A program made the position numbers and the translations under genes. A DNA stretch of 64,000 bases, from positions 13,460-77,459 of IMG/VR virus record IMGVR_UViG_3300033508_000366. The stretch is one strand, 5' to 3'. How positions within the stretch are numbered: the first letter of the stretch is position 1; the number at the start of each line of letters is the position of its first letter. The notes under the pieces were generated by a model. The model saw nothing but the letters and a program-made list of their open reading frames with translations, ran no database searches and was not told where the DNA came from. The DNA comes from a virus. This document shows, piece by piece, positions 1 through 64,000 of this stretch.

Positions 1-15
1 AAAATATATTAAAAT

Positions 16-804
16 TTATAACTTTCTCAACTCATTAATTAATTGTATAACAAGATTCGTTTGGGTTGCAGATTGCAACGCTATAAAGTCCAATGTTTCC
101 TTCGAATCGGTATTAATATTGTTCCAATAATATTTAGATAATTCATCAAGAGGTAATAGGTCAACAGACTTTTTTAATTTAAGAAAATCTGCGATAAGCA
201 TTAATGGCATGTTATCATAACCATTAAACTTCCAAACATTCACAGTATCTACAATTCCAGATTCCCAAGGCTTAATACTCAAACTTCTTCTAAGTATCGA
301 TGGTAATTGTCGTTTCGTTGCATCATCACCACCACCATTTAATAAAATAAACCGTTTTATTAAGAGCGGAATATCGTAACTAATTATATTATGTCCACAT
401 AGTGGTGAAAAATATGGTGGACTCGATTTGGTTGCTGCACTTGATAGTAAGTGAAGTTCAGTCATAAACGTTTCAATGACCAATCGTTCGTCTTCATTAC
501 AGATTTTTTTAAATTCTCTTTTTAGTTGACCATTTTCCATATACAGATTTGCATATGTGATAGCGAGTATTCTACAATACTCTGGATAATAAATGGCATT
601 TTCTTCATATACAGTTTGTGCACTCGTGTCTTGACCGTAATTATATTTGGTTTTAGTTAAATACAACCAACGCTGATATAATGGTTTGTTTTTTTCTTCA
701 AGGTCTTCAAGCGTAGGGTGTTCCAAAACAGACTTAATGTTGAAAAACAACATTTCATATATGCTCGATGCATTAAACACTTCATCAAATAACTGTGTTG
801 CCAT
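16..804 (-). CDS. PolB-type 3'-5' exonuclease-fold protein, probably catalytically degenerate
   Basis: ExoII-like GHNIISYDIP is present. The ExoI position reads LFFNIKS instead of the usual FDIET. YPEYCRILAI and VDTVNVWKF resemble the stand-alone PolB-exonuclease family. Confidence 0.7.
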   Translation of the reverse strand: MATQLFDEVFNASSIYEMLFFNIKSVLEHPTLEDLEEKNKPLYQRWLYLTKTKYNYGQDTSAQTVYEENAIYYPEYCRILAITYANLYMENGQLKREFKKICNEDERLVIETFMTELHLLSSAATKSSPPYFSPLCGHNIISYDIPLLIKRFILLNGGGDDATKRQLPSILRRSLSIKPWESGIVDTVNVWKFNGYDNMPLMLIADFLKLKKSVDLLPLDELSKYYWNNINTDSKETLDFIALQSATQTNLVIQLINELRKL

Positions 805-846
805 ATTCTATAAATTAAGGTTAATAATGACAAAGATAATTTAATA

Positions 847-1197
847 TTATTCAATATTAAATAAAAAATGAAAAAATTTCATAAATGAAGACCTATTTTC
901 TTTTTTGAGCTGATTATAAATGTCTTGAACATCTTCAAATACATATGATTTCAGTTCATCGGCATTGTATATTTCATTACCATATCTGATTATATATGGA
1001 ATTAATTTGTTTTTTTGAAGTTCTTTGTTTTTCTTTTTCCTTTCGATTTCCATCAAAAGCGATTTTCCACTTTCTTCGATTTCAAAAAGTGTTAAGTTTT
1101 TTTTTCTTTTAGTATCTTCCTCAAGATGTTTAGAAAGGGATTCTAAATCAATATCATCATCAGAGTCGATAATTTTCATGTTCTTATCAATTGACAT
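847..1197 (-). CDS. hypothetical protein
   Basis: 116 aa ORF tightly packed between neighbours; no motif recognised. Confidence 0.6.
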   Translation of the reverse strand: MSIDKNMKIIDSDDDIDLESLSKHLEEDTKRKKNLTLFEIEESGKSLLMEIERKKKNKELQKNKLIPYIIRYGNEIYNADELKSYVFEDVQDIYNQLKKENRSSFMKFFHFLFNIE

Positions 1198-1198
1198 A

Positions 1199-1705
1199 TT
1201 ATTCCAATGATAATTGATTGTTAGTTTCAGTACTGTTTACAACCTCACCATCAGATTTTAATGTTCTGGGTTTTCTTGGTTTCTTTTCTACCTCTGGATG
1301 TAAATTTTTAACAAAACTATCATTAAGATGTCTAAATGAATTTTCCTTTAATTCATCAAGTTCTTTATAGAATTTTTTTGCTTCTTGTTCTAAAACACCT
1401 TTCATTTCAGCCATCTTATCGGTGAACTGTTTTTCTTTTTCGGCAATCTTTTTGTTAGTCTCAATTATTATTTCAACGAATAGAATCAAGTCATCGATAA
1501 CCACTTTTGTGTTCTTCGGTGCAATTTTAATTAGTTTACCCATTTCAGTTTCAGCTAAAACTTCACAACTAATATCATTATTTTCATCGAAAACCCAAGC
1601 CTTCGGCAATCCAATTTCTATTTCCCACCATCCTTTAACGGTATTTCGTATAAACGAATGAATATATCCATCGGTTGGGTTTAATGCTGCTTCAATTATT
1701 TTCAT
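1199..1705 (-). CDS. hypothetical protein with coiled-coil C-terminal half
   Basis: 168 aa ORF; start overlaps the stop of 1705..1899. Confidence 0.65.
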   Translation of the reverse strand: MKIIEAALNPTDGYIHSFIRNTVKGWWEIEIGLPKAWVFDENNDISCEVLAETEMGKLIKIAPKNTKVVIDDLILFVEIIIETNKKIAEKEKQFTDKMAEMKGVLEQEAKKFYKELDELKENSFRHLNDSFVKNLHPEVEKKPRKPRTLKSDGEVVNSTETNNQLSLE

Positions 1706-1899
1706 TATATAATGTATGTAAAAAATATTGCTAATGATAACCAGAATAAAAGCTTTTCAACTTTCGTTAATACGAATCTGGCATCCGTCTTTAAAACAAA
1801 TCTTCCATACATTTTAATGCCTAATTCACCAAGAACATAAAGCATGAAAATGATGGAAGATATGAATAAAAACTGATATATTTCAGTTAATGTTATCAT
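1705..1899 (-). CDS. small two-TM membrane protein
   Basis: Two hydrophobic stretches (IYQFLFISSIIFMLYVLG; LLFWLSLAIFFTYII). Confidence 0.6.
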   Translation of the reverse strand: MITLTEIYQFLFISSIIFMLYVLGELGIKMYGRFVLKTDARFVLTKVEKLLFWLSLAIFFTYII

Positions 1900-1901
1900 T
1901 T

Positions 1902-2192
1902 TTACTCTCCATGAGTCTGACCTTGATGAACCTTACCTTGTGGTGCTTGTGCTACTGGTTCGCCTTGTGGAACATTTGCTGGTGCACCACCTTGTTGTGG
2001 TTCTTGGAAATACTGTGCAACTAACCCAATTTGGGCATTGAGAAGTGCAAGATTCTGCAATCTATATGACATTGCATCAATTTTTTCCTTATAATTCATA
2101 TTAGGTTCTTGCGCAAGACGCACTAATTCAAGTTCTTCATAATACTTTTCGTTATTTAATTTGTTAACGAGGTCGAGTTTCAAATTTACCAT
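1902..2192 (-). CDS. hypothetical protein with Gln/Pro-rich tail
   Basis: 96 aa ORF preceded by the GTATTTAT motif. Confidence 0.65.
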   Translation of the reverse strand: MVNLKLDLVNKLNNEKYYEELELVRLAQEPNMNYKEKIDAMSYRLQNLALLNAQIGLVAQYFQEPQQGGAPANVPQGEPVAQAPQGKVHQGQTHGE

Positions 2193-2240
2193 AATTTTAA
2201 TTTAGATTAAATAAATATAATTTTTGTAAAAATAGTGTTT

Positions 2241-2248
2241 ATAAATAC
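2241..2248 (-). promoter_or_regulatory. putative late-promoter motif GTATTTAT
   Basis: ATAAATAC on +, 48 nt upstream of the start at 2192. Confidence 0.45.
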
Positions 2249-2263
2249 AAAATGCAAGAGTTT

Positions 2264-2695
2264 TTAAACAATTTCTAATATATTTTTCTCTTGATTTATT
2301 GATTTATCGTATATCTGATAAATTTCAATGAGGATGTTTATGATGTTTTTGTTTTTTTGTTTATCGATTTCAAAAATCTGTTTCCAAAATTTTTCAAAAT
2401 GTTGAATTGTGGTGTCGTGAGCCGAATTATTCTTTGCTCTATAAAACTGGTGATAATAATATGTGTAAAAATATTCTTTCAATGCCATATTTTCACTAAA
2501 ATCAATACCTTCTAACGCAAATTCTGCACAGACTTTATTAAAACACCACTTAAAATGGTTATAAATGTCTTCGTCTTGACTAAGACTTTCATAATCTATA
2601 TAATAGTGTTGAATATAATACATCAGATTTAGTGCAAAGTCTTTATATATTTCAACCCTGTCTTTGATTATATGATATTTTTGAGTATTACCCAT
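2264..2695 (-). CDS. hypothetical protein
   Basis: Probable start is ATG at 2695 (MGNTQ), directly after the stop of the GIY-YIG ORF. The longer ORF-track start overlaps that gene. Confidence 0.6.
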   Translation of the reverse strand: MGNTQKYHIIKDRVEIYKDFALNLMYYIQHYYIDYESLSQDEDIYNHFKWCFNKVCAEFALEGIDFSENMALKEYFYTYYYHQFYRAKNNSAHDTTIQHFEKFWKQIFEIDKQKNKNIINILIEIYQIYDKSINQEKNILEIV

Positions 2696-2697
2696 TA

Positions 2698-3414
2698 TTA
2701 TAAAGATTTGAGCATTTGAATTAATTCGGTTTGTGGGTGGCAATTTTCATTAAATAAATTTAAATTAGAAAACAACACTTCCTTATTATAAAATTCATCT
2801 GTTGATAATGAAACATCCCATCCTTTCGATTTATATGATTTATTTAATGCTTTAGATATTGATTGAGGTGATACACCGACAATAGTAGAAGCATGCGATA
2901 TACTAAAACAATAAATACTTTCGGCATTATTTGTTAGTATAATTTCTTTACGATTAGGTAAATTAATTTGACGAATAATTTTTTCAATCAATGTTTTTTC
3001 TCTTCCAAGACTGGCTTCAGTTAGTTTATCAATTAACCATTGTGGTCTTTTTTTCCCATACATACCATTATTACATCCAGTGCTACTATTGGATATTTTC
3101 AATAATGCTTCTGCAGTATGTTTTTTATTTAACATGGGTGCAGACGAATTTAATGCAATGTTAAACTTATTCAAATAATTATCCAAATAATATTGTTCAC
3201 GTGTTAACAAATTTGAATTGTCACATTCATCCAAAATTTCAAAAATTAATGAATTTAATCCATATTTATTTACAAAATTTTGTAAATGTGCGTTCCCATG
3301 TCTATTATTAGATAAATCTCTTCTATGTTCCAACCACCTTCTATTAAGATTGACTGTACTTCCAATGTAAACTCTATCATCCACAGAATTAGATATTTTA
3401 TATACGTGTCCCAT
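2698..3414 (-). mobile_element. free-standing GIY-YIG homing endonuclease with NUMOD3-like repeats
   Basis: N-terminal HVYKISNSVDDRVYIGSTVNLNRRWLEH, conserved E (LLTREQYYLD) and N (KFNI); KKHTAEA and NGMYGKK repeats. Confidence 0.85.
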
Positions 3415-3415
3415 A

Positions 3416-4165
3416 TTATGTTAGTGATTTCAACATATTTATAAGTCTTTCATCGGGATAGCAATCCGATTTATCGCTTCTGAATGATGTGTGTGTCCAA
3501 ACACCCGCTTTTCCCGAAAGTGCTTCTTGTGATATGTCCCACATATTTTCATTATAATTCAAGGGAATTTTATATTTTTCACCCCAGAATACTAATAGTT
3601 GTCTAACTGCTTCAATTTGAGCATCTGTATATTTTTCATAACCATAAAAACCCCTATATCCTTGGTCATATGTTTGAACATTCGTAATTGGTTTAACTGC
3701 GGTATTTGCAATGAATTTCTTAATGTCTGCATCCCATTTTGCGGGATACCACAACCTATTGTGCCTAACCAAACCACCCCACGCATCCATTTCAATTCCA
3801 ATGGATGCCATATTCAACGCCTTGTTATTTGTAACACTTATACCCAAATGATATGCCCAATATTTACTACTAAAACATTGATATATCTTACCATCCCAAC
3901 CAACAATAATTGCAGTACCAATTCTATCAGCAGTGCTTCTCCACCAAGCTATGTCACCATCAACACCCTGTCCACTAACCGTATGATGTAACACGATTTG
4001 TTTTTTATCTGTCTGTTCTTTAAAATATTGATTATCTGGAAAATCGACAATTATAATATCATTTAAATTCAATTTTGCTAATGCCTGATTTTCTTTATCT
4101 CTTTCTTTTTCCACTTGTTTAATTGAATCAGTTGAATTAAACAATAATTTCATTAAACTTTTCAT
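3416..4165 (-). CDS. N-acetylmuramoyl-L-alanine amidase (Amidase_2-type endolysin)
   Basis: IVLHHT, WAYHLG, SIGIE, YTDAQIEAVRQLL and VWTH...DKSDC with Zn ligands intact. ATG at 4165; the ORF track starts at GTG 4180. Confidence 0.9.
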   Translation of the reverse strand: MKSLMKLLFNSTDSIKQVEKERDKENQALAKLNLNDIIIVDFPDNQYFKEQTDKKQIVLHHTVSGQGVDGDIAWWRSTADRIGTAIIVGWDGKIYQCFSSKYWAYHLGISVTNNKALNMASIGIEMDAWGGLVRHNRLWYPAKWDADIKKFIANTAVKPITNVQTYDQGYRGFYGYEKYTDAQIEAVRQLLVFWGEKYKIPLNYNENMWDISQEALSGKAGVWTHTSFRSDKSDCYPDERLINMLKSLT

Positions 4166-4180
4166 GATACACGTTTTCAC

Positions 4181-4188
4181 ATAAATAC
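4181..4188 (-). promoter_or_regulatory. putative late-promoter motif GTATTTAT
   Basis: 15 nt upstream of the amidase ATG at 4165. Confidence 0.55.
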
Positions 4189-4204
4189 TCGATAATTAAA
4201 TATA

Positions 4205-4245
4205 AAACAAAAGGGGTATTAACTCAATAATACCCCCTTTTGTTT
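4205..4245 (-). terminator. intrinsic terminator hairpin
   Basis: AAACAAAAGGGGTATT ... AATACCCCCTTTTGTTT inverted repeat with A/T tails, downstream of 4261..4632. Confidence 0.7.
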
Positions 4246-4260
4246 AAAAAATAATTATGT

Positions 4261-4632
4261 TTATCCGTAAATTTTTTTCACTAATAATATATATCCAATT
4301 TTTGTAATGCCAAGATGTTTTGCAATTTTTTTTATTCTTAAATTATTGAGAAACACTGCACTGAATAAATATAACACTAAAATTGTTAATAGTATTGCAT
4401 AAACAACAACAACTGTACTTACAAACGAATATGATGCGTTAAATATTGAGCTGAAAAAACCTAAAAGAAAAAATGTCAATAATATAAACGTAATATTATT
4501 TCGAAGTGACATATTCTTTTTTTCCGTTTCTTTTGAAAAATACTTATATGCAAACCGAATCCAAGCATTTGGTTGATATTTCTTTTGTGCGCTATCGAAC
4601 TCTTCTTTAGTTATTTTATTAAAATCATTCAT
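4261..4632 (-). CDS. two-TM membrane protein
   Basis: Hydrophobic segments ITFILLTFFLLGFF and VVVVYAILLTILVLYLFSAVFL. Probable start is MNDFNK at 4632. Confidence 0.65.
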   Translation of the reverse strand: MNDFNKITKEEFDSAQKKYQPNAWIRFAYKYFSKETEKKNMSLRNNITFILLTFFLLGFFSSIFNASYSFVSTVVVVYAILLTILVLYLFSAVFLNNLRIKKIAKHLGITKIGYILLVKKIYG

Positions 4633-4633
4633 A

Positions 4634-7600
4634 TTAAAAACCTCTATTTTTCTTAACGTTATTTGTGTTAGTGAATGTTTCTGGTTTATAACCAAGTAAA
4701 TGTTTCATTTTATCGACTTGTTCATTTACAACAGGTTTTCCAGCTTTTTGTGTGTTTTCATTTAATTTCTGAACAGGATTTTTAACTGCAACAACCTTTT
4801 TACCATCGGTATAAAATTTATATGCGTCCAATATTTTTGACATACCCTCGTTGACAATTACTTTATTGTCAATACTCTTACTAACATAACTGTTTCCAAG
4901 TCCAGTAAAATCTAATGTAGAATAACTTTCATTAAGCTTATCAGCAGTAACACCACGAACTTCATCAAGAGTAAAATCAATTAAACGTCTTTTATTTAAA
5001 ATATCGTGGTATCTACCAGTAATCATTGATTCCTCAATTTTTTTATCATTAACTGGTTGTGAGTCTTTATTATACATCGGTTGTTTACCAATGTCTGCCA
5101 ATTGTTTATCCCTCATACCCATAATCTTTTCACCCATATCGGCTTTCATACGGTCTTCAAATCGTTTACTTGGTTCATTGTCATAAACCCAGCTATGCAT
5201 ACCTTTACGATATAAATCAATCTCATCCTGTTCTGCTGTAGTTAAATTACGTTTAGGAATTTCATCTCCCTTATCATTTGCACTATCACCAACATTTTTA
5301 AGTGCTTCACCACTCTTAGCATCAGTAGTTTTGAGTGCTTGCTTTTCAATATCCAGACCTAATTTCTGTGGGTCATTACCAATATCGGTTTGCTGGTCTT
5401 TGTACATAAGTTCTTTTTCAACGTCAATGATTTCTTTAGTACCACTGTGTTGTAAATCCTTTTTGAAGTTGGTTTCATTTTCACTTCCAACCCTGTCTCT
5501 TAGTACCAGTGCCGATGGTTTTCTTTCTTCTGCCATTTTCTTTAATTTATCGTGATGAATTGAATATGCATCCAATTCGTTATTTAATTCTTCTAATAAG
5601 TTTAGGCTTTCATTAACCTCGTTTTGATAACGATTTAATCCAAGCACATTACTTATTTTATTTCTTACTTCTGGGTCATTTTTTTGTGCCATATCATATT
5701 GTTTTGTTAGTTCTTCATCCGAAAGTTTACTTAAATAAGCCATTGATGGTATTCCTGAATTACCTTGAAAGCTAACATCTTGAATTTTTTTCATCATATC
5801 ATTACGTCTTTCTTTCGAAATCGTTTCATTCATACCACCACTTGATTGCATTCCCATTGGTACACTACCACCTTGGTCGCCAATTGCTTGTGCCTTGTTA
5901 GACATCGAAGTCCCATTTGGTTGTATCATGGTTTGTGTTTCTTCCTGTAAATAATCCCCAAGCATTTCCATTGCATATGAGTCTTGTTTCCAATTATAAT
6001 TTTTTGAATCGAGATGTGATTTTAGATTTCCAGCAATTTTATCTGCCTGACCTTGATTGTTTGATTTCATTGCATAACGGTGGTCAACACTTGCTTTCTG
6101 AACAGCTTGTTTAGGGTCTAAATTTTGATAAAGGTTTGAAAGCTGATTTTCTTCTTTAATTTCGTTACTTTCACCCATTAAATCATCAAGACTATATCCA
6201 TCTTCAGAAAGTCTGTCGTTTACTGCTTCTTTAACTGACTTAATCACTTCTTCATACGACATTCCACCGTTTTCATTAAGATAATCCCACATTGAATTAG
6301 TATCAGGTAAATCATCCCAACTCAATGGCAATTTTCTATTTGCAAGTTGAATTGCGACTGCATATAATGCTTCTCCAGCTAAACTTGGAAACATTACTTT
6401 CATTAGTTTTTGACCCGCAGCTTTCATTTGTCTTAACTGGTCTTTAGTTGTTATCATATTTGCTTGTTGTTCAGCAATATTACCACGAAGATTAGGTTCA
6501 TCCCATTTCCTTGTTTGTATATCGTTTTTAATTATTTTTTGATTCACAGGGTTCATGTTGTTAACAGTACCATAAGCTTGACTATTTTTTGAAATAAAAT
6601 CAGCATCGCTTTGTTCGTTCAACATTTGAATATATTTTTCAAAACCTTTGGGGTCGGTTAAATAATTACTTTCTTGAATAATTGTACCACCCTGCCATAT
6701 TGGTTTACGCATTGCTTTACTTTTACCACCTTTGGTTAATTCACCTGCACCCCATGCAGCAGGACCGACATACGCACCAGATGATGCAGAAGTTGTGGTT
6801 TCCTGTACCTTTTTCTCATATCCCATTGCAGGAGCGAATGCACCCGCACTACCTGCACCAGTAGTTTCTTGAACATCATTCAATACTTCAAGATTATATC
6901 CTTGTCCTTCAAGTTCAGCTTTAAGTTCGGCATATTCTTCAGGAGTTGCTTCACGACTTTCGGCAGCATAATCTGGATGAACTGAAGTGTGTTGTCCTAC
7001 GTGTGCATAACCCGTTTTATATATTCCATTATGTGTTTCTTCTGGAAAATAAGCAAAAACGTCCTGATTTTCAGGGTCGGTTTCATTAACCAGAAATTGT
7101 ACTTTAGTTGCTGGCTCACCACCTTCAGTGAGGTCAGGCTGTTTTGGTTTAAAGGTTGGATTCATTTTTTTTATTGTTTCTTGACCAGCTTTTTTCGCTT
7201 GATTTATACCGCTTTTGTCCCTTCTCTTCTTTTTCTTAGGAACAGCCATTTTATATTTCTGTAAATATTTTGGACTATTTAAAACATAGTCATTAAATAT
7301 CATGTTTTGAATGGTTTCGTTATAATGATAACCGTATTTTTCTTCACCATTTTCTGCCATTTCATTATATATTGCAGTTAATTTAGGGTCTGCAAATACG
7401 AGTGATTCCATTTTAGCCAAGCTAAATATCTTTTTCTTTAATGATTGCTCAACTTCTGATAACATAACATCAACTTCATTTAAATTAACAGATGGTGCAT
7501 GTGTTGCCATACTTTTCATAAATTGTTTCTCATACCCCTTAGACTGGTCGCTAATAGGTTTTGAAAGTGTAGGTTTAATATCTTCTTTAATTATTTTCAT
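4634..7600 (-). CDS. large hypothetical protein, candidate internal head/scaffold protein
   Basis: 988 aa, rich in charged residues, Gln and Asn, with many [ILVM]-x-E motifs; no enzymatic motif recognised. Confidence 0.6.
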   Translation of the reverse strand: MKIIKEDIKPTLSKPISDQSKGYEKQFMKSMATHAPSVNLNEVDVMLSEVEQSLKKKIFSLAKMESLVFADPKLTAIYNEMAENGEEKYGYHYNETIQNMIFNDYVLNSPKYLQKYKMAVPKKKKRRDKSGINQAKKAGQETIKKMNPTFKPKQPDLTEGGEPATKVQFLVNETDPENQDVFAYFPEETHNGIYKTGYAHVGQHTSVHPDYAAESREATPEEYAELKAELEGQGYNLEVLNDVQETTGAGSAGAFAPAMGYEKKVQETTTSASSGAYVGPAAWGAGELTKGGKSKAMRKPIWQGGTIIQESNYLTDPKGFEKYIQMLNEQSDADFISKNSQAYGTVNNMNPVNQKIIKNDIQTRKWDEPNLRGNIAEQQANMITTKDQLRQMKAAGQKLMKVMFPSLAGEALYAVAIQLANRKLPLSWDDLPDTNSMWDYLNENGGMSYEEVIKSVKEAVNDRLSEDGYSLDDLMGESNEIKEENQLSNLYQNLDPKQAVQKASVDHRYAMKSNNQGQADKIAGNLKSHLDSKNYNWKQDSYAMEMLGDYLQEETQTMIQPNGTSMSNKAQAIGDQGGSVPMGMQSSGGMNETISKERRNDMMKKIQDVSFQGNSGIPSMAYLSKLSDEELTKQYDMAQKNDPEVRNKISNVLGLNRYQNEVNESLNLLEELNNELDAYSIHHDKLKKMAEERKPSALVLRDRVGSENETNFKKDLQHSGTKEIIDVEKELMYKDQQTDIGNDPQKLGLDIEKQALKTTDAKSGEALKNVGDSANDKGDEIPKRNLTTAEQDEIDLYRKGMHSWVYDNEPSKRFEDRMKADMGEKIMGMRDKQLADIGKQPMYNKDSQPVNDKKIEESMITGRYHDILNKRRLIDFTLDEVRGVTADKLNESYSTLDFTGLGNSYVSKSIDNKVIVNEGMSKILDAYKFYTDGKKVVAVKNPVQKLNENTQKAGKPVVNEQVDKMKHLLGYKPETFTNTNNVKKNRGF

Positions 7601-7612
7601 TATGTTTCGTTA

Positions 7613-7819
7613 TTAGCGTATGTCAGACTTCCAAAAGTCACGTTTAATCCACATCATTTTATAAACAGATTCCATTGCATTTTTTATAATGTTAAGAATT
7701 TCTTCTCTTGATTTACTATTTGAACCATGAAGTATTTTCTTTATTTCCTTATCAAGAGAATCTTCAATAAAATTCTTTATCTCATCGTTCACTATTTTCT
7801 TAACATCTGTATTATCCAT
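7613..7819 (-). CDS. small hypothetical helical protein
   Basis: 68 aa ORF with upstream GTATTTAT motif. Confidence 0.6.
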   Translation of the reverse strand: MDNTDVKKIVNDEIKNFIEDSLDKEIKKILHGSNSKSREEILNIIKNAMESVYKMMWIKRDFWKSDIR

Positions 7820-7839
7820 ACTATAGTTATCTGTTGTTC

Positions 7840-7847
7840 ATAAATAC
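7840..7847 (-). promoter_or_regulatory. putative late-promoter motif GTATTTAT
   Basis: 20 nt upstream of the start at 7819. Confidence 0.55.
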
Positions 7848-7878
7848 TTATCGAACACAAAAAATTGAATATAAATGA

Positions 7879-7912
7879 AAAAGAACGTATGTAATACCAC
7901 ACACGTTCTTTT
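7879..7912 (-). terminator. intrinsic terminator hairpin
   Basis: AAAAGAACGT ... ACGTTCTTTT inverted repeat downstream of 7945..8742. Confidence 0.65.
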
Positions 7913-7944
7913 ATTTAACAAATGTCCCCCACTTACGAGGTATA

Positions 7945-8742
7945 TTACTTGGTTAATAAGTACACTCCACCAGCACCAGTTGCAATTCCAGCACCAATAT
8001 ATATTATTTTTTTACCGTTTTTGTCAAACCACTCACCAAATTTAGATTTTGGTTCAGTATTAATTGTTGGTATAGCATAACTATTAATATCAATGGTTTT
8101 ATAGAATCCATTTGAATTTGAAACGCTGAATGATATCGGATTACCATTTTTCTTATCGTCTTTGTAACTGAAACTAATAAATTGTTTGTTGGGAAATTGT
8201 AATGTATCAATGAATAATGTCGGTATTGCTGTTTGTGGAAATGGAAGTACGTTTCCAACAACAAATTTATATAATACCTCATAATTAACACTATCAATAG
8301 TTTTCTTATATAAATCACCAAATGTTATTTTTTTGTTTGTTGTATCAATAACAGGTTTTGTGTTAAGCATCAAATTAGTTATACCAACATTTGCAGTAAT
8401 TAATGCTGCTACAATAGTATTGCTTTTCTTATCCAATTCCTTTACTCTAATAATCAATTCCTTTTGAGAATCACTTAACTGACCATACATTTTTTCAAGA
8501 TTTTTTATACTTTCTTGAATAGTAAGTTTTTCTGCAACAACTTCGCCATAAGAATTTTTATAAAATCTAATAGTATCGTTTAAAGCATTGTTTAATTTAA
8601 CTTCTGTTTGATATTTATTTTTCCATTCTTTAACTATGGTATTCTGAACCCACATGCCCAATATTAATAGAATTGCCAAAACAATTGCCCAGCGATTCTT
8701 AACTAATATAAATTTCCAAAATTTTAATAATATTGTTTTCAT
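7945..8742 (-). CDS. membrane-anchored coiled-coil protein, possible spanin-like lysis protein
   Basis: N-terminal TM (WAIVLAILLILGMWV), coiled coil, and a C-terminal Gly-rich TM (IIYIGAGIATGAGGVYLL). Confidence 0.5.
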   Translation of the reverse strand: MKTILLKFWKFILVKNRWAIVLAILLILGMWVQNTIVKEWKNKYQTEVKLNNALNDTIRFYKNSYGEVVAEKLTIQESIKNLEKMYGQLSDSQKELIIRVKELDKKSNTIVAALITANVGITNLMLNTKPVIDTTNKKITFGDLYKKTIDSVNYEVLYKFVVGNVLPFPQTAIPTLFIDTLQFPNKQFISFSYKDDKKNGNPISFSVSNSNGFYKTIDINSYAIPTINTEPKSKFGEWFDKNGKKIIYIGAGIATGAGGVYLLTK

Positions 8743-8748
8743 TTCTAA

Positions 8749-9264
8749 TTATTTTTGTATCATATTATCTCGCCAATATTCTTTAAAGATATCATAATAT
8801 GTTTCAATTAATTTAGCGATTAATTCGTTTTTCGGTGCATCTGGTGAAAAATCTTCAAGTGGTTCAATTTCATATACACTTGTACTTTCATCAGGCGTTA
8901 CTGAATAAACAAACGCCATAACACCATCAACTTCACCACCCCAGAACACCCAATTATCATATACTTCTAAAGGAACAAACTTAGCACTGATAGTAAGGTC
9001 AGCATCTTTAAAATAGCTAATAAATTTATTTTTTTCTTCCTCTTCATCATAAATTGTTTTCTTACTAACTGGTTCTACCACCTTTTTGGTATCATCCACA
9101 GTATTTTCCTCATTTAATTTACGTGTGATTTTAAGCATATCTCTCATGCTTAAATCTTTTTTTGGTGTGCTGGTTTCCATTACTTCGAATTTACCTTCAC
9201 GAATTCTTTTCATAAACACACGCATTTGATTTGGAGTACTCTTACTGTTTATATTATTGTCCAT
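8749..9264 (-). CDS. hypothetical protein
   Basis: 171 aa ORF with upstream GTATTTAT motif. Confidence 0.65.
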   Translation of the reverse strand: MDNNINSKSTPNQMRVFMKRIREGKFEVMETSTPKKDLSMRDMLKITRKLNEENTVDDTKKVVEPVSKKTIYDEEEEKNKFISYFKDADLTISAKFVPLEVYDNWVFWGGEVDGVMAFVYSVTPDESTSVYEIEPLEDFSPDAPKNELIAKLIETYYDIFKEYWRDNMIQK

Positions 9265-9280
9265 GTTTTTGTTTTTACAT

Positions 9281-9288
9281 ATAAATAC
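9281..9288 (-). promoter_or_regulatory. putative late-promoter motif GTATTTAT
   Basis: 16 nt upstream of the start at 9264. Confidence 0.55.
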
Positions 9289-9903
9289 TTAGATGAACTC
9301 ATTACGTAACATTTCGTTAAATTTAGTAATATCAAATAGTGGATTGATATCACTACTATCCTCAATATAATTACTTCTAAAGACGATACCTCTGAATTTT
9401 TGAGTTTCTTTATGATGATGATGAAAATCAATTAATAGTTTTGGAATACCAAATTCGTCACAAAGAGTTCTACACAATTCAACGGTACTCAGCATCTGTT
9501 CATCACTAAACTTTTCCCAATAACGATAGCCAAGCCAATTTTTTTCAGAAACCATATTTTCATCACAAACTTCATTAAGCCAATTAATATGTTTTCCAGA
9601 TGGTGTTTCAAATAAACATCCCATGTTTTCCAGCATAATTGAAATTGTTCGCCTATCCACTTCTTTTATACCAAGAAAATCTGAGTGAAAATTTGGGTCA
9701 AAATGTTGATAAACATTACCATTTCTCGATATACTATATGTACACCATTTTTTAGTGTTGCCAAATTCTTTGTGTTGTAATCTTGTGATATGATAATTAT
9801 TTTTTCTCAAGCTAATTGCAAGCACAATTTGAGTTTTCGGTGAATTTGTTTTATATCGATTATTTTCCGATATTTTATATGTTTCCTTGTCTATGTGCAT
9901 CAT
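9289..9903 (-). CDS. Amidase_2-fold protein lacking Zn-binding histidines
   Basis: Aligns by eye with the 3416 amidase (KTQIVL, YSISRNGNVYQHF, ISIMLE, KFSDEQM, SDINP). HHT is replaced by AIS and VWTH by IVFR. Confidence 0.75.
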   Translation of the reverse strand: MMHIDKETYKISENNRYKTNSPKTQIVLAISLRKNNYHITRLQHKEFGNTKKWCTYSISRNGNVYQHFDPNFHSDFLGIKEVDRRTISIMLENMGCLFETPSGKHINWLNEVCDENMVSEKNWLGYRYWEKFSDEQMLSTVELCRTLCDEFGIPKLLIDFHHHHKETQKFRGIVFRSNYIEDSSDINPLFDITKFNEMLRNEFI

Positions 9904-10345
9904 AATTCATATATATTATCTCGACACCACCTTCAGCCAATTTTTGTAATGCTAATTTAAATCCTGCACCAAACTGAGGGTTATTAAAATCAGGTTCTTT
10001 ATCACAAAAAATGCGTTTTATTCCTGCATTTACTATCATACCAGCACATTTTGAACAAGGAAACCAATTGACATACATGTCAGCATCTTTAGTAATTTGT
10101 CCATGTCGAGCAGCGTTCATGATTGCATTTTCTTCCGCATGTAAAACCCAATCATACTTGGCGGGTCTTTCATGTCTTTCTTCTTTTTCATCGTCACACC
10201 CTCTTGGAAATCCATTATATCCCATTGATATTGGATTTTTGTCTCTAACTATTACTGCACCCACTTTTGTACTACGGTCTTTACTCCAACCAGCAATATG
10301 GTCAGCAAGTACCATAAACCTTAAATCCCAATTAGTATTACTCAT
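9875..10345 (-). CDS. dCMP deaminase
   Basis: HAEENAI and PCSKC zinc-deaminase motifs; SKDRSTKVGAVIV and MGYNGFPRG. Confidence 0.93.
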   Translation of the reverse strand: MSNTNWDLRFMVLADHIAGWSKDRSTKVGAVIVRDKNPISMGYNGFPRGCDDEKEERHERPAKYDWVLHAEENAIMNAARHGQITKDADMYVNWFPCSKCAGMIVNAGIKRIFCDKEPDFNNPQFGAGFKLALQKLAEGGVEIIYMNYDAHRQGNI

Positions 10346-10349
10346 AATA

Positions 10350-10547
10350 TTATGTTAATTTCCACCATCTATTTTTTGTCAATCCTCTTGCTTTCACAAT
10401 TAATTTCTGCAATTCTTCATAATTAAAATCATCCTTATCAAAATCACCATCAATATCTGCGAGGTCATTTTTAGCAAGTTTATTGACAATTTTTAAGGCT
10501 TCTTTAATTAAATTACCTTTCTCAAAAGCTTCTACGTCTTCCATCAT
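10350..10547 (-). CDS. hypothetical protein
   Basis: 65 aa ORF in operon spacing. Confidence 0.55.
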   Translation of the reverse strand: MMEDVEAFEKGNLIKEALKIVNKLAKNDLADIDGDFDKDDFNYEELQKLIVKARGLTKNRWWKLT

Positions 10548-10551
10548 ATTT

Positions 10552-11703
10552 TTATTTTATATTTTCAAGTGCTCGGTATGCATCATCAAAATGTTCAATA
10601 ACATTCTGTGCTTCATTATAGCTCATTACAATAAATCTTCTTTTACCAGTTGTAGAAAAAATACCCAAATTATCCATTTCTTTTAAAAATTCGTCAACTA
10701 ATTTATTCGAATTCTGTAAAGTGGTTTTTTCTGCAACAATTTCTTTTAGTTCCATTCCACTAATTACCCTATCACCAGTAGTTAACTTACCATCTTTATA
10801 CACAAAGGACAATAATGAACGATATCTATCTTTTTTCTGATAAATTTTTTCAAATTTTTGTTGATTAAGCACATATAAATTATACTCATACCATTCTCTA
10901 AAATAAACACCACCAATAATAATTGCTTCTGCAAATATAGCAATAATTATGAATAAAAAAATATTTTTTGTATCTTCTGTTGCATTACCAGCAATGGTTT
11001 TATTAAGACCAGTTTTTAGTTCTTCAACCCTTTGTTTTAACTGCTCGTCAATTTTATTTATTTCAGCTTGGTTGCTTTCAATAATTTTCGTGTTTTTATC
11101 AATACTTTCTTGATAATCCCTACGTACTGTTGCATAATTGATTGGTGTTTGTGCCAAAGTATTACGCAAATCATTATTTACGTTTCGCAATGCTTGATTA
11201 TCTACTTCATATACCTTCTTTTTATTCTCATATGTTATTGCAAGATTATCTTTTTGAATATCAATCGTTGTCATTGCCACAGTATTTTTAACTGAACTCG
11301 TACTTGCAAGATTTTTTGCTCCAACAAGTGAAAGAAAAAAGCTTAATGATATTATTGCTAAAGATATGGTTAACCATCCAAGTAATGAAGCACTTATTTT
11401 TCTACCACTCGCAACAAAATCAGATGAAAAGTTTCTAAATAAATATCGTTTTACTATTTCAAATATAATGAGAAACGTATTTGCAAATATAAAAGCTAAT
11501 ACCGTACCCCACATACCAGATACCAAATTAATGGATATTGCCTTTAATAATGCAGGGTATAATAAAAAATATGCAAAAAAAATTGAAACTAAGTTTCCAA
11601 CGAATGAAAAACTATATAACCATTTATCCAATCCCTTATTATTTCCTTCGAAATCTTTGGTGCTAATCTTCTTTCTTAATTCATCATATTTCTTTAAATC
11701 CAT
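10552..11703 (-). CDS. multi-TM membrane protein with coiled coil and C-terminal helical domain
   Basis: Three N-terminal TM segments, a long coiled coil, a further TM (IFLFIIIAIFAEAIIIGG), then a soluble C-terminal domain. Confidence 0.7.
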   Translation of the reverse strand: MDLKKYDELRKKISTKDFEGNNKGLDKWLYSFSFVGNLVSIFFAYFLLYPALLKAISINLVSGMWGTVLAFIFANTFLIIFEIVKRYLFRNFSSDFVASGRKISASLLGWLTISLAIISLSFFLSLVGAKNLASTSSVKNTVAMTTIDIQKDNLAITYENKKKVYEVDNQALRNVNNDLRNTLAQTPINYATVRRDYQESIDKNTKIIESNQAEINKIDEQLKQRVEELKTGLNKTIAGNATEDTKNIFLFIIIAIFAEAIIIGGVYFREWYEYNLYVLNQQKFEKIYQKKDRYRSLLSFVYKDGKLTTGDRVISGMELKEIVAEKTTLQNSNKLVDEFLKEMDNLGIFSTTGKRRFIVMSYNEAQNVIEHFDDAYRALENIK

Positions 11704-11739
11704 GACACAATTTTTTACATAAATAGTAAAAAATATGTT

Positions 11740-14700
11740 TTATTCGAGTATTAATGATGATATACCGTCTTCATTTAATTCAACACTTATCAAATAATCG
11801 GGGTTTATTTCGGCATTATGCTCAATAATTAATATTCTTTTTGTGTTGGTTTTCATTGTGTGAAGAAGCTCAACAAATTCTTCTACACTATTCTCATCCA
11901 ATTTACCCATAACTTCATCCAATAAAAATATTGTTGGTTTAGCTTTCACATTGATTTGGTTCAATGCAAATTTTAATACAACACTGGAGAACGTTCTTTC
12001 TTTACCACTGGCACTAATACAATCAATGACGGCTGTAGGTCTATTATTATATACTAATTTGGGTCTTAAATCATCGATATCAAGCCATACTTTAAACGGA
12101 ACTACGCTTAATATGCTTTCCAACGTCAAATTAATTTTAGGTATTATATAGTTCACCAACATTTGTCTTGGTATTCCATCCCTATGAACACATTTCTTAT
12201 ACAATTCCATAACCATGTCACGATATTCTTGAAGCTTAAATTCTTCAATCAATATCTTGTTATTCATTATTTTTAATTGTTTTTCACCAATTTGTGTTTT
12301 TCTAATATAAATATCTTCCCTTTCACTCGCCTCATCTGTTTCAAGTTCAGTTAGTCTTAATTTAGCTGCAGTAATACCCTTTTCAATCTTTTGATTTTCT
12401 TCAATTTGTTTTAAACTATTATCATAGTTATCGATTTTTTGTTGAAGAATCTGGATGTTTAGTTTCTCATTTTCAATTTTAGTTGGAATCTGGTCTAATT
12501 CAATTTGTAATTCCTTCCGTTTTTCAACATCATTCTTATCATTGGTAATTACGCCAATTTCCTTAAGAATGTTCTCCATTGCAAGGGAAAGCTTTTCAAT
12601 CTCACCATTAATTCTCGCAATCTCACTTATTTGAGTATTAATAATTTTCTGATGTTTCAATTTATCAACATTTTCTTTAGCCTTAATCTGGTCGGCAATG
12701 CTGAACATTCTTTCTTCTTTTTCCTTAATAGATTTACTTATATGGTCTTTATGTTCCTGTTTCTCAATCACCTGTCCACACTGACTACAATTTTTACTAT
12801 TTTTAAGGTCGGCAATTTCCCTTTTAAGTTTAACACCCTCTTCTTTTAATCTAAAGATATCACCATTGATTATTTCGATTTTATGTTCTTCATCGGTTTT
12901 AATTTGTTCAAAACCTTTTATTTCTAATTTAAAATTATATTCATTCGTCTTATGCGCATCTTTTTTATCTGTAAGTTTATTTAGTTTCTCAACATCATAG
13001 GTTTCTTTTAACGGCTTAATATTCTCTTCAATTACTGCTTTACGTGCCCGTAAATCGACTATCGCCCTATTATGGTCTCCTATATCAGCTTTGGTATCAT
13101 CTACGTTTAAATTGTAAATTTCGGGGTCGATTTTAAATAATTTTTTTGTCAGGTCTTCAACATATTTTCTTCCCTTGGTTATATTCTCCTGAACTTCTGG
13201 AAGCTTAATTGTTTCAATCTGATTTATTTCACCATTTAAATCAGTAATTTCTTGGGTTAATATTGCATTAAGTTGAGTCGTAGCTTCAATATTACAGCTA
13301 AGTCTTTGTTTTTCATTTACCCTTTTATTAACAACTTTCCAACCCTCAAGTTTTTTATCGAAAATATCCAACCCACTATCGAATAATAGTGAATCAATAA
13401 AAACAGCCATATCATTTGACAATATTCTATTAAGTGTATCACTTGTAGTCATAACGATACGCATAAAATTATCGTATGAACCAACAATATTTTCAATTTT
13501 TTTCTGAGTTTTTACTCTACGGTCTTCATCCAATTTATCTAATGATGTTTCATCATTCATTTCATCATCAGGTGTTGAAAGCATATAATAACTCAATGTT
13601 GTTGGAGCACCATTAATTGTGCCGTCTCTTGCCACACTAAGTTCGGTTTTCTTTTTTATTCCATAATATTCACCATTTGCTTCAATTACTAAATATGCAT
13701 CACAAAATTTTGCACCATTTCTATTATTAACAAAACGCTTATCACCAAACTTCATTCTTGATTCCGTTTCAAGTGTTTTGCCAAACAGTACATATGAAAT
13801 TAGCTTCATTATTGTAGTTTTACCCGCAGTGTTTATTCCAGTAATCTGAAATAAACCATCCATATCACGCCAATCAATATCAAGTTTCTCATATGACATG
13901 AAATTATTTCCACCAAATTTAATAACGTTCCACTCAACACTAACATCATCAGTTACATCGATTTCACTTAAAATTTCTTCGTCAAGCGCAATTACATCAG
14001 CAATTACACTTTCCTCAACACCAATTTTAGTTAAAAACTCTTTAAATATTTCATGTTGAACTTCTTTTGAAGTAACGTTTTCCAATGTAACATTTTCGCT
14101 TACATCAATTTTCTCGGTTTCCAGAAATTCGTTTTTATGTGAAAAAACAACATTAACATTATTGTATTTGGTTTTCACATATTCAATTAGTTTTCTTTCC
14201 GAATCTTTACTTCTTGTTTGTGGTAATGTACCCCAAACAAATCTAATTTTCATGTGTTTTGTTGGATTTTCTATTTCGAAATCCAAATCTTCGAAATCGG
14301 TATATGGTGTTATTTTTACGTTTTTAAACGAATAGTCGTTTGCAATAGAAACTTCCTCAACACTGTGATTCTTAACGTCCCATAAAAGGTAACCATGAAA
14401 ATTCTCATCACCCTCTGTAACATCCTGTGCAATTAATGAACCACAAAATCCTTTTGTTTTAGCTTTATCAAAATACTGCATTCGATGAATATCACCGAAG
14501 AACGAAAAGTCTCCTTTGAAGTCACTGATTTTATAATAAGATTTACTACTCATTTCAAAACCAGTTGTTGATTTACAACCAGTAATTGGGTCATGAAATA
14601 AATCAATATAAACTCTTGCATTAGATTTTCTATTGATTTCAAGTTTTCCTTCTTTTGTTTTCCACGGATTATTATTTTTTTCTCCATGATGCCAAACAGC

Positions 14701-16041
14701 CCAAGTCACATTTTCATCATCAAAAAAACCTGTTGAATCAAAATAAATAACATTTGGGTTATGTAGGGTTTCCACAATAGCCTTAACACTATCAACACGC
14801 TTTAAATTCTTCTTACGACAATTACCAGTAATAAATGGTCTTCCCTTATATCTAATAAATAGATTTTCATTAGGTACTGTTAAACAATACACATTGCCAT
14901 CATATTGAATATCAGTAATTTCCTCTATTTGAGTTGTTTTTGAATCATTATTTATTATGATGAAAAAAATATATTGTCTTTTAGAATTTCCATAATTTCC
15001 AAACACATCACTATCTTGAACATATCCCGAATAACCGACATAGTTTGATATTGTTGTTAATATTTCGGCATTTTGATTATATATCGTGGCACATGCGTAT
15101 CTATCATTTTCAATTAATGACCCATCACCACTCAAATATCCATTAATAAATGATTTGATTTTAAATTTAGATTGATTTAATAATCCCATTTCATAAGACA
15201 ATTCTTTTTTATAATTAAAAAATTTCATTATGTCTCGTGCATATTGAGAATAAATGCAAATAACCTTAGTATTCCTTTTTTTATCGCCATCTCTGAGTTT
15301 ATATGGAATTTTCAATCCACTCAATAAATCACATAAATAATTAATTTTTCTTTCCTTTTTGAAATGAAACTGAACCCTCCCGTTCATAGTATTTTGGTTT
15401 TTAATTACAAATGTAGCATCTGCCAAACAAAAACCAAGCAACTCAAACCATTTATCAAAACCATCGATAATCTCTTTAGAACGTAAAGGAATTCTATAAT
15501 CACTATTTAAATCAACAGTGTCTGCATACTTTTTAACATAACTATTGTTTGAATATTGATGTAATAATATTTCGTGTGTTGGGGTGACTTTAAATTCGCA
15601 TTTATTGGTTCTAAATTGTTTCAAATTACCCTTAAATTGTTTTACAACTTTTTCATCAGGCATTTGAAATTCAAGATGTTCATTGTTGGGATTAAATGTT
15701 AATACCTCCATATCAGACCCCAAATTTATATAATCAACTAGTGTTTTCCAACCATCTTTAGTTAAAATCTCATGGTCACCAGTAAAACAGTCATGATTAC
15801 CTCTGGTTACACGAACTTGAGCAATTTTACTCAATTCGTTGAGTAAATCGCTCGCCAATATCAATTGTTCCCCCTGAAGGTCGAGATAATCGTGAACTAA
15901 ATCGCCAACAATTACGATTCTATCTGGTTTTTTTATTGTTAATGATGCTATTAGCCTTTTAAATACTTGTTGATATTCTTCGCTACGTGTTGGAGTTTTA
16001 CGGATGTGCACGTCAGCAATGTGGGCAATCGTCTCTATCAT
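11740..16041 (-). CDS. fused Mre11/SbcD nuclease-Rad50/SbcC ATPase containing an intein
   Basis: Phosphoesterase motifs HIADVH, GDLVH, GNHD, WHH and FGDIH. ATPase motifs: Walker A GINTAGKTT, Zn-hook CSQC, signature SASGKE, Walker B LLDE, and EH switch. One uninterrupted ORF. Confidence 0.9.
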   Translation of the reverse strand: MIETIAHIADVHIRKTPTRSEEYQQVFKRLIASLTIKKPDRIVIVGDLVHDYLDLQGEQLILASDLLNELSKIAQVRVTRGNHDCFTGDHEILTKDGWKTLVDYINLGSDMEVLTFNPNNEHLEFQMPDEKVVKQFKGNLKQFRTNKCEFKVTPTHEILLHQYSNNSYVKKYADTVDLNSDYRIPLRSKEIIDGFDKWFELLGFCLADATFVIKNQNTMNGRVQFHFKKERKINYLCDLLSGLKIPYKLRDGDKKRNTKVICIYSQYARDIMKFFNYKKELSYEMGLLNQSKFKIKSFINGYLSGDGSLIENDRYACATIYNQNAEILTTISNYVGYSGYVQDSDVFGNYGNSKRQYIFFIIINNDSKTTQIEEITDIQYDGNVYCLTVPNENLFIRYKGRPFITGNCRKKNLKRVDSVKAIVETLHNPNVIYFDSTGFFDDENVTWAVWHHGEKNNNPWKTKEGKLEINRKSNARVYIDLFHDPITGCKSTTGFEMSSKSYYKISDFKGDFSFFGDIHRMQYFDKAKTKGFCGSLIAQDVTEGDENFHGYLLWDVKNHSVEEVSIANDYSFKNVKITPYTDFEDLDFEIENPTKHMKIRFVWGTLPQTRSKDSERKLIEYVKTKYNNVNVVFSHKNEFLETEKIDVSENVTLENVTSKEVQHEIFKEFLTKIGVEESVIADVIALDEEILSEIDVTDDVSVEWNVIKFGGNNFMSYEKLDIDWRDMDGLFQITGINTAGKTTIMKLISYVLFGKTLETESRMKFGDKRFVNNRNGAKFCDAYLVIEANGEYYGIKKKTELSVARDGTINGAPTTLSYYMLSTPDDEMNDETSLDKLDEDRRVKTQKKIENIVGSYDNFMRIVMTTSDTLNRILSNDMAVFIDSLLFDSGLDIFDKKLEGWKVVNKRVNEKQRLSCNIEATTQLNAILTQEITDLNGEINQIETIKLPEVQENITKGRKYVEDLTKKLFKIDPEIYNLNVDDTKADIGDHNRAIVDLRARKAVIEENIKPLKETYDVEKLNKLTDKKDAHKTNEYNFKLEIKGFEQIKTDEEHKIEIINGDIFRLKEEGVKLKREIADLKNSKNCSQCGQVIEKQEHKDHISKSIKEKEERMFSIADQIKAKENVDKLKHQKIINTQISEIARINGEIEKLSLAMENILKEIGVITNDKNDVEKRKELQIELDQIPTKIENEKLNIQILQQKIDNYDNSLKQIEENQKIEKGITAAKLRLTELETDEASEREDIYIRKTQIGEKQLKIMNNKILIEEFKLQEYRDMVMELYKKCVHRDGIPRQMLVNYIIPKINLTLESILSVVPFKVWLDIDDLRPKLVYNNRPTAVIDCISASGKERTFSSVVLKFALNQINVKAKPTIFLLDEVMGKLDENSVEEFVELLHTMKTNTKRILIIEHNAEINPDYLISVELNEDGISSLILE
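14821..15789 (-). mobile_element. intein (323 aa) with LAGLIDADG endonuclease
   Basis: Starts CFTGDHEILTKDGW; block B VTPTH; LLGFCLADA and FINGYLSGDG; ends VYCLTVPNENLFIRYKGRPFITGN followed by the extein Cys. Confidence 0.92.
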
Positions 16042-16056
16042 ATATAAATTTTTTTA

Positions 16057-16064
16057 CAAATATA
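16057..16064 (-). promoter_or_regulatory. Bacteroidota-type sigmaA -7 element TAnnTTTG (TATATTTG)
   Basis: 15 nt upstream of the Mre11-Rad50 start. Confidence 0.5.
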
Positions 16065-16157
16065 TCTAAAACCCCTATTAGATGCAAGGATTTTTAAAAA
16101 TTGTCAGAATGTCAGCGTTTGTCTTAAAATCATATAAATTATGTCAGATTACTTCGC

Positions 16158-16172
16158 TGGCATCGATTTTGA
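16158..16172 (+). promoter_or_regulatory. sigma54-like -24/-12 element
   Basis: TGGCATCGATTTTGA has GG-N10-GA spacing about 40 nt upstream of the hsp20 ATG; the -12 is GA rather than GC. Confidence 0.35.
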
Positions 16173-16213
16173 TTAGCTTAGAGAAAATAACTTTATATAA
16201 AAAATTTAAAACT

Positions 16214-16627
16214 ATGTTAGCAATAAGAAGTAAGTATCCTACAATTAATTTATTCGATGCACTTTTCGAAGACGCATTTGATTTTCCTGAAATTAATACT
16301 GAAGTAAAATCACCAATTCATGATGTAATTGAAAATGAAATTGAATTTCAGGTTGAGATGTTATTGGCTGGAGTAAAGAAAGAAGACATTAGTATTGATG
16401 TAGAAAAAAACGTTTTGACTATTAAAGCCGAACGTAAGGAAATTAAAGACATTCAATATAATCGCAAACAAACTTATTTTGGTAAATATGAAAGAATATT
16501 CAAGTTGCCAGATAATGTCGATAAAGAAAAAATTGATGCTTCGTTGGTTGATGGTATACTTAAAATAATCATACCAAAAATTGAAATAGATGCGAAGTTA
16601 AGTAAAAAAGCCATTGAAATTAAGTAA
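16214..16627 (+). CDS. hsp20: small heat shock protein (Hsp20/alpha-crystallin)
   Basis: LAGVKKEDISIDVEKNVLTIKAER, FERIF-like YERIFKLPDNVD, and ASLVDGILKIIIPK. Probable start is MLAIR at 16214. Confidence 0.93.
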   Translation: MLAIRSKYPTINLFDALFEDAFDFPEINTEVKSPIHDVIENEIEFQVEMLLAGVKKEDISIDVEKNVLTIKAERKEIKDIQYNRKQTYFGKYERIFKLPDNVDKEKIDASLVDGILKIIIPKIEIDAKLSKKAIEIK

Positions 16628-16649
16628 TTTGTATTAGAAGTCCATGAAT

Positions 16650-16677
16650 AAAAAGGTGTCGAATTCGACACCTTTTT
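16650..16677. terminator. bidirectional terminator, perfect 28-bp palindrome
   Basis: AAAAAGGTGTCGAATTCGACACCTTTTT between the convergent hsp20 and sigma genes. Confidence 0.8.
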
Positions 16678-17295
16678 TTATTCAAATACGATTTCTTTAT
16701 TTTTTTTCAATTTTGTTTTGATGTAATTCACTTTATTACTAACAGTACTACTGGTAAGATTAAATTCTTTTCCAATTTCATTGTAATCATAACCCTGTAC
16801 GTATTTCATATCCAATAACGTGTAGTCTGCGGGTGATAATTGTGTTGTTATATAGCTAATGGAACTACAATTTTCAAAATCAGTGGTACTACATGTGGTT
16901 ATCATTCCTAAATTAGAAGAATCAACAGACCAGTCAATTGAACCAGTATTAGAGTTATATTGACACGTATTATCATTGAATGTTAATGTCGAATTACTTA
17001 GTGAAGTAAGTGTAATTGTATTGCTTCGCCATTTATCAATCATATAATGTTTGGCAATATTGATAACCCATGTCTTAAATTTACCCTTAGTTTTATCATA
17101 CGTGTTTAACCCTAAGAATATCTTAATCATTATTTCAGACACATCGTCATCAATATCATAATAATTTAAATATTTACTTCGTATATAATCTTTTACTATT
17201 TTTCTATATTTATTATATAAGACTTCTTGTGCTCCCAGATTGCCATCCAAAATATTTTGAATAAGAATCCCGTCTTCCTGCTCTATTATAATCAT
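16678..17295 (-). CDS. ECF-type RNA polymerase sigma factor
   Basis: Region 2 (DIDDDVSEIMIKIF...KFKTWVINIAKHYMIDKWR) and region 4 HTH (GYDYNEIGKEFNLTSSTVSNKV). Probable start is MIIIEQED at 17295. Confidence 0.88.
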   Translation of the reverse strand: MIIIEQEDGILIQNILDGNLGAQEVLYNKYRKIVKDYIRSKYLNYYDIDDDVSEIMIKIFLGLNTYDKTKGKFKTWVINIAKHYMIDKWRSNTITLTSLSNSTLTFNDNTCQYNSNTGSIDWSVDSSNLGMITTCSTTDFENCSSISYITTQLSPADYTLLDMKYVQGYDYNEIGKEFNLTSSTVSNKVNYIKTKLKKNKEIVFE

Positions 17296-18295
17296 ATGGT
17301 TTCTGCAACTTATTAATAAAGTTATCGTCAATGGTTAATTGTCTTGCACTATAAAGTGCTTTTATGACTTCATCGATTCCTTGTTTTTTTCTTAGTTCAT
17401 CAAGGTCATCATTTGTTGGTAATTTAACGATTCTTACCCTTTCTTCGCTGCCAGCATAAATGGTCTGTAGCGTATAATATAATTCGATGCTATTCTTATA
17501 TGCATCAGGGTCTAATAAAATAACAACATCTGGTTTTAATTCTTTCAGTTTTAGAAACAACGTAGTTGATAACGATTTCCCTAACAATGGAATAATATTA
17601 ACAGGAAAGCTTAACATATCAAACGTACCTTCAACAAGGTATACGGAAGAATCCCAATTCACAAGACCTTCATTAAAAATAATCATATCCTTATCAGCAT
17701 GGGGATTTAAATAAGGTATTTTCTTTTTAATTTTGAGGTCATTTCCATAATATCTACCAACAAAATAATTAATTTCTCCGTTAATATCAAAAGACGGAAT
17801 AATTATTCTCTCAGCGTATTTTCCAGTGGTGCAAAAACCAAGCCGATATTTTAATATAATTTCTCGACTTATTTTTCTTTCAGTAACCAAATAACTATAT
17901 GCTTTGAAATGTTCTGAATTATTTAGTTCCATTTGACTAAAATATATCATCTCATCAGGAAGCTTTACTTGTACATATTCTTTTTCATCTTCGTCTCCAA
18001 CATAATCAGAAAATGTACCAGCATAGGCTTTATAGATTTGATAATCGGCAGAAGAACCGAGAATTCGAATCAATCTACCAAGTGACCCACTGAACTTGGG
18101 GTCATCACATTTCCAACACCTAAATTGACGTTTTGCAGTATTGATTTCTAAATTAAACTTACCATCAGGATACGGCAATCCATCTCGTTCTTGACAACGA
18201 GGACAGTTAACTTGCAATTGTTCTGACACTTGCAAGCCATTAACATCCGTAAAGATGTTCTGAATTATAGAATGAAATTCCAGTCCTCTTACCAT
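17213..18295 (-). CDS. dnaG: DNA primase (Zn finger + TOPRIM)
   Basis: CPRC...CWKC zinc finger, RIIIPSFD, YLVEGTFD, LLDPDA and DDLDE. Confidence 0.88.
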   Translation of the reverse strand: MVRGLEFHSIIQNIFTDVNGLQVSEQLQVNCPRCQERDGLPYPDGKFNLEINTAKRQFRCWKCDDPKFSGSLGRLIRILGSSADYQIYKAYAGTFSDYVGDEDEKEYVQVKLPDEMIYFSQMELNNSEHFKAYSYLVTERKISREIILKYRLGFCTTGKYAERIIIPSFDINGEINYFVGRYYGNDLKIKKKIPYLNPHADKDMIIFNEGLVNWDSSVYLVEGTFDMLSFPVNIIPLLGKSLSTTLFLKLKELKPDVVILLDPDAYKNSIELYYTLQTIYAGSEERVRIVKLPTNDDLDELRKKQGIDEVIKALYSARQLTIDDNFINKLQKPYDYNRAGRRDSYSKYFGWQSGSTRSLI

Positions 18296-18299
18296 GAAG

Positions 18300-18307
18300 C
18301 AAATATA
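18300..18307 (-). promoter_or_regulatory. TAnnTTTG element (TATATTTG)
   Basis: Ends 4 nt upstream of the primase ATG. Confidence 0.45.
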
Positions 18308-18313
18308 AAAAAA

Positions 18314-18345
18314 AATTGCTCTAAAACAAAGTGTTTAGAGCAATT
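18314..18345 (-). terminator. intrinsic terminator hairpin
   Basis: AATTGCTCTAAA / TTTAGAGCAATT 12-bp stem followed by a U-run on the minus strand. Confidence 0.75.
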
Positions 18346-18363
18346 CACATTAAAATATTTTTA

Positions 18364-18903
18364 TCAAAACTTTCTATATTGCTCCAAATATGGAAAAAAT
18401 ATTAAAAGTTTGTTTAAAAATGCAACTGGATGGATTATTAAATTCGGTGCACCAGTTTGTGGATTATTACCCATTGCAACTAATGCATCCTGTAATTCCA
18501 TAAATAATTTAATAGTATTTGTCCTTATAATACCATCATCTTGAATACCGGCACCATTTTTAATTCTTTGATTTTCCTCAAAAATTCTCCGATAATCTTC
18601 TTTAGCTACAACTAATTCTGCTCTTAATGCTTCAGAGGATTCAGATAACGAAGAAACTTGTTCTTCAAGCCATTCTTGACCTTCTTTCGGTGTTTCGTCA
18701 ACAATTTCAAATAGTTCTTCTTTTTTTGGTGTTAATTCAACACCCTCCAATAATTCTTCGACTCTTGCTTTTGCTTTTAAGTCTCTTTCTTCCTCTGGGG
18801 TTTTTGGTTTTTCAACTGCTTTAACCACAGGTTTTTTAGCTGCAACAACTGGTTTCCCGCTATTGCCTTTTGCTAATGCTACTAAATCATTTTTCTTTGC
18901 CAT
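18364..18903 (-). CDS. hypothetical protein, Lys/Pro-rich N-terminus plus coiled coil
   Basis: 179 aa ORF. Confidence 0.65.
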   Translation of the reverse strand: MAKKNDLVALAKGNSGKPVVAAKKPVVKAVEKPKTPEEERDLKAKARVEELLEGVELTPKKEELFEIVDETPKEGQEWLEEQVSSLSESSEALRAELVVAKEDYRRIFEENQRIKNGAGIQDDGIIRTNTIKLFMELQDALVAMGNNPQTGAPNLIIHPVAFLNKLLIFFPYLEQYRKF

Positions 18904-18905
18904 AA

Positions 18906-20378
18906 TTATTCCTCAATATTTAATTTTAAATTTGCGTTTAAGTGTGCAAGAAGACCAGCTTCATCATTCCAAATGAAAGCTTCTCCTGCTTTAATTGCAC
19001 CAACAAAACCCTTTTTATGATGCCATTCTTCAGTTCCAGTAAGACTTGATAGATACCTTACGGTAACACCCAAATCTTCATTAGTCACTCTTGACTTATC
19101 GAGAACTGTGTATTTTACATCTCTTTTTCTATGAATATGACCAACATGCCATTCATGATAGGTAGTATCAGTCCAGTGAGGTTTTGATTCAATATCTGTT
19201 GCCATTAATAGTGGCAGTGATGCTTCCTTTTCTTCACTACCGTGAGTAAGACCCAACAATACTTTACCAAATCGATAATATTTTCTCGGTGATGCACCAT
19301 TGTTTATGTTTACAATCGGGTCGTTATGATACCATGCTTCAAGATATGCACCCATGTAGAAGCTACGTTCAAAATCGTGATTCCCCGGGATAACCACCAC
19401 ATCAACAGGAACACCAGCTTGTTTCAATAAACTAATTGCATCAACAAGTAGTCTCACACCAACATTAAATGTTTTTTGCCATCTCAGGTCTTCATCCTGT
19501 GGTGTGCCTTTTGTTGTGGTATTATAGATAGTATCACTGTTAAAAAAATCTGAACCAACTGGGAATAGTATTCTGGAATATTCGAAACTACTTGCCCTAC
19601 GAATAAGAGTTTCCACTGTGTCTAGAAATCGTTGACGAGCTATTTTTGTATCATAATTTTCACCAGTTTCACCACCCCATGCCAGTTTACCCATGTGTAG
19701 GTCAAAACAGGTTATTTCAAATAAATTATTTTCGTGACGTTCTGAAGGCGTTTCAGGCATCCAATCAAGAACTGGTGGTACATAGTTTTTACACATTTCC
19801 TGAAACAATTCACCAATCGCCCTTTCTTTAATATCTTGTAATTTTTTCTCCAACCTAACTTTAACCTGAAAGTTTTGAATTGTAACTGGAAAACCATTTA
19901 CTTTGCTTGTCATGTCCCATTTGTTCACCAATTGGTCTCTAACTCGCCAGATTTCAGTATCAACTTCTGTTGCCTGAAGTAATTGTGGAACGGTTTTTAT
20001 ATGGTCAACAGGATAATTTGCCCCACTAATCCATTCAACATATCCTTCGTTATCTTCTTCGTAATACTTAAGACTTTCGTCAGGTAATGAATTTTCGGGT
20101 TTTTTTATCGCTATGTCGATTTGTGACTCAAGACTTGTTTCATCGTGGATTAAACCAAACCCCTTATTGTTTACATATTGTTTATATGCTTCATCAAACA
20201 ATGAAAATAATTCGTCATCAAGATTTCCCTTTTCATAGCTATCGTATACAATAGCTTTAATGTTTTTCACGTAGGTATCGGCATACCCACATTTTACTGA
20301 AGCTTCTTTAACTGATATTTGATTTTGAATTGCATAATTTATAATTTCTACTGCTTTTTCTATTCGTTCTTTTGTCAT
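18906..20378 (-). CDS. calcineurin-like metallophosphoesterase with N-terminal HTH-like region
   Basis: CFDLHMGK, GSDFFNSD, PGNHD, THG and GHIH motifs. Probable start is MTKER at 20378. Confidence 0.85.
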   Translation of the reverse strand: MTKERIEKAVEIINYAIQNQISVKEASVKCGYADTYVKNIKAIVYDSYEKGNLDDELFSLFDEAYKQYVNNKGFGLIHDETSLESQIDIAIKKPENSLPDESLKYYEEDNEGYVEWISGANYPVDHIKTVPQLLQATEVDTEIWRVRDQLVNKWDMTSKVNGFPVTIQNFQVKVRLEKKLQDIKERAIGELFQEMCKNYVPPVLDWMPETPSERHENNLFEITCFDLHMGKLAWGGETGENYDTKIARQRFLDTVETLIRRASSFEYSRILFPVGSDFFNSDTIYNTTTKGTPQDEDLRWQKTFNVGVRLLVDAISLLKQAGVPVDVVVIPGNHDFERSFYMGAYLEAWYHNDPIVNINNGASPRKYYRFGKVLLGLTHGSEEKEASLPLLMATDIESKPHWTDTTYHEWHVGHIHRKRDVKYTVLDKSRVTNEDLGVTVRYLSSLTGTEEWHHKKGFVGAIKAGEAFIWNDEAGLLAHLNANLKLNIEE

Positions 20379-20416
20379 TTTAGATGAGTTAAATAATATT
20401 ATTTTAGAATTTCTGT

Positions 20417-20424
20417 CAAAAATA
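20417..20424 (-). promoter_or_regulatory. TAnnTTTG element (TATTTTTG)
   Basis: 38 nt upstream of the 20378 start. Confidence 0.35.
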
Positions 20425-20453
20425 TGATAAAAATATTTAAAACACAAGTGTTT

Positions 20454-20762
20454 TTAAATAAATACATTACCACTTTTTTTAAGAAGAACAATAGTTTCCT
20501 CAATATCTTTACATTCGGTTCTGAAGGATACCTCATTACTTATACCCATATCAAACCATTCACCCACTTTTTTTAGACAAGAATATCTTCTCTGTAAAGT
20601 TTTTTCGATTTTATTTGCGAATTCAGATTGATAGGTTTCAATTAGCTTTAATCCAGAAGGGTTTCCTGTTTGCAATTCTTTAACTCGTTGTTGTGGATGC
20701 TTTGATACACCAATCTTATAATATCCGTTTTCTAATGACTGAATTAAGTATATATATTTCAT
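20454..20762 (-). CDS. T5orf172/MUG113-type GIY-YIG domain protein
   Basis: YIYLI...YYKIGVSKHPQQRVKELQTGNP...IEKTLQ...GEWF. Confidence 0.85.
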   Translation of the reverse strand: MKYIYLIQSLENGYYKIGVSKHPQQRVKELQTGNPSGLKLIETYQSEFANKIEKTLQRRYSCLKKVGEWFDMGISNEVSFRTECKDIEETIVLLKKSGNVFI

Positions 20763-21370
20763 TTAATAATTCCCAATTGCTTTAGTCCTGCATAGCCTAC
20801 ACAATAAGCATCAGACATATCGAAACAAATGTCTTTTGGTTCTTGAGTATCTTTCTTGTAAAACCATTCAATTTGGGGTTCTAATTTACATACTTTTTCC
20901 CAAATATACAACTTTTTATCTTTTTTATATTTTTCAGGAAATGAAAGGGTTTCCACACTTTCACCCTTTTTATATGACACTTTAACTAATTCATGACAGA
21001 ATATTTTACGTGAATCATGTACACTAATCTTTTTAGGAAGAATATCAAATATTGTATATAATATGTATCGACATACACCATTAAAACCAAATAATAATGC
21101 AGCAGTACTTGGATTAACACTACCACCAAGCGGTTCTTCAACAACTATATGCACAACTTCACCATTTAATTCTTTTAATATGCGTTCTTTAAATTCCTGC
21201 ACATATTTTCTAAATATTTCGGCTTTATGAATATCCCTCTCTTCAATTGAAACATCCTTACCGAGTTTAAGTTCAAGATGCTTTAACTCAATTAATTTTC
21301 CATTCGAATCCCATAATGCGCTTCCGATATTAGTTGTACTTATATCCAGTGACCATATATATTTTTCCAT
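20759..21370 (-). CDS. ruvC: RuvC-like Holliday junction resolvase
   Basis: SLDISTTNIG, VVEEP and DMSDAYCVG acidic triad of the RNase H fold. Confidence 0.8.
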   Translation of the reverse strand: MEKYIWSLDISTTNIGSALWDSNGKLIELKHLELKLGKDVSIEERDIHKAEIFRKYVQEFKERILKELNGEVVHIVVEEPLGGSVNPSTAALLFGFNGVCRYILYTIFDILPKKISVHDSRKIFCHELVKVSYKKGESVETLSFPEKYKKDKKLYIWEKVCKLEPQIEWFYKKDTQEPKDICFDMSDAYCVGYAGLKQLGIIK

Positions 21371-21375
21371 AATAA

Positions 21376-21594
21376 TTATTTTAATTGACTGAAAACTAAT
21401 TTTTCGTCCTTCATTTCATCAATCATTTTTTGTACATTCTTTGGGTCACGTAAATAGAGGATAATTAAATCCTCAATAACCCCACCAATTTTCATGCTTT
21501 TTCCTTTGCATAGCTTTTTAAAACTATCGTGAATCTCGCCATCAATAATAATTGATTTTGGCTTAGTTTCACTAAGTGTGTGTAAATCTTTCAT
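21376..21594 (-). CDS. ribbon-helix-helix DNA-binding protein
   Basis: KSIIIDGEIHDSFKKLCKGKSMKIGGVIEDLI pattern. Confidence 0.7.
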   Translation of the reverse strand: MKDLHTLSETKPKSIIIDGEIHDSFKKLCKGKSMKIGGVIEDLIILYLRDPKNVQKMIDEMKDEKLVFSQLK

Positions 21595-21626
21595 ATATTA
21601 TAAATTATTTATTGTCATAATTTATA

Positions 21627-21634
21627 ATAAATAC
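21627..21634 (-). promoter_or_regulatory. putative late-promoter motif GTATTTAT
   Basis: 32 nt upstream of the start at 21594. Confidence 0.5.
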
Positions 21635-21677
21635 TAAAGATTTATAAAAAAATATAAAAATTTACGATTATTTTAGA

Positions 21678-22460
21678 TTAAAAATCTATTGCGAATAAAA
21701 TTGTTCTGGAAACCGAATCGTTTTTTTCGATTGGGTCATTCAATTTACCAATCGCAACAAGATTTTTATTCTCGTCATATATACCAATTTCGGTAATGGC
21801 TACTGATGATACTCCATCCCAAGTAAGGTTGGATGTTGAATTAAATTCGTTTAACGGTAAATCAATTGAAAGGTCTGTTACAAATACATCTGCTTTAATA
21901 TCAGTCATAACATTACCTAAAAAATATGTCTCATCACCAAAACAAAGTTTATCGTCATCAATCGGTAATGCCGATGGATAATTTAAATATGCTAAGTCAT
22001 ATGGTATAAATGTGGTAGCAAGAATGTCCCAATAATGTAATAGTGGAATTTTTAGTGTCTGAAACAATATTTTTTCTGCTGTTAACATATATGTTCCACC
22101 TGTTGTATATCCAGTACACTGGTTGGTCATATCAAATATTTTCCAATCAGACGATATTGGCTTTATATTATCAGTATTAGTATATCCACTATTATTAATT
22201 AATTGAATTAATGCATAGATTTTATGTGCAGTATATCCTGTACCACCAGAAATATTATCACTTAAAAATTTAAAACCAGCAGACGTACCAGTAGTTCCAC
22301 CCGAAAAAGTAACTCTAAGCTCTTCAGCTAAGATATTATCTGTTTCCATCTGCGTGGTTTTAATGTAATTACAATGAATCGCTTTACCATAACCATGACT
22401 ATTTGTAGTACCAGTTGGTTCTAAGATATATGAAATAAATATTGTATAATTTTCTGCCAT
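21678..22460 (-). CDS. virion structural protein (tail/baseplate)
   Basis: C-terminal ITEIGIYDENKNLVAIGKL motif typical of tail-fibre/baseplate attachment domains; lies within the baseplate cluster. Confidence 0.65.
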   Translation of the reverse strand: MAENYTIFISYILEPTGTTNSHGYGKAIHCNYIKTTQMETDNILAEELRVTFSGGTTGTSAGFKFLSDNISGGTGYTAHKIYALIQLINNSGYTNTDNIKPISSDWKIFDMTNQCTGYTTGGTYMLTAEKILFQTLKIPLLHYWDILATTFIPYDLAYLNYPSALPIDDDKLCFGDETYFLGNVMTDIKADVFVTDLSIDLPLNEFNSTSNLTWDGVSSVAITEIGIYDENKNLVAIGKLNDPIEKNDSVSRTILFAIDF

Positions 22461-22505
22461 TTTTTATTTGTTTTTATATTATCTAGTAAAAGAATCCCCC
22501 ATCGT

Positions 22506-25346
22506 CTACATGATTTCACCACTATTAGCAGCAATAGTTCTATTTGGTACACCCACTTCATAGTTTGCACCACCAGAATTATCAACACTTACAAGAGAAA
22601 TTGAAGCAAGATTACTATATGAACGCCCCACATTTTTAATAGAACTAGTTGCAATAGCATGTAAACAGAAAGTACCTATATTCGTAGATGTAATTGTGAA
22701 TGTTCCACTTTTAGTTTGCGATGAATTTGTTATAGCACCTGCAGCTATTGAACTTGAAGCCAACTCTTGCTTAACTGTGCTCGTACCTAAAGTATAATAT
22801 GCACATGCACTAATTTGTGCAAGTAATGAGGTATTTGGGAGTGTTGCTGTATCAGAAACTGCATTGTTGGTGAAATGTAATACAATTTCTTGTCCAGCCG
22901 TTAATGGTTTACTTAAACCGATTTTAGCACTAATTACACTTGAGGTCTGTATATTATCACTCGTTTGAGTAATATTTGAAATATATACTGTTGGTTTAGT
23001 TTCTGGTACAGGCAAAGCCATTACAGCACCAGAAATAATGTTACCATATCCAATACCAGCACTGTTTTGTGCAAATGCTCTGAAATAAATTCCAGTACTT
23101 GGGGTTAAATTAGGCATTGCTGGATTAAACACGTTTCCTTCAGCTATACTTCCAACAGTCGATGCCTTTAGAATACCAGTTTTTCCATATTGTAAATCCA
23201 ATGCATTATTTTTTGTTGCATCTTGTGTATATAATATACCATATTCAGTAATTGTTGCGCCACCAGCATCAATAATTTCATTATTTTTCGTTGATACCAT
23301 TACTTTTGTATTTACAACTGTTTGTGTAGATATCATACCTGATTCAACTTCTGGTACATAAACCGCTGGTGGTGCTACAGCAGGTGTTGTAATTGTTCTA
23401 ACTGGTGTGGTTGAAGAAGAATATACAACGCCAGCAACTTGAATATATGATTTGTATTCATATGTTGTATTCTGCAATAAACCTATTATTGTCGTATTCC
23501 AACCAGTACCCAGAATCGGTCCTGTCGAACCAAGAGTCGGATATTTAGTCCAAGGTTCATTGGGTAGACCTGTCCTTCTATACATCATACCATATTTCTC
23601 AACAGCAACGCCTACACTTGAAGGTATATTATATCCACCTGTGTTTTCAATTCTTCCAATTCCAGCAGTACCATTAGTTGTTTCAACAAATGGTGTAATT
23701 ACTGGAGGTGCTGGTGGAACAACTGGTTCAGGTAGTGTTGTAATTACATATGTATTTGCTTTGTCAAAAAATTCGTTATTTCCATTTCTTACATATGCAC
23801 GATAATTATAAGTTGTATCATATAAAGTCTCTTCGATATTTATAGTAAAACTATCACCAGTAAGTGCTGTTGTTCTAGATACTTTTAACCAGTTTGCTGG
23901 AATATCTGAGTCAGTAGCCAACTTATATTGTACCCCATACTCAGTAACTATATCCCAACCAATTATATTTCTACCGCCAGTGTTTTTAATCGAACCTGCT
24001 TCACCGATAACTGTTTGAACGAATAATGTTGGCGGTGCTGGTGGTGGTGCAATATAACCACCTCCAGCAGTTAATCCGAATTCTGGAAGTGTCCACGACC
24101 TATTTGATTTATATGACATTGCATTTAACATTTCTTGGTCTTCAATTAAAAACATTTTTAGTTCATCGAATATCTTACCGACAATATTATTATTTTCATC
24201 AACCAAATCGTAATAATGAATACCTAAATCAACTAAAGTATAATCATTCCCAGCAGTTAATGTAACACCCAATGTTTCACCACTGGATTTATGCCACATT
24301 ATTAAAGGTATTTCTAATTTAGGTGTTGATTGATAAAATCCTTCTGCATATACGTTAGCTGGAGATTGATTGGTGTAATGAATAACACCCAATTTTTTAT
24401 AATATGGTTGTTGACTTTGAATATATGATACAAAACCACCATACGTTCTACTTTTAAATTGCGTATACTTTCTATTAGTTGTTCCAGACAACACACCAGC
24501 AATTTCTTCTGTGAAAATAATTGACATATTCCAGAAAGGGAATATTACTGTGGGGCACTGGCTGTTTTCAAGAAATGATAATACGCTCTCATCGAGATAA
24601 TCGGTTGAAAATTGATTAAGTATTGATGCACCACTGAAAGTAATTTGATTATAATATATCATTGCACCAGCTTTAACTGTTGGTGAATAACTACTGAAAT
24701 CAGGTAACTCTCTATCAACAGTAACTACAACTGAACTACTTCCTAAATTACCACTAACGCCACTAACAATTTGATAAATTAAAAATGGCGTTGGTATGTT
24801 CTTGTTACTTGTAAAACCTGTAGTATCTGCGTTTAATGTCCATTTTACCAGAACAAAATCTCCAACTTCTGGTTCTTCACCGCTTGTTCCATATTCAGGT
24901 CCTTTTTTTAACGTTAATTTAGTTCCACCAGTAACCCCACTCATATCAATCATCACATCAGGTTGTTTAACATGATTAGTGTCTTTTATGAAAGTAAATG
25001 TATTATCATAAGTATTGGTAAAAAAACCAATTGGTTCAACAGTATTAGTAACTGGATACCATGTTGTTGGTATTGAGGATATTACATTATATGGGTCACC
25101 CAATAGATTCTGAGGAATAAATGAAATAATACTCGGATTATTATCCATTGGTCTCATTATTGATGAGTTAAATGCAGTATAGCTATTATCAATAGCATTA
25201 ACGGCACTAACAAAATCATAATCAATTTCACTATCGCCAATTGCAAAATATTTAAAATTCAATTTACCTGTTGATAGTAATTCTCTACCCTTTGAGGTTA
25301 ATTTAATGTTTAATACTACAGGGTCTTTTTTCTCAATGAATGCCAT
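22506..25346 (-). CDS. virion structural protein with FN3-like domains
   Basis: MAFIEKKDPVVLNIKLTSKGRELL...YFAIGDSEIDY N-terminus; TTYNYRAYV, TTYEYKSYI and GIYFRAFAQNSAGIGYG FN3-like strands. Confidence 0.7.
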   Translation of the reverse strand: MAFIEKKDPVVLNIKLTSKGRELLSTGKLNFKYFAIGDSEIDYDFVSAVNAIDNSYTAFNSSIMRPMDNNPSIISFIPQNLLGDPYNVISSIPTTWYPVTNTVEPIGFFTNTYDNTFTFIKDTNHVKQPDVMIDMSGVTGGTKLTLKKGPEYGTSGEEPEVGDFVLVKWTLNADTTGFTSNKNIPTPFLIYQIVSGVSGNLGSSSVVVTVDRELPDFSSYSPTVKAGAMIYYNQITFSGASILNQFSTDYLDESVLSFLENSQCPTVIFPFWNMSIIFTEEIAGVLSGTTNRKYTQFKSRTYGGFVSYIQSQQPYYKKLGVIHYTNQSPANVYAEGFYQSTPKLEIPLIMWHKSSGETLGVTLTAGNDYTLVDLGIHYYDLVDENNNIVGKIFDELKMFLIEDQEMLNAMSYKSNRSWTLPEFGLTAGGGYIAPPPAPPTLFVQTVIGEAGSIKNTGGRNIIGWDIVTEYGVQYKLATDSDIPANWLKVSRTTALTGDSFTINIEETLYDTTYNYRAYVRNGNNEFFDKANTYVITTLPEPVVPPAPPVITPFVETTNGTAGIGRIENTGGYNIPSSVGVAVEKYGMMYRRTGLPNEPWTKYPTLGSTGPILGTGWNTTIIGLLQNTTYEYKSYIQVAGVVYSSSTTPVRTITTPAVAPPAVYVPEVESGMISTQTVVNTKVMVSTKNNEIIDAGGATITEYGILYTQDATKNNALDLQYGKTGILKASTVGSIAEGNVFNPAMPNLTPSTGIYFRAFAQNSAGIGYGNIISGAVMALPVPETKPTVYISNITQTSDNIQTSSVISAKIGLSKPLTAGQEIVLHFTNNAVSDTATLPNTSLLAQISACAYYTLGTSTVKQELASSSIAAGAITNSSQTKSGTFTITSTNIGTFCLHAIATSSIKNVGRSYSNLASISLVSVDNSGGANYEVGVPNRTIAANSGEIM

Positions 25347-25362
25347 CTATTATTTATTTACC

Positions 25363-25370
25363 ATAAATAC
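25363..25370 (-). promoter_or_regulatory. putative late-promoter motif GTATTTAT
   Basis: 16 nt upstream of the start at 25346. Confidence 0.6.
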
Positions 25371-25385
25371 ATGAAATTATTTTTA

Positions 25386-28300
25386 TTATATTGTACAAGA
25401 TAAATCACCAGTACTATAACAACCAATAGAAAACTTATTGTTACACTTAACATTTGCAGTACCTACATTAGCAACAACCGATGATATGATAATCATAACA
25501 CCACCACTTGCACCATCAAACGTACTACTACAGCGATAATCACCACTAAACCTAATTAAACCAATGTTTGCAGCAGTAATTCCATTTACAACATATGTTC
25601 CAACCACAGTATCAGAATTACTCGAATCAGCACCATTACATTCAATATAAACACTATCTATTGTTGTCCAAGTACTTCCACCATTCAACGATATACTAAT
25701 ATTAGCATATCCCGAACTATATGTTTCAGGATAAACTGCATCACAATTAGCATCAAGTGTATAACTAAATGTAATTGAAAGAACCTGACTATTTAAATTA
25801 TCTGCAGACATTCTTGCTTGTTCTCCTACGACTGAACTAAAAAATACTTCAACAGGATTAGATGTTGTCGTAAACGTTCTATCAACACCGTATGAAATTA
25901 ATCCTTGAGCGTTTCGTGCATATGCTCTAACATGATATGTGGTGTTTGGAGCTAAACCAGTTATTGGTGAGGTAAAACTACCTGTTGTACCAGCAGCAAC
26001 TACCTTAGTATTTCCTGTTGTTGGATTTACTGTCATACTCCATACTATACCACGTTCAGTAATTGCAGATGTACCAGCAGATGTTACTTCTCCACCACCT
26101 GTTGCACCAGTTGGTGTTATGGATGTTACCACTGCAGTTGTTACTGTTGGTGCTACTAGTGTTATAGCTGCTGTGTATACAGTGAGTACGTTTCCATAAT
26201 AAGAAATACCATCAATCACCATAACAGCACGATAGTTATATGGAGTATTTGAATCTAAACCACTTATGTTTTGAGTAAAATTATTAACCATAATAAATCC
26301 TGCTGATGGTGATGTCTGTAACCAAGTACCAGAAGTAGTTTCTTTATATTCCATGAAATAATAATCAATTGTGAGCCATATACCAGAAGGTGATATACCT
26401 TGACCACCAGTACCAAGTATTGATGTAGTGGTTACACTAGTGTGCGGCTTAGTTTCTAATATAGGTACAACAGGAACTGCTTGTGTTGTAAATAGTTTTT
26501 CATTACCATATGCAAGACCAACACCATTAACAGCATAAGCTCTGACATAATATAACGTACTCGGCATAAGTAAATTTAACGTGCTTGTATATAAACCAGT
26601 ACCGATACCATCAGATGTTTTATTGCCACTATATAATGGATTTGGTGATGTGCTATAAACAACACCACGTTCGGTAACAAATGACCCCCCATCTGATATG
26701 ACATTATTATTAAATATTATTGAACTTGTCTGTCCAACAGATTGTGGATTACCTGTTGTAAGTGTTGGAATCACGGCACTCGGTGGTGCTGGCTCATAGT
26801 AATTTTGGTCAACAAGAAATTGACTTCCACTGTCACCAAAATATTGTAAAAGTATTCTATTATTCGAAGGCACATTAACACCTCTTTTATACATGAATTT
26901 CTGTTTAGTAAATACAGTATTTCTCACCAATAAACCACCTTGTTTTATTATAATTGTAGCAGATAATAACTGGTCAACAAATCTTTGAAAAAATGCATTA
27001 TATTTACTCAAAAATGAATATAGATTTTGAAACGTATATCCATTCGATTGTAACGGGTCGCCATTAGGTAATAGTCCTCTTTTTAAATATTGAATATATA
27101 CATTTAACAATGCTGGATAATAACCACCTTTGAAATCACCAATAGTTTTTCTTGTCCTTGCATTTATCATCCTTCTTTGTATTAATTCAATGAATTCAAG
27201 AAACGATAAATTACTTATATCGCCAACACCAAAAGTATTTGCAACCACAGGTGTGAAATATTCATTGTTTGCAACGAGATAATACACACTAATAATCGTA
27301 CCATATCTAATACCACTTGGCAAAAATACTTCGAATTTATTTTGCGTATTTATACTGTAATCCATATCAGGTTCTAATGCAATACCATCAATTAAAACTT
27401 TAAGGTCACTGGCATTATTTGCTTTATAATTAAGTTTATATACATATTTATTTGCACCAGAACTAAAATAAATTTTACCAGTATTAAAACTATCTACCCT
27501 TACTACTTCACTTCTGGCACTAATATCATTACTACCAACCACCTCAACATACGCAACCTGTACATCGGGATTAGAATATAAATATGTAATAACATCTGGA
27601 TTTGATATGATGATTCGACTCGAACCAGTTGTATTTGCTGGGTCTAATATATAATCTGCAGCAAATTGTGGTGTACCCTTTGTAAGTGCAATTCCATTGA
27701 TTGTTACCTGTACATCACCACGTGGATAGCTTGGCAATGGAATTGCAGTACCCATTGAATTAGCTTTTACTCTTGTAACAATATATTGAACGGTTATACC
27801 ACTTACTGGTTGTGTTCCACCACTATATACGAAAGTCGCTTGAATAACATCTCTACGATTAGCATTATTATGTGCATACATTGCTGTTTCACCTGTTAAT
27901 GTAAATGTTTTCGAAGTTTCGTCAATAATATAATCTGCTTGATATGTGATACCTGTTGTTAAACCAGTTTTTGGTGCATTTAATAATATACCATTATATC
28001 TGACTTCAAGGTCACCCAATACCTTATTTGAATCATAATCAACGGGTAATGGAAATGTTGATTGAGCACCACTAACACCTAATGAAATATTAACATATGA
28101 ATATGGTAATGTATATCCACTCGAATTTGCCACAAAGTCTTGGTATTTAATATAATTAAATACATCATATTCAATACCTCTTGCAGTATCTAATGCAACA
28201 TCAACTTCTTTTGTATTTAAAACTAATCTACTGTCGGCTTGAAAATATTGTGGTGTAGTATCATCCACCCTTATTGTTTCACCACTTAAAACCCAAGATT

Positions 28301-29975
28301 TTTTATTATCAACAACTCTTTTTAAATTAAAACCTGCCATACGAAACACATCCATATACGCTTGACCACTGTCAGTATCACCACTAACTTGAAAATAAAA
28401 ATCATTTGTTTCTAATGGTGCAACTGGATAACCACTATTATCATAAGGTAATGAATTAGTTGGAAAATCCTGTTGTTCCAATGCAACAGTATTGGGATTA
28501 ATTCTACCGTCAACGGTATATATATATTCAGTAATATTAATGAAAGGTTCTGGTATGCCAATCAATAAAAACATTGATTTAATTGCTTCACGAGTACCCT
28601 TAGATTTCCAGAAATAGCTGGTATTCATTAAAATTCTTCTCCAAAGCTCTACATCAATTTCTGCGGGAAGTAAATCTGTATTTAAGTTTCTTTCATTTTC
28701 ATCAATTGTTAAAAAGCTATCAACCAATTCATTCTCATTTACAAGTGAAAAATAATCCCAACCAAATGTTCTTGACATATTCATAATCAATTGGTCAGGT
28801 ATGTTATTTACTTTATCATATGTAACCTTATTAATATAAACTAAAGAATCAATGAACTCTCTCAATTGGTCGAATTCCATGCCATATATTCTTAATAGCT
28901 TGGTCATTTTACCTTCTTCGGTGAGGTCATATTGTTTAATGGATGCGGGTGTTAAGAATCTGGCAATTAAATCGGTTTTAATTTTATCATATTTTGCACC
29001 AATGGTTAGAATAATTTCTAAAAATCTTTGATAACTTGGTGTGTTAACATCTATATTATATTTATCACCCGTTGACCACAATAATTGAGAATCAGTATAT
29101 TCAATATTCCCATTATCTAATAGTGTTGGGTCTTTGAGCGTGAATTTAAAACCATCAATGCCGTCTCGCTGTGAAAGAATGTATTTTTCATAATCATCTA
29201 ATAGTGCCCTAAACTCTTCAAAAATAAAAGTATTTGGTCTTATATGAAAATCGGTGAACCCCGATGTGCTTCCAGTAACATATGAAAATGGATTCCCACG
29301 TACTTTAAGCAATAAACAATTATAATTATCTTTTGTTGGATTGGTTGTGTTTCCTGTATATCCAAGCACCGTACAATCATTAAGTTCAGGTGCTTGTGCT
29401 GACCAGACAATATAATCACCATGTGATTGGTTTAAATTTTTTAATTCCTTATTATCAGGAACACTTACATTTCCATAATTATAAACCAAACCAAACGTAT
29501 TAATAATACAGTTAAAATTTGCATTATATGGTATTTTAAATGTTGATGTGTTGGTTACAACGTTATATTCATAATCATAAAATGTTTTATTTCCACCTCG
29601 CTGTACTTGCGAACTCATGAAAAGACTTCCCGGGTAATTGGTGATTATCTTTTCAATTGTAACTCTTAAGAATTCATAAGCCGACCCAAACCTAATAAAA
29701 GTATTTAAGTCAGATTTATCAAGATTTAAAACAGCATTTGTTGTACGTAATTCAAGAATTTTTGATTGGGTTTTACTGATACCCATTGTTTCCAACGTAA
29801 CTGTGCGAACAAAAGAACTTAGAGTGTTCGAATAATCAATATATTTTCTACTATCGAAATTTGAAGTAACACTAAACCTACCAAAAGAAAATATTGTTTC
29901 AGATGCGGTGTTATTAAAAAACGTTCCATTTAAATTCTGGTCAAGATTATTATTTATAACTTTTACTTTTGCCAC
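25386..29975 (-). CDS. large baseplate/tail structural protein with C-terminal FN3-like domains
   Basis: 1529 aa. YFWKSKGTREAIKSMFLLIG is a baseplate-wedge-like motif. STLYYVRAYAVN and NTTYHVRAYARN are FN3 signatures. GTG start. Confidence 0.72.
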   Translation of the reverse strand: MAKVKVINNNLDQNLNGTFFNNTASETIFSFGRFSVTSNFDSRKYIDYSNTLSSFVRTVTLETMGISKTQSKILELRTTNAVLNLDKSDLNTFIRFGSAYEFLRVTIEKIITNYPGSLFMSSQVQRGGNKTFYDYEYNVVTNTSTFKIPYNANFNCIINTFGLVYNYGNVSVPDNKELKNLNQSHGDYIVWSAQAPELNDCTVLGYTGNTTNPTKDNYNCLLLKVRGNPFSYVTGSTSGFTDFHIRPNTFIFEEFRALLDDYEKYILSQRDGIDGFKFTLKDPTLLDNGNIEYTDSQLLWSTGDKYNIDVNTPSYQRFLEIILTIGAKYDKIKTDLIARFLTPASIKQYDLTEEGKMTKLLRIYGMEFDQLREFIDSLVYINKVTYDKVNNIPDQLIMNMSRTFGWDYFSLVNENELVDSFLTIDENERNLNTDLLPAEIDVELWRRILMNTSYFWKSKGTREAIKSMFLLIGIPEPFINITEYIYTVDGRINPNTVALEQQDFPTNSLPYDNSGYPVAPLETNDFYFQVSGDTDSGQAYMDVFRMAGFNLKRVVDNKKSWVLSGETIRVDDTTPQYFQADSRLVLNTKEVDVALDTARGIEYDVFNYIKYQDFVANSSGYTLPYSYVNISLGVSGAQSTFPLPVDYDSNKVLGDLEVRYNGILLNAPKTGLTTGITYQADYIIDETSKTFTLTGETAMYAHNNANRRDVIQATFVYSGGTQPVSGITVQYIVTRVKANSMGTAIPLPSYPRGDVQVTINGIALTKGTPQFAADYILDPANTTGSSRIIISNPDVITYLYSNPDVQVAYVEVVGSNDISARSEVVRVDSFNTGKIYFSSGANKYVYKLNYKANNASDLKVLIDGIALEPDMDYSINTQNKFEVFLPSGIRYGTIISVYYLVANNEYFTPVVANTFGVGDISNLSFLEFIELIQRRMINARTRKTIGDFKGGYYPALLNVYIQYLKRGLLPNGDPLQSNGYTFQNLYSFLSKYNAFFQRFVDQLLSATIIIKQGGLLVRNTVFTKQKFMYKRGVNVPSNNRILLQYFGDSGSQFLVDQNYYEPAPPSAVIPTLTTGNPQSVGQTSSIIFNNNVISDGGSFVTERGVVYSTSPNPLYSGNKTSDGIGTGLYTSTLNLLMPSTLYYVRAYAVNGVGLAYGNEKLFTTQAVPVVPILETKPHTSVTTTSILGTGGQGISPSGIWLTIDYYFMEYKETTSGTWLQTSPSAGFIMVNNFTQNISGLDSNTPYNYRAVMVIDGISYYGNVLTVYTAAITLVAPTVTTAVVTSITPTGATGGGEVTSAGTSAITERGIVWSMTVNPTTGNTKVVAAGTTGSFTSPITGLAPNTTYHVRAYARNAQGLISYGVDRTFTTTSNPVEVFFSSVVGEQARMSADNLNSQVLSITFSYTLDANCDAVYPETYSSGYANISISLNGGSTWTTIDSVYIECNGADSSNSDTVVGTYVVNGITAANIGLIRFSGDYRCSSTFDGASGGVMIIISSVVANVGTANVKCNNKFSIGCYSTGDLSCTI

Positions 29976-29992
29976 AGGTTTAATATTTTAAT

Positions 29993-30000
29993 ATAAATAC
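29993..30000 (-). promoter_or_regulatory. putative late-promoter motif GTATTTAT
   Basis: 17 nt upstream of the start at 29975. Confidence 0.6.
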
Positions 30001-30009
30001 ACTAAAAAG

Positions 30010-30040
30010 AAAAATCCCAATACTTTACATCGGGATTTTT
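30010..30040 (-). terminator. intrinsic terminator hairpin
   Basis: AAAAATCCC ... GGGATTTTT. Confidence 0.55.
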
Positions 30041-30066
30041 TAATACTAGTATTTTTGAAACAATAA

Positions 30067-30969
30067 TTATTGAATTTCATCAATAACTGTCTCAAAATCT
30101 TGTGATTCGTCAATATTATCTCTTTTTTCTTTCACCTCATACAATGGAACATCAGTAACATCATCTTTTATTTCAAATAGGTTAAACTGTTTGGTAATTA
30201 CTCTATCTTTATCATAATATGTTAAAATACCATTTCTAACATCTTTAACTTGTTCTCCAGCAACAATATCAGATAATGTATCAATTGTATTTCCAACTAA
30301 ATCGACTTCAACAACAAGGGGTGAAAAATATGTGTTAGACAATAGTATGGTTTGACCTATATTACCAATAAATGGGAGTGCATTTGGTTTAACATCAGAT
30401 GAACTACTTGGAGTTAATTGTAAAAAAATTAATGTTCCTGAATCATCGAATCTATATCTAATTGCTTTTTGACTCGTATTTCCCACATTTTCACTAACTG
30501 GAACGACTTTATTTGAAGTGACGACATACCTAACAGTATTTCTTAGCTTTGTACCGTCAGCATTTATATATTCAATCCTATATCCCTGCATTGCATTATT
30601 TCCCCTCAATCCTTCTGGAAGGGTATTCATATCAACAACAATTCCCTTTACCGTTGGAAGTGCCGATAATACACTACAATCCACAACGACTGTGGTAATG
30701 GTTTTTGGTTTAATATAAATCGTGTAAATACCCAATTGATTAAATGTTGCAGCAGGGAGTTTTAAATTGTATAATCCTTCCAAAAGATTCTCCTGACCAA
30801 CTGTTTGTTCATCTATCGGTAATCGACAATACTCTAATAAATCAAGTGGATTTAATTGGTATATAATATTATTATTATCATTTCTATCCGACATATAATT
30901 ATAATACATTTCAATGTCCGTAATATTTACATCAGCACTACGAACCACACCATAAGTTCCAATCGCCAT
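30067..30969 (-). CDS. putative virion structural protein
   Basis: 300 aa, beta-rich, in the baseplate operon. Confidence 0.6.
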   Translation of the reverse strand: MAIGTYGVVRSADVNITDIEMYYNYMSDRNDNNNIIYQLNPLDLLEYCRLPIDEQTVGQENLLEGLYNLKLPAATFNQLGIYTIYIKPKTITTVVVDCSVLSALPTVKGIVVDMNTLPEGLRGNNAMQGYRIEYINADGTKLRNTVRYVVTSNKVVPVSENVGNTSQKAIRYRFDDSGTLIFLQLTPSSSSDVKPNALPFIGNIGQTILLSNTYFSPLVVEVDLVGNTIDTLSDIVAGEQVKDVRNGILTYYDKDRVITKQFNLFEIKDDVTDVPLYEVKEKRDNIDESQDFETVIDEIQ

Positions 30970-30993
30970 AATTTTATATTTTACTTATTTCTT

Positions 30994-31731
30994 CTACGCA
31001 TTATTTATTATGTTAAAAAATTTACCACCAGCATATGTTAATAAATCGTTCAAATTTTTTATATATTCGAGCTTATAATTTTTATCAAATGCTGATAATT
31101 CTTGTCTTACTATAAATACATCATCAACAATTTTTGGATTACTGATGATATTATCTTTTTTAGGGTCTTTATATATTGGTAGATTAATAAAATCAAGACT
31201 ATTCGTTCCTTGTGCAGTGAAGCTAAATGTAGTGCCAGAAGTGTCACCAGTAGTAACATCCACATATCTAATACCACCAATAAAATAGGTTATGATTTCA
31301 GGTGGATTTGAATTAAAAACATCAACACCATCTATGACATAAGTACCACCTGTTATATATTGGTTAGCAAATACTGTGGTGATGGTATATTTGCGCAATT
31401 CGCTTAATCTACTTGTTGATGACCCAGTAACAACAAGTGAGGCATTTCCATTATTTATTGTACCTGAAACAATGCCAGTTGATGTTGCAAAATCTAAATC
31501 ATCATATGTAGTACCTCCAGTTAAATATGAATAAAATTTATCGTTTATGACTATATGTTGATAACCACCAGTCATGGTATATGCATCAAAAAATCCAATA
31601 TCCTTTTGTATTCCAAATAGTTTAATCTTGATGTTATATGTTACACCAGTATTACCAGTAATAATAATATCACCAGTTACTGTTGTTCCAGTGGTTAATG
31701 CCTGTAATATCGTTTTTTTAATAATTTCCAT
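30994..31731 (-). CDS. putative virion structural protein (Thr/Gly-rich)
   Basis: 245 aa with TG-rich composition, coupled to the baseplate wedge gene. Confidence 0.6.
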   Translation of the reverse strand: MEIIKKTILQALTTGTTVTGDIIITGNTGVTYNIKIKLFGIQKDIGFFDAYTMTGGYQHIVINDKFYSYLTGGTTYDDLDFATSTGIVSGTINNGNASLVVTGSSTSRLSELRKYTITTVFANQYITGGTYVIDGVDVFNSNPPEIITYFIGGIRYVDVTTGDTSGTTFSFTAQGTNSLDFINLPIYKDPKKDNIISNPKIVDDVFIVRQELSAFDKNYKLEYIKNLNDLLTYAGGKFFNIINNA

Positions 31732-33578
31732 TAACTAACTTTCTTTCTTAAAAACACTCTAATGTCCTTTTCTGGGTATTTGATTTCAAACATTGAATCT
31801 TCTGTTGAATAAACGGTGTTATTAATAATTGTTATTTCGCCTGTGCTTGTATTGGCTATGGCTTGTGAAACCACATTGGTTGAATAATTACCACCAACTT
31901 TATTATATACTTTAATACTAATAATATTTACAACTCCATTTGCATTTAATATTTCTTTTTGTAATCTACCAAGAAAAATATCTCGATTCATTTCGTGGGT
32001 ATTAATATCAAAATAATTTCGAACAATATTTATAATACTATTTGCGATTTGATTATCCGCAATGTTTTCAACATATACATCAATATCAAACGCCAAATTA
32101 AATATTTTACCATCTTTAACTTCAATATAATCGTTTATCATTCTATATTGGCTAAGATATTCTGCAATATTTTCTTTTAATATTGTATTACTTGAATTAT
32201 TTAGTTTTCCATCTGCACCAATATCAATAATAGGAATAACTATTTTATTGTTTAATTTAAGTACGTTGGCACGGTAGGGTGAACCGAACTTCCCGGGCAT
32301 CTTATATACTTGCATCAAATAATCCGTCAATGTAACGTCTCTATATTGTGAAGAAAAATTATATTTAATTAATTGTCTGATTTGTTCAACACTTAAGCCA
32401 TCGTTACCACCAATTGCTGGAATCGGATTTGAAACCTTTAGACTTCTAACAACATTTTGATTATAATCTTGACGTGAACCATTGGCAGTTAATTTATAAC
32501 TCCCCAATTGAGTTAAGATTCTTGCACCAACATTTGAATTAGCACCACCACCAGTACGATATTTAATAAATAATGTATAGTTAGCTTTTAATTTTTCACC
32601 CAACGCAGTATTATTTAAAAAGTTTTCAAGGAAATATTTGTTACTTACCCCTTCTTTAAGAAAACCATCTTTAAACGCATTAACATCTGCATCCCCAGAA
32701 CCAAAAGTTATTTTACAATAACCATTTGGCGTATATTCTTTAATAAATTTTTTTGTAACATCAAGCCATGCACCAGCTACAATTCCATTTGTATTGTTAT
32801 TTGATTGTGATGACTGACTATTTTCAAAGAAAATTCGTTGTTGTGCAAGAAAATCTACTTCATAATAACGTTCACCCAATTTTAAATAATCATCAGACGT
32901 TGGATTCGAACCCCAATTAGTGCCTTGCATTAAATATATACTCTCTATTTCAAGAATATTTGCATCAGGTAGTGTTATAGTAAAAAATGGAACTACATCA
33001 TTACTTGATATTATTCTTTTATATATGTTCGATGTTCCATTAAAAACAACCTCTCTCTTCGTAATCGAATAACTAACAACCACACCATTTGAATCAAGAT
33101 TAGGAATTATTGAACGATTCACATCACCAAGACTACTATACGGTGAACTCCATTGAATATCATTTTTAGTTTCAAACGTTTTTCCACCACCAACAACTTG
33201 TGCACCAGCATTTAATGTTGGATAATAACTTGCATCAGGTCTATCACCAAGAACTGGAATGAGAACGGTAAAATCAACTACAGTAACACTCGGTCTTTTT
33301 GCTGGAATATTAAATCCCATGTTTTTAGCAATATTCAGTATTGATGATTTTTGTTGAGCATATTCGAGTTGCGTTTCTTGAAATACTCTATCAGTATTAA
33401 TTGCTAAGTTATTAGCGACACCAGCATTCAAATCAATAAGCATTGCACCTACACTTGAATCGGTGAAGTCGCTAAGAACTTCGGGATATGTTTGTTTAAT
33501 TAATGTAATTAAGTCTGTCCTAATCTCTCCGAAGGTTCTACTACCGTATCTTATTACGTTTGTTGTTTCTGTTGCCAT
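31731..33578 (-). CDS. baseplate wedge protein (T4 gp6/Baseplate J-like)
   Basis: RTFGEIRTDLITLIKQTYPEVLSDFTDSSVGAMLIDL...SILNIAKNMGF; YRTGGG; GGND...VTLTDY. Confidence 0.85.
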   Translation of the reverse strand: MATETTNVIRYGSRTFGEIRTDLITLIKQTYPEVLSDFTDSSVGAMLIDLNAGVANNLAINTDRVFQETQLEYAQQKSSILNIAKNMGFNIPAKRPSVTVVDFTVLIPVLGDRPDASYYPTLNAGAQVVGGGKTFETKNDIQWSSPYSSLGDVNRSIIPNLDSNGVVVSYSITKREVVFNGTSNIYKRIISSNDVVPFFTITLPDANILEIESIYLMQGTNWGSNPTSDDYLKLGERYYEVDFLAQQRIFFENSQSSQSNNNTNGIVAGAWLDVTKKFIKEYTPNGYCKITFGSGDADVNAFKDGFLKEGVSNKYFLENFLNNTALGEKLKANYTLFIKYRTGGGANSNVGARILTQLGSYKLTANGSRQDYNQNVVRSLKVSNPIPAIGGNDGLSVEQIRQLIKYNFSSQYRDVTLTDYLMQVYKMPGKFGSPYRANVLKLNNKIVIPIIDIGADGKLNNSSNTILKENIAEYLSQYRMINDYIEVKDGKIFNLAFDIDVYVENIADNQIANSIINIVRNYFDINTHEMNRDIFLGRLQKEILNANGVVNIISIKVYNKVGGNYSTNVVSQAIANTSTGEITIINNTVYSTEDSMFEIKYPEKDIRVFLRKKVS

Positions 33579-33590
33579 ATTTTATTTTAA

Positions 33591-33989
33591 TTAAAAACTT
33601 AAATCTAATTCACCACTTTCACTAAACATATCTTCACTATAACTGAATTTAATATTAACATTCAATTGTGTTTCTGGAATTGGTTCTCCATTATCATCAG
33701 TATTCCAATTAAATGTGACTTTATCTATTGTAAGTGCGGGAATATAAAGTGAAACTATTCTTTTAATCTCCTGTTCCACATCAATAGCAGTTAAGCTATC
33801 ATTTGGTTCAAATATATATTTTAAAAGATTTGTACCATAATCTGGTTCATAATATCTTTCACCTCTTTGAGTCAATAATAAAAGAATTAAGTTAGAACTA
33901 AACGCATCTTTAGTCACTCTACTTAATTCGAAAAAAGTATTTGTACTAACATCATCACGAAGTGGAAATTTAATATTATATGAAACCAT
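33591..33989 (-). CDS. baseplate protein gp25-like
   Basis: NLILLLLTQRGERYYEPDYGTNLLKYIFEP. Confidence 0.9.
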   Translation of the reverse strand: MVSYNIKFPLRDDVSTNTFFELSRVTKDAFSSNLILLLLTQRGERYYEPDYGTNLLKYIFEPNDSLTAIDVEQEIKRIVSLYIPALTIDKVTFNWNTDDNGEPIPETQLNVNIKFSYSEDMFSESGELDLSF

Positions 33990-34005
33990 TATAATAGATT
34001 TTTCT

Positions 34006-34013
34006 ATAAATAC
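34006..34013 (-). promoter_or_regulatory. putative late-promoter motif GTATTTAT
   Basis: 16 nt upstream of the gp25-like start. Confidence 0.6.
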
Positions 34014-34026
34014 TTATAAACAAAAA

Positions 34027-34052
34027 AATCCCGACAATTAATTGTCAGGATT
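34027..34052 (-). terminator. intrinsic terminator hairpin
   Basis: On the minus strand AATCCTGACAAT/ATTGTCGGGATT followed by a U-run. Confidence 0.6.
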
Positions 34053-34079
34053 GTTCTTTATTAAATCAAAATCGTAATA

Positions 34080-34553
34080 TTATGACTCAAAAACACTTTT
34101 CTTACGTCCCCTCTTACCTTTTGTTGCAGCCTTTTCCTCATCTTCCTTCTGTTTTTGTGCGTCATACAGTGTTTTAACGGACTCATGTAATACAACTACA
34201 GGAGTGTCACCATATTTTTTTTGTACCCCAGTATAAGTACAAAAATCTGGCTTTTCAAGAGAAACTGTATCGGTTTCACTAATCTGAACACCAGCAAGGC
34301 ATTCATCAATTGCCATTTTCTGTAAATCTTCGGGCAGTTCATTAAATATGTTCTCGTTAATAACCACTGCAAAGTTAATACCTTCAGTAAGTACTTGAAC
34401 AAGGTCATTCGATTTAACGATTTTACAAACCTCACCCTTTTGCTTGTTGTTACACAACACTTTAAACTCAACCCATTGCGGAATACTGGTTGTGTTCCGC
34501 ACTTCATCAAATAATTTCACAATGTCCTCGGACGCTTCTTCAAATTTTGCCAT
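34080..34553 (-). CDS. putative phage metallopeptidase-like protein lacking HExxH
   Basis: FAVVINENIFNELPEDLQKMAIDECLAGV...KPDFCTYTGVQKKYG parallels the phage metallopeptidase pattern but has no His ligands. Confidence 0.45.
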   Translation of the reverse strand: MAKFEEASEDIVKLFDEVRNTTSIPQWVEFKVLCNNKQKGEVCKIVKSNDLVQVLTEGINFAVVINENIFNELPEDLQKMAIDECLAGVQISETDTVSLEKPDFCTYTGVQKKYGDTPVVVLHESVKTLYDAQKQKEDEEKAATKGKRGRKKSVFES

Positions 34554-34565
34554 AAATAATTGTTT

Positions 34566-35012
34566 TTAATTGTTAATAATAGAATTATATTTAGATATAA
34601 TATCATCGATTTTTTGCGATAATTCACCATACATTGGGTCTTCATCATCCAATTCTTTTTCGAACTTAGCTTCTAACTCATCAATGAATGAAAACATATC
34701 ATCGGTACTCAATTTTACCATTTCTTCAATTTCAATCAGTGTTGCCAATTGTTGATTAATAATATCTTGTTTTTTAATATCTGCCATTTTCTTTTCATAG
34801 TCAGAATTAAGTGATGCTGCCTCTTCTTCTGTGACGGTTTTTACACCAGATTCTTCAAGTCTTTTTCTAATATTAGTACCAGCAGAACCAGCACCAGTGG
34901 GTGCAATAATGCTTGTAAGTTTATCGATTTCAAGTATTTTTTTTGCTGCCTCGGAATTGAAATCACCTTCTTCAACAGATTTTTTAAGATTCTCCAAAAA
35001 ATTTGATGCCAT
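34566..35012 (-). CDS. hypothetical acidic helical protein
   Basis: 148 aa ORF. Confidence 0.6.
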   Translation of the reverse strand: MASNFLENLKKSVEEGDFNSEAAKKILEIDKLTSIIAPTGAGSAGTNIRKRLEESGVKTVTEEEAASLNSDYEKKMADIKKQDIINQQLATLIEIEEMVKLSTDDMFSFIDELEAKFEKELDDEDPMYGELSQKIDDIISKYNSIINN

Positions 35013-35025
35013 ATTGTTTTAATTT

Positions 35026-35934
35026 TTAATGTGCACCCATTATTTGCATTTCAATTCCATCGAATTTAAACACTTCATGAGTGTCGTTATATTTTATTCT
35101 TTTAATAAATTTATTTACTCCAAACCCCATCATTTGACCATATTCGTCACGTATGAAAACTTCTTTAACATCAGTAATTTCATTAAAAATATCAGACTCT
35201 TCATCCAGTTCATTTGTTTTGAACTTCAAAGGTACGAAAAATTCTAATTGTCTGAACTCAAAACCAATTTTTTTTATGTGTAAAAATTCTGTAAGTTCTT
35301 CAATCTTATTTATTATCTCAGTATTTTGATGTACAGCAGTAATTGGGAATTGAAATTGTTTCGACTTCTTTTCAATATCCAGTACCACGTATTCATCATC
35401 AGTACCTTCTTTCTTTTCAACCACATCCATAACTTTTGCCAAACCAACTTCAATTGGTTTATTATTAAATATATACATGATTTCCAAATCATCGTCCTTG
35501 GTTCGTCTTTCCTCAAATTCCAATCCAAGCACTTCACCAATTGTTTTACCACTATGTTTATGTTTATCATCAAAGAATCCATAATGTTCATAACGTCTTC
35601 CATGTGGGTCTTTCATACCGTAGCTTGTGCCATATTTATCGGCAGCAACTGCCATTTGATGTGGAGTTGCTGTTCGGATAAACTTGTCGGCTTTTTTTAA
35701 CACCTCATAATAGTCCTTAACATACTTTTCATCAGTTTGACCCGCATAAAATTTTTCAAGTAATTGATTACGGCTACGCATTCTTTGCGTATGATTATTT
35801 CTTTCACCCAAATTATTGGGGTCTGCTTTGAGAATCTCAACCTCAGTATTGTATAACGCAATACCAATAGCAATCATCATTGCATGAATTCTAAGATAAG
35901 TCCAGAGAAGTATGTTTTGGAAGAATTTTTTCAT
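35026..35934 (-). CDS. hypothetical protein
   Basis: 302 aa ORF in operon spacing. Confidence 0.65.
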   Translation of the reverse strand: MKKFFQNILLWTYLRIHAMMIAIGIALYNTEVEILKADPNNLGERNNHTQRMRSRNQLLEKFYAGQTDEKYVKDYYEVLKKADKFIRTATPHQMAVAADKYGTSYGMKDPHGRRYEHYGFFDDKHKHSGKTIGEVLGLEFEERRTKDDDLEIMYIFNNKPIEVGLAKVMDVVEKKEGTDDEYVVLDIEKKSKQFQFPITAVHQNTEIINKIEELTEFLHIKKIGFEFRQLEFFVPLKFKTNELDEESDIFNEITDVKEVFIRDEYGQMMGFGVNKFIKRIKYNDTHEVFKFDGIEMQIMGAH

Positions 35935-35936
35935 GA

Positions 35937-36839
35937 TTATCGAATAGTTTGTACCCTTTTATTTAACTTAGTCGCATTATATAATGCCAAGACATGCTTA
36001 TCATCCAAATCTCTAAAATTACATTGAAAATCATTAAATTCAATGATTTTCAATCTTTCTTTCATATTCTGAATAATTATCTCAGCACGGCTTTTTTTAG
36101 CTACACCCCACTTGTAATTAAACCCATTTTTAAGATTTTTAAAAAATTCAATAATAAATATTTTTCTTTTAGGTGCACCATTTTTTTCATCATAATTTTT
36201 ATAAAATTCATCTATTTCATTTGTTTTATATAATATTTGATTTGCCATAATATTGACAATGCGTTCATTGGCAACAGATGCAATATCTTTACTAAATTCT
36301 TCCTCATCATCACGATGTCGAACATTAAACTTAAATGCTCTGGCGATTTCCTTTTCTTTTTCTATTACGAGTTTTTCAAAATCCGAATCATGTGTCATTA
36401 CTATTTTTTCATTTTCAATAACACTTATCGCCCATTTTTCTTTAGCAGTTAGTTTGGGTGAAGTAATATCAAAGTCTAATTGCTTATGAAATCCATGATA
36501 TTTTGACAATATTTTGATAACAATGTTAATTATATATTCAGTAACAACTTTTTTACTTCGATTAGGCTCTCTTGACACAACTTCATTAAACACATTGTAT
36601 TTCAACCTAATAAATCCCATTCTGAATAAATCTAAAAAACTTTTCTTTTTATTACGTCTTAATTTAGTATATCGATGAATAAGATTGGAATTATACAGTA
36701 TTTTAGCATATTTCTCTATAAGCAAATCGTTCCCCTGTACACTTTTTTGTGAATTATTGTTAATGATATTACTAATACTAAGATATATTTTACGATATTC
36801 GTAGCCTGACAACTGGCTGATTAATGCATGTTTTTTCAT
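35937..36839 (-). CDS. hypothetical basic protein
   Basis: 300 aa ORF, Lys/Asn/Ile-rich; no motif recognised. Confidence 0.55.
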   Translation of the reverse strand: MKKHALISQLSGYEYRKIYLSISNIINNNSQKSVQGNDLLIEKYAKILYNSNLIHRYTKLRRNKKKSFLDLFRMGFIRLKYNVFNEVVSREPNRSKKVVTEYIINIVIKILSKYHGFHKQLDFDITSPKLTAKEKWAISVIENEKIVMTHDSDFEKLVIEKEKEIARAFKFNVRHRDDEEEFSKDIASVANERIVNIMANQILYKTNEIDEFYKNYDEKNGAPKRKIFIIEFFKNLKNGFNYKWGVAKKSRAEIIIQNMKERLKIIEFNDFQCNFRDLDDKHVLALYNATKLNKRVQTIR

Positions 36840-36849
36840 ATTTAAATGT

Positions 36850-38232
36850 TTATACTAACTCTAATGTTTTTGCAACGGCTGCTTTATAAAATTCAGCACG
36901 TTTTTTTGTTACTTCAGCCAAATTGTAATTAACCTTGAAGTCTTCGTATAGCTGCTCACCAAGTTTTTTACGTAAATCAGCATCCAATATTAACTTCTTC
37001 AAGTATTTCTTCCAATACTTATGAGCATTTTTTTCAGCTGGAATAAGTACACAGTTTTCCATATGCTTACCATGAACATTGTATGGTGGAATATCACTAC
37101 ACACGATTGGCAATTTACGTGTCCAGCACTCGACCTGCTTCAAGTTCGACTTCATTTTATTAAATTCATTGTCTGCGAGTGGTGCAATAACAATATCAGT
37201 TTCGTCTAATACACTGGCATACATATTAGCCTTTTGTGTCCAACGTCTTCCAAAATTACCCTCATTTTCGTACTTAACGTTTCTTTCAAAATTCATTAAC
37301 CACTGAAGATAATCTGAATCCTGAATTAATTTATGATTATCTGTTAGAATTTTTTCATATACAAGATATACACTTTCCTGCGATTTAATATCTCTTTGTT
37401 GACTACTAAAAATTTTACCCCTGTACTTGTCTTTCAATTCTTGTGATATCTCAGGTATTTGGTCAACATCACCTCTGGATTTATTAATTGCTTTAACTAC
37501 ATCATGTGTCCATAAACCCCTTTTCTGAAGTTCTGCACTAAATTCCTGATTAAACGTAATATCAGTAGTGCTTCCTTCTGTATCCCAACCAGCAATTGTT
37601 ATTTTAAATTTACCTTTAGTGTTTGTATCGGTGTTCAATACATTAATAACCCCTTCAAGCTGTTGAACGTCACCCATGTGAGAACTACCAGCCATATATG
37701 TGATTCGAACCAATCCGTCTGGGTCTGGCTTCCAATTGTTTTGAAATTGTTTCATCCAAGTAGGGTCAACACTGTTATAGAAAACACCAACATTATCTTT
37801 ACCAGTTACTTTGCGAATCTGTTCTGCAAATAAATCGGTGGTGGTGGTTACATAATCAGCAATTTTAAGGTTCTCAATTATTGGAATATGTAATTTTCTT
37901 TCTAAACTCATTTGATAAAATGGATGATGTTTAGGTAGCACCCAATAGTCATCAATATCAACAATCAATATTGTTCCAGACTTTCTTAACTCCTGCGCCA
38001 GTTTTAGCATCTGTCTTATATCACCCAAGAACTGACGATGATAATGAATAATGTGAAATGTTTTGAGATAATCAATAATGTTTGGGTCATTAAAATCTAA
38101 TTGTGGATTAATTTCCACAAAAAACTCATCACCGTGATTTCTTTCCAGTTCTTGTGCTGGTGTTAATGTTCTGAAATAATTTACTCCAGCTCCATCCAAA
38201 TTATAAAATAAAATCCTAATTTTTCCTTCCAT
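36850..38232 (-). CDS. GT-B fold glycosyltransferase (GT4-like)
   Basis: IVDIDDYW, ADYVTTTTDLFA, DIVIAPLADNEFNKMKSNLKQVE, LPIVCSDIPPY. Confidence 0.85.
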   Translation of the reverse strand: MEGKIRILFYNLDGAGVNYFRTLTPAQELERNHGDEFFVEINPQLDFNDPNIIDYLKTFHIIHYHRQFLGDIRQMLKLAQELRKSGTILIVDIDDYWVLPKHHPFYQMSLERKLHIPIIENLKIADYVTTTTDLFAEQIRKVTGKDNVGVFYNSVDPTWMKQFQNNWKPDPDGLVRITYMAGSSHMGDVQQLEGVINVLNTDTNTKGKFKITIAGWDTEGSTTDITFNQEFSAELQKRGLWTHDVVKAINKSRGDVDQIPEISQELKDKYRGKIFSSQQRDIKSQESVYLVYEKILTDNHKLIQDSDYLQWLMNFERNVKYENEGNFGRRWTQKANMYASVLDETDIVIAPLADNEFNKMKSNLKQVECWTRKLPIVCSDIPPYNVHGKHMENCVLIPAEKNAHKYWKKYLKKLILDADLRKKLGEQLYEDFKVNYNLAEVTKKRAEFYKAAVAKTLELV

Positions 38233-38271
38233 ATCGTGCTTATAAAATATTATAAAATAATGTAATTTATT

Positions 38272-38279
38272 ATAAATAC
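38272..38279 (-). promoter_or_regulatory. putative late-promoter motif GTATTTAT
   Basis: 39 nt upstream of the glycosyltransferase start. Confidence 0.5.
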
Positions 38280-38322
38280 GTAAAAATAATCTAAAAAGAT
38301 TAAAGATGAAAGGGTTTTTAAA

Positions 38323-38351
38323 AAAAATGCCAACAAATTGTTGGCATTTTT
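38323..38351 (-). terminator. intrinsic terminator hairpin
   Basis: AAAAATGCCAACA-AAT-TGTTGGCATTTTT perfect 13-bp stem. Confidence 0.8.
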
Positions 38352-38373
38352 AAATAATTGGTTGATAATCAGA

Positions 38374-38781
38374 CTATTCTTCGTCAGTTTCTTTTTTAGT
38401 TGTTTTACGTTTACCTGTACTATATTTTTCAACAGCTTCTTCCTCTGTCTTCATTTCAACAACTTCTTCCTCTGTCTTCATTTCAACAACTTTTTTAGGT
38501 ATCTTAGATTTAGTATCAGAACTTTTTTTTGGTTTTAGTGTTTCTTGCATTGTTGCTAATTCAGTTTCACTAATAACTGCGACAGTGATTAGATTTTTCA
38601 CTCTTAATCGATGTACTGATAATGGAAGTGAAGGAATTGTCAAATAAATGCTCTCGTTAGGTTTAATTGTTATTAATTTCTTGGTCATATTATCAATATA
38701 TTCAATATCTAATATCGAATTAGCTTTCACATCACGTTTACCTAGAAAATTGGTTATGTTTGTAATTTTAAATGTGTTCAT
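38374..38781 (-). CDS. hypothetical protein with charged C-terminal tail
   Basis: 135 aa ORF containing a 9-aa tandem duplication. Confidence 0.65.
   Translation of the reverse strand: MNTFKITNITNFLGKRDVKANSILDIEYIDNMTKKLITIKPNESIYLTIPSLPLSVHRLRVKNLITVAVISETELATMQETLKPKKSSDTKSKIPKKVVEMKTEEEVVEMKTEEEAVEKYSTGKRKTTKKETDEE
38437..38490. repeat. 27-bp perfect tandem duplication
   Basis: TTCTTCCTCTGTCTTCATTTCAACAAC x2, encoding VVEMKTEEE twice. Confidence 0.95.
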
Positions 38782-38790
38782 AATTTCATT

Positions 38791-39606
38791 TTATTTTAAT
38801 CCTTGAATTAATGTATCGCCATATTTAATACCATCGAATCCCATTTTTTGCGCCTTTTCAGCAATGGCTTTATTTTTTAAATTGATGGACGGCATATTAT
38901 ATTGTTTACTTATTTCTTCAAAATTCACATGAGGAAACCAAATTTTTGCAAGTATTTCAACTGGTTGTTGACCATCTTTATACATTACACCTAATGCATG
39001 TGTATCTAATAAATTATCAAATTCAATTTGATATTTACTATAACCATTAATCGGATTTAACGTAAAAAAATTACCAACAACAGAATTTTCTCTAATCGGG
39101 TCTTTTCTATAACCAATAATCGTTTGTTGATTCGCACTCGATTTTTCTTGCTGAACAACAGTATTATCTTCTTCCAATGATTTTAAAAACTGGTTTTCAT
39201 CTTCACCATAAAAATTAATTGCATCTTGGGTTTCCACTTCTTCAAGTCCTTGTGATTGTTCGTATTCGTAAATGTCTTGAATTTTATTTAAAACCCTACA
39301 CGCATCTTTTTCGTTTAAACCAAGCTTTATTGCTTTGATTTTCTTATTATCCAATAACCCACGAACCATTCTGTGATGACCATCAAGTATTTTATTATTT
39401 TCTGACATCCAAATCGGATTCATGTCATCAATATTAACCTTTCCAACTTCATCACTAAATGTAATTCCTTGTAGCGGTTCTAATTCATTAGGGTCTACTT
39501 CAACAACTTCATAACCCACACCTTCCTCATCAAGTTTTTCAAGCACAACATCATATGGTGCATTCATCTGTGGAAGAAAACGTGGTTTATATCTCATATC
39601 AATCAT
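38791..39606 (-). CDS. ParB/Srx-like domain fused to an ART-PolyVal-like domain
   Basis: ILDGHHR in the N-terminal half; IIGYR...NFFT...FDNLLD...KMGFDGIKY in the C-terminal half. Confidence 0.6.
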   Translation of the reverse strand: MIDMRYKPRFLPQMNAPYDVVLEKLDEEGVGYEVVEVDPNELEPLQGITFSDEVGKVNIDDMNPIWMSENNKILDGHHRMVRGLLDNKKIKAIKLGLNEKDACRVLNKIQDIYEYEQSQGLEEVETQDAINFYGEDENQFLKSLEEDNTVVQQEKSSANQQTIIGYRKDPIRENSVVGNFFTLNPINGYSKYQIEFDNLLDTHALGVMYKDGQQPVEILAKIWFPHVNFEEISKQYNMPSINLKNKAIAEKAQKMGFDGIKYGDTLIQGLK

Positions 39607-39621
39607 ATGAATATTTTTATT

Positions 39622-39629
39622 ATAAATAC
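39622..39629 (-). promoter_or_regulatory. putative late-promoter motif GTATTTAT
   Basis: 15 nt upstream of the start at 39606. Confidence 0.6.
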
Positions 39630-39636
39630 TATAATA

Positions 39637-40584
39637 TTATTTTTTCATTTCTTTATCAATAAAATCCCAATTATCTAATGGAATCCAACCATATTTTGTT
39701 TTAATTTCAATTTCCTCTACTGGAATTTCTCTGATAGTAATCCATTCAAACCCCTCATTCTTTTCATATTTAGGCGTTAATTTAAAATCATCCGTCTTTT
39801 TTGTTCTTAGTACAACACCCCTTCCAGAACCACCTTTCATTTCAGCGTAATACAATGCTACTTTTGGTTTACTTGTAAATGAAATATAGTGTTCATTATT
39901 CCCAGCAGCATTTAATTTCATTCTGCCGTCACGTTGAATACTATAAGCAGCACCGTCATAAGTACCATGATAAACATATTCACCATCTGTAACAAAATTT
40001 CTAATTTCTTCATTAATCATTCTTAACAAAATATTGCTGGTTTCCATCAGGCTGATTCTATCATTATTAACATAATAGATGTCGTATTGCACATCGGGTG
40101 ATAATTTATCTTTTATCTTCGTGTATTCAGCTATTTTATTCTGCATCCCACCTGCAAAGTCATCATAAACAACAATCTCTTTTAAATCCTGATTATATTT
40201 TTCTATTTTCAGAATTATATCACCCTTATCTTCGTTACCTCGTTTTAATATGACTTCATCAACAATAACATTATTTAAACTAAGAACTTTCTCAAGTTCA
40301 TGACGTAGTTTTTCCATTCTCGAAGTCAAAATTATGACTTTAGTATCTGGTGTTGCCTTTTCTTTTTCCAATTGAGCAAGTACATTGGGAAATGGTTTTA
40401 TATCAAACACGGTTGTGTCGAGACTTTCAGGTCTGCCCCACCAGCCATTATGTGGGTATGGTTGTCCCATCTTTTCTTCCCATTGCCTTTTACCTTCTTC
40501 TGGTTCAGGGGTATTCATGATAGTACCATCAAAATCCATGATACATAGCCTTTTAATTGTATTTCCAATAGATTCCTTAGTCAT
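39637..40584 (-). CDS. HAD phosphatase (Swiss-army-knife RNA-repair type) fused to an ADP-ribosyltransferase-fold domain
   Basis: HAD motifs MDFDGT, WW, LTSR, K and YDD; then YHGT...ISFT...ALYYA...VVLR...EW...IPVEEI. Confidence 0.75.
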   Translation of the reverse strand: MTKESIGNTIKRLCIMDFDGTIMNTPEPEEGKRQWEEKMGQPYPHNGWWGRPESLDTTVFDIKPFPNVLAQLEKEKATPDTKVIILTSRMEKLRHELEKVLSLNNVIVDEVILKRGNEDKGDIILKIEKYNQDLKEIVVYDDFAGGMQNKIAEYTKIKDKLSPDVQYDIYYVNNDRISLMETSNILLRMINEEIRNFVTDGEYVYHGTYDGAAYSIQRDGRMKLNAAGNNEHYISFTSKPKVALYYAEMKGGSGRGVVLRTKKTDDFKLTPKYEKNEGFEWITIREIPVEEIEIKTKYGWIPLDNWDFIDKEMKK

Positions 40585-40595
40585 ATGCAGCCAAT

Positions 40596-41198
40596 TTAAA
40601 TTATTTTATTATATGTCATATCATTTCTTGTTGCAACCTCTAAACAAATTTTTCTAAATACAATTTCTGGTATTATAAATAAATTCATTAGTTTTGCTCC
40701 ATATTTTTGTTTTTTACGGAATTTGTATAGTATATGAATACCCATTTTTTTATTATCCCATTCATTCATTTTTCGAACCAACTCATTTTCTTTTAACAAA
40801 GGGTCTGTTATGGAAATTAACCTATTTTTCTCAAGCTCATTATACCAATCAAATATTTTTTTAATTCTATCTGTATGTGCTAAATATAAATTAGTTTGGT
40901 TATCATGAATCCAATATTCGGCTTTTGTTACCAATAATCCTGATGGTTTGATTATATAATCATTAACATTACTTTGTCCAAACTCAATACATATATTAGG
41001 ATGTTTAGCACCCTGTAAATCATTTTTACATTCAATACCTTTATCAATAACATTACTAAATAAATCATAATCGCCATTATTTGGATGATACTTATAGAAT
41101 TCAAGACCCCTTTTCAAATTAATGTCGTGAATTAAAAAATTTTCCAATTCATTTCCTGCAAGAACGTCTTCATCAAAATCATGAATTTTATCTGCCAT
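40596..41198 (-). CDS. putative PD-(D/E)xK nuclease-fold protein
   Basis: YDLF...IECKND...NICIEF...KPSGLLVTKAEYWIH pattern of a phage endonuclease-like family. Confidence 0.55.
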   Translation of the reverse strand: MADKIHDFDEDVLAGNELENFLIHDINLKRGLEFYKYHPNNGDYDLFSNVIDKGIECKNDLQGAKHPNICIEFGQSNVNDYIIKPSGLLVTKAEYWIHDNQTNLYLAHTDRIKKIFDWYNELEKNRLISITDPLLKENELVRKMNEWDNKKMGIHILYKFRKKQKYGAKLMNLFIIPEIVFRKICLEVATRNDMTYNKII

Positions 41199-43057
41199 TA
41201 TCTTGGTATTTCAGTTATTATTCCAGTTACTTTAATTTGAAACCTAGTTGATTTCCAATTAGTTAATTTATTCGATATGAACGGCTTTCCACCACCATCT
41301 ACATTTACTGCCAATGTTATATGTGGTTTAGCATTATTCGTTGGATATCCTTCGACACCAACTGCAATCACTAAATCATCGAAAGCATAATCAACAACGG
41401 TTAATTCGACTTCATTTCCCAAATCATTGGCGTATTTCGGGTCAATATTTCCCATATTCAGGGTCATGTGGTGTGCATATGGTTTCCAACCTTCTGGAAT
41501 CATTCCACTGAAAACCTTTAACAGTTTTGCGTGTGATTCATCAGTAAGTACGACTGCACTATATGCGATATTCTTCACAACACCTTCATTTAATACTTCT
41601 CTATCTGTTAAACTCCAGTATAACTCTCTTTTGAGTTTATCGTCATTAACGAGTTCTGGAAATACATCTTCAATAAATCTCAATATAGATTCATTATTTG
41701 CGTCTTTAAATCTATCGTATTCGTAATTCCATTCATCGTATTTTTCAATAAAGAAATTAATATCAACTTGTTGACCATTTATCTCCCAACTACTTGTTGG
41801 ATTACCATAGCTTGCATATTCTCTAACAATTGGCGCATTTCCTTTTGACAAATTTAATAATTCTTCTCGATTATTTCCAACTTTATCTGAATAAACATTA
41901 ATTAGTAATGATTTTTTCATATTCTTTATCGCTTCACCATGTAAACCAAGTTCCATTAAATCATTACCATTAACAGCTAATTCATCAACAGTTTTTGGAT
42001 ATTTACCCTGTAACAGTTCTTGTGCTGCATTACTAATTGCCTCTGGTAATATCTGACTTTCGATTGTTTGCGGAGCAGTTTTAAACATATTTGATACAAC
42101 TGACCTTGCAATAACTGGTGTCATTTCATGCTTAACCAAATCTGAATTAAATGCTTGACCTAACGCCAGCATTTCTTTATATATTTTTGTTTTCCTTGCT
42201 TTTTCGCTACCAAATCTATGTAAGAAAAACTCAGATGGGTTTTGAACCACACCGTCCATCATTAAAAATAAAAATTCTGACATGGTTTTAACGCCTTCGA
42301 AATTCCTGCGCCCGATTTGCGATGGCGTGATTTGATTTCCGAATATCTGCTTAAACAATCCAGTGGAAATCAATAATTCAACTCCGATTCGTGGACTACC
42401 CTTTGTAACTATCTTATCGAGTTCGGTTAAAATTCTTTCTGCTGGTATTTCTTTAATTCTTTCTACATTTTCCCTAATCATTTCCATTGTTTCAGGCTCA
42501 ATAGAAAAACCAAAACGTGAAGCAAATGCTACGATTCTTAACATACGTAAGGGGTCATCACTAAATGCATCTGGATTTGCTGCACTTATTTGTTTTTTTT
42601 CAATATCTTCAAGTCCACCCAATGGGTCAACAAATTTACCTGAATTAATATTAATTGCCATTGCGTTCATCTTAGCGTCTCTTCGAATGAGGTCATCCTC
42701 AATTGGAAGATTTTCATCACTTTGCACATCAAACCCACGATAACCACCTTCACCATTTGGTTTCTCCTTACGTGGTAACGCAATATCGTAATCAACACCA
42801 TCAACATCAATAAATTTTAACACACCAAACGATTTACCTACAACATCAACTTTACCAAATTTTTGTAAGTGTGTAATCAAAGTATCAATTGGCACATTTC
42901 TAACAATCAAATCAATGTCCTTGTTTGGCTTATTGAGGATGAGGTCACGAACAACTCCACCAACAGCCAGAACCTCAGCGTTCATATCATTTATCAATGA
43001 TTGAATAAATGGTTTTTGTTTTAAATTTAATGTGAAGTTCTGTATTTTACCGCTCAT
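41198..43057 (-). CDS. cca: class II tRNA nucleotidyltransferase (CCA-adding-like) fused to a C-terminal 2H phosphoesterase
   Basis: GGVVRD/DID, RRDAKMN, DDPLRMLR and ERILTE motifs; no HD domain. The C-terminal HHMTL and PHITL form a 2H motif pair. Confidence 0.88.
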   Translation of the reverse strand: MSGKIQNFTLNLKQKPFIQSLINDMNAEVLAVGGVVRDLILNKPNKDIDLIVRNVPIDTLITHLQKFGKVDVVGKSFGVLKFIDVDGVDYDIALPRKEKPNGEGGYRGFDVQSDENLPIEDDLIRRDAKMNAMAININSGKFVDPLGGLEDIEKKQISAANPDAFSDDPLRMLRIVAFASRFGFSIEPETMEMIRENVERIKEIPAERILTELDKIVTKGSPRIGVELLISTGLFKQIFGNQITPSQIGRRNFEGVKTMSEFLFLMMDGVVQNPSEFFLHRFGSEKARKTKIYKEMLALGQAFNSDLVKHEMTPVIARSVVSNMFKTAPQTIESQILPEAISNAAQELLQGKYPKTVDELAVNGNDLMELGLHGEAIKNMKKSLLINVYSDKVGNNREELLNLSKGNAPIVREYASYGNPTSSWEINGQQVDINFFIEKYDEWNYEYDRFKDANNESILRFIEDVFPELVNDDKLKRELYWSLTDREVLNEGVVKNIAYSAVVLTDESHAKLLKVFSGMIPEGWKPYAHHMTLNMGNIDPKYANDLGNEVELTVVDYAFDDLVIAVGVEGYPTNNAKPHITLAVNVDGGGKPFISNKLTNWKSTRFQIKVTGIITEIPR

Positions 43058-43119
43058 AATAATTCTTTTATTAATATTTTCTCACAATATTCGAGATTCG
43101 TTTTTAAATCATTTTCCCA

Positions 43120-43127
43120 CAAATATA
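43120..43127 (-). promoter_or_regulatory. TAnnTTTG element (TATATTTG)
   Basis: Intergenic, about 60 nt upstream of the cca start. Confidence 0.4.
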
Positions 43128-43252
43128 ATAATTTAAATCCATTCGTTTATAAATATTTTAATTTTCTTCTATCTCGATTAATATTTTTTCTTGTATTCTA
43201 TCAAGTATAGAAACTCACTAAATATTCTGAAATTGTCATAATTTATATTTAT

Positions 43253-46200
43253 CTACATCAATTTTTTCGCTTCATCAAGGTTTTCATTAATCGACCCATC
43301 TTTTCTTTTAATCGTGATTTCATCCTGATTTTGATGTAAAATCTCATATTCAATTGGTAAATGTTTTTGGATAAACCTCGAATATAATAAAAATCTTTGA
43401 TTAACTTCTCTATCATCATTTTTACTTGTGGGTTCAATTGATAACATTTGTGGTTTAGTATTAATCAAAAATCCACGGGTTAATTTAATCATAGTAGCCA
43501 TTATTCTATATAATCTACCTTTATTAACCACTTCCACATAATTATCAACTCTTTTGTCATCATCAATTCCAAAAACTACTTTCCATCTATCTTCACCATC
43601 ATCAAACAAATCGAACTCAACACTATAAACATCATTATCTTCAGTAGTGAATGAATAAATCTTTTGCCTATCGGTGCTTTTAATAATTGAAAGCTGATAT
43701 GGTTGAACATTGCCTTCACCAGTTTCATTAATATTATTTTCCTCAAACATTAAATCAACCAATTTGCTCTTTCCATCTTCATCATCTGGAATAATAATAT
43801 CCATATTCCCTTCCTTATAGTCAATATAGATGTCAACATTCCCAGATTTAACAAGACTATAAAACACTTCTTTAATAACATTTTTTATTCGTTTTTTATT
43901 CAATCCTTCCATTGAAAGTTCATGTTCATTCTTACCATAGTGTACTCGTACCCAACCATCATCAATTGCTTCATAATAGGGGTCATCAGCCTGTGTATAA
44001 ATTGTTTTAATATATCCAAAATGTCCCTCACCAATAACCTCAATTATTTTATTATCTGGAGTAATCCATGCACTAAAATCTCTATTAGGTACTACATTTT
44101 CATCAAGTGGTTTAATATCAAGATTATTTATATCACCTTGATTACAAGCTGCACTGGTGTTTCCCTGTCCACCGAGTTTACACTTTTTTTTTACACTTAC
44201 TGATTGAGAACCAGCACCGAATGATTTAATTCTATCTTCACGAACATACTGTATTAATTCTTCTCTATATAACACATAATCATTCTCACCTATTTTATAT
44301 TGAACATTTTTCAATAGATTTATTGCGCCATTTACTGTTAAGTATTTTATGATTTGTAAATTAACAATACCGTTCCAAACCACTTCAGTAGAATAACCGA
44401 CTTTTGGTTTATCACTGGTTTTAAATACAATTGCAACATAATCATTAAAATCTCTCGACCTTTTCCCACCGATATTATGTATCTGTACTGAGGGATAAAA
44501 TTCGCCATAAGTTAATGATACTGCAAATACCGCATCTACAAACGTATCACTAAAACTTGGGTCTAATTTTTTCGACTTTGCTATTTGTACTGCTTCTTTT
44601 TTAGGTGCGAAATGAATAAAAACATCGTCTTCTACTGACATAAAATATGCATTACGGTCATTTTTACCAGTAATTGGTTTTAATTTACCTTCAGTTAACT
44701 CATATTCATCCTTTGTTGCATCACTAACATGATTATATTCAAGGTCTTCATTATACATTGCACTATTGGCGTTCAAATCGTTTTCAATTGACTGAGAAGT
44801 ATCGTTAGTTTCATATGTAGGAAAATCGTCTTGTCCAACTGAGTTAGTTGTACTAAACTTAGCACTACCATCTTCATCTACTTCAATTTTTTTCAAATTC
44901 TGTGGTTGTAAGAATCCATTTCCGAAACCAACATCAAAAAAACCAAGAGCACCACTCTTTTTATACCCCAAATTAGTATAATTTAAATAATCCATACTCT
45001 CAATACCATATTGCTTACATTCTTCAGCAATTTTTAATACACCATAAAAATATTTAGCATCTTCGGGATTTCTCGACATATACTTTTCAACTTTAGTTTT
45101 ATCGACATCACCACCAAATTCACCATTATCTAAATAATAATCAACAACATCGGCAAATCTAACGCCCATTATTTTTTCAAATACAAAATCCATTCTTTCT
45201 TTAAGCCTCTTGAAATTTGCTTCATCTGTCCTAAGTTTTTCTAAAACAATTGCCCAAGTTTTAGGTATACTATCATCAGATTTCGGTTTTATTTCATAAA
45301 CGTTATATGGTTGTGCAATATATTTTAATGGTTTTCCAATAAGCATTAGATTTTCAGCAGCCTCACTATTATCCTTGGTGATTTTTAATACCCTATCATT
45401 ACCAATATCGTAAGCCATACCAAAATTACCACCCTTCATGGGCACGAGATTAAGATTTAATTTAGTGGCAACCTGATTAGCAATTCTATCGGCAATATTT
45501 CTGTCATAGTCTTCACTCAAATCATCTTGACCTTCTGGTAAATAAATTATATCGTTTTTATCGATTTGTGGTTCTTCTGCAATATAACCACCAACATCAA
45601 AATATGTTAATATACCATTTTTATATCCAAGATTACCAATTGTAATATAATCTGTTGACCCAATACTGTAGTCAATTAAATCTTTTCTAATGTTTAATAA
45701 ACCAATCAAATAATTATATAACTCTTTTCTTTCTTGTTCATTAATATTAGCCTCTGGATTTGCAGTTAACACTTGTTTTGCAATCTCAGCCATTTCGTCA
45801 TAATTAAATCTTTGGGGGATTTTTATTCTTTTAAAAAAATCACTAAGGGTCATATCGTTTGGTTTGATGGTGTCCATTACTTGTTCAAACCTTCTAAATT
45901 TTTCCATTGGTTTGTCGTGAATATGTTCTTCAATTAAAACATAAAACGCCATATTTTTCTCAGTGTCAACAACCTTATATATCGCATAAACTTCAGCTAA
46001 AGTTTTTGGGTGATTTCTCATTATTTTAAAACCAGAATCTGCTTCACTAATATCACTGGTTATTTTTAAAACCTTACCATCACCAATATCATATGCATAA
46101 CCAAATCCAGCACCACCCATTAGTTTTGGTTGCCCCAATTGTAATTTTTGTGCAATTGCATTTACCATATTTTGAGAATATTCTTGCGATAAATTCCCCC

Positions 46201-46651
46201 AACTAAGTAATACTGATGGTGTACCTTCTGGTTGTGGAATTTCTGGTCGTTTTTTTTGACGTGGAACTTCATTGGTTTCATGTAGAGCCAAAGGTTCGCC
46301 ACTATATGAATTTTGTTTAATAAGATATTCCTGAAGTTTTAATAGATTTTCATAAAAACGTCTGGGTTCTTTTGCAAGCTTAAACGCTTCTTTTAAATTA
46401 CCAATACAGTTGTTAAAATATTCCATTAAATATGGCATCGTAGTTAATGCCTTATTTGGGTAATAATCTCGATTTGAAACAAAATGAACGAATTCTTCAT
46501 TTATAGCACCTTGTCCATCACTAACACTATATGGTATTTGTGCCCACATTCCTTGTCTAACTTCTTCACCACTACCAATATCTGAAAGCATGTCATCATT
46601 GCCATCAGCAAAGTTAAAAAGTTCGTATAATTGATATTTTTCTTTTGCCAT
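43253..46651 (-). CDS. polyvalent protein: two tandem protein-kinase-like domains, an ART-like domain and further unknown domains
   Basis: Domain 1: GGAGFGYAY/VLK/SEA/DYITIGN/YFDVG. Domain 2: GGNFGMAY/VLK/SEA/DYLNYTN/FFDVG. FIHF...VFAVS...IVFKT...EVVW is ART-like. Confidence 0.8.
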   Translation of the reverse strand: MAKEKYQLYELFNFADGNDDMLSDIGSGEEVRQGMWAQIPYSVSDGQGAINEEFVHFVSNRDYYPNKALTTMPYLMEYFNNCIGNLKEAFKLAKEPRRFYENLLKLQEYLIKQNSYSGEPLALHETNEVPRQKKRPEIPQPEGTPSVLLSWGNLSQEYSQNMVNAIAQKLQLGQPKLMGGAGFGYAYDIGDGKVLKITSDISEADSGFKIMRNHPKTLAEVYAIYKVVDTEKNMAFYVLIEEHIHDKPMEKFRRFEQVMDTIKPNDMTLSDFFKRIKIPQRFNYDEMAEIAKQVLTANPEANINEQERKELYNYLIGLLNIRKDLIDYSIGSTDYITIGNLGYKNGILTYFDVGGYIAEEPQIDKNDIIYLPEGQDDLSEDYDRNIADRIANQVATKLNLNLVPMKGGNFGMAYDIGNDRVLKITKDNSEAAENLMLIGKPLKYIAQPYNVYEIKPKSDDSIPKTWAIVLEKLRTDEANFKRLKERMDFVFEKIMGVRFADVVDYYLDNGEFGGDVDKTKVEKYMSRNPEDAKYFYGVLKIAEECKQYGIESMDYLNYTNLGYKKSGALGFFDVGFGNGFLQPQNLKKIEVDEDGSAKFSTTNSVGQDDFPTYETNDTSQSIENDLNANSAMYNEDLEYNHVSDATKDEYELTEGKLKPITGKNDRNAYFMSVEDDVFIHFAPKKEAVQIAKSKKLDPSFSDTFVDAVFAVSLTYGEFYPSVQIHNIGGKRSRDFNDYVAIVFKTSDKPKVGYSTEVVWNGIVNLQIIKYLTVNGAINLLKNVQYKIGENDYVLYREELIQYVREDRIKSFGAGSQSVSVKKKCKLGGQGNTSAACNQGDINNLDIKPLDENVVPNRDFSAWITPDNKIIEVIGEGHFGYIKTIYTQADDPYYEAIDDGWVRVHYGKNEHELSMEGLNKKRIKNVIKEVFYSLVKSGNVDIYIDYKEGNMDIIIPDDEDGKSKLVDLMFEENNINETGEGNVQPYQLSIIKSTDRQKIYSFTTEDNDVYSVEFDLFDDGEDRWKVVFGIDDDKRVDNYVEVVNKGRLYRIMATMIKLTRGFLINTKPQMLSIEPTSKNDDREVNQRFLLYSRFIQKHLPIEYEILHQNQDEITIKRKDGSINENLDEAKKLM

Positions 46652-46674
46652 TTTTCTGGAAATATAATATATTC

Positions 46675-46682
46675 ATAAATAC
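46675..46682 (-). promoter_or_regulatory. putative late-promoter motif GTATTTAT
   Basis: 23 nt upstream of the kinase polyprotein start. Confidence 0.6.
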
Positions 46683-46709
46683 AGGATTGACGATAAAAGT
46701 GGATAAGAA

Positions 46710-46735
46710 AAAAGCGTAATTGTTATTGCGCTTTT
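46710..46735 (-). terminator. possible terminator hairpin
   Basis: AAAAGCGTAAT / ATTGCGCTTTT with one mismatch, overlapping the stop of 46723..47400. Confidence 0.4.
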
Positions 46736-47400
46736 GCTTTACTTTTTGCTTGGATATCTTTTATGGTTTCTATAACCACAGTTCGTATCAAGTCTTTATT
46801 TTCATGTAATACTTCTTTAATTCGTTCAACAGCATACATTTCAATTATCGTACCTTTGATTGCTTCTTCGAAGATAGGACCGAGACTTTCGGTTAGATAT
46901 CCATTCACAATTTTCTTAACATTCTCTGCCAAATATTGTTCGTTTAGCTGCATTGGTGCGCCTGTTGCTCCCATAGGTACTTGTTGAGACATTGGTGCTC
47001 CAACATTAGGTGCATTGATATACCCACTCATCGATTCAGCAAGTGTTTGTTTTCTCTTTCTTTCAAGGTCTGCAAATAACTGCTCATCCCTTTCTAGTGA
47101 CATATCAATTGATTCACGTTTAGGTGCTTGATGTTGAACTGGAGCAACCACTTCATTGACAGGAAGTCGTGTAAGTTCACCATGTTTTGCAGCCACCTTA
47201 TTACCAACAGTTTTAACCAGCGAACTTGCTGCAGTTTCTCTACCAGAATGTAATGATTCTATTAATCCATTCAAAAATACATCACGTGGCGCAACTCCTG
47301 CTCCAACATGTTCACCCAAGCCAGATGAAACCATATTTTTTTCTTTCTTACGTGTATCAATTTCATCCCTGAGTTTATTTAAATTAACGTTCTTTGCCAT
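46723..47400 (-). CDS. hypothetical protein, candidate head/internal protein
   Basis: 225 aa with VNE, LAE, LNE and LTE motifs and an upstream late motif. Confidence 0.65.
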   Translation of the reverse strand: MAKNVNLNKLRDEIDTRKKEKNMVSSGLGEHVGAGVAPRDVFLNGLIESLHSGRETAASSLVKTVGNKVAAKHGELTRLPVNEVVAPVQHQAPKRESIDMSLERDEQLFADLERKRKQTLAESMSGYINAPNVGAPMSQQVPMGATGAPMQLNEQYLAENVKKIVNGYLTESLGPIFEEAIKGTIIEMYAVERIKEVLHENKDLIRTVVIETIKDIQAKSKAKAQ

Positions 47401-47423
47401 TTTATAAAATTTTATTATTTTTT

Positions 47424-47431
47424 ATAAATAC
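47424..47431 (-). promoter_or_regulatory. putative late-promoter motif GTATTTAT
   Basis: 23 nt upstream of the start at 47400. Confidence 0.6.
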
Positions 47432-47435
47432 AGAA

Positions 47436-48377
47436 TTATTTGAAAAAAGTTTTTCTTTCAAACGGTATTGTTGGTAATTCAGTTTCTTTTATCTGATTCT
47501 GTTCTTTATTTTTAATATTTTGCTTCAATCTATCTTTAGCTGTTCTAATAAATCCACTTTTAACTGGAACATTAGTATTCAGTAATGAATCAATTAAATG
47601 TGATAGAGTATCAATAATTGCTGCGTCTGGAATGTTTTGTTTATCTTTATCTTGTGCCAACATTAATTCAAATTCGTTTTTATCGTTAACAACAACCAAA
47701 TATTTTCCATGTGCAGTTTTTTGTACATGTGATGCCAACATTTTTAGCTTACGTATATCATCAGCAGTAATTTTAATACTATTTTTATTACCGTTCCTAA
47801 TGCTATCCCATCTTGCCTTATTACGTTCAGCTCTTGACATTGTAGACAAACCTCTTTGAATATCTGTTGAAGTAGAATGTATTCCAACGTGTTCTGGTTC
47901 ATTTGATGTTGAAACATAGTAGTCGATTTTGCTCATATCTTCATCAGAACCTTCACGATAACCACTGGGTATCATTACACTGCCATCATCATAATTAAAT
48001 TTTCTTCCGATTGGAAATACATGAGAAATTTTATCGAGACGAAACATGCGCCAGCCCGGTTTCTCACCTTCCCTATCTATCCAATAGTCATGATATTTAC
48101 TATCATTACGAGTTGGTTTCTTATCAAAATCATGACTGTTTCTCGGATTGTCTTGCCATGCCCTTAAAACAGGTTTACCTGATTTTTTATGTATACCAAG
48201 AACATATGGTCTTATTGTTCGACTCCCTTTAGCAGATTTTCCATCACCAGCATAGTAAAGATGAATCCATTCATGATTTTGAATAGCATTAATAATCTCA
48301 GATTCGCCAACACCTTCAGTAATAAGATGACGAAACTGTTTGATATTTTCAAACAATATTTTGTCTTCTGGTAACAT
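47436..48377 (-). CDS. WYL-domain protein
   Basis: AIQNHEWIHLYY...RTIRPYVLG...LRAWQ...WRMFRLDKI. Confidence 0.8.
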   Translation of the reverse strand: MLPEDKILFENIKQFRHLITEGVGESEIINAIQNHEWIHLYYAGDGKSAKGSRTIRPYVLGIHKKSGKPVLRAWQDNPRNSHDFDKKPTRNDSKYHDYWIDREGEKPGWRMFRLDKISHVFPIGRKFNYDDGSVMIPSGYREGSDEDMSKIDYYVSTSNEPEHVGIHSTSTDIQRGLSTMSRAERNKARWDSIRNGNKNSIKITADDIRKLKMLASHVQKTAHGKYLVVVNDKNEFELMLAQDKDKQNIPDAAIIDTLSHLIDSLLNTNVPVKSGFIRTAKDRLKQNIKNKEQNQIKETELPTIPFERKTFFK

Positions 48378-48378
48378 A

Positions 48379-48618
48379 TTATGCAGTACCTGCGTTATAT
48401 TCTTTATTTCTATTAAACTTATTCTTTGCAGCTAATGTTTCCCTCATTTTAATGTCAGTAGCACCACCCACTTGACCATTTACTTCACCTTTACCATCTT
48501 CATCACCAGTTGATAATGCATCAGGATGACCCGATGTGTATTGGTCATTGTTTCCATAATCATTTTTGGCAACGGTACATGTTCTATACTGTAAACTAAT
48601 ATCTTCTAATCTGCTCAT
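48379..48618 (-). CDS. small hypothetical protein with internal repeat
   Basis: 79 aa; RTCTVAKNDYGNNDQY and RETLAAKNKFNRNKEY. Confidence 0.65.
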   Translation of the reverse strand: MSRLEDISLQYRTCTVAKNDYGNNDQYTSGHPDALSTGDEDGKGEVNGQVGGATDIKMRETLAAKNKFNRNKEYNAGTA

Positions 48619-48650
48619 TTTTTCTGTTTTAATTTTTCGTGTTATTTATT

Positions 48651-48658
48651 ATAAATAC
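48651..48658 (-). promoter_or_regulatory. putative late-promoter motif GTATTTAT
   Basis: 32 nt upstream of the start at 48618. Confidence 0.55.
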
Positions 48659-48659
48659 C

Positions 48660-49445
48660 TTATTCATATTTTTTAAATACGAGTGTAATATATTCAATTA
48701 AATGTGGTACAGTATCAAGAAATTCCATCTCACTTATATCATACCAGCCATAATTACTATTTTCATCATTTAATGTAATTTCGGTTGGTTCACCATTATA
48801 TCTACAAGCAAAAACATGTTCAACACTATTTAAATTTCTTTCAATGGTGAATGTTTTCACAAATTTCTTAATTTCCAAACCAATCTCTTCTTTAATTTCT
48901 CTTTCAATTGCTTTTTGAGGTGTTTCCCCTTTTTCAATACCACCACCAACCAACGCCCATTTTGAAGGCATCCAAGGTGCTTTTTCACCCCTTTTTAATA
49001 ACAAAATTTTATTATCTGAATTAACAATTACTGCCACCGCATTTTTCGTTTTCTCTTTTTTTTCTTTTTTATTCTCGCTCAGTCTTGGTCGAGGTGCTTG
49101 ATATGGTTTTAATTCGGAATTCGGATTACTTGTCATATCACGCCTAGTTTCTTTTGACCTCTGAACTCCAGCTCTATCTTGATTTAACGTGGCTTCAATA
49201 AACGATTTCATTGGTTGACCACCAGCAAGATTAAATTGTGCTGGGTCACCTGATTGCTGATTAAAATAATCAAAGAAATTTTTTAATCGCTTCATTGCTT
49301 GATAGGTTAAATAACCGTTTTTAAGCATGAATTTAGCTCGTTTAACGCCCTCACCATTTGGATTGGATACCAAGGTAGTCTGAATACCTTTTAATACGTC
49401 TGAAGGTATTTTATACGTTTTATTATATAACTCTTGATTAGCCAT
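48660..49445 (-). CDS. NUDIX hydrolase with an extra N-terminal domain
   Basis: Nudix box GGGIEKGETPQKAIEREIKEEIGL. Probable start is MANQE at 49445. Confidence 0.88.
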   Translation of the reverse strand: MANQELYNKTYKIPSDVLKGIQTTLVSNPNGEGVKRAKFMLKNGYLTYQAMKRLKNFFDYFNQQSGDPAQFNLAGGQPMKSFIEATLNQDRAGVQRSKETRRDMTSNPNSELKPYQAPRPRLSENKKEKKEKTKNAVAVIVNSDNKILLLKRGEKAPWMPSKWALVGGGIEKGETPQKAIEREIKEEIGLEIKKFVKTFTIERNLNSVEHVFACRYNGEPTEITLNDENSNYGWYDISEMEFLDTVPHLIEYITLVFKKYE

Positions 49446-50073
49446 TCTTTCTCTCCAATAAATCAATCAATTTATCGATATCTTTTTTCTCTAACTTATT
49501 AATCAAGCCAGCAATTTTCTCAATTTTCTTTCCCCTAACTTCCTTGTCATCGCTCTTACTCGTGATTTCATCTTCCTTTTTATCAACTAGTTTTTCTTCA
49601 ATGACTTTAGCTTCATCAATATTCTCAGGCTCTTGAAATGCATTTTCGAAATGCTTTTCAACTACTTTAATTACTTTTTTTGCCCAATCAAAATCAATTT
49701 TCCTTTTTTCTTCGGGTTGAGTATTGAAATCCTTTTCATTATGTAACCTAAAATCAGATTTTAATTTATTTGGATTTCTGAAATAATATTCAAGTGTTTC
49801 CATGTACTTATCGTACATGAGTTCTGCTAAATCATTTAACAATTCCTTTTGACCACTATTTTCTTCAACACCTTCTAAAAATGGCATTAATGTAAAACCG
49901 AAACGACCTAACATATCGTACCTAAAGGGTTGAGTACCAACTTTAGCATTATAATCGGAAGTATTACTGGCTTGACTTTCTAAATCAGCACCAGTTGTTG
50001 GAATATCAGACTTGCCAATTAAATGACCATCAGTATCAATTATTTCAACTAAGTCTTTCTTTTTTAATTTCAT
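49438..50073 (-). CDS. hypothetical protein
   Basis: 211 aa with an upstream late motif; coupled to the NUDIX gene. Confidence 0.65.
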   Translation of the reverse strand: MKLKKKDLVEIIDTDGHLIGKSDIPTTGADLESQASNTSDYNAKVGTQPFRYDMLGRFGFTLMPFLEGVEENSGQKELLNDLAELMYDKYMETLEYYFRNPNKLKSDFRLHNEKDFNTQPEEKRKIDFDWAKKVIKVVEKHFENAFQEPENIDEAKVIEEKLVDKKEDEITSKSDDKEVRGKKIEKIAGLINKLEKKDIDKLIDLLERKNG

Positions 50074-50089
50074 CTGTGCATATTTTCAT

Positions 50090-50097
50090 ATAAATAC
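50090..50097 (-). promoter_or_regulatory. putative late-promoter motif GTATTTAT
   Basis: 16 nt upstream of the start at 50073. Confidence 0.6.
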
Positions 50098-50107
50098 TAT
50101 TAAAAAG

Positions 50108-53100
50108 TTAATATGCACTATCCCCACCATCATCAATATCCAAATATTCTGCTGCAGCTTCTTCAATTGCACCCTCTTGTTCCTCAATATATTCTTCGAA
50201 CGCTATTTCAGAATTTTGTAATTCAGAAAACACTTGTTCCATTGTTGCCAAAAGAGGAATTCCGTATTTCTGTTTAAAACCTGTGAAATATTTCTTTCGT
50301 TTTTCAAGTTGAATCTCTAAAAACACCTCTCTATCACTCTTGGTTGTTAATTCGTTTGCTCTTAGTTCCTCTGCCTTTAATTCCGCTTCAGCACGTTTTT
50401 TATCGAGTTCGATTTCAATTTCACTTTTAGGTACTTCAACATTTTCTTTAACAATTTGAATATAAACACCGTTATATGCACCGACATGATACTCAGAACC
50501 GTCTTTAATTAGAACCAAATCATTTGCAACATATTTATCGTTAATTGATTTGATTCTCGGTTTTTTTGCTTCATCCATTTTTTTATTTAAAAAACTCAAT
50601 GCATCATCGTATATCTCATAATAAACCCGATGTTCTTCCGACATTTTAAAACCATTCCAAATTAATCTTGGGTCATAACCAGTTTTATTCCAGAAATCAG
50701 CTTCCATTTCTTCCAAATACATTGATTCTTCCAAGCTATCCGAATCAAAATTTTTCAGAATCAATTCATCATTATGAAACATAGTCTTTTTTAATTCACC
50801 CTCTTTATTAATTTTGACCAACATTTTAGTCTGAACCTCTGGGTCAAAACCAATAATAAGTGATTCAACACGTTTATTAAATGCATCAAGATACTTTTCA
50901 TAATTATATTCACCAGTCATGTTAGGATTTTCTTGCAAGTCTTCTGTACTAATTAATGATGCACAAAACCTCTCAACACCAGTATCTTTATCAACAATTT
51001 TTCTCGAATCTCCGTGAGATTTCTTATATCCAGTATTGACATAATATACAACACTATCTAATTCAGGTTCTTGTGGCATGTAATTTATAACCAATTTAAT
51101 TTTATCGTCAATGGTTAATTTTTCTTCCGACTTAGTAAATCCTAATTTTTCCTTATGTTTTTCAAATAATTCGGCAGCAATTGCTTCACGTCTTTCAATT
51201 AAGAGTTCCATATGTGCTTGCATACCCTTTTCTCTACCATTCTTATCTGCACCCCTTTTCTTATATGCATTTAAGCTCATTTTTATTTTACTTCGGCTTG
51301 CAATTTTCTTTAATGGAATCTGCATGTATCTAATATCATCACAATAATCGTAATAATAATCGACAAATTCTTTACCCTTACCATGCAATATCAAATCCAA
51401 TCCCTTATCGATAAATTCTTCGATATATTCAGGCATCACTTTTGACTTAATTGTGTTGCCAGTTAGTTTGATTTTTTCTTTCATCTCACCGCTTTTCTTA
51501 TCCTTACTTAAAGAAAGTGTACCATAATTAATTCTGGAAAGATTTAGACAAGAAATACTTTCGCCATCATTGTCAACACTCATATATGGTGGTTGCATTT
51601 CTTCTTTATTGTATTTGGCAATAAGTGCTTTTATACCAACTTTTCCATCATACTGCCACATTTCTTCGATTGTTCCCTCAGTTGTTTCCTCAATTATTCC
51701 CTCATTAGTTACTCTAATTTTCGTCATTTCGGGAAAATGAAAGTTTATACCATCAGTAACAGCAAGCAATGCAACACAACCAAATCTACTAAACCAATCA
51801 ATACCGTGTCTTAAATGTATTCTACCTGTACATGTAATTCTTGCAGCACATACATTATCAGACCAGTTAAAGCTGATATTTGAACCCAATGCACCAAATA
51901 AAGAGTTATTCAAAATCTTTATAGGTAATTGTTTTACCTTTGCCATTGCAACGTCTGCAACAGTAAGTGTATTATTTACGTACTTAATATGAATTTCAGG
52001 GTCAATTTCTTTCAATAATGTAACTTCTTCTTCCATTAACTTCGTACCATTTGCCAATTTCTTGTATATGTTACGTGTTGTAGTAAGATATAACAATAAT
52101 TTCTTTGTTACACCAGTAATGTCGAAAATCGGGAAAACGTTATCAGTCAATTGAATCATTGGATACAAACTCGCATAGTCAATTTTAATTATACGTTTTG
52201 TATAACCAGTTTTGTAACATCTTGCCAAACCACCACTAAATTTTTCATATTTATCTGATTCAGGTATTGCTAAATCGTTTTCATAACTCCATGCAGTTAA
52301 CAATAAGTTCCAGATAGCAGCAGTACCCATCGTACAAATACGTTGATAAGTGGTTGGAACAATCTTCGCCAACATAAACGATGATTGATTATACAATTCA
52401 TCAACATGTTCAGTTTCCCAAAGGTCATCAAGAAGGTATTGTTTAACCAATTTTCTACCACCAATAAATGTTGTCAATTTTTTTGGCAGTGCTTCTTTTC
52501 TAAACCAAGTAACAAAATCTGGACTTTCGTTGAGATATTTTGTTTTCAAGGTTTTGTATTCATCCTCAGTTATAATACCACCAAGTTTATTAGCTTGGAT
52601 TGTATATAATTTTAATGCGGTTTCTTGATGTTGATTAGGTATTTCAACATAATCATTAGTTTCATTAGTAACAAACACCTTGTTTTCATGATAATATCTA
52701 CCAATGGTATTATCTTCTCCCTCAATATATGTACGATTAGGTTTAGCGATTTTTTCAAACTTAGCGATATATTTCAATCCAATTTCCTTTATATCACTAT
52801 TAACCGCAGCAGTTCTTTTTGTTGCATGAATAATGTCGATAATTGAATATCCCCACATTTCGGTGGCAGTATATTTATCGGCAGTATTACCATATTTAAC
52901 ACTAACATTTCCTCTTCGATTGATTAAAATACCCTCTTTTAAACCATTTGGAACTTGAGTTAAATCCATTTTTAACGTCTTCGCTCTGCCAAGAATATAA
53001 TCAAAGTCAAAGGTTTCACTGAAATAACCAGATATAACTGCTGGCTTCAAATCATTTATTAAATTGAAAAAATCTTGAATCAACCTAATTTCAGATTCAT

Positions 53101-53773
53101 CATCATTCGTTTTTTCAACCTCCAATATTATTTCAAACCCCCTATTATCACGAACACCAATTGCAAATACTCTGGAAATCTGATATCGCAAACCAGTGGT
53201 TTCAATATCAAATGTTAGTTTATGAACGTTTTTATATTCTTCAAATCCCTTAAATAATCTGGTTTGATTAGAAATAAAGAATTGTTCGGTTGTTCTTGGT
53301 GCATAAAACCAATCACGATATGGATATACATATCCACCCTTTACATCTCTAATAAAATTACCATCAATATCGGTTGCTTTTTCATGTGGATTAATACCAC
53401 CATCACGTAAATATGAAAGAATATCATTATATGACCTACGACTTGTTATTTTATAACAATAACCATTCACGAGTCTTTTCTGATTACCCGTTTTTAATTT
53501 GGTAATCGTAATACCATGTTTAATTTTCTTGCTTTCAATTAGCTGTTCAGAATGTTCATCATATAATTTACGATTGAATTTTGATAAGTCTTTCATATAC
53601 ATGAAAGGTTCATATTGAACTTTAATGATTTTTGGCTTTTCATTTGGTTCATGTATGACACATTCAGCAAAATTATACCTTGGGTCTGTTTCGACATTCA
53701 CAAGATACTTTAACTTATCATTATTACCTTCAAGAAATCCTTTGATTTCAGCTAATACTTTTTGTTTATCCAT
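50108..53773 (-). CDS. polB: family B DNA polymerase
   Basis: ExoI FDIETT, ExoII FDFDYI, ExoIII YLLDD; DYASLYP; KILNNSLFG; AVTDG as motif C. Confidence 0.95.
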   Translation of the reverse strand: MDKQKVLAEIKGFLEGNNDKLKYLVNVETDPRYNFAECVIHEPNEKPKIIKVQYEPFMYMKDLSKFNRKLYDEHSEQLIESKKIKHGITITKLKTGNQKRLVNGYCYKITSRRSYNDILSYLRDGGINPHEKATDIDGNFIRDVKGGYVYPYRDWFYAPRTTEQFFISNQTRLFKGFEEYKNVHKLTFDIETTGLRYQISRVFAIGVRDNRGFEIILEVEKTNDDESEIRLIQDFFNLINDLKPAVISGYFSETFDFDYILGRAKTLKMDLTQVPNGLKEGILINRRGNVSVKYGNTADKYTATEMWGYSIIDIIHATKRTAAVNSDIKEIGLKYIAKFEKIAKPNRTYIEGEDNTIGRYYHENKVFVTNETNDYVEIPNQHQETALKLYTIQANKLGGIITEDEYKTLKTKYLNESPDFVTWFRKEALPKKLTTFIGGRKLVKQYLLDDLWETEHVDELYNQSSFMLAKIVPTTYQRICTMGTAAIWNLLLTAWSYENDLAIPESDKYEKFSGGLARCYKTGYTKRIIKIDYASLYPMIQLTDNVFPIFDITGVTKKLLLYLTTTRNIYKKLANGTKLMEEEVTLLKEIDPEIHIKYVNNTLTVADVAMAKVKQLPIKILNNSLFGALGSNISFNWSDNVCAARITCTGRIHLRHGIDWFSRFGCVALLAVTDGINFHFPEMTKIRVTNEGIIEETTEGTIEEMWQYDGKVGIKALIAKYNKEEMQPPYMSVDNDGESISCLNLSRINYGTLSLSKDKKSGEMKEKIKLTGNTIKSKVMPEYIEEFIDKGLDLILHGKGKEFVDYYYDYCDDIRYMQIPLKKIASRSKIKMSLNAYKKRGADKNGREKGMQAHMELLIERREAIAAELFEKHKEKLGFTKSEEKLTIDDKIKLVINYMPQEPELDSVVYYVNTGYKKSHGDSRKIVDKDTGVERFCASLISTEDLQENPNMTGEYNYEKYLDAFNKRVESLIIGFDPEVQTKMLVKINKEGELKKTMFHNDELILKNFDSDSLEESMYLEEMEADFWNKTGYDPRLIWNGFKMSEEHRVYYEIYDDALSFLNKKMDEAKKPRIKSINDKYVANDLVLIKDGSEYHVGAYNGVYIQIVKENVEVPKSEIEIELDKKRAEAELKAEELRANELTTKSDREVFLEIQLEKRKKYFTGFKQKYGIPLLATMEQVFSELQNSEIAFEEYIEEQEGAIEEAAAEYLDIDDGGDSAY

Positions 53774-53779
53774 TATATT

Positions 53780-54151
53780 CTATTTTTCTGTTTTATTTAT
53801 AAATTGATACGTTAATTTCTTAGTTTTTGGATTATATTTATATTTTAAATCTTCAATAACATATTCACTACTATTCATGACCATCTTCGTATTTTTTGGG
53901 AAAATTCCTGATAACCATAATGCACTTACTACATTATTCGCAACAACCTTATAATAACCATCTTTTCCCTTGATTTCAAAATCGAGATGTTGTGTATCGT
54001 ATTTATCTTGCACAATATACTCTAAAATTTGAACAAATCCAACATAAATATCTTCTTCAAATTCTTTTTTTGTTAAATCAACGCCATGAATCATCGATGT
54101 GAATAAAAAATCCTGAAACGGATTTATATCACTTTCATATATTCTTCCCAT
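53780..54151 (-). CDS. hypothetical protein
   Basis: 123 aa ORF directly upstream of polB. Confidence 0.6.
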   Translation of the reverse strand: MGRIYESDINPFQDFLFTSMIHGVDLTKKEFEEDIYVGFVQILEYIVQDKYDTQHLDFEIKGKDGYYKVVANNVVSALWLSGIFPKNTKMVMNSSEYVIEDLKYKYNPKTKKLTYQFINKTEK

Positions 54152-54458
54152 GTTTGTTTTTAATTATATCATTAATTTGATTACATATTGTAGTTGTTTG
54201 ATTTTCAATATCACGCAAAAATTCTCTCTCATTGATTCTAATTATATTGCAATTAAAATTTTCTTTTAAAAACAAATCTCTAACAACATCTCTTTCTTTA
54301 AATTTTTTTACATTGTGATGACTTTCATCCCATTCAATACAAATATTATAATCTGGAATATAACCATCAATATAATATCTCACAAATTTCTTCTCACAGC
54401 CATTTAATGCATGTTGAATTTGAATATTCAACTTCTCAGAAAACACATCTAAAATCAT
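54135..54458 (-). CDS. Vsr/DUF559-like endonuclease domain, probably a truncated homing endonuclease
   Basis: QHALNG...YYIDGY...ICIEWDESHH...DVVRD...IIRI; no N-terminal DNA-binding region. Confidence 0.6.
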   Translation of the reverse strand: MILDVFSEKLNIQIQHALNGCEKKFVRYYIDGYIPDYNICIEWDESHHNVKKFKERDVVRDLFLKENFNCNIIRINEREFLRDIENQTTTICNQINDIIKNKHGKNI

Positions 54459-54520
54459 TCACGTTAGATTTTATCTATTAATATAATTTTTTATGTTGTA
54501 AAAATATATATTAATTAGCA

Positions 54521-56314
54521 TTATTTTTCATATTTTTCTTTTAATTTTTTTATTACATCACCAAAGACAGATTCGTTTATATTTGATTCGTATTCAACAT
54601 TATCGAGGACTTTTGAAATTTCATTTTGCTTCGATTCAATTAAACTATAAACATAATAATCTATTGTATCACTAAAAACAATTGGGTAAATAATTACATT
54701 ATTTTTTTGTCCGATTCTATATATTCGAGATGCTGCTTGAGAATATTCACCAAGTGAATATGGTAATGTTAGAAGAAACATTTTATGTGCTTCGGTCAAT
54801 GTAATTCCAAAATTTCCTGACGAAAATGTTGATAAAAACAATTTAATTTCACTATTACTATCCTGAAATTTTATAATTGCATTACTTCTATTCTCAACAC
54901 TTTCATCACCCGTATGTAAAACCGATAGATTCTTATATTTTTCATGTATTATATTTAATGAATCTTTAAATACATCAAAAATAACTAATTTCTCACCAGT
55001 TTCTATTATACTATCAATTAACTCACAAACATATTTAATTTTATTGTGTGATGTATATTGTCTAAGTCTAAGCATTACAGTTAATGCGTTTTTTTCTTCA
55101 GTTTTTGTGAATTCATTATATGCACCCAATTCAATTTCATCATAAATTTTTTGTTCCTTTTCATCGAGTTCTAATATTATTTTTTGATATGACTTATCTG
55201 GAAGGTCTTTAATTACATCTTCAATTTTTTTTCTATATACAAATGGTGAAATTTTATGAAATAATTCCTCAAATTTTGTTTTCGATTCATCGGTTGTCCA
55301 CCCATAACCAGTTTCAAAATTATATGACATTCCGAGATAATAAGAATAAAAATATTTTTTAGTTTTAAAATCAATTGGACTAATTTCGTGTAATACTGTA
55401 TAAAGTTCTTTTGCTCTATTAACCATTGGAGTTCCAGATAGATATGCTGAAAATTTTATACCGTTTCTAAATATTTTATCACTAAATATTCTTTTATAAT
55501 TTTTATATAAATTCGTGTCACTATTTTTTATTTTTTGACACTCATCCAATATAATAGCATCGATTATTCCCACACCCAATTTTTTCCATTTATTATATGC
55601 ATAGTCTTTGTTAGATGAATTAAAAAATTCATAATTTAATATTATATACTTCGCATTATCTATACTACATGTATTTTTTCTCCAATTTACAATATGTGCT
55701 TTAGAATTAGTAAACTTTTCAATTTCCTGATAATAATTGTGTTTCAAACTATTCGGTGTGATAACAACAACTTTCTCAAATCCACTCATTTCACAAGCAG
55801 TAATTGCTGCAAGACTTTTACCAGTTCCCATGTCAAGTGCTAATAACGTATTTTTTACTGCTACCATAAATAAACTCGCAACTATTTGATGTGGATATAA
55901 ACGTACTTCTGGTTTTAAAAACTTATGAACATCATCACTATATTTTTCATAAGTTTCTTCCAGTTCTTGCTTATATTTTACCCAATGTTCTTTTTTAATA
56001 TTCAGGTCGGCAATGAATTTACGCTTTTCTTCTTCCTTGAACTCAACTATTTTGATTTGTTCGATAAATATTTTACGACTTTCATCATTACCAAAATCAA
56101 AATGAATTTTATTTGACCCTTTATATTTTTTAATTAATGCAAACAATGATGCGGTACTAACTTCCCAACACATCATACCTGCATTCCACTTTCGTGTGTC
56201 CTCCGATAGATTTTTGATTCTCAGAATAAGTTGGTCATTGGGTGAAAACCTGAGATAATAGGCTTGTCTTCTCGGAATTCGTTCAGCATGTACAACAAAG
56301 ATTATTTCTTGCAT
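54521..56314 (-). CDS. SNF2-family DNA helicase/ATPase
   Basis: LYPHQ, LDMGTGKS, ILDECQKIKN, LSGTPMVN, GITLTEA and QAASRIYRIGQ. Confidence 0.92.
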   Translation of the reverse strand: MQEIIFVVHAERIPRRQAYYLRFSPNDQLILRIKNLSEDTRKWNAGMMCWEVSTASLFALIKKYKGSNKIHFDFGNDESRKIFIEQIKIVEFKEEEKRKFIADLNIKKEHWVKYKQELEETYEKYSDDVHKFLKPEVRLYPHQIVASLFMVAVKNTLLALDMGTGKSLAAITACEMSGFEKVVVITPNSLKHNYYQEIEKFTNSKAHIVNWRKNTCSIDNAKYIILNYEFFNSSNKDYAYNKWKKLGVGIIDAIILDECQKIKNSDTNLYKNYKRIFSDKIFRNGIKFSAYLSGTPMVNRAKELYTVLHEISPIDFKTKKYFYSYYLGMSYNFETGYGWTTDESKTKFEELFHKISPFVYRKKIEDVIKDLPDKSYQKIILELDEKEQKIYDEIELGAYNEFTKTEEKNALTVMLRLRQYTSHNKIKYVCELIDSIIETGEKLVIFDVFKDSLNIIHEKYKNLSVLHTGDESVENRSNAIIKFQDSNSEIKLFLSTFSSGNFGITLTEAHKMFLLTLPYSLGEYSQAASRIYRIGQKNNVIIYPIVFSDTIDYYVYSLIESKQNEISKVLDNVEYESNINESVFGDVIKKLKEKYEK

Positions 56315-56331
56315 AAGAATTCAATATCATG

Positions 56332-56339
56332 CAAAGATA
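56332..56339 (-). promoter_or_regulatory. TAnnTTTG element (TATCTTTG)
   Basis: TTATCTTTGCA 17 nt upstream of the helicase start. Confidence 0.6.
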
Positions 56340-56439
56340 ATTAAAAAACTATTAAGTACAATTAAAATTAAATTAAATTATTGGAATTGTATAAACAGTT
56401 TTTCCCACAACAATAGTTATCGAAAAAATTCAATTTAAA

Positions 56440-56447
56440 GTATTTAT
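56440..56447 (+). promoter_or_regulatory. putative late-promoter motif GTATTTAT on the + strand
   Basis: 13 nt upstream of the + strand GIY-YIG ATG at 56461. Confidence 0.55.
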
Positions 56448-56460
56448 ATAAAAAATCAAT

Positions 56461-57396
56461 ATGAAATCTGGAATATACATAATCGAAAATCTTATTAATG
56501 GAAAGAAATATGTTGGAAGTGCTAAAAATGTCGATAAAAGATGGTATCAACACAAATATACACTTAATAATAATACACACGATAATTCATATTTACAAAA
56601 AGCATGGAATAAACATGGTAAAGATAATTTTAATTTTATTATTATTGAAGATGTTATAATTGAAAACTTACTTGAAAGAGAACAGTACTATATCGATTTA
56701 TATGATGTATGTAATAGAAAAAAAGGATATAATTTAGCACCAACTGCTGGGAATACCTTGGGGTTTAAACACACTGAAGAAACTAAAAGAAAACTGAGTT
56801 TATTGAAAAAGAATAAACCATCAAATAGAAAAAATTATGTAACATCTGAAGAAACTAAAAGAAAAATTGGTAATACAAATAAAATTAGTCAACTTGGGAG
56901 AACACATACTGATGAGACAAAAAATAAAATGAGAAAACCTCATGGTGCGATGTCTGATATAACAAAGAAAAAATTGAGTGATTGGAGAAAGGGGTTAATA
57001 CCTTCAGAGAAAACTGGTGAAATGATAAGTCCAAAAGTAAAAAACATATTATCAACAAAAGAAGTAATGAATAAAATCAAGGAAATTAATCGGAAAAGAA
57101 TTTCCCCAATGAAAGGTAAATCATCTTCAGAAGAAACAAAACAAAAATTAAAAAATAGAATTATTAGTGATGAAACAAGAATTAAATTATCTATCTCATG
57201 TAAAGGAAAAAATAATGGAGAAAATAATGGCATGTCAATAACAAATAATGAAGAAGTTATTGCAATACGAAATGATTATGATAACGGAATGACACTTTCA
57301 CAATTACAAACAAAATATAATAAAAAATATATGTTCATATATAAAATTGTTAAAAGATTACGATGGAAATGGTTAAATGACGGTAGTTTTCGTTAG
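56461..57396 (+). mobile_element. free-standing GIY-YIG homing endonuclease with NUMOD3 repeats
   Basis: SGIYIIENLINGKKYVGSA...RWYQH, LLEREQYYID and GYN; repeated KHTEETKRKLS / TSEETKRKIG / HTDETKNKMR. Confidence 0.9.
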
Positions 57397-57786
57397 TGAA
57401 TCTGATATGATAATATTAATTAATCCATTAACAGGCAATCCAATTTTACCACAATTTTCACCTAAAAAATCTACGGTAAAATTTCCCAAAAACCTACCAG
57501 TTTTACGAGTATCTTTTAATTTAAATCGATATACTAAGGTATATTGTTCTTCATCTGGATATTCAGGTCTGTTATTATTAACAACAAGATTTGCAGCAAC
57601 ATTGGCGATTCGATATAAACCAGTGTTTGCATCTACCATTGAAAAAGTAACTGCACAGTTCTCCAACATATCCTTAGTAATATCGTATTGCTCCATCGTA
57701 TGTTGGGTCAGTGGATATTTCAATTCAGGAAGTGTGCTGTCTTTCTTGATAAAAAAGTTGTTTATATTGAATGTTGAGTAATCCAT
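57373..57786 (-). CDS. putative virion structural protein (baseplate-upper-protein-like beta domain)
   Basis: FFIKKDSTLPEL...VTFSM...LVYRF...DT..TGRFLGNF pattern. Confidence 0.5.
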   Translation of the reverse strand: MDYSTFNINNFFIKKDSTLPELKYPLTQHTMEQYDITKDMLENCAVTFSMVDANTGLYRIANVAANLVVNNNRPEYPDEEQYTLVYRFKLKDTRKTGRFLGNFTVDFLGENCGKIGLPVNGLINIIISDSLTKTTVI

Positions 57787-58172
57787 TATCCCTTTTCTTC
57801 GTCAGTCATGTTTGCCATTATTTTTTCACGGTCAGCACCGATTCCTTTAACTCTATTTTTAATTGTAGCTGCAACACCGTCACCAATCATACCAAAAGTA
57901 ACCGCATCAAAGTTTCCAAATGGATGACCACTTAATTCAGAATAAAATCTAAATAAAATAAATGTACATAAAATTGTTGTTAAATATCTTTTCCAGTTGT
58001 CTTGAAACCAGAATTTCCAACTCCATTTTCTTGGGGTACTTTGACTTGCAATATCTCTACCAGTGGTTTCAGTTAAACCATAGATAACATAACCAACTAT
58101 AAAAAAAACCACAAACGCCAATAGTTGTGCTGTTGAATACTCTCCAAATAATATTGTAAAAAATTCATTCAT
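57786..58172 (-). CDS. small multi-TM membrane protein, holin-like candidate
   Basis: Two to three hydrophobic helices and a charged C-terminus. Confidence 0.5.
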   Translation of the reverse strand: MNEFFTILFGEYSTAQLLAFVVFFIVGYVIYGLTETTGRDIASQSTPRKWSWKFWFQDNWKRYLTTILCTFILFRFYSELSGHPFGNFDAVTFGMIGDGVAATIKNRVKGIGADREKIMANMTDEEKG

Positions 58173-58201
58173 GATTTCTGTTTGTTATAAATATAGTTAT
58201 T

Positions 58202-58912
58202 TTAATATTTTACATAAATACTGTCAACTAATATAGAATATAGTGCAGACCTAAAATTATCCCAAGTTCCTTGTAATAATGTCAAACCACTTTCTTCTAA
58301 ACCAGCACCAATATAAGCATTTGTTGACATTATATAATCTAATAACCCACTTTTTTTATCACCCATTTCAATACCAAATCTACCCAATTCAGTAAATTCA
58401 TATATTAAACTCTGTGCATTATCAAACAACTTTTCACTATCAACTAATGATAGATATTGTGGTACAACAAATTTTAAATAATACATTCTTTGCTTTGCTG
58501 CCTCAATTAATTTTGCGTGATATTTATGCCAAGACATCAGTACAAAACCCTGCGCTTGTTCTTGTGTCATTCCTTTGGTTGTCATTAAATAAATCACAGC
58601 ATTTGTTGGGTCATCACTTATATAGTGTTTAATCGCAACATCCTTTTCAGTATTTGTCATATTTGACCAACCCTTGGTTCTACATAAATTTCTAATTGTA
58701 AACCTGACGTACATATAGTCATTTGCAACACCTTCTCCATATGCATCCCAATTAATAATTGAACTTATGTCGATATAACCATTTGGCATTGTCATACCAC
58801 TAATAATTATTTTAAACGGAAGATTTCCGTTTAAATCATCTGTATTCCATGACTGGATGTCAACACCTACGGTTTGACCACTTATTTGATATGCTAATAA
58901 TTGTTTTTCCAT
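58202..58912 (-). CDS. hypothetical protein in the tail-fibre cluster
   Basis: 236 aa, translationally coupled to 58912..61041. Confidence 0.65.
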   Translation of the reverse strand: MEKQLLAYQISGQTVGVDIQSWNTDDLNGNLPFKIIISGMTMPNGYIDISSIINWDAYGEGVANDYMYVRFTIRNLCRTKGWSNMTNTEKDVAIKHYISDDPTNAVIYLMTTKGMTQEQAQGFVLMSWHKYHAKLIEAAKQRMYYLKFVVPQYLSLVDSEKLFDNAQSLIYEFTELGRFGIEMGDKKSGLLDYIMSTNAYIGAGLEESGLTLLQGTWDNFRSALYSILVDSIYVKY

Positions 58913-61041
58913 TATTGTACTCGTATTAATTCCAATGTTGCATCACTAATATATGTAGTTGTTCCATTATTTTCACTATTATATTTTAAAGTAAATGTTT
59001 GAACACCAGAAAGATTTAAAAAATGAACCATTACAATCGGATAATATGAAGCAGTGTCTTGTGGTTCAATATTAATATAAGTTGTTCCAAGTGGACTTGC
59101 ACCCTGATATATTTGAAATCTCATGTCTGAACTGGTTGAACTAACCCTACCCCTTGCAACACCAGATATTTTATATAAACCAGATGGTAAACTTGTTGTA
59201 GTTAATGTTACTTTTGTTTGTGGCGTTGTTGAGGTCGTTGTTGATTGTGCAAGACTTTCAGCGTATTGAAATTCACTACCGTAAACATGAAATTTAGTTC
59301 CACTATTTGCAAGTTTTTTTGTTGTATTGTCAATAACTGCAAAATTCTGTTGGTTAACATCTGGAGTAACATTGCCTAATGTAACAACACCAGTAAGAGT
59401 AAGGTTAGTATTGATTGTAACCGAACCCGTTATAGTACCACCAGTAACAGCAAATCTACTTGTATCTACTGGATGCACATGGTCTTGACGTGCATATCTT
59501 AAACTTGTACCAATTGCAACACTACCATTCATTAATGGATTTGTTGCACTTGCCTGACCCACAACAAATGCAGTACTTGCGATTTGTGTTGTGCTTGTAT
59601 CTACTGCAGCAGTTGGTGTTGTTGGAGTTCCACTTAATGCTGGACTTGCAAGATTTGCCTTTAAACCCAATTGTGTTTGAATTGCAGATGTTGTTCCTGC
59701 AAGATATCCTAACTCAGTACTTGTAACCGTACTTACATCTACTTTGCCACTACCATCACTTACAAGTGCACGACTTGCAGTTAGGTTTGAAGTGGTTATA
59801 GTAGTTGCAGCACCAGTAATTGTATCTTGTTTTGTTCCGATAAGGGTTGCTGTTGCACCAGTATATGCATTAATCTGGGTTTTATTGTAATAATTTGCTG
59901 GTAATGTCGTGCCAGTAAATGCATCAATACTTGACTGTAATGCCCTACTATTAATATTAGTTAAAGTACTTCCAGTATATGAATTAATCTGGGTTTTATT
60001 ATAATAGTTTGCTGGTAATGTAGTGCCAGTAAATGTATTAAAATCAGTTATAGCTAACTTAGTATCAGTTTGACCACTAAGATAAATTAGGTCATTATCA
60101 ATATCATCAAGTCTCGTATTTGTACTTGCAGTATAACCAGTAAAAACATTGACATCTAATTTTGTGTCGGTTACCCCTGAAATATAATTAATATCACTTT
60201 CAATACCACTTAATTGAGTGTTTGTACTTGCAGTATAACCACTAAACATTTGTTCTGTTATACCAGATAATATCACATCTGAGGTTCTAACTAAATTTCT
60301 GATTTCAACAAACGTATTTCCAACCACAGGGTCTGCTGCACCATCACCACCAATTTGGGTGATGGTTAAATAAACATCGGTTTTTGCAGATGGTGAAATA
60401 TCAATCCAACTACTTTCACTAATACCTGCAGATGTTAACGAAGTTGAGATTTCAGTTACCCCAATATCAATATAATTACTAACTGTTGTAGAAAATGCAC
60501 CAGTTTTATATTTTAAAATCAAACGTGGATTATTAACACTACCAGACCCAGTTACAACTCTTGTTACAAGTCTTAATTGTAGTGCATTTTCTAAATTTAC
60601 TCTTTTAATTACACGATTATTATTAGCTAAAAACAATTCTGTAGCACCCTGATTACTCAACGTCACACTTGCAGAAGCATTACTATGAAAATCAATCGTA
60701 GTTATTGTCTGACCAGTCGTATTACCACTTAATATATTAGCCAAATCATCAAGTCTCGTATTAGTACTCGCAGTATAACCAGTAAGTTGAAACTGTAACA
60801 CACTTTCATCTGGTGTTGCTGGTGGTGCAGTACCCACTAAATATTGATTTATTGTAGCTTCATTATTTAACACGATAGTTCCACCACTCTCCCTATAGTA
60901 ATACAAGGGTTGTATATCTGGAATAAAATAATCAATATATATCTCCCCTGTATTTGGTGGTAAAGGAGCAAAACTATTGTTGCTCCTTTCTACCAAAGTA
61001 TTGTTATATAAAGTATTATATAAAAAATATTGAAACGCCAT
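58912..61041 (-). CDS. tail-fibre-like protein with Thr/Gly repeats
   Basis: ANLASPALSGTPTTPT...TQIASTAFV and YARQDHVHP fibre motifs; YTG repeats. Confidence 0.75.
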   Translation of the reverse strand: MAFQYFLYNTLYNNTLVERSNNSFAPLPPNTGEIYIDYFIPDIQPLYYYRESGGTIVLNNEATINQYLVGTAPPATPDESVLQFQLTGYTASTNTRLDDLANILSGNTTGQTITTIDFHSNASASVTLSNQGATELFLANNNRVIKRVNLENALQLRLVTRVVTGSGSVNNPRLILKYKTGAFSTTVSNYIDIGVTEISTSLTSAGISESSWIDISPSAKTDVYLTITQIGGDGAADPVVGNTFVEIRNLVRTSDVILSGITEQMFSGYTASTNTQLSGIESDINYISGVTDTKLDVNVFTGYTASTNTRLDDIDNDLIYLSGQTDTKLAITDFNTFTGTTLPANYYNKTQINSYTGSTLTNINSRALQSSIDAFTGTTLPANYYNKTQINAYTGATATLIGTKQDTITGAATTITTSNLTASRALVSDGSGKVDVSTVTSTELGYLAGTTSAIQTQLGLKANLASPALSGTPTTPTAAVDTSTTQIASTAFVVGQASATNPLMNGSVAIGTSLRYARQDHVHPVDTSRFAVTGGTITGSVTINTNLTLTGVVTLGNVTPDVNQQNFAVIDNTTKKLANSGTKFHVYGSEFQYAESLAQSTTTSTTPQTKVTLTTTSLPSGLYKISGVARGRVSSTSSDMRFQIYQGASPLGTTYINIEPQDTASYYPIVMVHFLNLSGVQTFTLKYNSENNGTTTYISDATLELIRVQ
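59858..60035. repeat. two 64-bp near-identical direct repeats (period 114 nt)
   Basis: 59858..59921 and 59972..60035 both encode FTGTTLPANYYNKTQIN[SA]YTG. Confidence 0.9.
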
Positions 61042-63196
61042 TATTGTAATTTATTTTTCTCTTTAATTAAAATCACACCATTTACTACTGTATTTGATAC
61101 ACCAGCTAAACCAGTTCTATATGCAATTAATTCCAACACATCGTTTGCTGTTAATGACAATATTGTATTTGGTAATACAAGATTAGCAATCATACCGCCT
61201 CTTGATGTAGCTGAAGCACCCACAGTATTGTTAAGAATTGTTACACCATTTACAACCAAATTACTTGCAATACCTCTTATATTGTTTGTGCCAGTATGTC
61301 CATGAGGTACGTGATATGAAACTTCATAATCTGCAGTTTTATTAATTTTTATATTAGTACCACCAGTCCAACTAAATGAACTGCCACTGTGAGTAACGCT
61401 ATGCCAAACAATACCAGTTGCAGCAACAGTGTTAATATCAGTACCACCAGTATGCACCAACTGAATTTGATTAGTTACTGTACTTGCAGTATATCCAGTA
61501 AATATTGAGAAATTATTATCAGTTACACCACTAATATAATCAATATCGTCTTCAATGCCATTAAGTAATGTATCGGTTGTGCCAGTATATGAACTAAATG
61601 TGGTTATAGCTAACTTAGTATCGGTTTGACCACTAATATAACTAATATCAGCATTTATATCACTAATATCGTCACTAATATCACTCAATGCTGTTCCAAG
61701 AGAACCAGTTGCTATATTAACATTAAATGTGTTGCCACTCCAAGTAATACTGTTTCCAGCAAGACTTTGACCATCAACAGCAATTGTTTGACCAGTTATG
61801 CCAATACCAACACCAGCCTGTAATTCAAGAGGACTACTAAATAACGTAAATTCGAGTTCAGTAGTTCCAATAACTATTGGATTTTGTGTAACAAGTACCC
61901 ATAATGTATTACCATATGTATCACCACTTAAAACAGGAATTAAATTACCATCACTAACTTCGCCATCAGGTGTACCATCAAAGTCAGTTGAACGACTCCA
62001 AGCACCTGCAGCAACCACATATATACCATTATCTTCGGCATTTGTTTGATTTTTAACCAAAACCCTATTACCAACAACAACAGGAATACCATCAATAGTT
62101 TGTGTATTACTTAATGTAATATTAGTTGTTGTAGCTACCTTAACATTTGCTTTTGGTATTAAACCAGTAGCAACGCTATCAACATATTCTTTATCAACCA
62201 ATGAACGGTTTTGGAATGTTCCAGTATAATTATCCGCATATTGAATACCACGTGGAATTGCACGGTCATCAGTAATTAATAAAGTACTTTCACCCACTTC
62301 AATTTTTGTAATTGGAGTTGACGTATTATCATTACCTTGTAATTTAACAATTCCACCATCACTTTCAAGACTAACTCCACCAACACCATTGGCATCAATT
62401 AATTGAATTGCTCCCACTGATTGTAATGTGATATTATCTACATTGATTGTTAAATCATATGAAGTACCACTAATTACAGTATCTTCAGTAAGTGCACCAC
62501 CAAGTTTAACATCTTTACTTCCAGACTTGCTTAAACCATTGGTTGCACCTGTAACATTAATAATACTTTCGTTATATAATTCAGTAACATCGTCTTCGAT
62601 ATCACCAATTCTTGTATCAGTTGCACCAGTATATGAATTGAAGGTACTTATAGCTAACTTAGTATCGGTTTGACCACTAAGGTAGTTAATATCGTCATCA
62701 ATACCATTGAGTCTGGTATTGGTTGTACCACTATATGAATTAAAATCTACAATATCGAGTTTTGTATCAGTTTCAGCCGTCATACCAGTTAAGGTATTCC
62801 ATAAATCGGTTTGGTTTGAAAGAGTACCTATAATATTACCCCAAGTAGTTGTTGCATTAGTTTCACCACTAATTATTAAATTATTACCATCACCAAGTAG
62901 TGTAACACCACCAACAGCAGATATTGATTTAAACGTAACGTTTCTTGCAGAAGTACCACCTAAAGTAGTTCCAGTTCCTAAATTAGTGACACCAGTTAGC
63001 GCACCATCAAGAATCGGCTGAGTACTACCAGTATAAGCGTTGAAAGTACTTATATTAAGTTTTGTTGCAGTTAAACCAGTAACATCGCTTTGAAGGTCTT
63101 CGATATCATCTTCAATATTACCTAATCTGGTTTCAGTTGCACCACTATATGAATTAAAATCGCTTATCGCTAATTTTGTGTCGGTTTGACCACTTA
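60051..63196. repeat. dispersed 30-bp repeat shared by two adjacent fibre genes
   Basis: TAGCTAACTTAGTATCRGTTTGACCACTAA at 60051, 61607 and 62651, degenerate at 63167; encodes LSGQTDTKLA. Confidence 0.88.
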
Positions 63197-63845
63197 AATA
63201 AATAATGTCATCATCAATAGCATTTAACCATTGCTCAGTATCACCAGTATATGAATTAAAATCTGCTATATCAAGTTTAGTAGCGGTTTCACCAGTCATA
63301 CCAGTTAAGGTATTCCATAAGTCTGTCTGTGCAGATAATGTACCATTTATACTACCCCATGTAGCTGTTGTGTCACCAGTAGGTACATAAATTGTTATTT
63401 GATTACCTACTTGTGAAATTTGAGTATTACCGCTTTCAACAAAAGTATATGTAGTTAAACCACTGATTTCTGCAACACTAAATCCACTGTCTTCAATATT
63501 ACCATCTGCAGTAAACACAGGTACTTGACCATCAACACCACTAACTTTATCAATTTTAGTTGTGGTTTCACCAGTTAAATCACCAATTGTTGCTAAATCA
63601 TCAGGTGTTGGTGTTAATGCAACTGAATCCAGATACAAACCAATATTTGCATCCGTGTTTGGAATCACATTTGTTGGTGTGACAACATTATTTACCCTCC
63701 ACAAATATAGTGGTTGAATTTCAGGTATCATGAAATCAGTGTAATATGATGCTTCATTGATACTTGGATTATTGGTTAGACTTTCTCTTATAATTGTTGA
63801 AGAGAACGTTGTTCCTGTGCTGTAAATTAAATATCTAAATGCCAT
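61041..63845 (-). CDS. tail-fibre-like protein with repeated coiled-coil modules
   Basis: N-terminus paralogous to 58912..61041 (IP[DE]IQPLY). TLSNTQTIDG...GNRVLVKNQ...NGIYVVAAGAWSR is a structural domain. TDLWNTLTGMT is duplicated. Confidence 0.78.
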   Translation of the reverse strand: MAFRYLIYSTGTTFSSTIIRESLTNNPSINEASYYTDFMIPEIQPLYLWRVNNVVTPTNVIPNTDANIGLYLDSVALTPTPDDLATIGDLTGETTTKIDKVSGVDGQVPVFTADGNIEDSGFSVAEISGLTTYTFVESGNTQISQVGNQITIYVPTGDTTATWGSINGTLSAQTDLWNTLTGMTGETATKLDIADFNSYTGDTEQWLNAIDDDIIYLSGQTDTKLAISDFNSYSGATETRLGNIEDDIEDLQSDVTGLTATKLNISTFNAYTGSTQPILDGALTGVTNLGTGTTLGGTSARNVTFKSISAVGGVTLLGDGNNLIISGETNATTTWGNIIGTLSNQTDLWNTLTGMTAETDTKLDIVDFNSYSGTTNTRLNGIDDDINYLSGQTDTKLAISTFNSYTGATDTRIGDIEDDVTELYNESIINVTGATNGLSKSGSKDVKLGGALTEDTVISGTSYDLTINVDNITLQSVGAIQLIDANGVGGVSLESDGGIVKLQGNDNTSTPITKIEVGESTLLITDDRAIPRGIQYADNYTGTFQNRSLVDKEYVDSVATGLIPKANVKVATTTNITLSNTQTIDGIPVVVGNRVLVKNQTNAEDNGIYVVAAGAWSRSTDFDGTPDGEVSDGNLIPVLSGDTYGNTLWVLVTQNPIVIGTTELEFTLFSSPLELQAGVGIGITGQTIAVDGQSLAGNSITWSGNTFNVNIATGSLGTALSDISDDISDINADISYISGQTDTKLAITTFSSYTGTTDTLLNGIEDDIDYISGVTDNNFSIFTGYTASTVTNQIQLVHTGGTDINTVAATGIVWHSVTHSGSSFSWTGGTNIKINKTADYEVSYHVPHGHTGTNNIRGIASNLVVNGVTILNNTVGASATSRGGMIANLVLPNTILSLTANDVLELIAYRTGLAGVSNTVVNGVILIKEKNKLQ

Positions 63846-63863
63846 TTTGTTTTGTTTTTCTTT

Positions 63864-64000
63864 TTATATTATTTTCATTATTTTTATCCATGCTCCATTT
63901 CCCAATGTATAAACAGCACCAGCAGTTCCTATTCTAAAAGCTATTAATTCAATATAATCCCCATTATTTAAACCCTCCAAATATTCTGGCATTACATTAG
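63864..64000 (-). CDS. 3' end of a further fibre-family paralog (partial; runs off the window)
   Basis: Translates ...LNNGDYIELIAFRIGTAGAVYTLGNGAWIKIMKII*, resembling LTANDVLELIAYRTGLAG at the end of 61041..63845. Confidence 0.7.
   Translation of the reverse strand, partial: NVMPEYLEGLNNGDYIELIAFRIGTAGAVYTLGNGAWIKIMKII

Follow-up and report, generated by a model that had tools for sequence, protein, structure and literature searches.

A phage GIY-YIG endonuclease gene ending in a second copy of its neighbour's 3' end: a probable 3'-end-replacing homing element in an amidase gene

Introduction

Why should the gene of a phage endonuclease end, in frame, in the C-terminus of the protein encoded next to it? 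At the locus considered here, an amidase gene is followed by a GIY-YIG gene whose last codons repeat the amidase end in a different spelling, and the question is which of the two ends is native and how the other arrived. Gene ends replaced by homing endonucleases have been described in eukaryotes. For the WHO elements, located at FBA1 in Torulaspora and Lachancea yeasts, a 3'-end-replacing mechanism has been proven by experiment (PMC7282813), and an arms race and the neighbourhood of a zinc site have been described (bioRxiv 10.64898/2026.08.13.744650). In fungal mitochondria, mORFs occur in atp6 of Allomyces macrogynus and in atp6, atp9 (GIY-YIG), cox2 and nad3 of Glomus (PMC3630166). The free-standing GIY-YIG endonucleases SegA-G of T4-type phages perform intronless homing from intergenic genes, with cleavage at distances of hundreds to thousands of bp (PMC2988022).

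Results

Gene order and setting

The window, the whole 64-kb stretch of DNA that was analysed, is part of an 84.7-kb contig. The phage is assigned to the jumbo phages on the basis of its syntenic relatives, which sit on viral contigs of 320-365 kb. Public holders of its sequence are microbial-mat metagenomes, with no RNA dataset among those listed. The cultured phages with the nearest form of the target amidase are the Tenacibaculum phages PTm1/PTm5 (43% identity), which hints at a host within the Bacteroidota. The genes of the locus and the two tails are as follows.

2264..2695, minus strand: conserved gene for a 143-aa protein of unknown function, 2 nt past the endonuclease stop
2698..3414, minus strand: GIY-YIG homing endonuclease, 238 aa (Pfam PF01541, E 2e-10; I-TevI-like model; conservation)
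2698..2742, minus strand: putative captured, native-type amidase tail, CHPQTELIQMLKSL and stop, in frame as the last 14 codons and stop of the endonuclease
3416..4180, minus strand: N-acetylmuramoyl-L-alanine amidase (Amidase_2), probable endolysin (Pfam PF01510, E 2e-14; PHROG amidase/endolysin)
3416..3463, minus strand: working, putatively replacement, amidase tail, CYPDERLINMLKSLT and stop, including the terminal helix (239-247 in the model)

The amidase comprises 249 aa when read from the ATG at 4165 and 254 aa from the GTG at 4180. Its predicted structure weakly resembles type-2 amidases and PGRPs (best Foldseek E 4.5e-3); no Foldseek match to the model fell below E 0.001, and a sequence search of the PDB gave no match. 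The 143-aa gene, which had no confident family match in Pfam or PHROG, begins a few bases past the amidase stop in alleles that are empty of the endonuclease (L001, L003-L013). A strong, bidirectional terminator-like hairpin lies just upstream of the amidase start (4209-4240) and is also found in the relative L043. A promoter scan gave 24 matches against 16.9 +/- 4.3 in shuffles, which is no useful excess. A second, divergent Amidase_2-like gene (9289-9903, minus strand, E 8e-8) is located 5 kb upstream of the target amidase. Elsewhere in the window, there is a further GIY-YIG gene, with repeats like NUMOD3 (56461-57396, plus strand), on the strand opposite to its neighbours, together with two small nuclease-like ORFs judged by eye, one GIY-YIG/T5orf172-like (20454-20762, minus strand, 102 aa) and the other Vsr/DUF559-like (54135-54458, minus strand, 107 aa).

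Two versions of the amidase end

The amidase ORF ends in RSDKSD followed by CYPDERLINMLKSLT, a TAA stop and a single T, after which the endonuclease ATG follows. The endonuclease ends, in frame, in FNEN followed by CHPQTELIQMLKSL. The Cys codon that opens each copy starts at 3463 in the amidase and at 2742 in the endonuclease. The amidase is complete unspliced, with 1 nt between its stop and the endonuclease ATG and 2 nt past the endonuclease stop. An intron- or intein-encoded homing endonuclease was ruled out from this gene layout, the host gene being complete without rejoining.

Short (14 codons) and AT-rich tails might resemble each other through local tandem duplication, by chance or through an assembly error. 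The two copies are identical at only 23/42 nt and 8/14 residues, which speaks against a recent tandem duplication. For the amidase/endonuclease pair, the C-terminal 25-aa local score was 48; among 3321 pairs of ORFs from the 84.7-kb contig this was the highest, the next being 33 and the mean 14.9. Both junctions were matched with 0 differences by contigs of other public runs (X5 records 3363-3767, 2660-2880); as the arrangement also recurs at 23 distinct occupied loci, it is not an assembly artefact. Duplication, chance and error are thereby refuted and keep a negligible probability. Within the 84.7-kb contig, a search for C-terminal duplications of neighbours revealed no equivalent footprint, including at the GIY-YIG gene at 56461-57396.

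A modular endonuclease

The endonuclease consists of a catalytic domain (residues 1-83), a NUMOD3 motif (96-123), an HTH-like domain (about 158-203) and the tail. All catalytic residues are there (Y5, Y16, R26, H30, E73, N85); the ORF looks intact. The best structural match of the catalytic-domain model was the I-TevI catalytic domain (E 6.6e-5). In Pfam, NUMOD3 was detected in 26/27 family members and NUMOD1, weakly, in 4/27. Modules appear to have been swapped in L060, in P0025 and between the window and L043. The window endonuclease is itself chimeric, with an N-terminal half like P0003/P0021, a C-terminal half 95% identical to P0002 and the crossover at the NUMOD3 motif (L043, L171 and L172 compared). 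Relative to L043, identity is about 95% in the C-terminal half, about 68% in the N-terminal half and 77-81% in the flanking genes, which delimits one further feature.

2743..3049, minus strand: C-terminal half of the endonuclease, an apparent recent exchange tract that ends at the junction with the tail (identity versus L043)

The arrangement recurs at one amidase site

A protein search with the endonuclease retrieved 26 close homologues. Every member with a complete matching C-terminal half (24/24, query included) carries an in-frame tail of the xxPQxEL type, with PQxE in 24/24 and PQPE in 18/24. The original observation, of a GIY-YIG gene 1 nt past the amidase whose in-frame end repeats the amidase tail, was thus borne out and extends to the whole family. 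At placed loci with sufficient upstream DNA, the endonuclease always lies directly behind the same amidase, giving 23 distinct occupied loci, in all of which the amidase tail is complete. The downstream copy begins at the codon after K-S-D in 18/18 close members examined at the DNA level, and no second endonuclease was found in any occupied locus. Unrelated GIY-YIG genes at other sites (L019-L041, and 56461-57396 in the window) are without the tail, so it does not normally belong to such proteins elsewhere. On a quick tree of the amidase, occupied alleles are scattered and require 13 gains or losses.

More distant arrangements were also found. In a distant phage, a different GIY-YIG nuclease domain is joined to a related C-terminal domain and tail (LYPQPSLIEMLKSL) at the same amidase site (L060:1427-2284, also L061). 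In L047:1007-1696 (P0025), the same nuclease domain as in the window lies behind the amidase, but it is joined to a different C-terminal domain and the captured tail is missing; P0026 is similar. Distant members behind longer amidases (L054-L058) have captured tails reading CSPQKNL, CYPDNNL, MFPQKEL and FYPKPEL, which suggests changed specificity. Given these tails (e.g. CYPDNNL in L056) and the window's own captured PQTE, specificity is unlikely to be uniform.

The junction lies one codon past a probable zinc ligand

The amidase sequence just before the junction contains a conserved motif.

3464..3493, minus strand: H225-x6-K232-S-D234 motif (invariant alignment columns)

His60 (codon 3988-3986), His225 and Asp234 (codon 3466-3464) are invariant in the amidase alignment. 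Judged by alignment columns, this set is consistent with the His/His/Asp type of Amidase_2 zinc amidases, a triad present in AmpD and AmiE (PMC7404271). These three residues are therefore the presumed zinc ligands, and Asp234 is most likely one. The insertion had been predicted at a zinc-ligand Cys codon. Its location at the Cys codon was confirmed, but the Cys was rejected as a ligand, being present in 48/65 free alleles and absent in 17/65; the likely ligand is Asp234 of the invariant K-S-D, one codon before the junction. Base frequencies from -18 to -1 are alike in occupied and free alleles, and the H225-K-S-D234 stretch probably forms the left half of the target site, unaltered in occupied alleles.

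The downstream copy is of the native type

A PQPE tail was present in 34/58 endonuclease-free alleles, a set found without the tail pattern (seven free alleles fetched by PQ[PKI]EL were dropped against bias, changing 41/65 to 34/58), and the nearest free relative, L001, ends in CHPQPELIQMLKSL. The alignment of endonuclease-free amidases, proposed earlier as a check on which tail is ancestral, thus yielded mostly CHPQPEL, the type of the endonuclease copy, and the CHPQ-type tail is not missing from free relatives. By contrast, working tails at occupied loci comprise at least 12 types (PDER, PDEG, PDPN, PDPQ, PQKE, PAPN and others), and 0/23 are PQPE (Fisher 1.8e-7 against the free alleles, a value that ignores relatedness). 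Six well-supported independent pairs gave about 5 with no difference, 1 in the expected direction and 0 in the opposite one, which, in a comparison that lacks power, is not significant. The closest empty sisters of occupied alleles are often non-QPE too, which accounts for the undiffering pairs, and lineage effects may lie behind the link between tail and occupancy.

Occupied and free alleles differ solely at +10..+18 past the junction, with the K-S-D codons and C-H-P unchanged. The D-C-H-P codons, at which an altered site had been expected, are hence not the ones that differ; the Q-P-E codons are.

3446..3454, minus strand: 9-bp recoded patch, GAT GAA AGA (D-E-R) for CAA CCA GAA (Q-P-E), the sole positions separating occupied from free alleles

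Among working tails, pN/pS is 0.82 in this patch versus 0.25 in the remaining tail, and the patch is a candidate resistance determinant. With the patch excluded, the endonuclease tail is nearer than the working tail to the nearest free-allele tails at 14/15 untied loci (sign p 0.001); for the window, the nearest free alleles are 72% like the endonuclease copy versus 57% like the working copy. The PQPE majority in free alleles, the difference at +10..+18 and the sign test together indicate that the native-type end is the one found downstream, and that the upstream end is a replacement. This supports the earlier proposal that a new 3' end was supplied and the displaced one captured as the endonuclease C-terminus.

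The polarity could be the reverse, with the upstream tail native and the endonuclease inserted just past the amidase stop together with a passenger tail of QPE type. Non-QPE tails would then be a lineage trait or a host-side escape predating occupation, and the cut site might lie elsewhere, as for T4 Seg. Such a history would fit the non-QPE tails of close free sisters (L009/L168, L013/L051, L010/L049), the diversity of working tails noted above, and the cultured Tenacibaculum phage PTm1, which is empty and has CHPDPNL. It does not sit well with the complete absence of PQPE upstream in occupied alleles, with the lack of correlation between the working tail and the core of the amidase that carries it (rho 0.009), with the poorer fit of the window's working tail to free tails, or with the scars and chimera described below, through which empty non-QPE alleles can derive from occupied ones. 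Reverse polarity is accordingly regarded as improbable, and the upstream copy is taken below as the replacement.

The PTm1 allele (L174:2079-2133) is of predicted resistant type. Among empty alleles, resistant-type tails occur in 5/17 of the clade that has the window's downstream gene versus 1/48 elsewhere.

Transfer history of the tails

The captured tail apparently does not travel with the endonuclease, similarity among captured tails being uncorrelated with similarity across the neighbouring 300 nt of the gene (Mantel rho -0.01). Among 16 tests, that of the working tail against the C-terminal half of the endonuclease gave a correlation (Mantel rho 0.37, p 0.0045); against the N-terminal half, which it adjoins, there was none (rho 0.04). 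Tracking of host lineage by the captured tail was not significant family-wide (Mantel p 0.08 and 0.17; near-versus-far 8/16). Separate histories for the two parts of the amidase gene, with a downstream fragment derived from the recipient, are favoured by the independence of working tail and core, the identity boundary between the window and L043 and the 14/15 sign test.

These patterns bear on the possibility of a single ancient capture, after which the tail was kept as a working part of the endonuclease, such as a terminal helix in the DNA-binding region, and not re-captured at each homing event. The endonuclease tail does have a low pN/pS (0.155, compared with 0.38-0.45 in the adjacent body and 0.21-0.29 in free amidase tails), although a low value is also expected if only cleavable alleles are repeatedly captured. 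In the structural model it forms a helix (229-237), at low confidence (pLDDT 58-70, pTM 0.39). The tail is kept with the C-terminal domain in L060 despite the other nuclease domain, and is missing from P0025 and P0026, in which the C-terminal domain is another. Against a single capture, tail and endonuclease body are uncorrelated, and identity between the window and L043 falls at the junction, with mismatches at 17/306 nt before it versus 9/45 nt after it (Fisher p 0.0025). Furthermore, some endonuclease tails have host-like endings (IHPQPE..MLKSIQSL in L018; MFPQKELLDML beside an amidase ending MYPSPELLDML in L057), and some begin with G or Y, which no free allele does (0/65). Ancient capture as the sole account is considered unlikely, if less so than reversed polarity; ancient and repeated capture are compatible and not exclusive.

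Decay and excision

Sporadic presence at one site, with decay and loss, was evident from the tree changes and from two scars. In L062, the endonuclease is reduced to its final ~46 codons, frameshifted, behind a YPDER tail; in L002, a 70-nt relic ending in ELIKMLKSS and a stop lies behind a YPDER tail. The empty allele L010 is about 88% identical to the occupied L049, and its single tail is a chimera: the first 30 nt correspond to the upstream copy of L049 (28/30), and the sequence then follows the downstream copy through the stop and the next start. L010 is thus likely a clean excision, the product expected of recombination between the two tails. Such scars and L010 suggest that empty alleles with non-QPE tails can descend from occupied ones. 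In the occupied L052, divergence from its close empty relative L010 sets in about 95 nt ahead of the junction, resembling a leftward co-conversion tract. Runs X6 and X10 contain joints lacking the endonuclease; these stem from low-identity relatives, which may be other phages, and were set aside as evidence for excision.

Proposed mechanism

The locus is probably a 3'-end-replacing homing element, with the replacement tail upstream and the native end captured by the endonuclease. The mobile unit would comprise the re-spelled amidase tail with its stop, plus the GIY-YIG gene. During mixed infection, the endonuclease would recognise a site spanning the K-S-D/C-H-P-Q-P-E codons of an empty allele (the slash marks the junction) and cut it. 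Repair would copy the donor, guided on the left by the homologous amidase sequence and on the right by the copy of the tail that closes the endonuclease gene. The recipient would then have a whole amidase with a non-QPE tail from the donor, and its former tail would lie downstream as the in-frame endonuclease end. The captured tail would provide the promoter-less endonuclease gene with a stop codon and hold the following gene at the same short distance; it may also couple translation to that gene. The occupied allele would be immune because its site is both split and recoded: the upstream copy would combine the correct left half with a recoded right half, and the downstream copy a wrong left half (FDEN) with the correct right half. 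Later, the element would decay or be excised through tail-tail recombination; what remains would be an empty allele whose tail is of the resistant type. Cleavage, the cut position, resistance and the direction of transfer are in each case inferred.

Discussion

On the best reading, the closest precedent is homing by WHO elements and mORFs, of which the phage element would be a counterpart that works alike. As in WHO, the replacement end would lie upstream, with the recipient's tail displaced to a position downstream. However, WHO elements encode LAGLIDADG/zinc-finger proteins, act in the eukaryotic nucleus, replace about 400 bp and form tandem clusters, and their displaced fragment is unexpressed and needs no open frame. 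The phage element has a GIY-YIG enzyme in a jumbo phage, replaces 14-15 codons, was seen in no tandem cluster and retains the fragment in frame as the nuclease C-terminus. Membership in the WHO family proper was rejected on account of the GIY-YIG enzyme, the amidase target and the lack of a second endonuclease. With mORFs, the phage element shares a foreign C-terminus arriving with the endonuclease and a native C-terminus duplicated downstream, and one mORF case is GIY-YIG as well. In contrast, mORFs are mitochondrial, their native end is a stranded downstream copy (outside the mRNA for atp6 and cox2) and not the in-frame end of the nuclease, and they have no family-wide map of a resistance patch.

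The locus had originally been labelled intronless homing, but it is closer to the WHO/mORF precedent than to intronless homing of the T4 type, in which cleavage takes place hundreds of bp away from the gene (PMC2988022). Common to Seg and the phage element are the phage setting, the GIY-YIG enzyme, the lack of an intron, a promoter-less cassette, a conserved neighbouring target gene and an occupied allele that differs at the site. No duplicated gene end is described for Seg in that source, whereas the phage element is inserted inside the coding end of its target; this insertion, together with the position of the patch 30-38 bp from the endonuclease start, argues against Seg-type homing. I-TevI of the T4 td intron (PDB 1MK0, 1LN0, 1I3J) has the same catalytic fold (TM 0.76-0.82 of target) and the same layout of N-terminal nuclease and C-terminal DNA-binding parts. 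Insertion splits a bipartite site in both, the phage site being a putative one, but the host gene is restored by a self-splicing intron for I-TevI and by a replacement tail for the phage element. A literature search covering few subscription journals found no paper on 3'-end-replacing homing in phages, and duplicated ends of target genes are not discussed in Barth et al. 2023 (PMC10448857). What is new relative to WHO, mORFs and Seg is the phage GIY-YIG family, the very short replaced end and the displaced end in the nuclease reading frame.

A fuller account, about as likely as not, is that the last 14 codons and stop of the phage element are re-supplied by each invaded genome, so that the right half-site of the target doubles as nuclease C-terminus and as coupling signal for the next gene. 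An arms race would then have diversified three codons beside the endolysin zinc site across a clade of jumbo phages, and excision between the tails would leave immune empty alleles.

The finding would extend a third, non-splicing route of homing, that of WHO and mORFs, to a family of phage GIY-YIG endonucleases, in which empty, occupied, decayed and apparently excised stages are all visible among related phages. The 9-bp candidate resistance determinant makes the mechanism directly testable by plasmid assay. The mechanism would explain why so-called free-standing endonucleases lie so close to conserved gene ends, and it cautions that gene ends adjoining them can be foreign. It also predicts that a selfish element would drive protein change next to the active site of an enzyme.

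Follow-up and report, generated by a model that had tools for sequence, protein, structure and literature searches.

The window, a 64,000-nucleotide stretch of viral DNA, contains an accessory-gene block conserved in an uncultured clade of phages with genomes of 327-365 kb and a T4-type head protease. In the explanation we favour, and hold to be probable, this is a polyvalent block in which a constant CCA-2H-HAD unit would heal and rebuild tRNA 3' ends behind a variable, host-modifying front end. P0001 and the adjacent CCA-2H protein (P0004) together are what Iyer et al. (2017) call a polyvalent protein; its constant part is a tRNA 3'-end unit, and here it is divided between two genes. All ORFs of the block are present on the minus strand, at the positions first given for them (Table 1).

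The front end would carry modules that modify the host. These are two kinases, truncated and resembling those of T7 or Kinase-PolyVal, a small ART-like module, module C and a GNAT-like DUF6934 module. The junction peptide ties them to the back end, a class II CCA-adding enzyme with a 2H cyclic phosphodiesterase. The next conserved gene encodes a Pnkp-type HAD, a predicted 3'/2'-phosphatase, in this phage fused with a KptA-like NAD+-binding lobe. The 2H domain would open the 2',3'-cyclic phosphate tRNA ends made by metal-independent RNases, the HAD would strip the leftover 2'- or 3'-phosphate, perhaps assisted by the NAD+-lobe domain, and the CCA enzyme would rebuild the 3' end, besides maturing the phage's own CCA-less tRNAs. 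The substrates and the cooperation between the genes are what we infer here.

Table 1. Features of the block and its borders, in window coordinates.
Feature	Position	Strand	Basis or remark
211-aa ORF; first gene after DNA polymerase	49438..50073	-	GTATTTATA upstream, 50089-50097; conserved in relatives
Nudix hydrolase, Nudix domain ~48714-49043	48660..49445	-	Pfam NUDIX E 1e-19; phrog_1198
79-aa ORF	48379..48618	-	GTATTTATA upstream, 48650-48658
313-aa protein, weak N-terminal WYL-like domain ~48156-48299	47436..48377	-	Pfam WYL
225-aa ORF	46723..47400	-	GTATTTATA upstream, 47423-47431; conserved in relatives
Promoter-like motif GTATTTAT upstream of P0001	46675..46682	-	sister sites 50090, 48651, 47424, 39622, 38272
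P0001 leader region, residues 1-150, L-Y-E at 8-10	46202..46651	-	conserved
P0001 kinase-like domain 1, residues 155-392	45476..46189	-	motif alignment; paralog of domain 2
P0001 kinase-like domain 2, residues 393-640, conserved acidic tail	44732..45475	-	motif alignment and language-model neighbours
P0001 module A, ART-like, Arr/HYD-like, residues 660-800	44252..44674	-	conserved H, S, E positions (alignment)
P0001 junction peptide, residues 801-855, 55 aa	44087..44251	-	family's most conserved piece
P0001 module C, alpha/beta domain, residues 856-970	43742..44086	-	21/54 loci
P0001 module D, DUF6934, GNAT-like fold, residues 975-1125	43277..43729	-	PF22028
AT-rich spacer, 195 nt, between polyvalent gene and CCA gene	43058..43252	-	single ORF in 41/59 relatives
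Class II CCA-adding enzyme, P0004 residues 1-440	41738..43057	-	PolyA_pol, PolyA_pol_RNAbd, phrog_2244
2H phosphoesterase domain, P0004 residues 480-619	41201..41620	-	tRNA_lig_CPD; HHMTL, PHITL
200-aa ORF, PD-(D/E)xK-like motif set	40596..41198	-	phrog_13596; optional in relatives
HAD phosphatase, polynucleotide 3'-phosphatase type, P0002 residues 8-181	40042..40563	-	DxDxT; Pnkp fold
KptA/Tpt1 NAD+-lobe-like domain, P0002 residues 200-315, without RNA lobe	39640..39987	-	fold match
P0003, 271-aa core protein, N-terminal DGHHR	38791..39606	-	GTATTTAT-type motif upstream, 39621-39629
135-aa ORF; invariably next after P0003	38374..38781	-	relatives' gene order

The variable front end

The P0001 family numbers at least 140 proteins, the majority of them joined to a CCA enzyme and some carrying ART-PolyVal, GNAT, ParB or 2H/Acb1. 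Across 54 loci of the census, a kinase was counted in 38, module C in 21, ART-PolyVal in six and a GNAT-like module in four. Fusion against split at module borders stands at 41 vs 18 and 34 vs 29 in the census. The leader is present in 42 of the 54 loci, and its E10 is invariant over 96 aligned rows.

Both kinase-like domains conserve the Gly-loop GxGxxG, VLK, SEA, D..N and FDxG in a 65-sequence alignment, and the language-model neighbours of domain 2 are Phage_T7_kinase (0.95), Kinase-PolyVal (0.92) and Pkinase (0.92). HMM searches and a PDB sequence search returned no match for these domains. The kinase-kinase-ART protein of the initial annotation keeps its two kinases as candidates on motifs and neighbours, but not on HMM or fold grounds. 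Its ART-like part, module A, fares similarly: the language-model neighbours all belong to the ART clan (0.83-0.89; Arr-ms 0.89, Tox-ART-HYD1 0.88) and three of 41 homologs match Tox-ART-HYD1 weakly, while HMM and fold confirmation was not obtained. Module A is modelled with pLDDT >90, and ART-PolyVal occupies its slot in the relative L003. BFVD lists Alt-type ARTs (E ~5e-4) for the P0001 model, the matching part of the model not being stated.

The junction peptide, found in 53 of 54 loci, has a consensus with VKKKC, GNTS and CNQGDI. Module C gave a confident model, yet the fold search listed no match for it. Module D matched PF22028 in 25 of 32 homologs, and its structure resembled ~40 GNATs (VIA Z 6.2-7.6) and a DUF6934 cluster (Atlas TM 0.78). 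The initial annotation mentioned neither these two modules nor the 55-aa peptide.

That annotation read the genes as a late counter-defence and host-takeover kit, possibly packaged and injected like T4 Alt. In its full form, all ten genes would make one kit that is packaged into the capsid, cut into separate enzymes by the prohead protease and injected along with the DNA, which we consider somewhat unlikely. T4 Alt and the T4 internal proteins are packaged via a leader and cut by gp21. A gp21-type protease is encoded in all four complete relatives (PF03420, 60-68 bits). At the level of motifs in the genes alone, hydrophobic-x-E ([LIVM]-x-E) is conserved at the leader and module borders in 85-100% of homologs (residues 8-10, 371-373, 591-593, 652-654, 849-851 and 974-976). 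Such sites flank the junction peptide on both sides, and the peptide is modelled as disordered at low confidence (pLDDT 48-69). Polyvalent proteins are moreover regarded as virion cargo (PMC5512222). However, hydrophobic-x-E is not specific to borders, as three further conserved copies lie within the kinase core. The block also adjoins replication genes, not portal or MuF genes, and the small interleaved proteins, which had been called head-like, show no resemblance to head proteins; family searches returned no match for them. The 211-aa ORF matched nothing in Pfam or PHROG, and the sole family signal of the 225-aa ORF was a RelB-like match below threshold.

The promoter-like motif bears on both sides of this question. 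GTATTTAT was found at all five places noted earlier; it matches 21 times where 8.6 would be expected, a count that 100 shuffles never reached, and it stands upstream of the same genes in the complete relative G001. It is common to the baseplate operon and the block, in keeping with packaging, but it also precedes an Mre11-like exonuclease gene. The timing, "late" in the initial annotation, we infer from sequence, and packaging and injection of the block proteins may be proposed on circumstantial grounds.

The constant, probable tRNA 3'-end unit

The CCA enzyme, the 2H domain and the HAD form a near-constant core (61 of 64, 61 of 64 and 63 of 69 loci, respectively). Many members encode CCA and 2H in a single ORF, which in L018 also includes the HAD. 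The CCA-adding enzyme named in the initial annotation was borne out by matches to PolyA_pol (72 bits), PolyA_pol_RNAbd (66 bits) and phrog_2244 (E 1e-55), and its translation has the motifs GGVVRD, DID, RRD, DDPLR and ER...E. Searched as an isolated domain, the C-terminal 2H reached 24.6 bits with tRNA_lig_CPD against a cut-off of 23, and it has both HxT motifs. The HAD call was likewise upheld by the DxDxT motif and by fold matches to Pnkp1 (Z 12.5) and T4 Pnkp (Z 12.1); HAD_SAK_1 matches P0002 weakly and is recorded for many homologs. T4 Pnkp phosphatase takes 2'-phosphate, 3'-phosphate and cyclic phosphate off RNA ends (PMC3592404).

The ART-like domain noted behind the HAD matches the NAD+ lobe of TkoKptA (residues 92-180; Z 9.4, rmsd 2.2 over 82 residues, 21% identity; Foldseek E 2.4e-4). 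PF01885 gave no match to this domain, which is present in 11 of 69 loci. For phages, a scheme leading from 2H through KptA to Nudix has been described (PMC9503650). Of the proposed tRNA heal-and-rebuild trio, the three domains stand as a constant core consistent with a 3'-end path, and tRNA would be the presumed substrate.

The same domains could serve housekeeping and signal destruction: the CCA enzyme would only mature ~50 CCA-less phage tRNAs, and the 2H, Nudix and HAD proteins would break down derivatives of ADP-ribose or the nucleotide signals of host immunity, much as Acb1 and similar enzymes do. We judge this unlikely. The complete relative G001 has 55 tRNA genes, of which six to eight encode CCA, and therefore maturation alone could justify a CCA enzyme; because most of them (47-49) are without encoded CCA, simple maturation of tRNAs competes seriously with the repair reading. 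It is plausible that the CCA enzyme matures the phage's own ~55 tRNAs, a role missing from the initial annotation. The Nudix box is complete, the 2H of relatives matches Acb1 and 2_5_RNA_ligase2 weakly, and Iyer et al. predict that 2H domains of polyvalent proteins target nucleotide signals, not RNA ends (PMC5512222). That view and a relative's weak Acb1 match count against repair. Against signal destruction, the 2H is fused to the CCA enzyme or directly after it in all 61 loci with a 2H, the 2H of the window matches the tRNA-ligase CPD family best with no Acb1 match, and Pnkp1 and T4 Pnkp are the top folds of the HAD.

Gene order in related phages

As the initial annotation had anticipated, the block is syntenic in related phages. 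The census covered 80 loci of one clade, with the same gene order throughout and an anchor protein at 46-90% identity, and the order is kept far past the block edges, from DNA polymerase to glycosyltransferase. The domains, the synteny and which modules stay constant and which vary were observed directly. These phages come from microbial-mat, soil and wetland metagenomes. In the census comparison no co-occurrence of the block genes was found outside the clade; the nearest CCA enzyme there, in megaphage LR756504, is solo. Because the association is limited to one clade, inheritance alone could account for the synteny, which does not establish joint action of all ten genes. That these are functionally unrelated genes inherited side by side, a piece of core genome particular to the clade whose genes share no pathway, is nevertheless very unlikely, as many members have CCA, 2H (and HAD in L018) physically fused into a single ORF and chance poorly explains the fusion of biochemically consecutive steps.

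Comparison with known systems

Yakunin et al. reportedly described, in 2004, a multifunctional E. coli CCA enzyme with an HD domain. Like that enzyme, P0004 has a CCA-adding head and a C-terminal phosphoesterase of a kind able to clear 2',3'-cyclic phosphate ends, but the two are analogous rather than homologous because the phosphoesterase here has the 2H fold, not HD. Fungal and plant tRNA ligases with Tpt1 (PMC7145591, PMC10622864, PMC6573784) offer another parallel in their healing domains: in Pfam the 2H domain matches the CPD family best, an NAD+ lobe like that of Tpt1 lies nearby, and their chemistry, from cyclic phosphate to 2'-phosphate to its removal, would fit here. Unlike in those systems, neither a ligase nor a P-loop kinase is part of the fusion, and the block lacks the RNA lobe, on which Tpt1 bears three of its four catalytic residues.

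The initial annotation had proposed an undescribed system, but in architecture the block is a case of polyvalent proteins (PMC5512222) combined with RNA-repair and NAD-ADPr sets known from jumbo phages (PMC7824862, PMC9503650). As in polyvalent proteins, many effector-type domains share one polypeptide, modules are shuffled among relatives and can stand alone as separate genes, and the repertoire includes kinases without a C-lobe and ART, GNAT, 2H and ParB-type modules. The differences are a constant core of a full class II CCA-adding enzyme with 2H, the conserved 55-aa junction peptide and the lack of a MuF, portal or metallopeptidase neighbour; PMC5512222 mentions CCA 0 times, and its Pol-beta NTases are minimal and found in firmicute conjugative elements. 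The jumbo-phage sets and T4 Pnkp-Rnl1 share CCA, 2H, a HAD/Pnkp-type phosphatase, KptA-type ART, Nudix and WYL with the block, and an Rnl1 ligase with another part of the genome. In contrast to them, CCA and 2H here are one protein, often fused with kinase and ART/GNAT modules. In addition, the HAD is without a Pnkp 5'-kinase partner, the KptA-like domain is the NAD+ lobe only, and the ligase, of Rnl1 type in G001, lies ~150 kb off, inside the 55-tRNA array.

Neighbouring genes

Conserved alongside are the Nudix protein, the WYL-like one and P0003 with its DGHHR motif; any part that they play in the tRNA path would be hypothetical. The Nudix call holds on its Pfam match and complete box; the gene probably starts at an ATG at 49445, overlapping the preceding gene, and the N-terminal 130 aa ahead of the domain have no family label. 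The WYL call is suggested by a score of 23.1 bits, where the cut-off is 21.8; of seven proteins scanned, five (the window protein and four of six orthologs) match WYL weakly, all at one N-terminal position. For the 200-aa ORF, named a nuclease fold earlier, D...ExK and NICIE motifs conserved among 19 homologs point weakly the same way. P0003 has 519 homologs, the best 120 at 66-94% identity. "ParB plus ART-like" did not hold for it: Pfam and PDB profiles gave no match, hhalign against ART-PolyVal was negative, and the label is left with the DGHHR motif and with leads from a language model (0.77-0.82). The N-terminus may be called ParB/Srx-like by motif only, and the C-terminal half has no family assignment. 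The 79-aa ORF has counterparts at 37-75% identity in L002-L007 and also within the wider census.

Gene order and setting of the block

The record from which the window comes is 84.7 kb long and judged 28% complete. GC content in the window is about 30%, and almost every gene is on the minus strand. A family-B DNA polymerase and a helicase flank the block on one side; at its opposite end come a glycosyltransferase and baseplate genes. The sole plus-strand gene nearby encodes a GIY-YIG/HNH-type homing endonuclease (phrog_314), which has the block's promoter-like motif GTATTTAT upstream on its own strand. Window DNA is present in microbial-mat, soil and wetland metagenomes; no RNA runs containing it were found. 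GenBank phages include no near-identical DNA and gave no tblastn match to P0003, the 271-aa core protein of the block, and the flanking DNA polymerase matches only Salinibacter phages among them (24-28% identity). Thus no phage in that collection is a cultured relative of the clade.

Gene order is shared by six loci found through the 1132-aa protein P0001 and by 80 found through P0003. It runs from the polymerase through a 211-aa ORF, Nudix, a 79-aa ORF, a WYL-like gene and a 225-aa ORF to the polyvalent protein, and on through an optional 200-aa ORF, HAD, P0003 and a 135-aa ORF to the glycosyltransferase. Every ORF named in the initial annotation is present in the window, and the synteny named there as a check holds as a single order in the 80 loci. 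The most divergent group (L077 and L081-L083, anchor protein 49-53% identical) encodes a minimal junction-CCA-2H protein and lacks both the kinases and the HAD gene; its Nudix gives two matches within one ORF.

Coordinates of features in P0001 and in the window
Feature	P0001 residues	Window positions
Leader	1-150	
Kinase-like domain 1	155-392	
Kinase-like domain 2, paralogous to domain 1	393-640	
Module A	660-800	
Junction peptide	801-855	44087-44251
Module C	856-970	
Module D	975-1125	
Conserved hydrophobic-x-E sites	8-10, 371-373, 591-593, 652-654, 849-851, 974-976	
Mre11-like exonuclease gene		18906-20447
GTATTTAT before the exonuclease gene		20458-20465
DNA polymerase start		53773
Two TATAAATA copies		53794-53842
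Homing endonuclease gene		56440-57396

A constant core with exchangeable modules

In the module census, the tRNA-end unit stays constant while the effector modules attached to it are swapped. Junction peptide and CCA enzyme form one ORF in 41 loci and separate ORFs in 18, the window being of the second kind; CCA and 2H are joined in 34 loci and separate in 29. In one relative (L018, IMGVR_UViG_3300037067_018912) a single ORF comprises leader, junction, ART-PolyVal, module C, CCA, 2H and HAD, placing all three predicted repair activities in a single polypeptide. Outside the clade, the closest CCA enzyme is stand-alone.

Occurrence of modules among related loci with enough upstream DNA
Module	Loci
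Junction peptide	53/54
CCA	61/64
2H	61/64
HAD	63/69
Kinase	38/54
Module C	21/54
KptA-like domain	11/69
ART-PolyVal	6/54
GNAT-like module	4/54
Module A	0/54

P0001 has at least six modules, and the 80 loci differ in their module sets and in whether these are fused or split. Such phage polypeptides, with at least two effector-type domains each and modules shuffled between relatives, are polyvalent proteins, a class for which truncated kinases, ARTs, GNATs, 2H and ParB domains have been listed (PMC5512222). ART-PolyVal (PF18760) is itself above its cut-off in one relative (L007, 38.5 bits). The block follows the same logic with its constant unit and exchangeable effectors, but CCA-adding enzymes are not mentioned for polyvalent proteins in that work (PMC5512222), whereas here CCA is part of the constant core. 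The block encodes a polyvalent protein family that spans the clade and keeps CCA-2H(-HAD) as its constant core. Overall, the initial annotation is confirmed in part, and its interpretation is likewise supported in part. Both polyvalent-protein logic and jumbo-phage RNA-repair sets are already known, so the family is a variation on these and not the categorically new, undescribed system first proposed. A fixed core, a conserved peptide and swappable modules make a clean natural experiment in which modules can be tested singly.

Domains of the core proteins

P0004, the 619-aa CCA-2H protein, matches the Pol-beta head (72 bits) and the RNA-binding domain (66 bits) of class II CCA-adding enzymes in Pfam. 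Motifs A-E, (E/D)DxxR among them, are present in its translation, and from sequence a class II CCA-adding enzyme is a well-supported prediction. The C-terminal 2H domain has two HxT motifs (HHMTL and PHITL) and, scanned alone, matches tRNA_lig_CPD at 24.6 bits (cut-off 23), which bears out the combination of CCA nucleotidyltransferase and 2H phosphoesterase initially annotated. The anti-CBASS 2H family Acb1 (PF23474) was not matched by the window's 2H domain and reached 20.2 bits, below the cut-off of 27, in relative L005.

The HAD protein P0002 (315 aa), folded with 36 homologs (pLDDT 84), has a DxDxT motif with D17, D19 and T21 invariant or nearly so. The best fold matches of its HAD domain are RNA-repair phosphatases, Pnkp1 (4xrp, Z 12.5) and T4 Pnkp (5uj0, Z 12.1), and from the model a polynucleotide 3'-phosphatase of the Pnkp type is a well-supported prediction. 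P0002 lacks the P-loop 5'-kinase domain of bifunctional Pnkp. Past the HAD and a disordered linker, its C-terminal 115 residues resemble the NAD+ lobe of Thermococcus KptA (TkoKptA residues 92-180; Z 9.4, rmsd 2.2, 82 residues, 21% identity, the alignment being restricted to that lobe), with a Foldseek E of 2.4e-4. HAD plus an ART-like domain, as annotated at the outset, fits these fold matches. PF01885 was matched neither by P0002 nor by G004, a relative with the KptA-like domain, and this C-terminal domain gave nothing meaningful in PDB sequence and profile searches and was negative against ART-PolyVal by hhalign, the profiles being shallow. In Tpt1/KptA the N-terminal RNA lobe contributes three residues, Arg-His-Arg, to the catalytic tetrad (PMC10622864). 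With that lobe missing and PF01885 unmatched, we rejected a true Tpt1.

Modules of P0001

Whole P0001 matched neither Pfam nor PHROG, and isolated domain pieces of P0001, the P0002 C-terminus and P0003 had no Pfam match. The modules of P0001 were delimited from at least 140 relatives and 551 hits in a representative library. The kinase-like domains have a Gly-rich loop, a beta-3 Lys, an alpha-C Glu, a catalytic D..N and a metal-binding D (FDxG), near-invariant in 65 sequences, and their language-model neighbours are Phage_T7_kinase (0.95), Kinase-PolyVal (0.92) and Pkinase (0.92). The Kinase-PolyVal (PF18762) HMM did not match the window's own domains, no kinase family appeared in a Pfam scan of the 65 homologs, and PDB sequence and profile searches gave nothing meaningful. 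The motifs tentatively suggest that both domains are kinase-like.

Module A, with conserved H, S and E positions in the alignment, may be ART-like, a tentative assignment. Tox-ART-HYD1 is weakly matched by three of 41 homologs, and the language-model neighbours are all from the ART clan (Arr 0.89, HYD1 0.88, DarT/PARP 0.87, ART-PolyVal 0.83); hhalign against ART-PolyVal was negative with shallow profiles. Relative L003 has a true ART-PolyVal module in the slot of module A. Since MAFFT misplaced fragments in the whole-protein alignment, folding was limited to residues 655-1132, giving a 478-residue model that is confident overall (pLDDT 84.3). Its fold-search lists are filled mostly by module D, masking modules A and C; the BFVD list includes Alt-type ARTs, with query ranges not given.

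Module D is DUF6934 in 25 of 32 homologs. In the model its fold appears GNAT-like: GNATs fill about 40 of the top 50 VIA rows, though at Z of only 6.2-7.6, and TM to Atlas GNAT clusters is 0.65-0.69. No other part of the family is as well conserved as the 55-aa junction peptide (consensus VKKKC, GNTS, CNQGDI; two conserved Cys). This peptide lies at the extreme N-terminus of CCA proteins without kinases and was modelled with low confidence. The original kinase-kinase-ART-like description agrees with the kinase motifs and the ART-like leads but did not include the junction peptide, module C or module D.

Neighboring genes

The Nudix protein, correctly named from the start, has a Pfam E of 1e-19 and a complete box (Gx5Ex7REUxEExGU) in translation. 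The WYL label is marginal: the whole protein scores 23.1 bits against PF13280 (cut-off 21.8) with no single stretch passing alone, and orthologs match at the same place but at only 14-21.7 bits. A D...ExK plus NICIE pattern is conserved in the 200-aa ORF. P0003 is a strongly conserved core gene, with 519 homologs of which the best 120 are 66-94% identical; relatives L006 and L007 have K or S in place of the Arg of its DGHHR motif. No Pfam match was found in 25 members, and PDB sequence and profile searches gave nothing meaningful. Its N-terminal half weakly matches modules that themselves match DUF1015 weakly, and for its C-terminal half ART-PolyVal is a language-model lead only (0.82), hhalign against PF18760 being negative with a shallow profile (E 0.55). 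The earlier reading of ParB plus ART-like finds no support beyond motif and language-model leads. No family resemblance was found for the 211-, 79-, 225- and 135-aa ORFs, so calling these interleaved proteins head-like had no basis.

Promoter-like motif

The 9-mer GTATTTAT occurs 21 times in the window versus 8.6 expected, 18 times on the coding strand, and is found at all five places initially listed. Enrichment is seen only with the leading G, as the 8-mer TATTTATA alone is unenriched (24 versus 17 expected). In G001, a complete relative, the 9-mer occurs 63 times versus about 23 expected, including upstream of the counterparts of P0003, the polyvalent protein and the 225-, 79- and 211-aa ORFs. 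The motif also precedes the baseplate operon. In the window GTATTTAT lies 11 nt before the gene for an Mre11-like exonuclease, so it is not confined to structural or lysis genes. A PDB sequence search found no match for G001's 544-aa protease-adjacent ORF or the putative amidase at 3416-4180, and their late-gene labels are thus unconfirmed by that route. Judging from sequence, late expression of genes bearing the promoter-like motif GTATTTAT is plausible. A short way upstream of where the DNA polymerase starts are two copies of TATAAATA (coding-strand reading), the forward-oriented core of the T4 late promoter; the block's own genes have the reverse complement of this core, with a G in front.

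Possible packaging of P0001

A prohead protease of the T4 gp21 type is present in each of the four complete relatives. In P0001 six hydrophobic-x-E sites, kept in 85-100% of homologs, are all at module borders, and such sites bracket the junction peptide; three more conserved motifs of this kind sit inside the kinase core. The border sites and the protease are circumstantial signs that would fit processing of a packaged polyprotein. We nevertheless consider it rather unlikely that P0001, possibly with its neighbors, is loaded into the capsid, cut by the T4-type protease at the conserved hydrophobic-x-E sites around each module and injected in pieces with the DNA, the junction peptide serving as a targeting or processing cassette. 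If it were so, the phage would arrive with a tRNA 3'-end repair kit of 2H, HAD and CCA, with kinases and ART-like and GNAT-like enzymes delivered alongside. The cleavage-like conserved sites and the head protease make injected repair enzymes directly testable.

Repair or maturation of tRNA 3' ends

The 2H family of fungal tRNA ligase, the best match here, converts 2',3'-cyclic phosphates to 2'-phosphates, and a CCA enzyme requires just a 3'-OH. The HAD domain of T4 Pnkp strips 2'-, 3'- and cyclic phosphates off RNA ends (PMC3592404), and certain Tpt1 enzymes use NAD+ to take off terminal phosphates (PMC6573784). From this family knowledge, the fusions and the constancy of the unit, we infer that 2H, HAD and CCA could together rebuild the 3' ends of tRNAs after cleavage by metal-independent RNases. 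The 2H domain would open the cyclic phosphate on the tRNA end, the HAD would clear the terminal phosphate to leave a 3'-OH, and the CCA enzyme would restore the 3' end. The well-studied T4 Pnkp/Rnl1 route mends anticodon loops, whereas the block's trio, if it is a repair system, would act at the acceptor end. A large uncultured phage clade would then have a repair route for that end, which would imply that hosts have defenses clipping or blocking the 3' ends of tRNAs.

The main alternative is that the CCA enzyme could serve plain tRNA maturation while 2H and Nudix destroy nucleotide signals, a role proposed for polyvalent 2H domains (PMC5512222). G001 (362.8 kb) encodes 55 tRNA genes and a tmRNA, with CCA encoded in only six to eight of the tRNA genes, and so a CCA enzyme is needed for maturation anyway. 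These 55 genes, covering all 20 amino acids, form an array (L103-L105, about 196-237 kb) with an Rnl1-type RNA ligase gene in its midst, so that in G001 the genes for classical repair of anticodon loops lie outside the block. No RNA ligase, RtcB or Tpt1 was found in the partial record containing the window. ARAGORN predictions at L105:19513-19585 and L104:5185-5265 include a tRNA whose CTA anticodon would read TAG and another whose anticodon has four bases, TAAG. Both could be artefacts of the prediction, or else suppressor or frameshift tRNAs.
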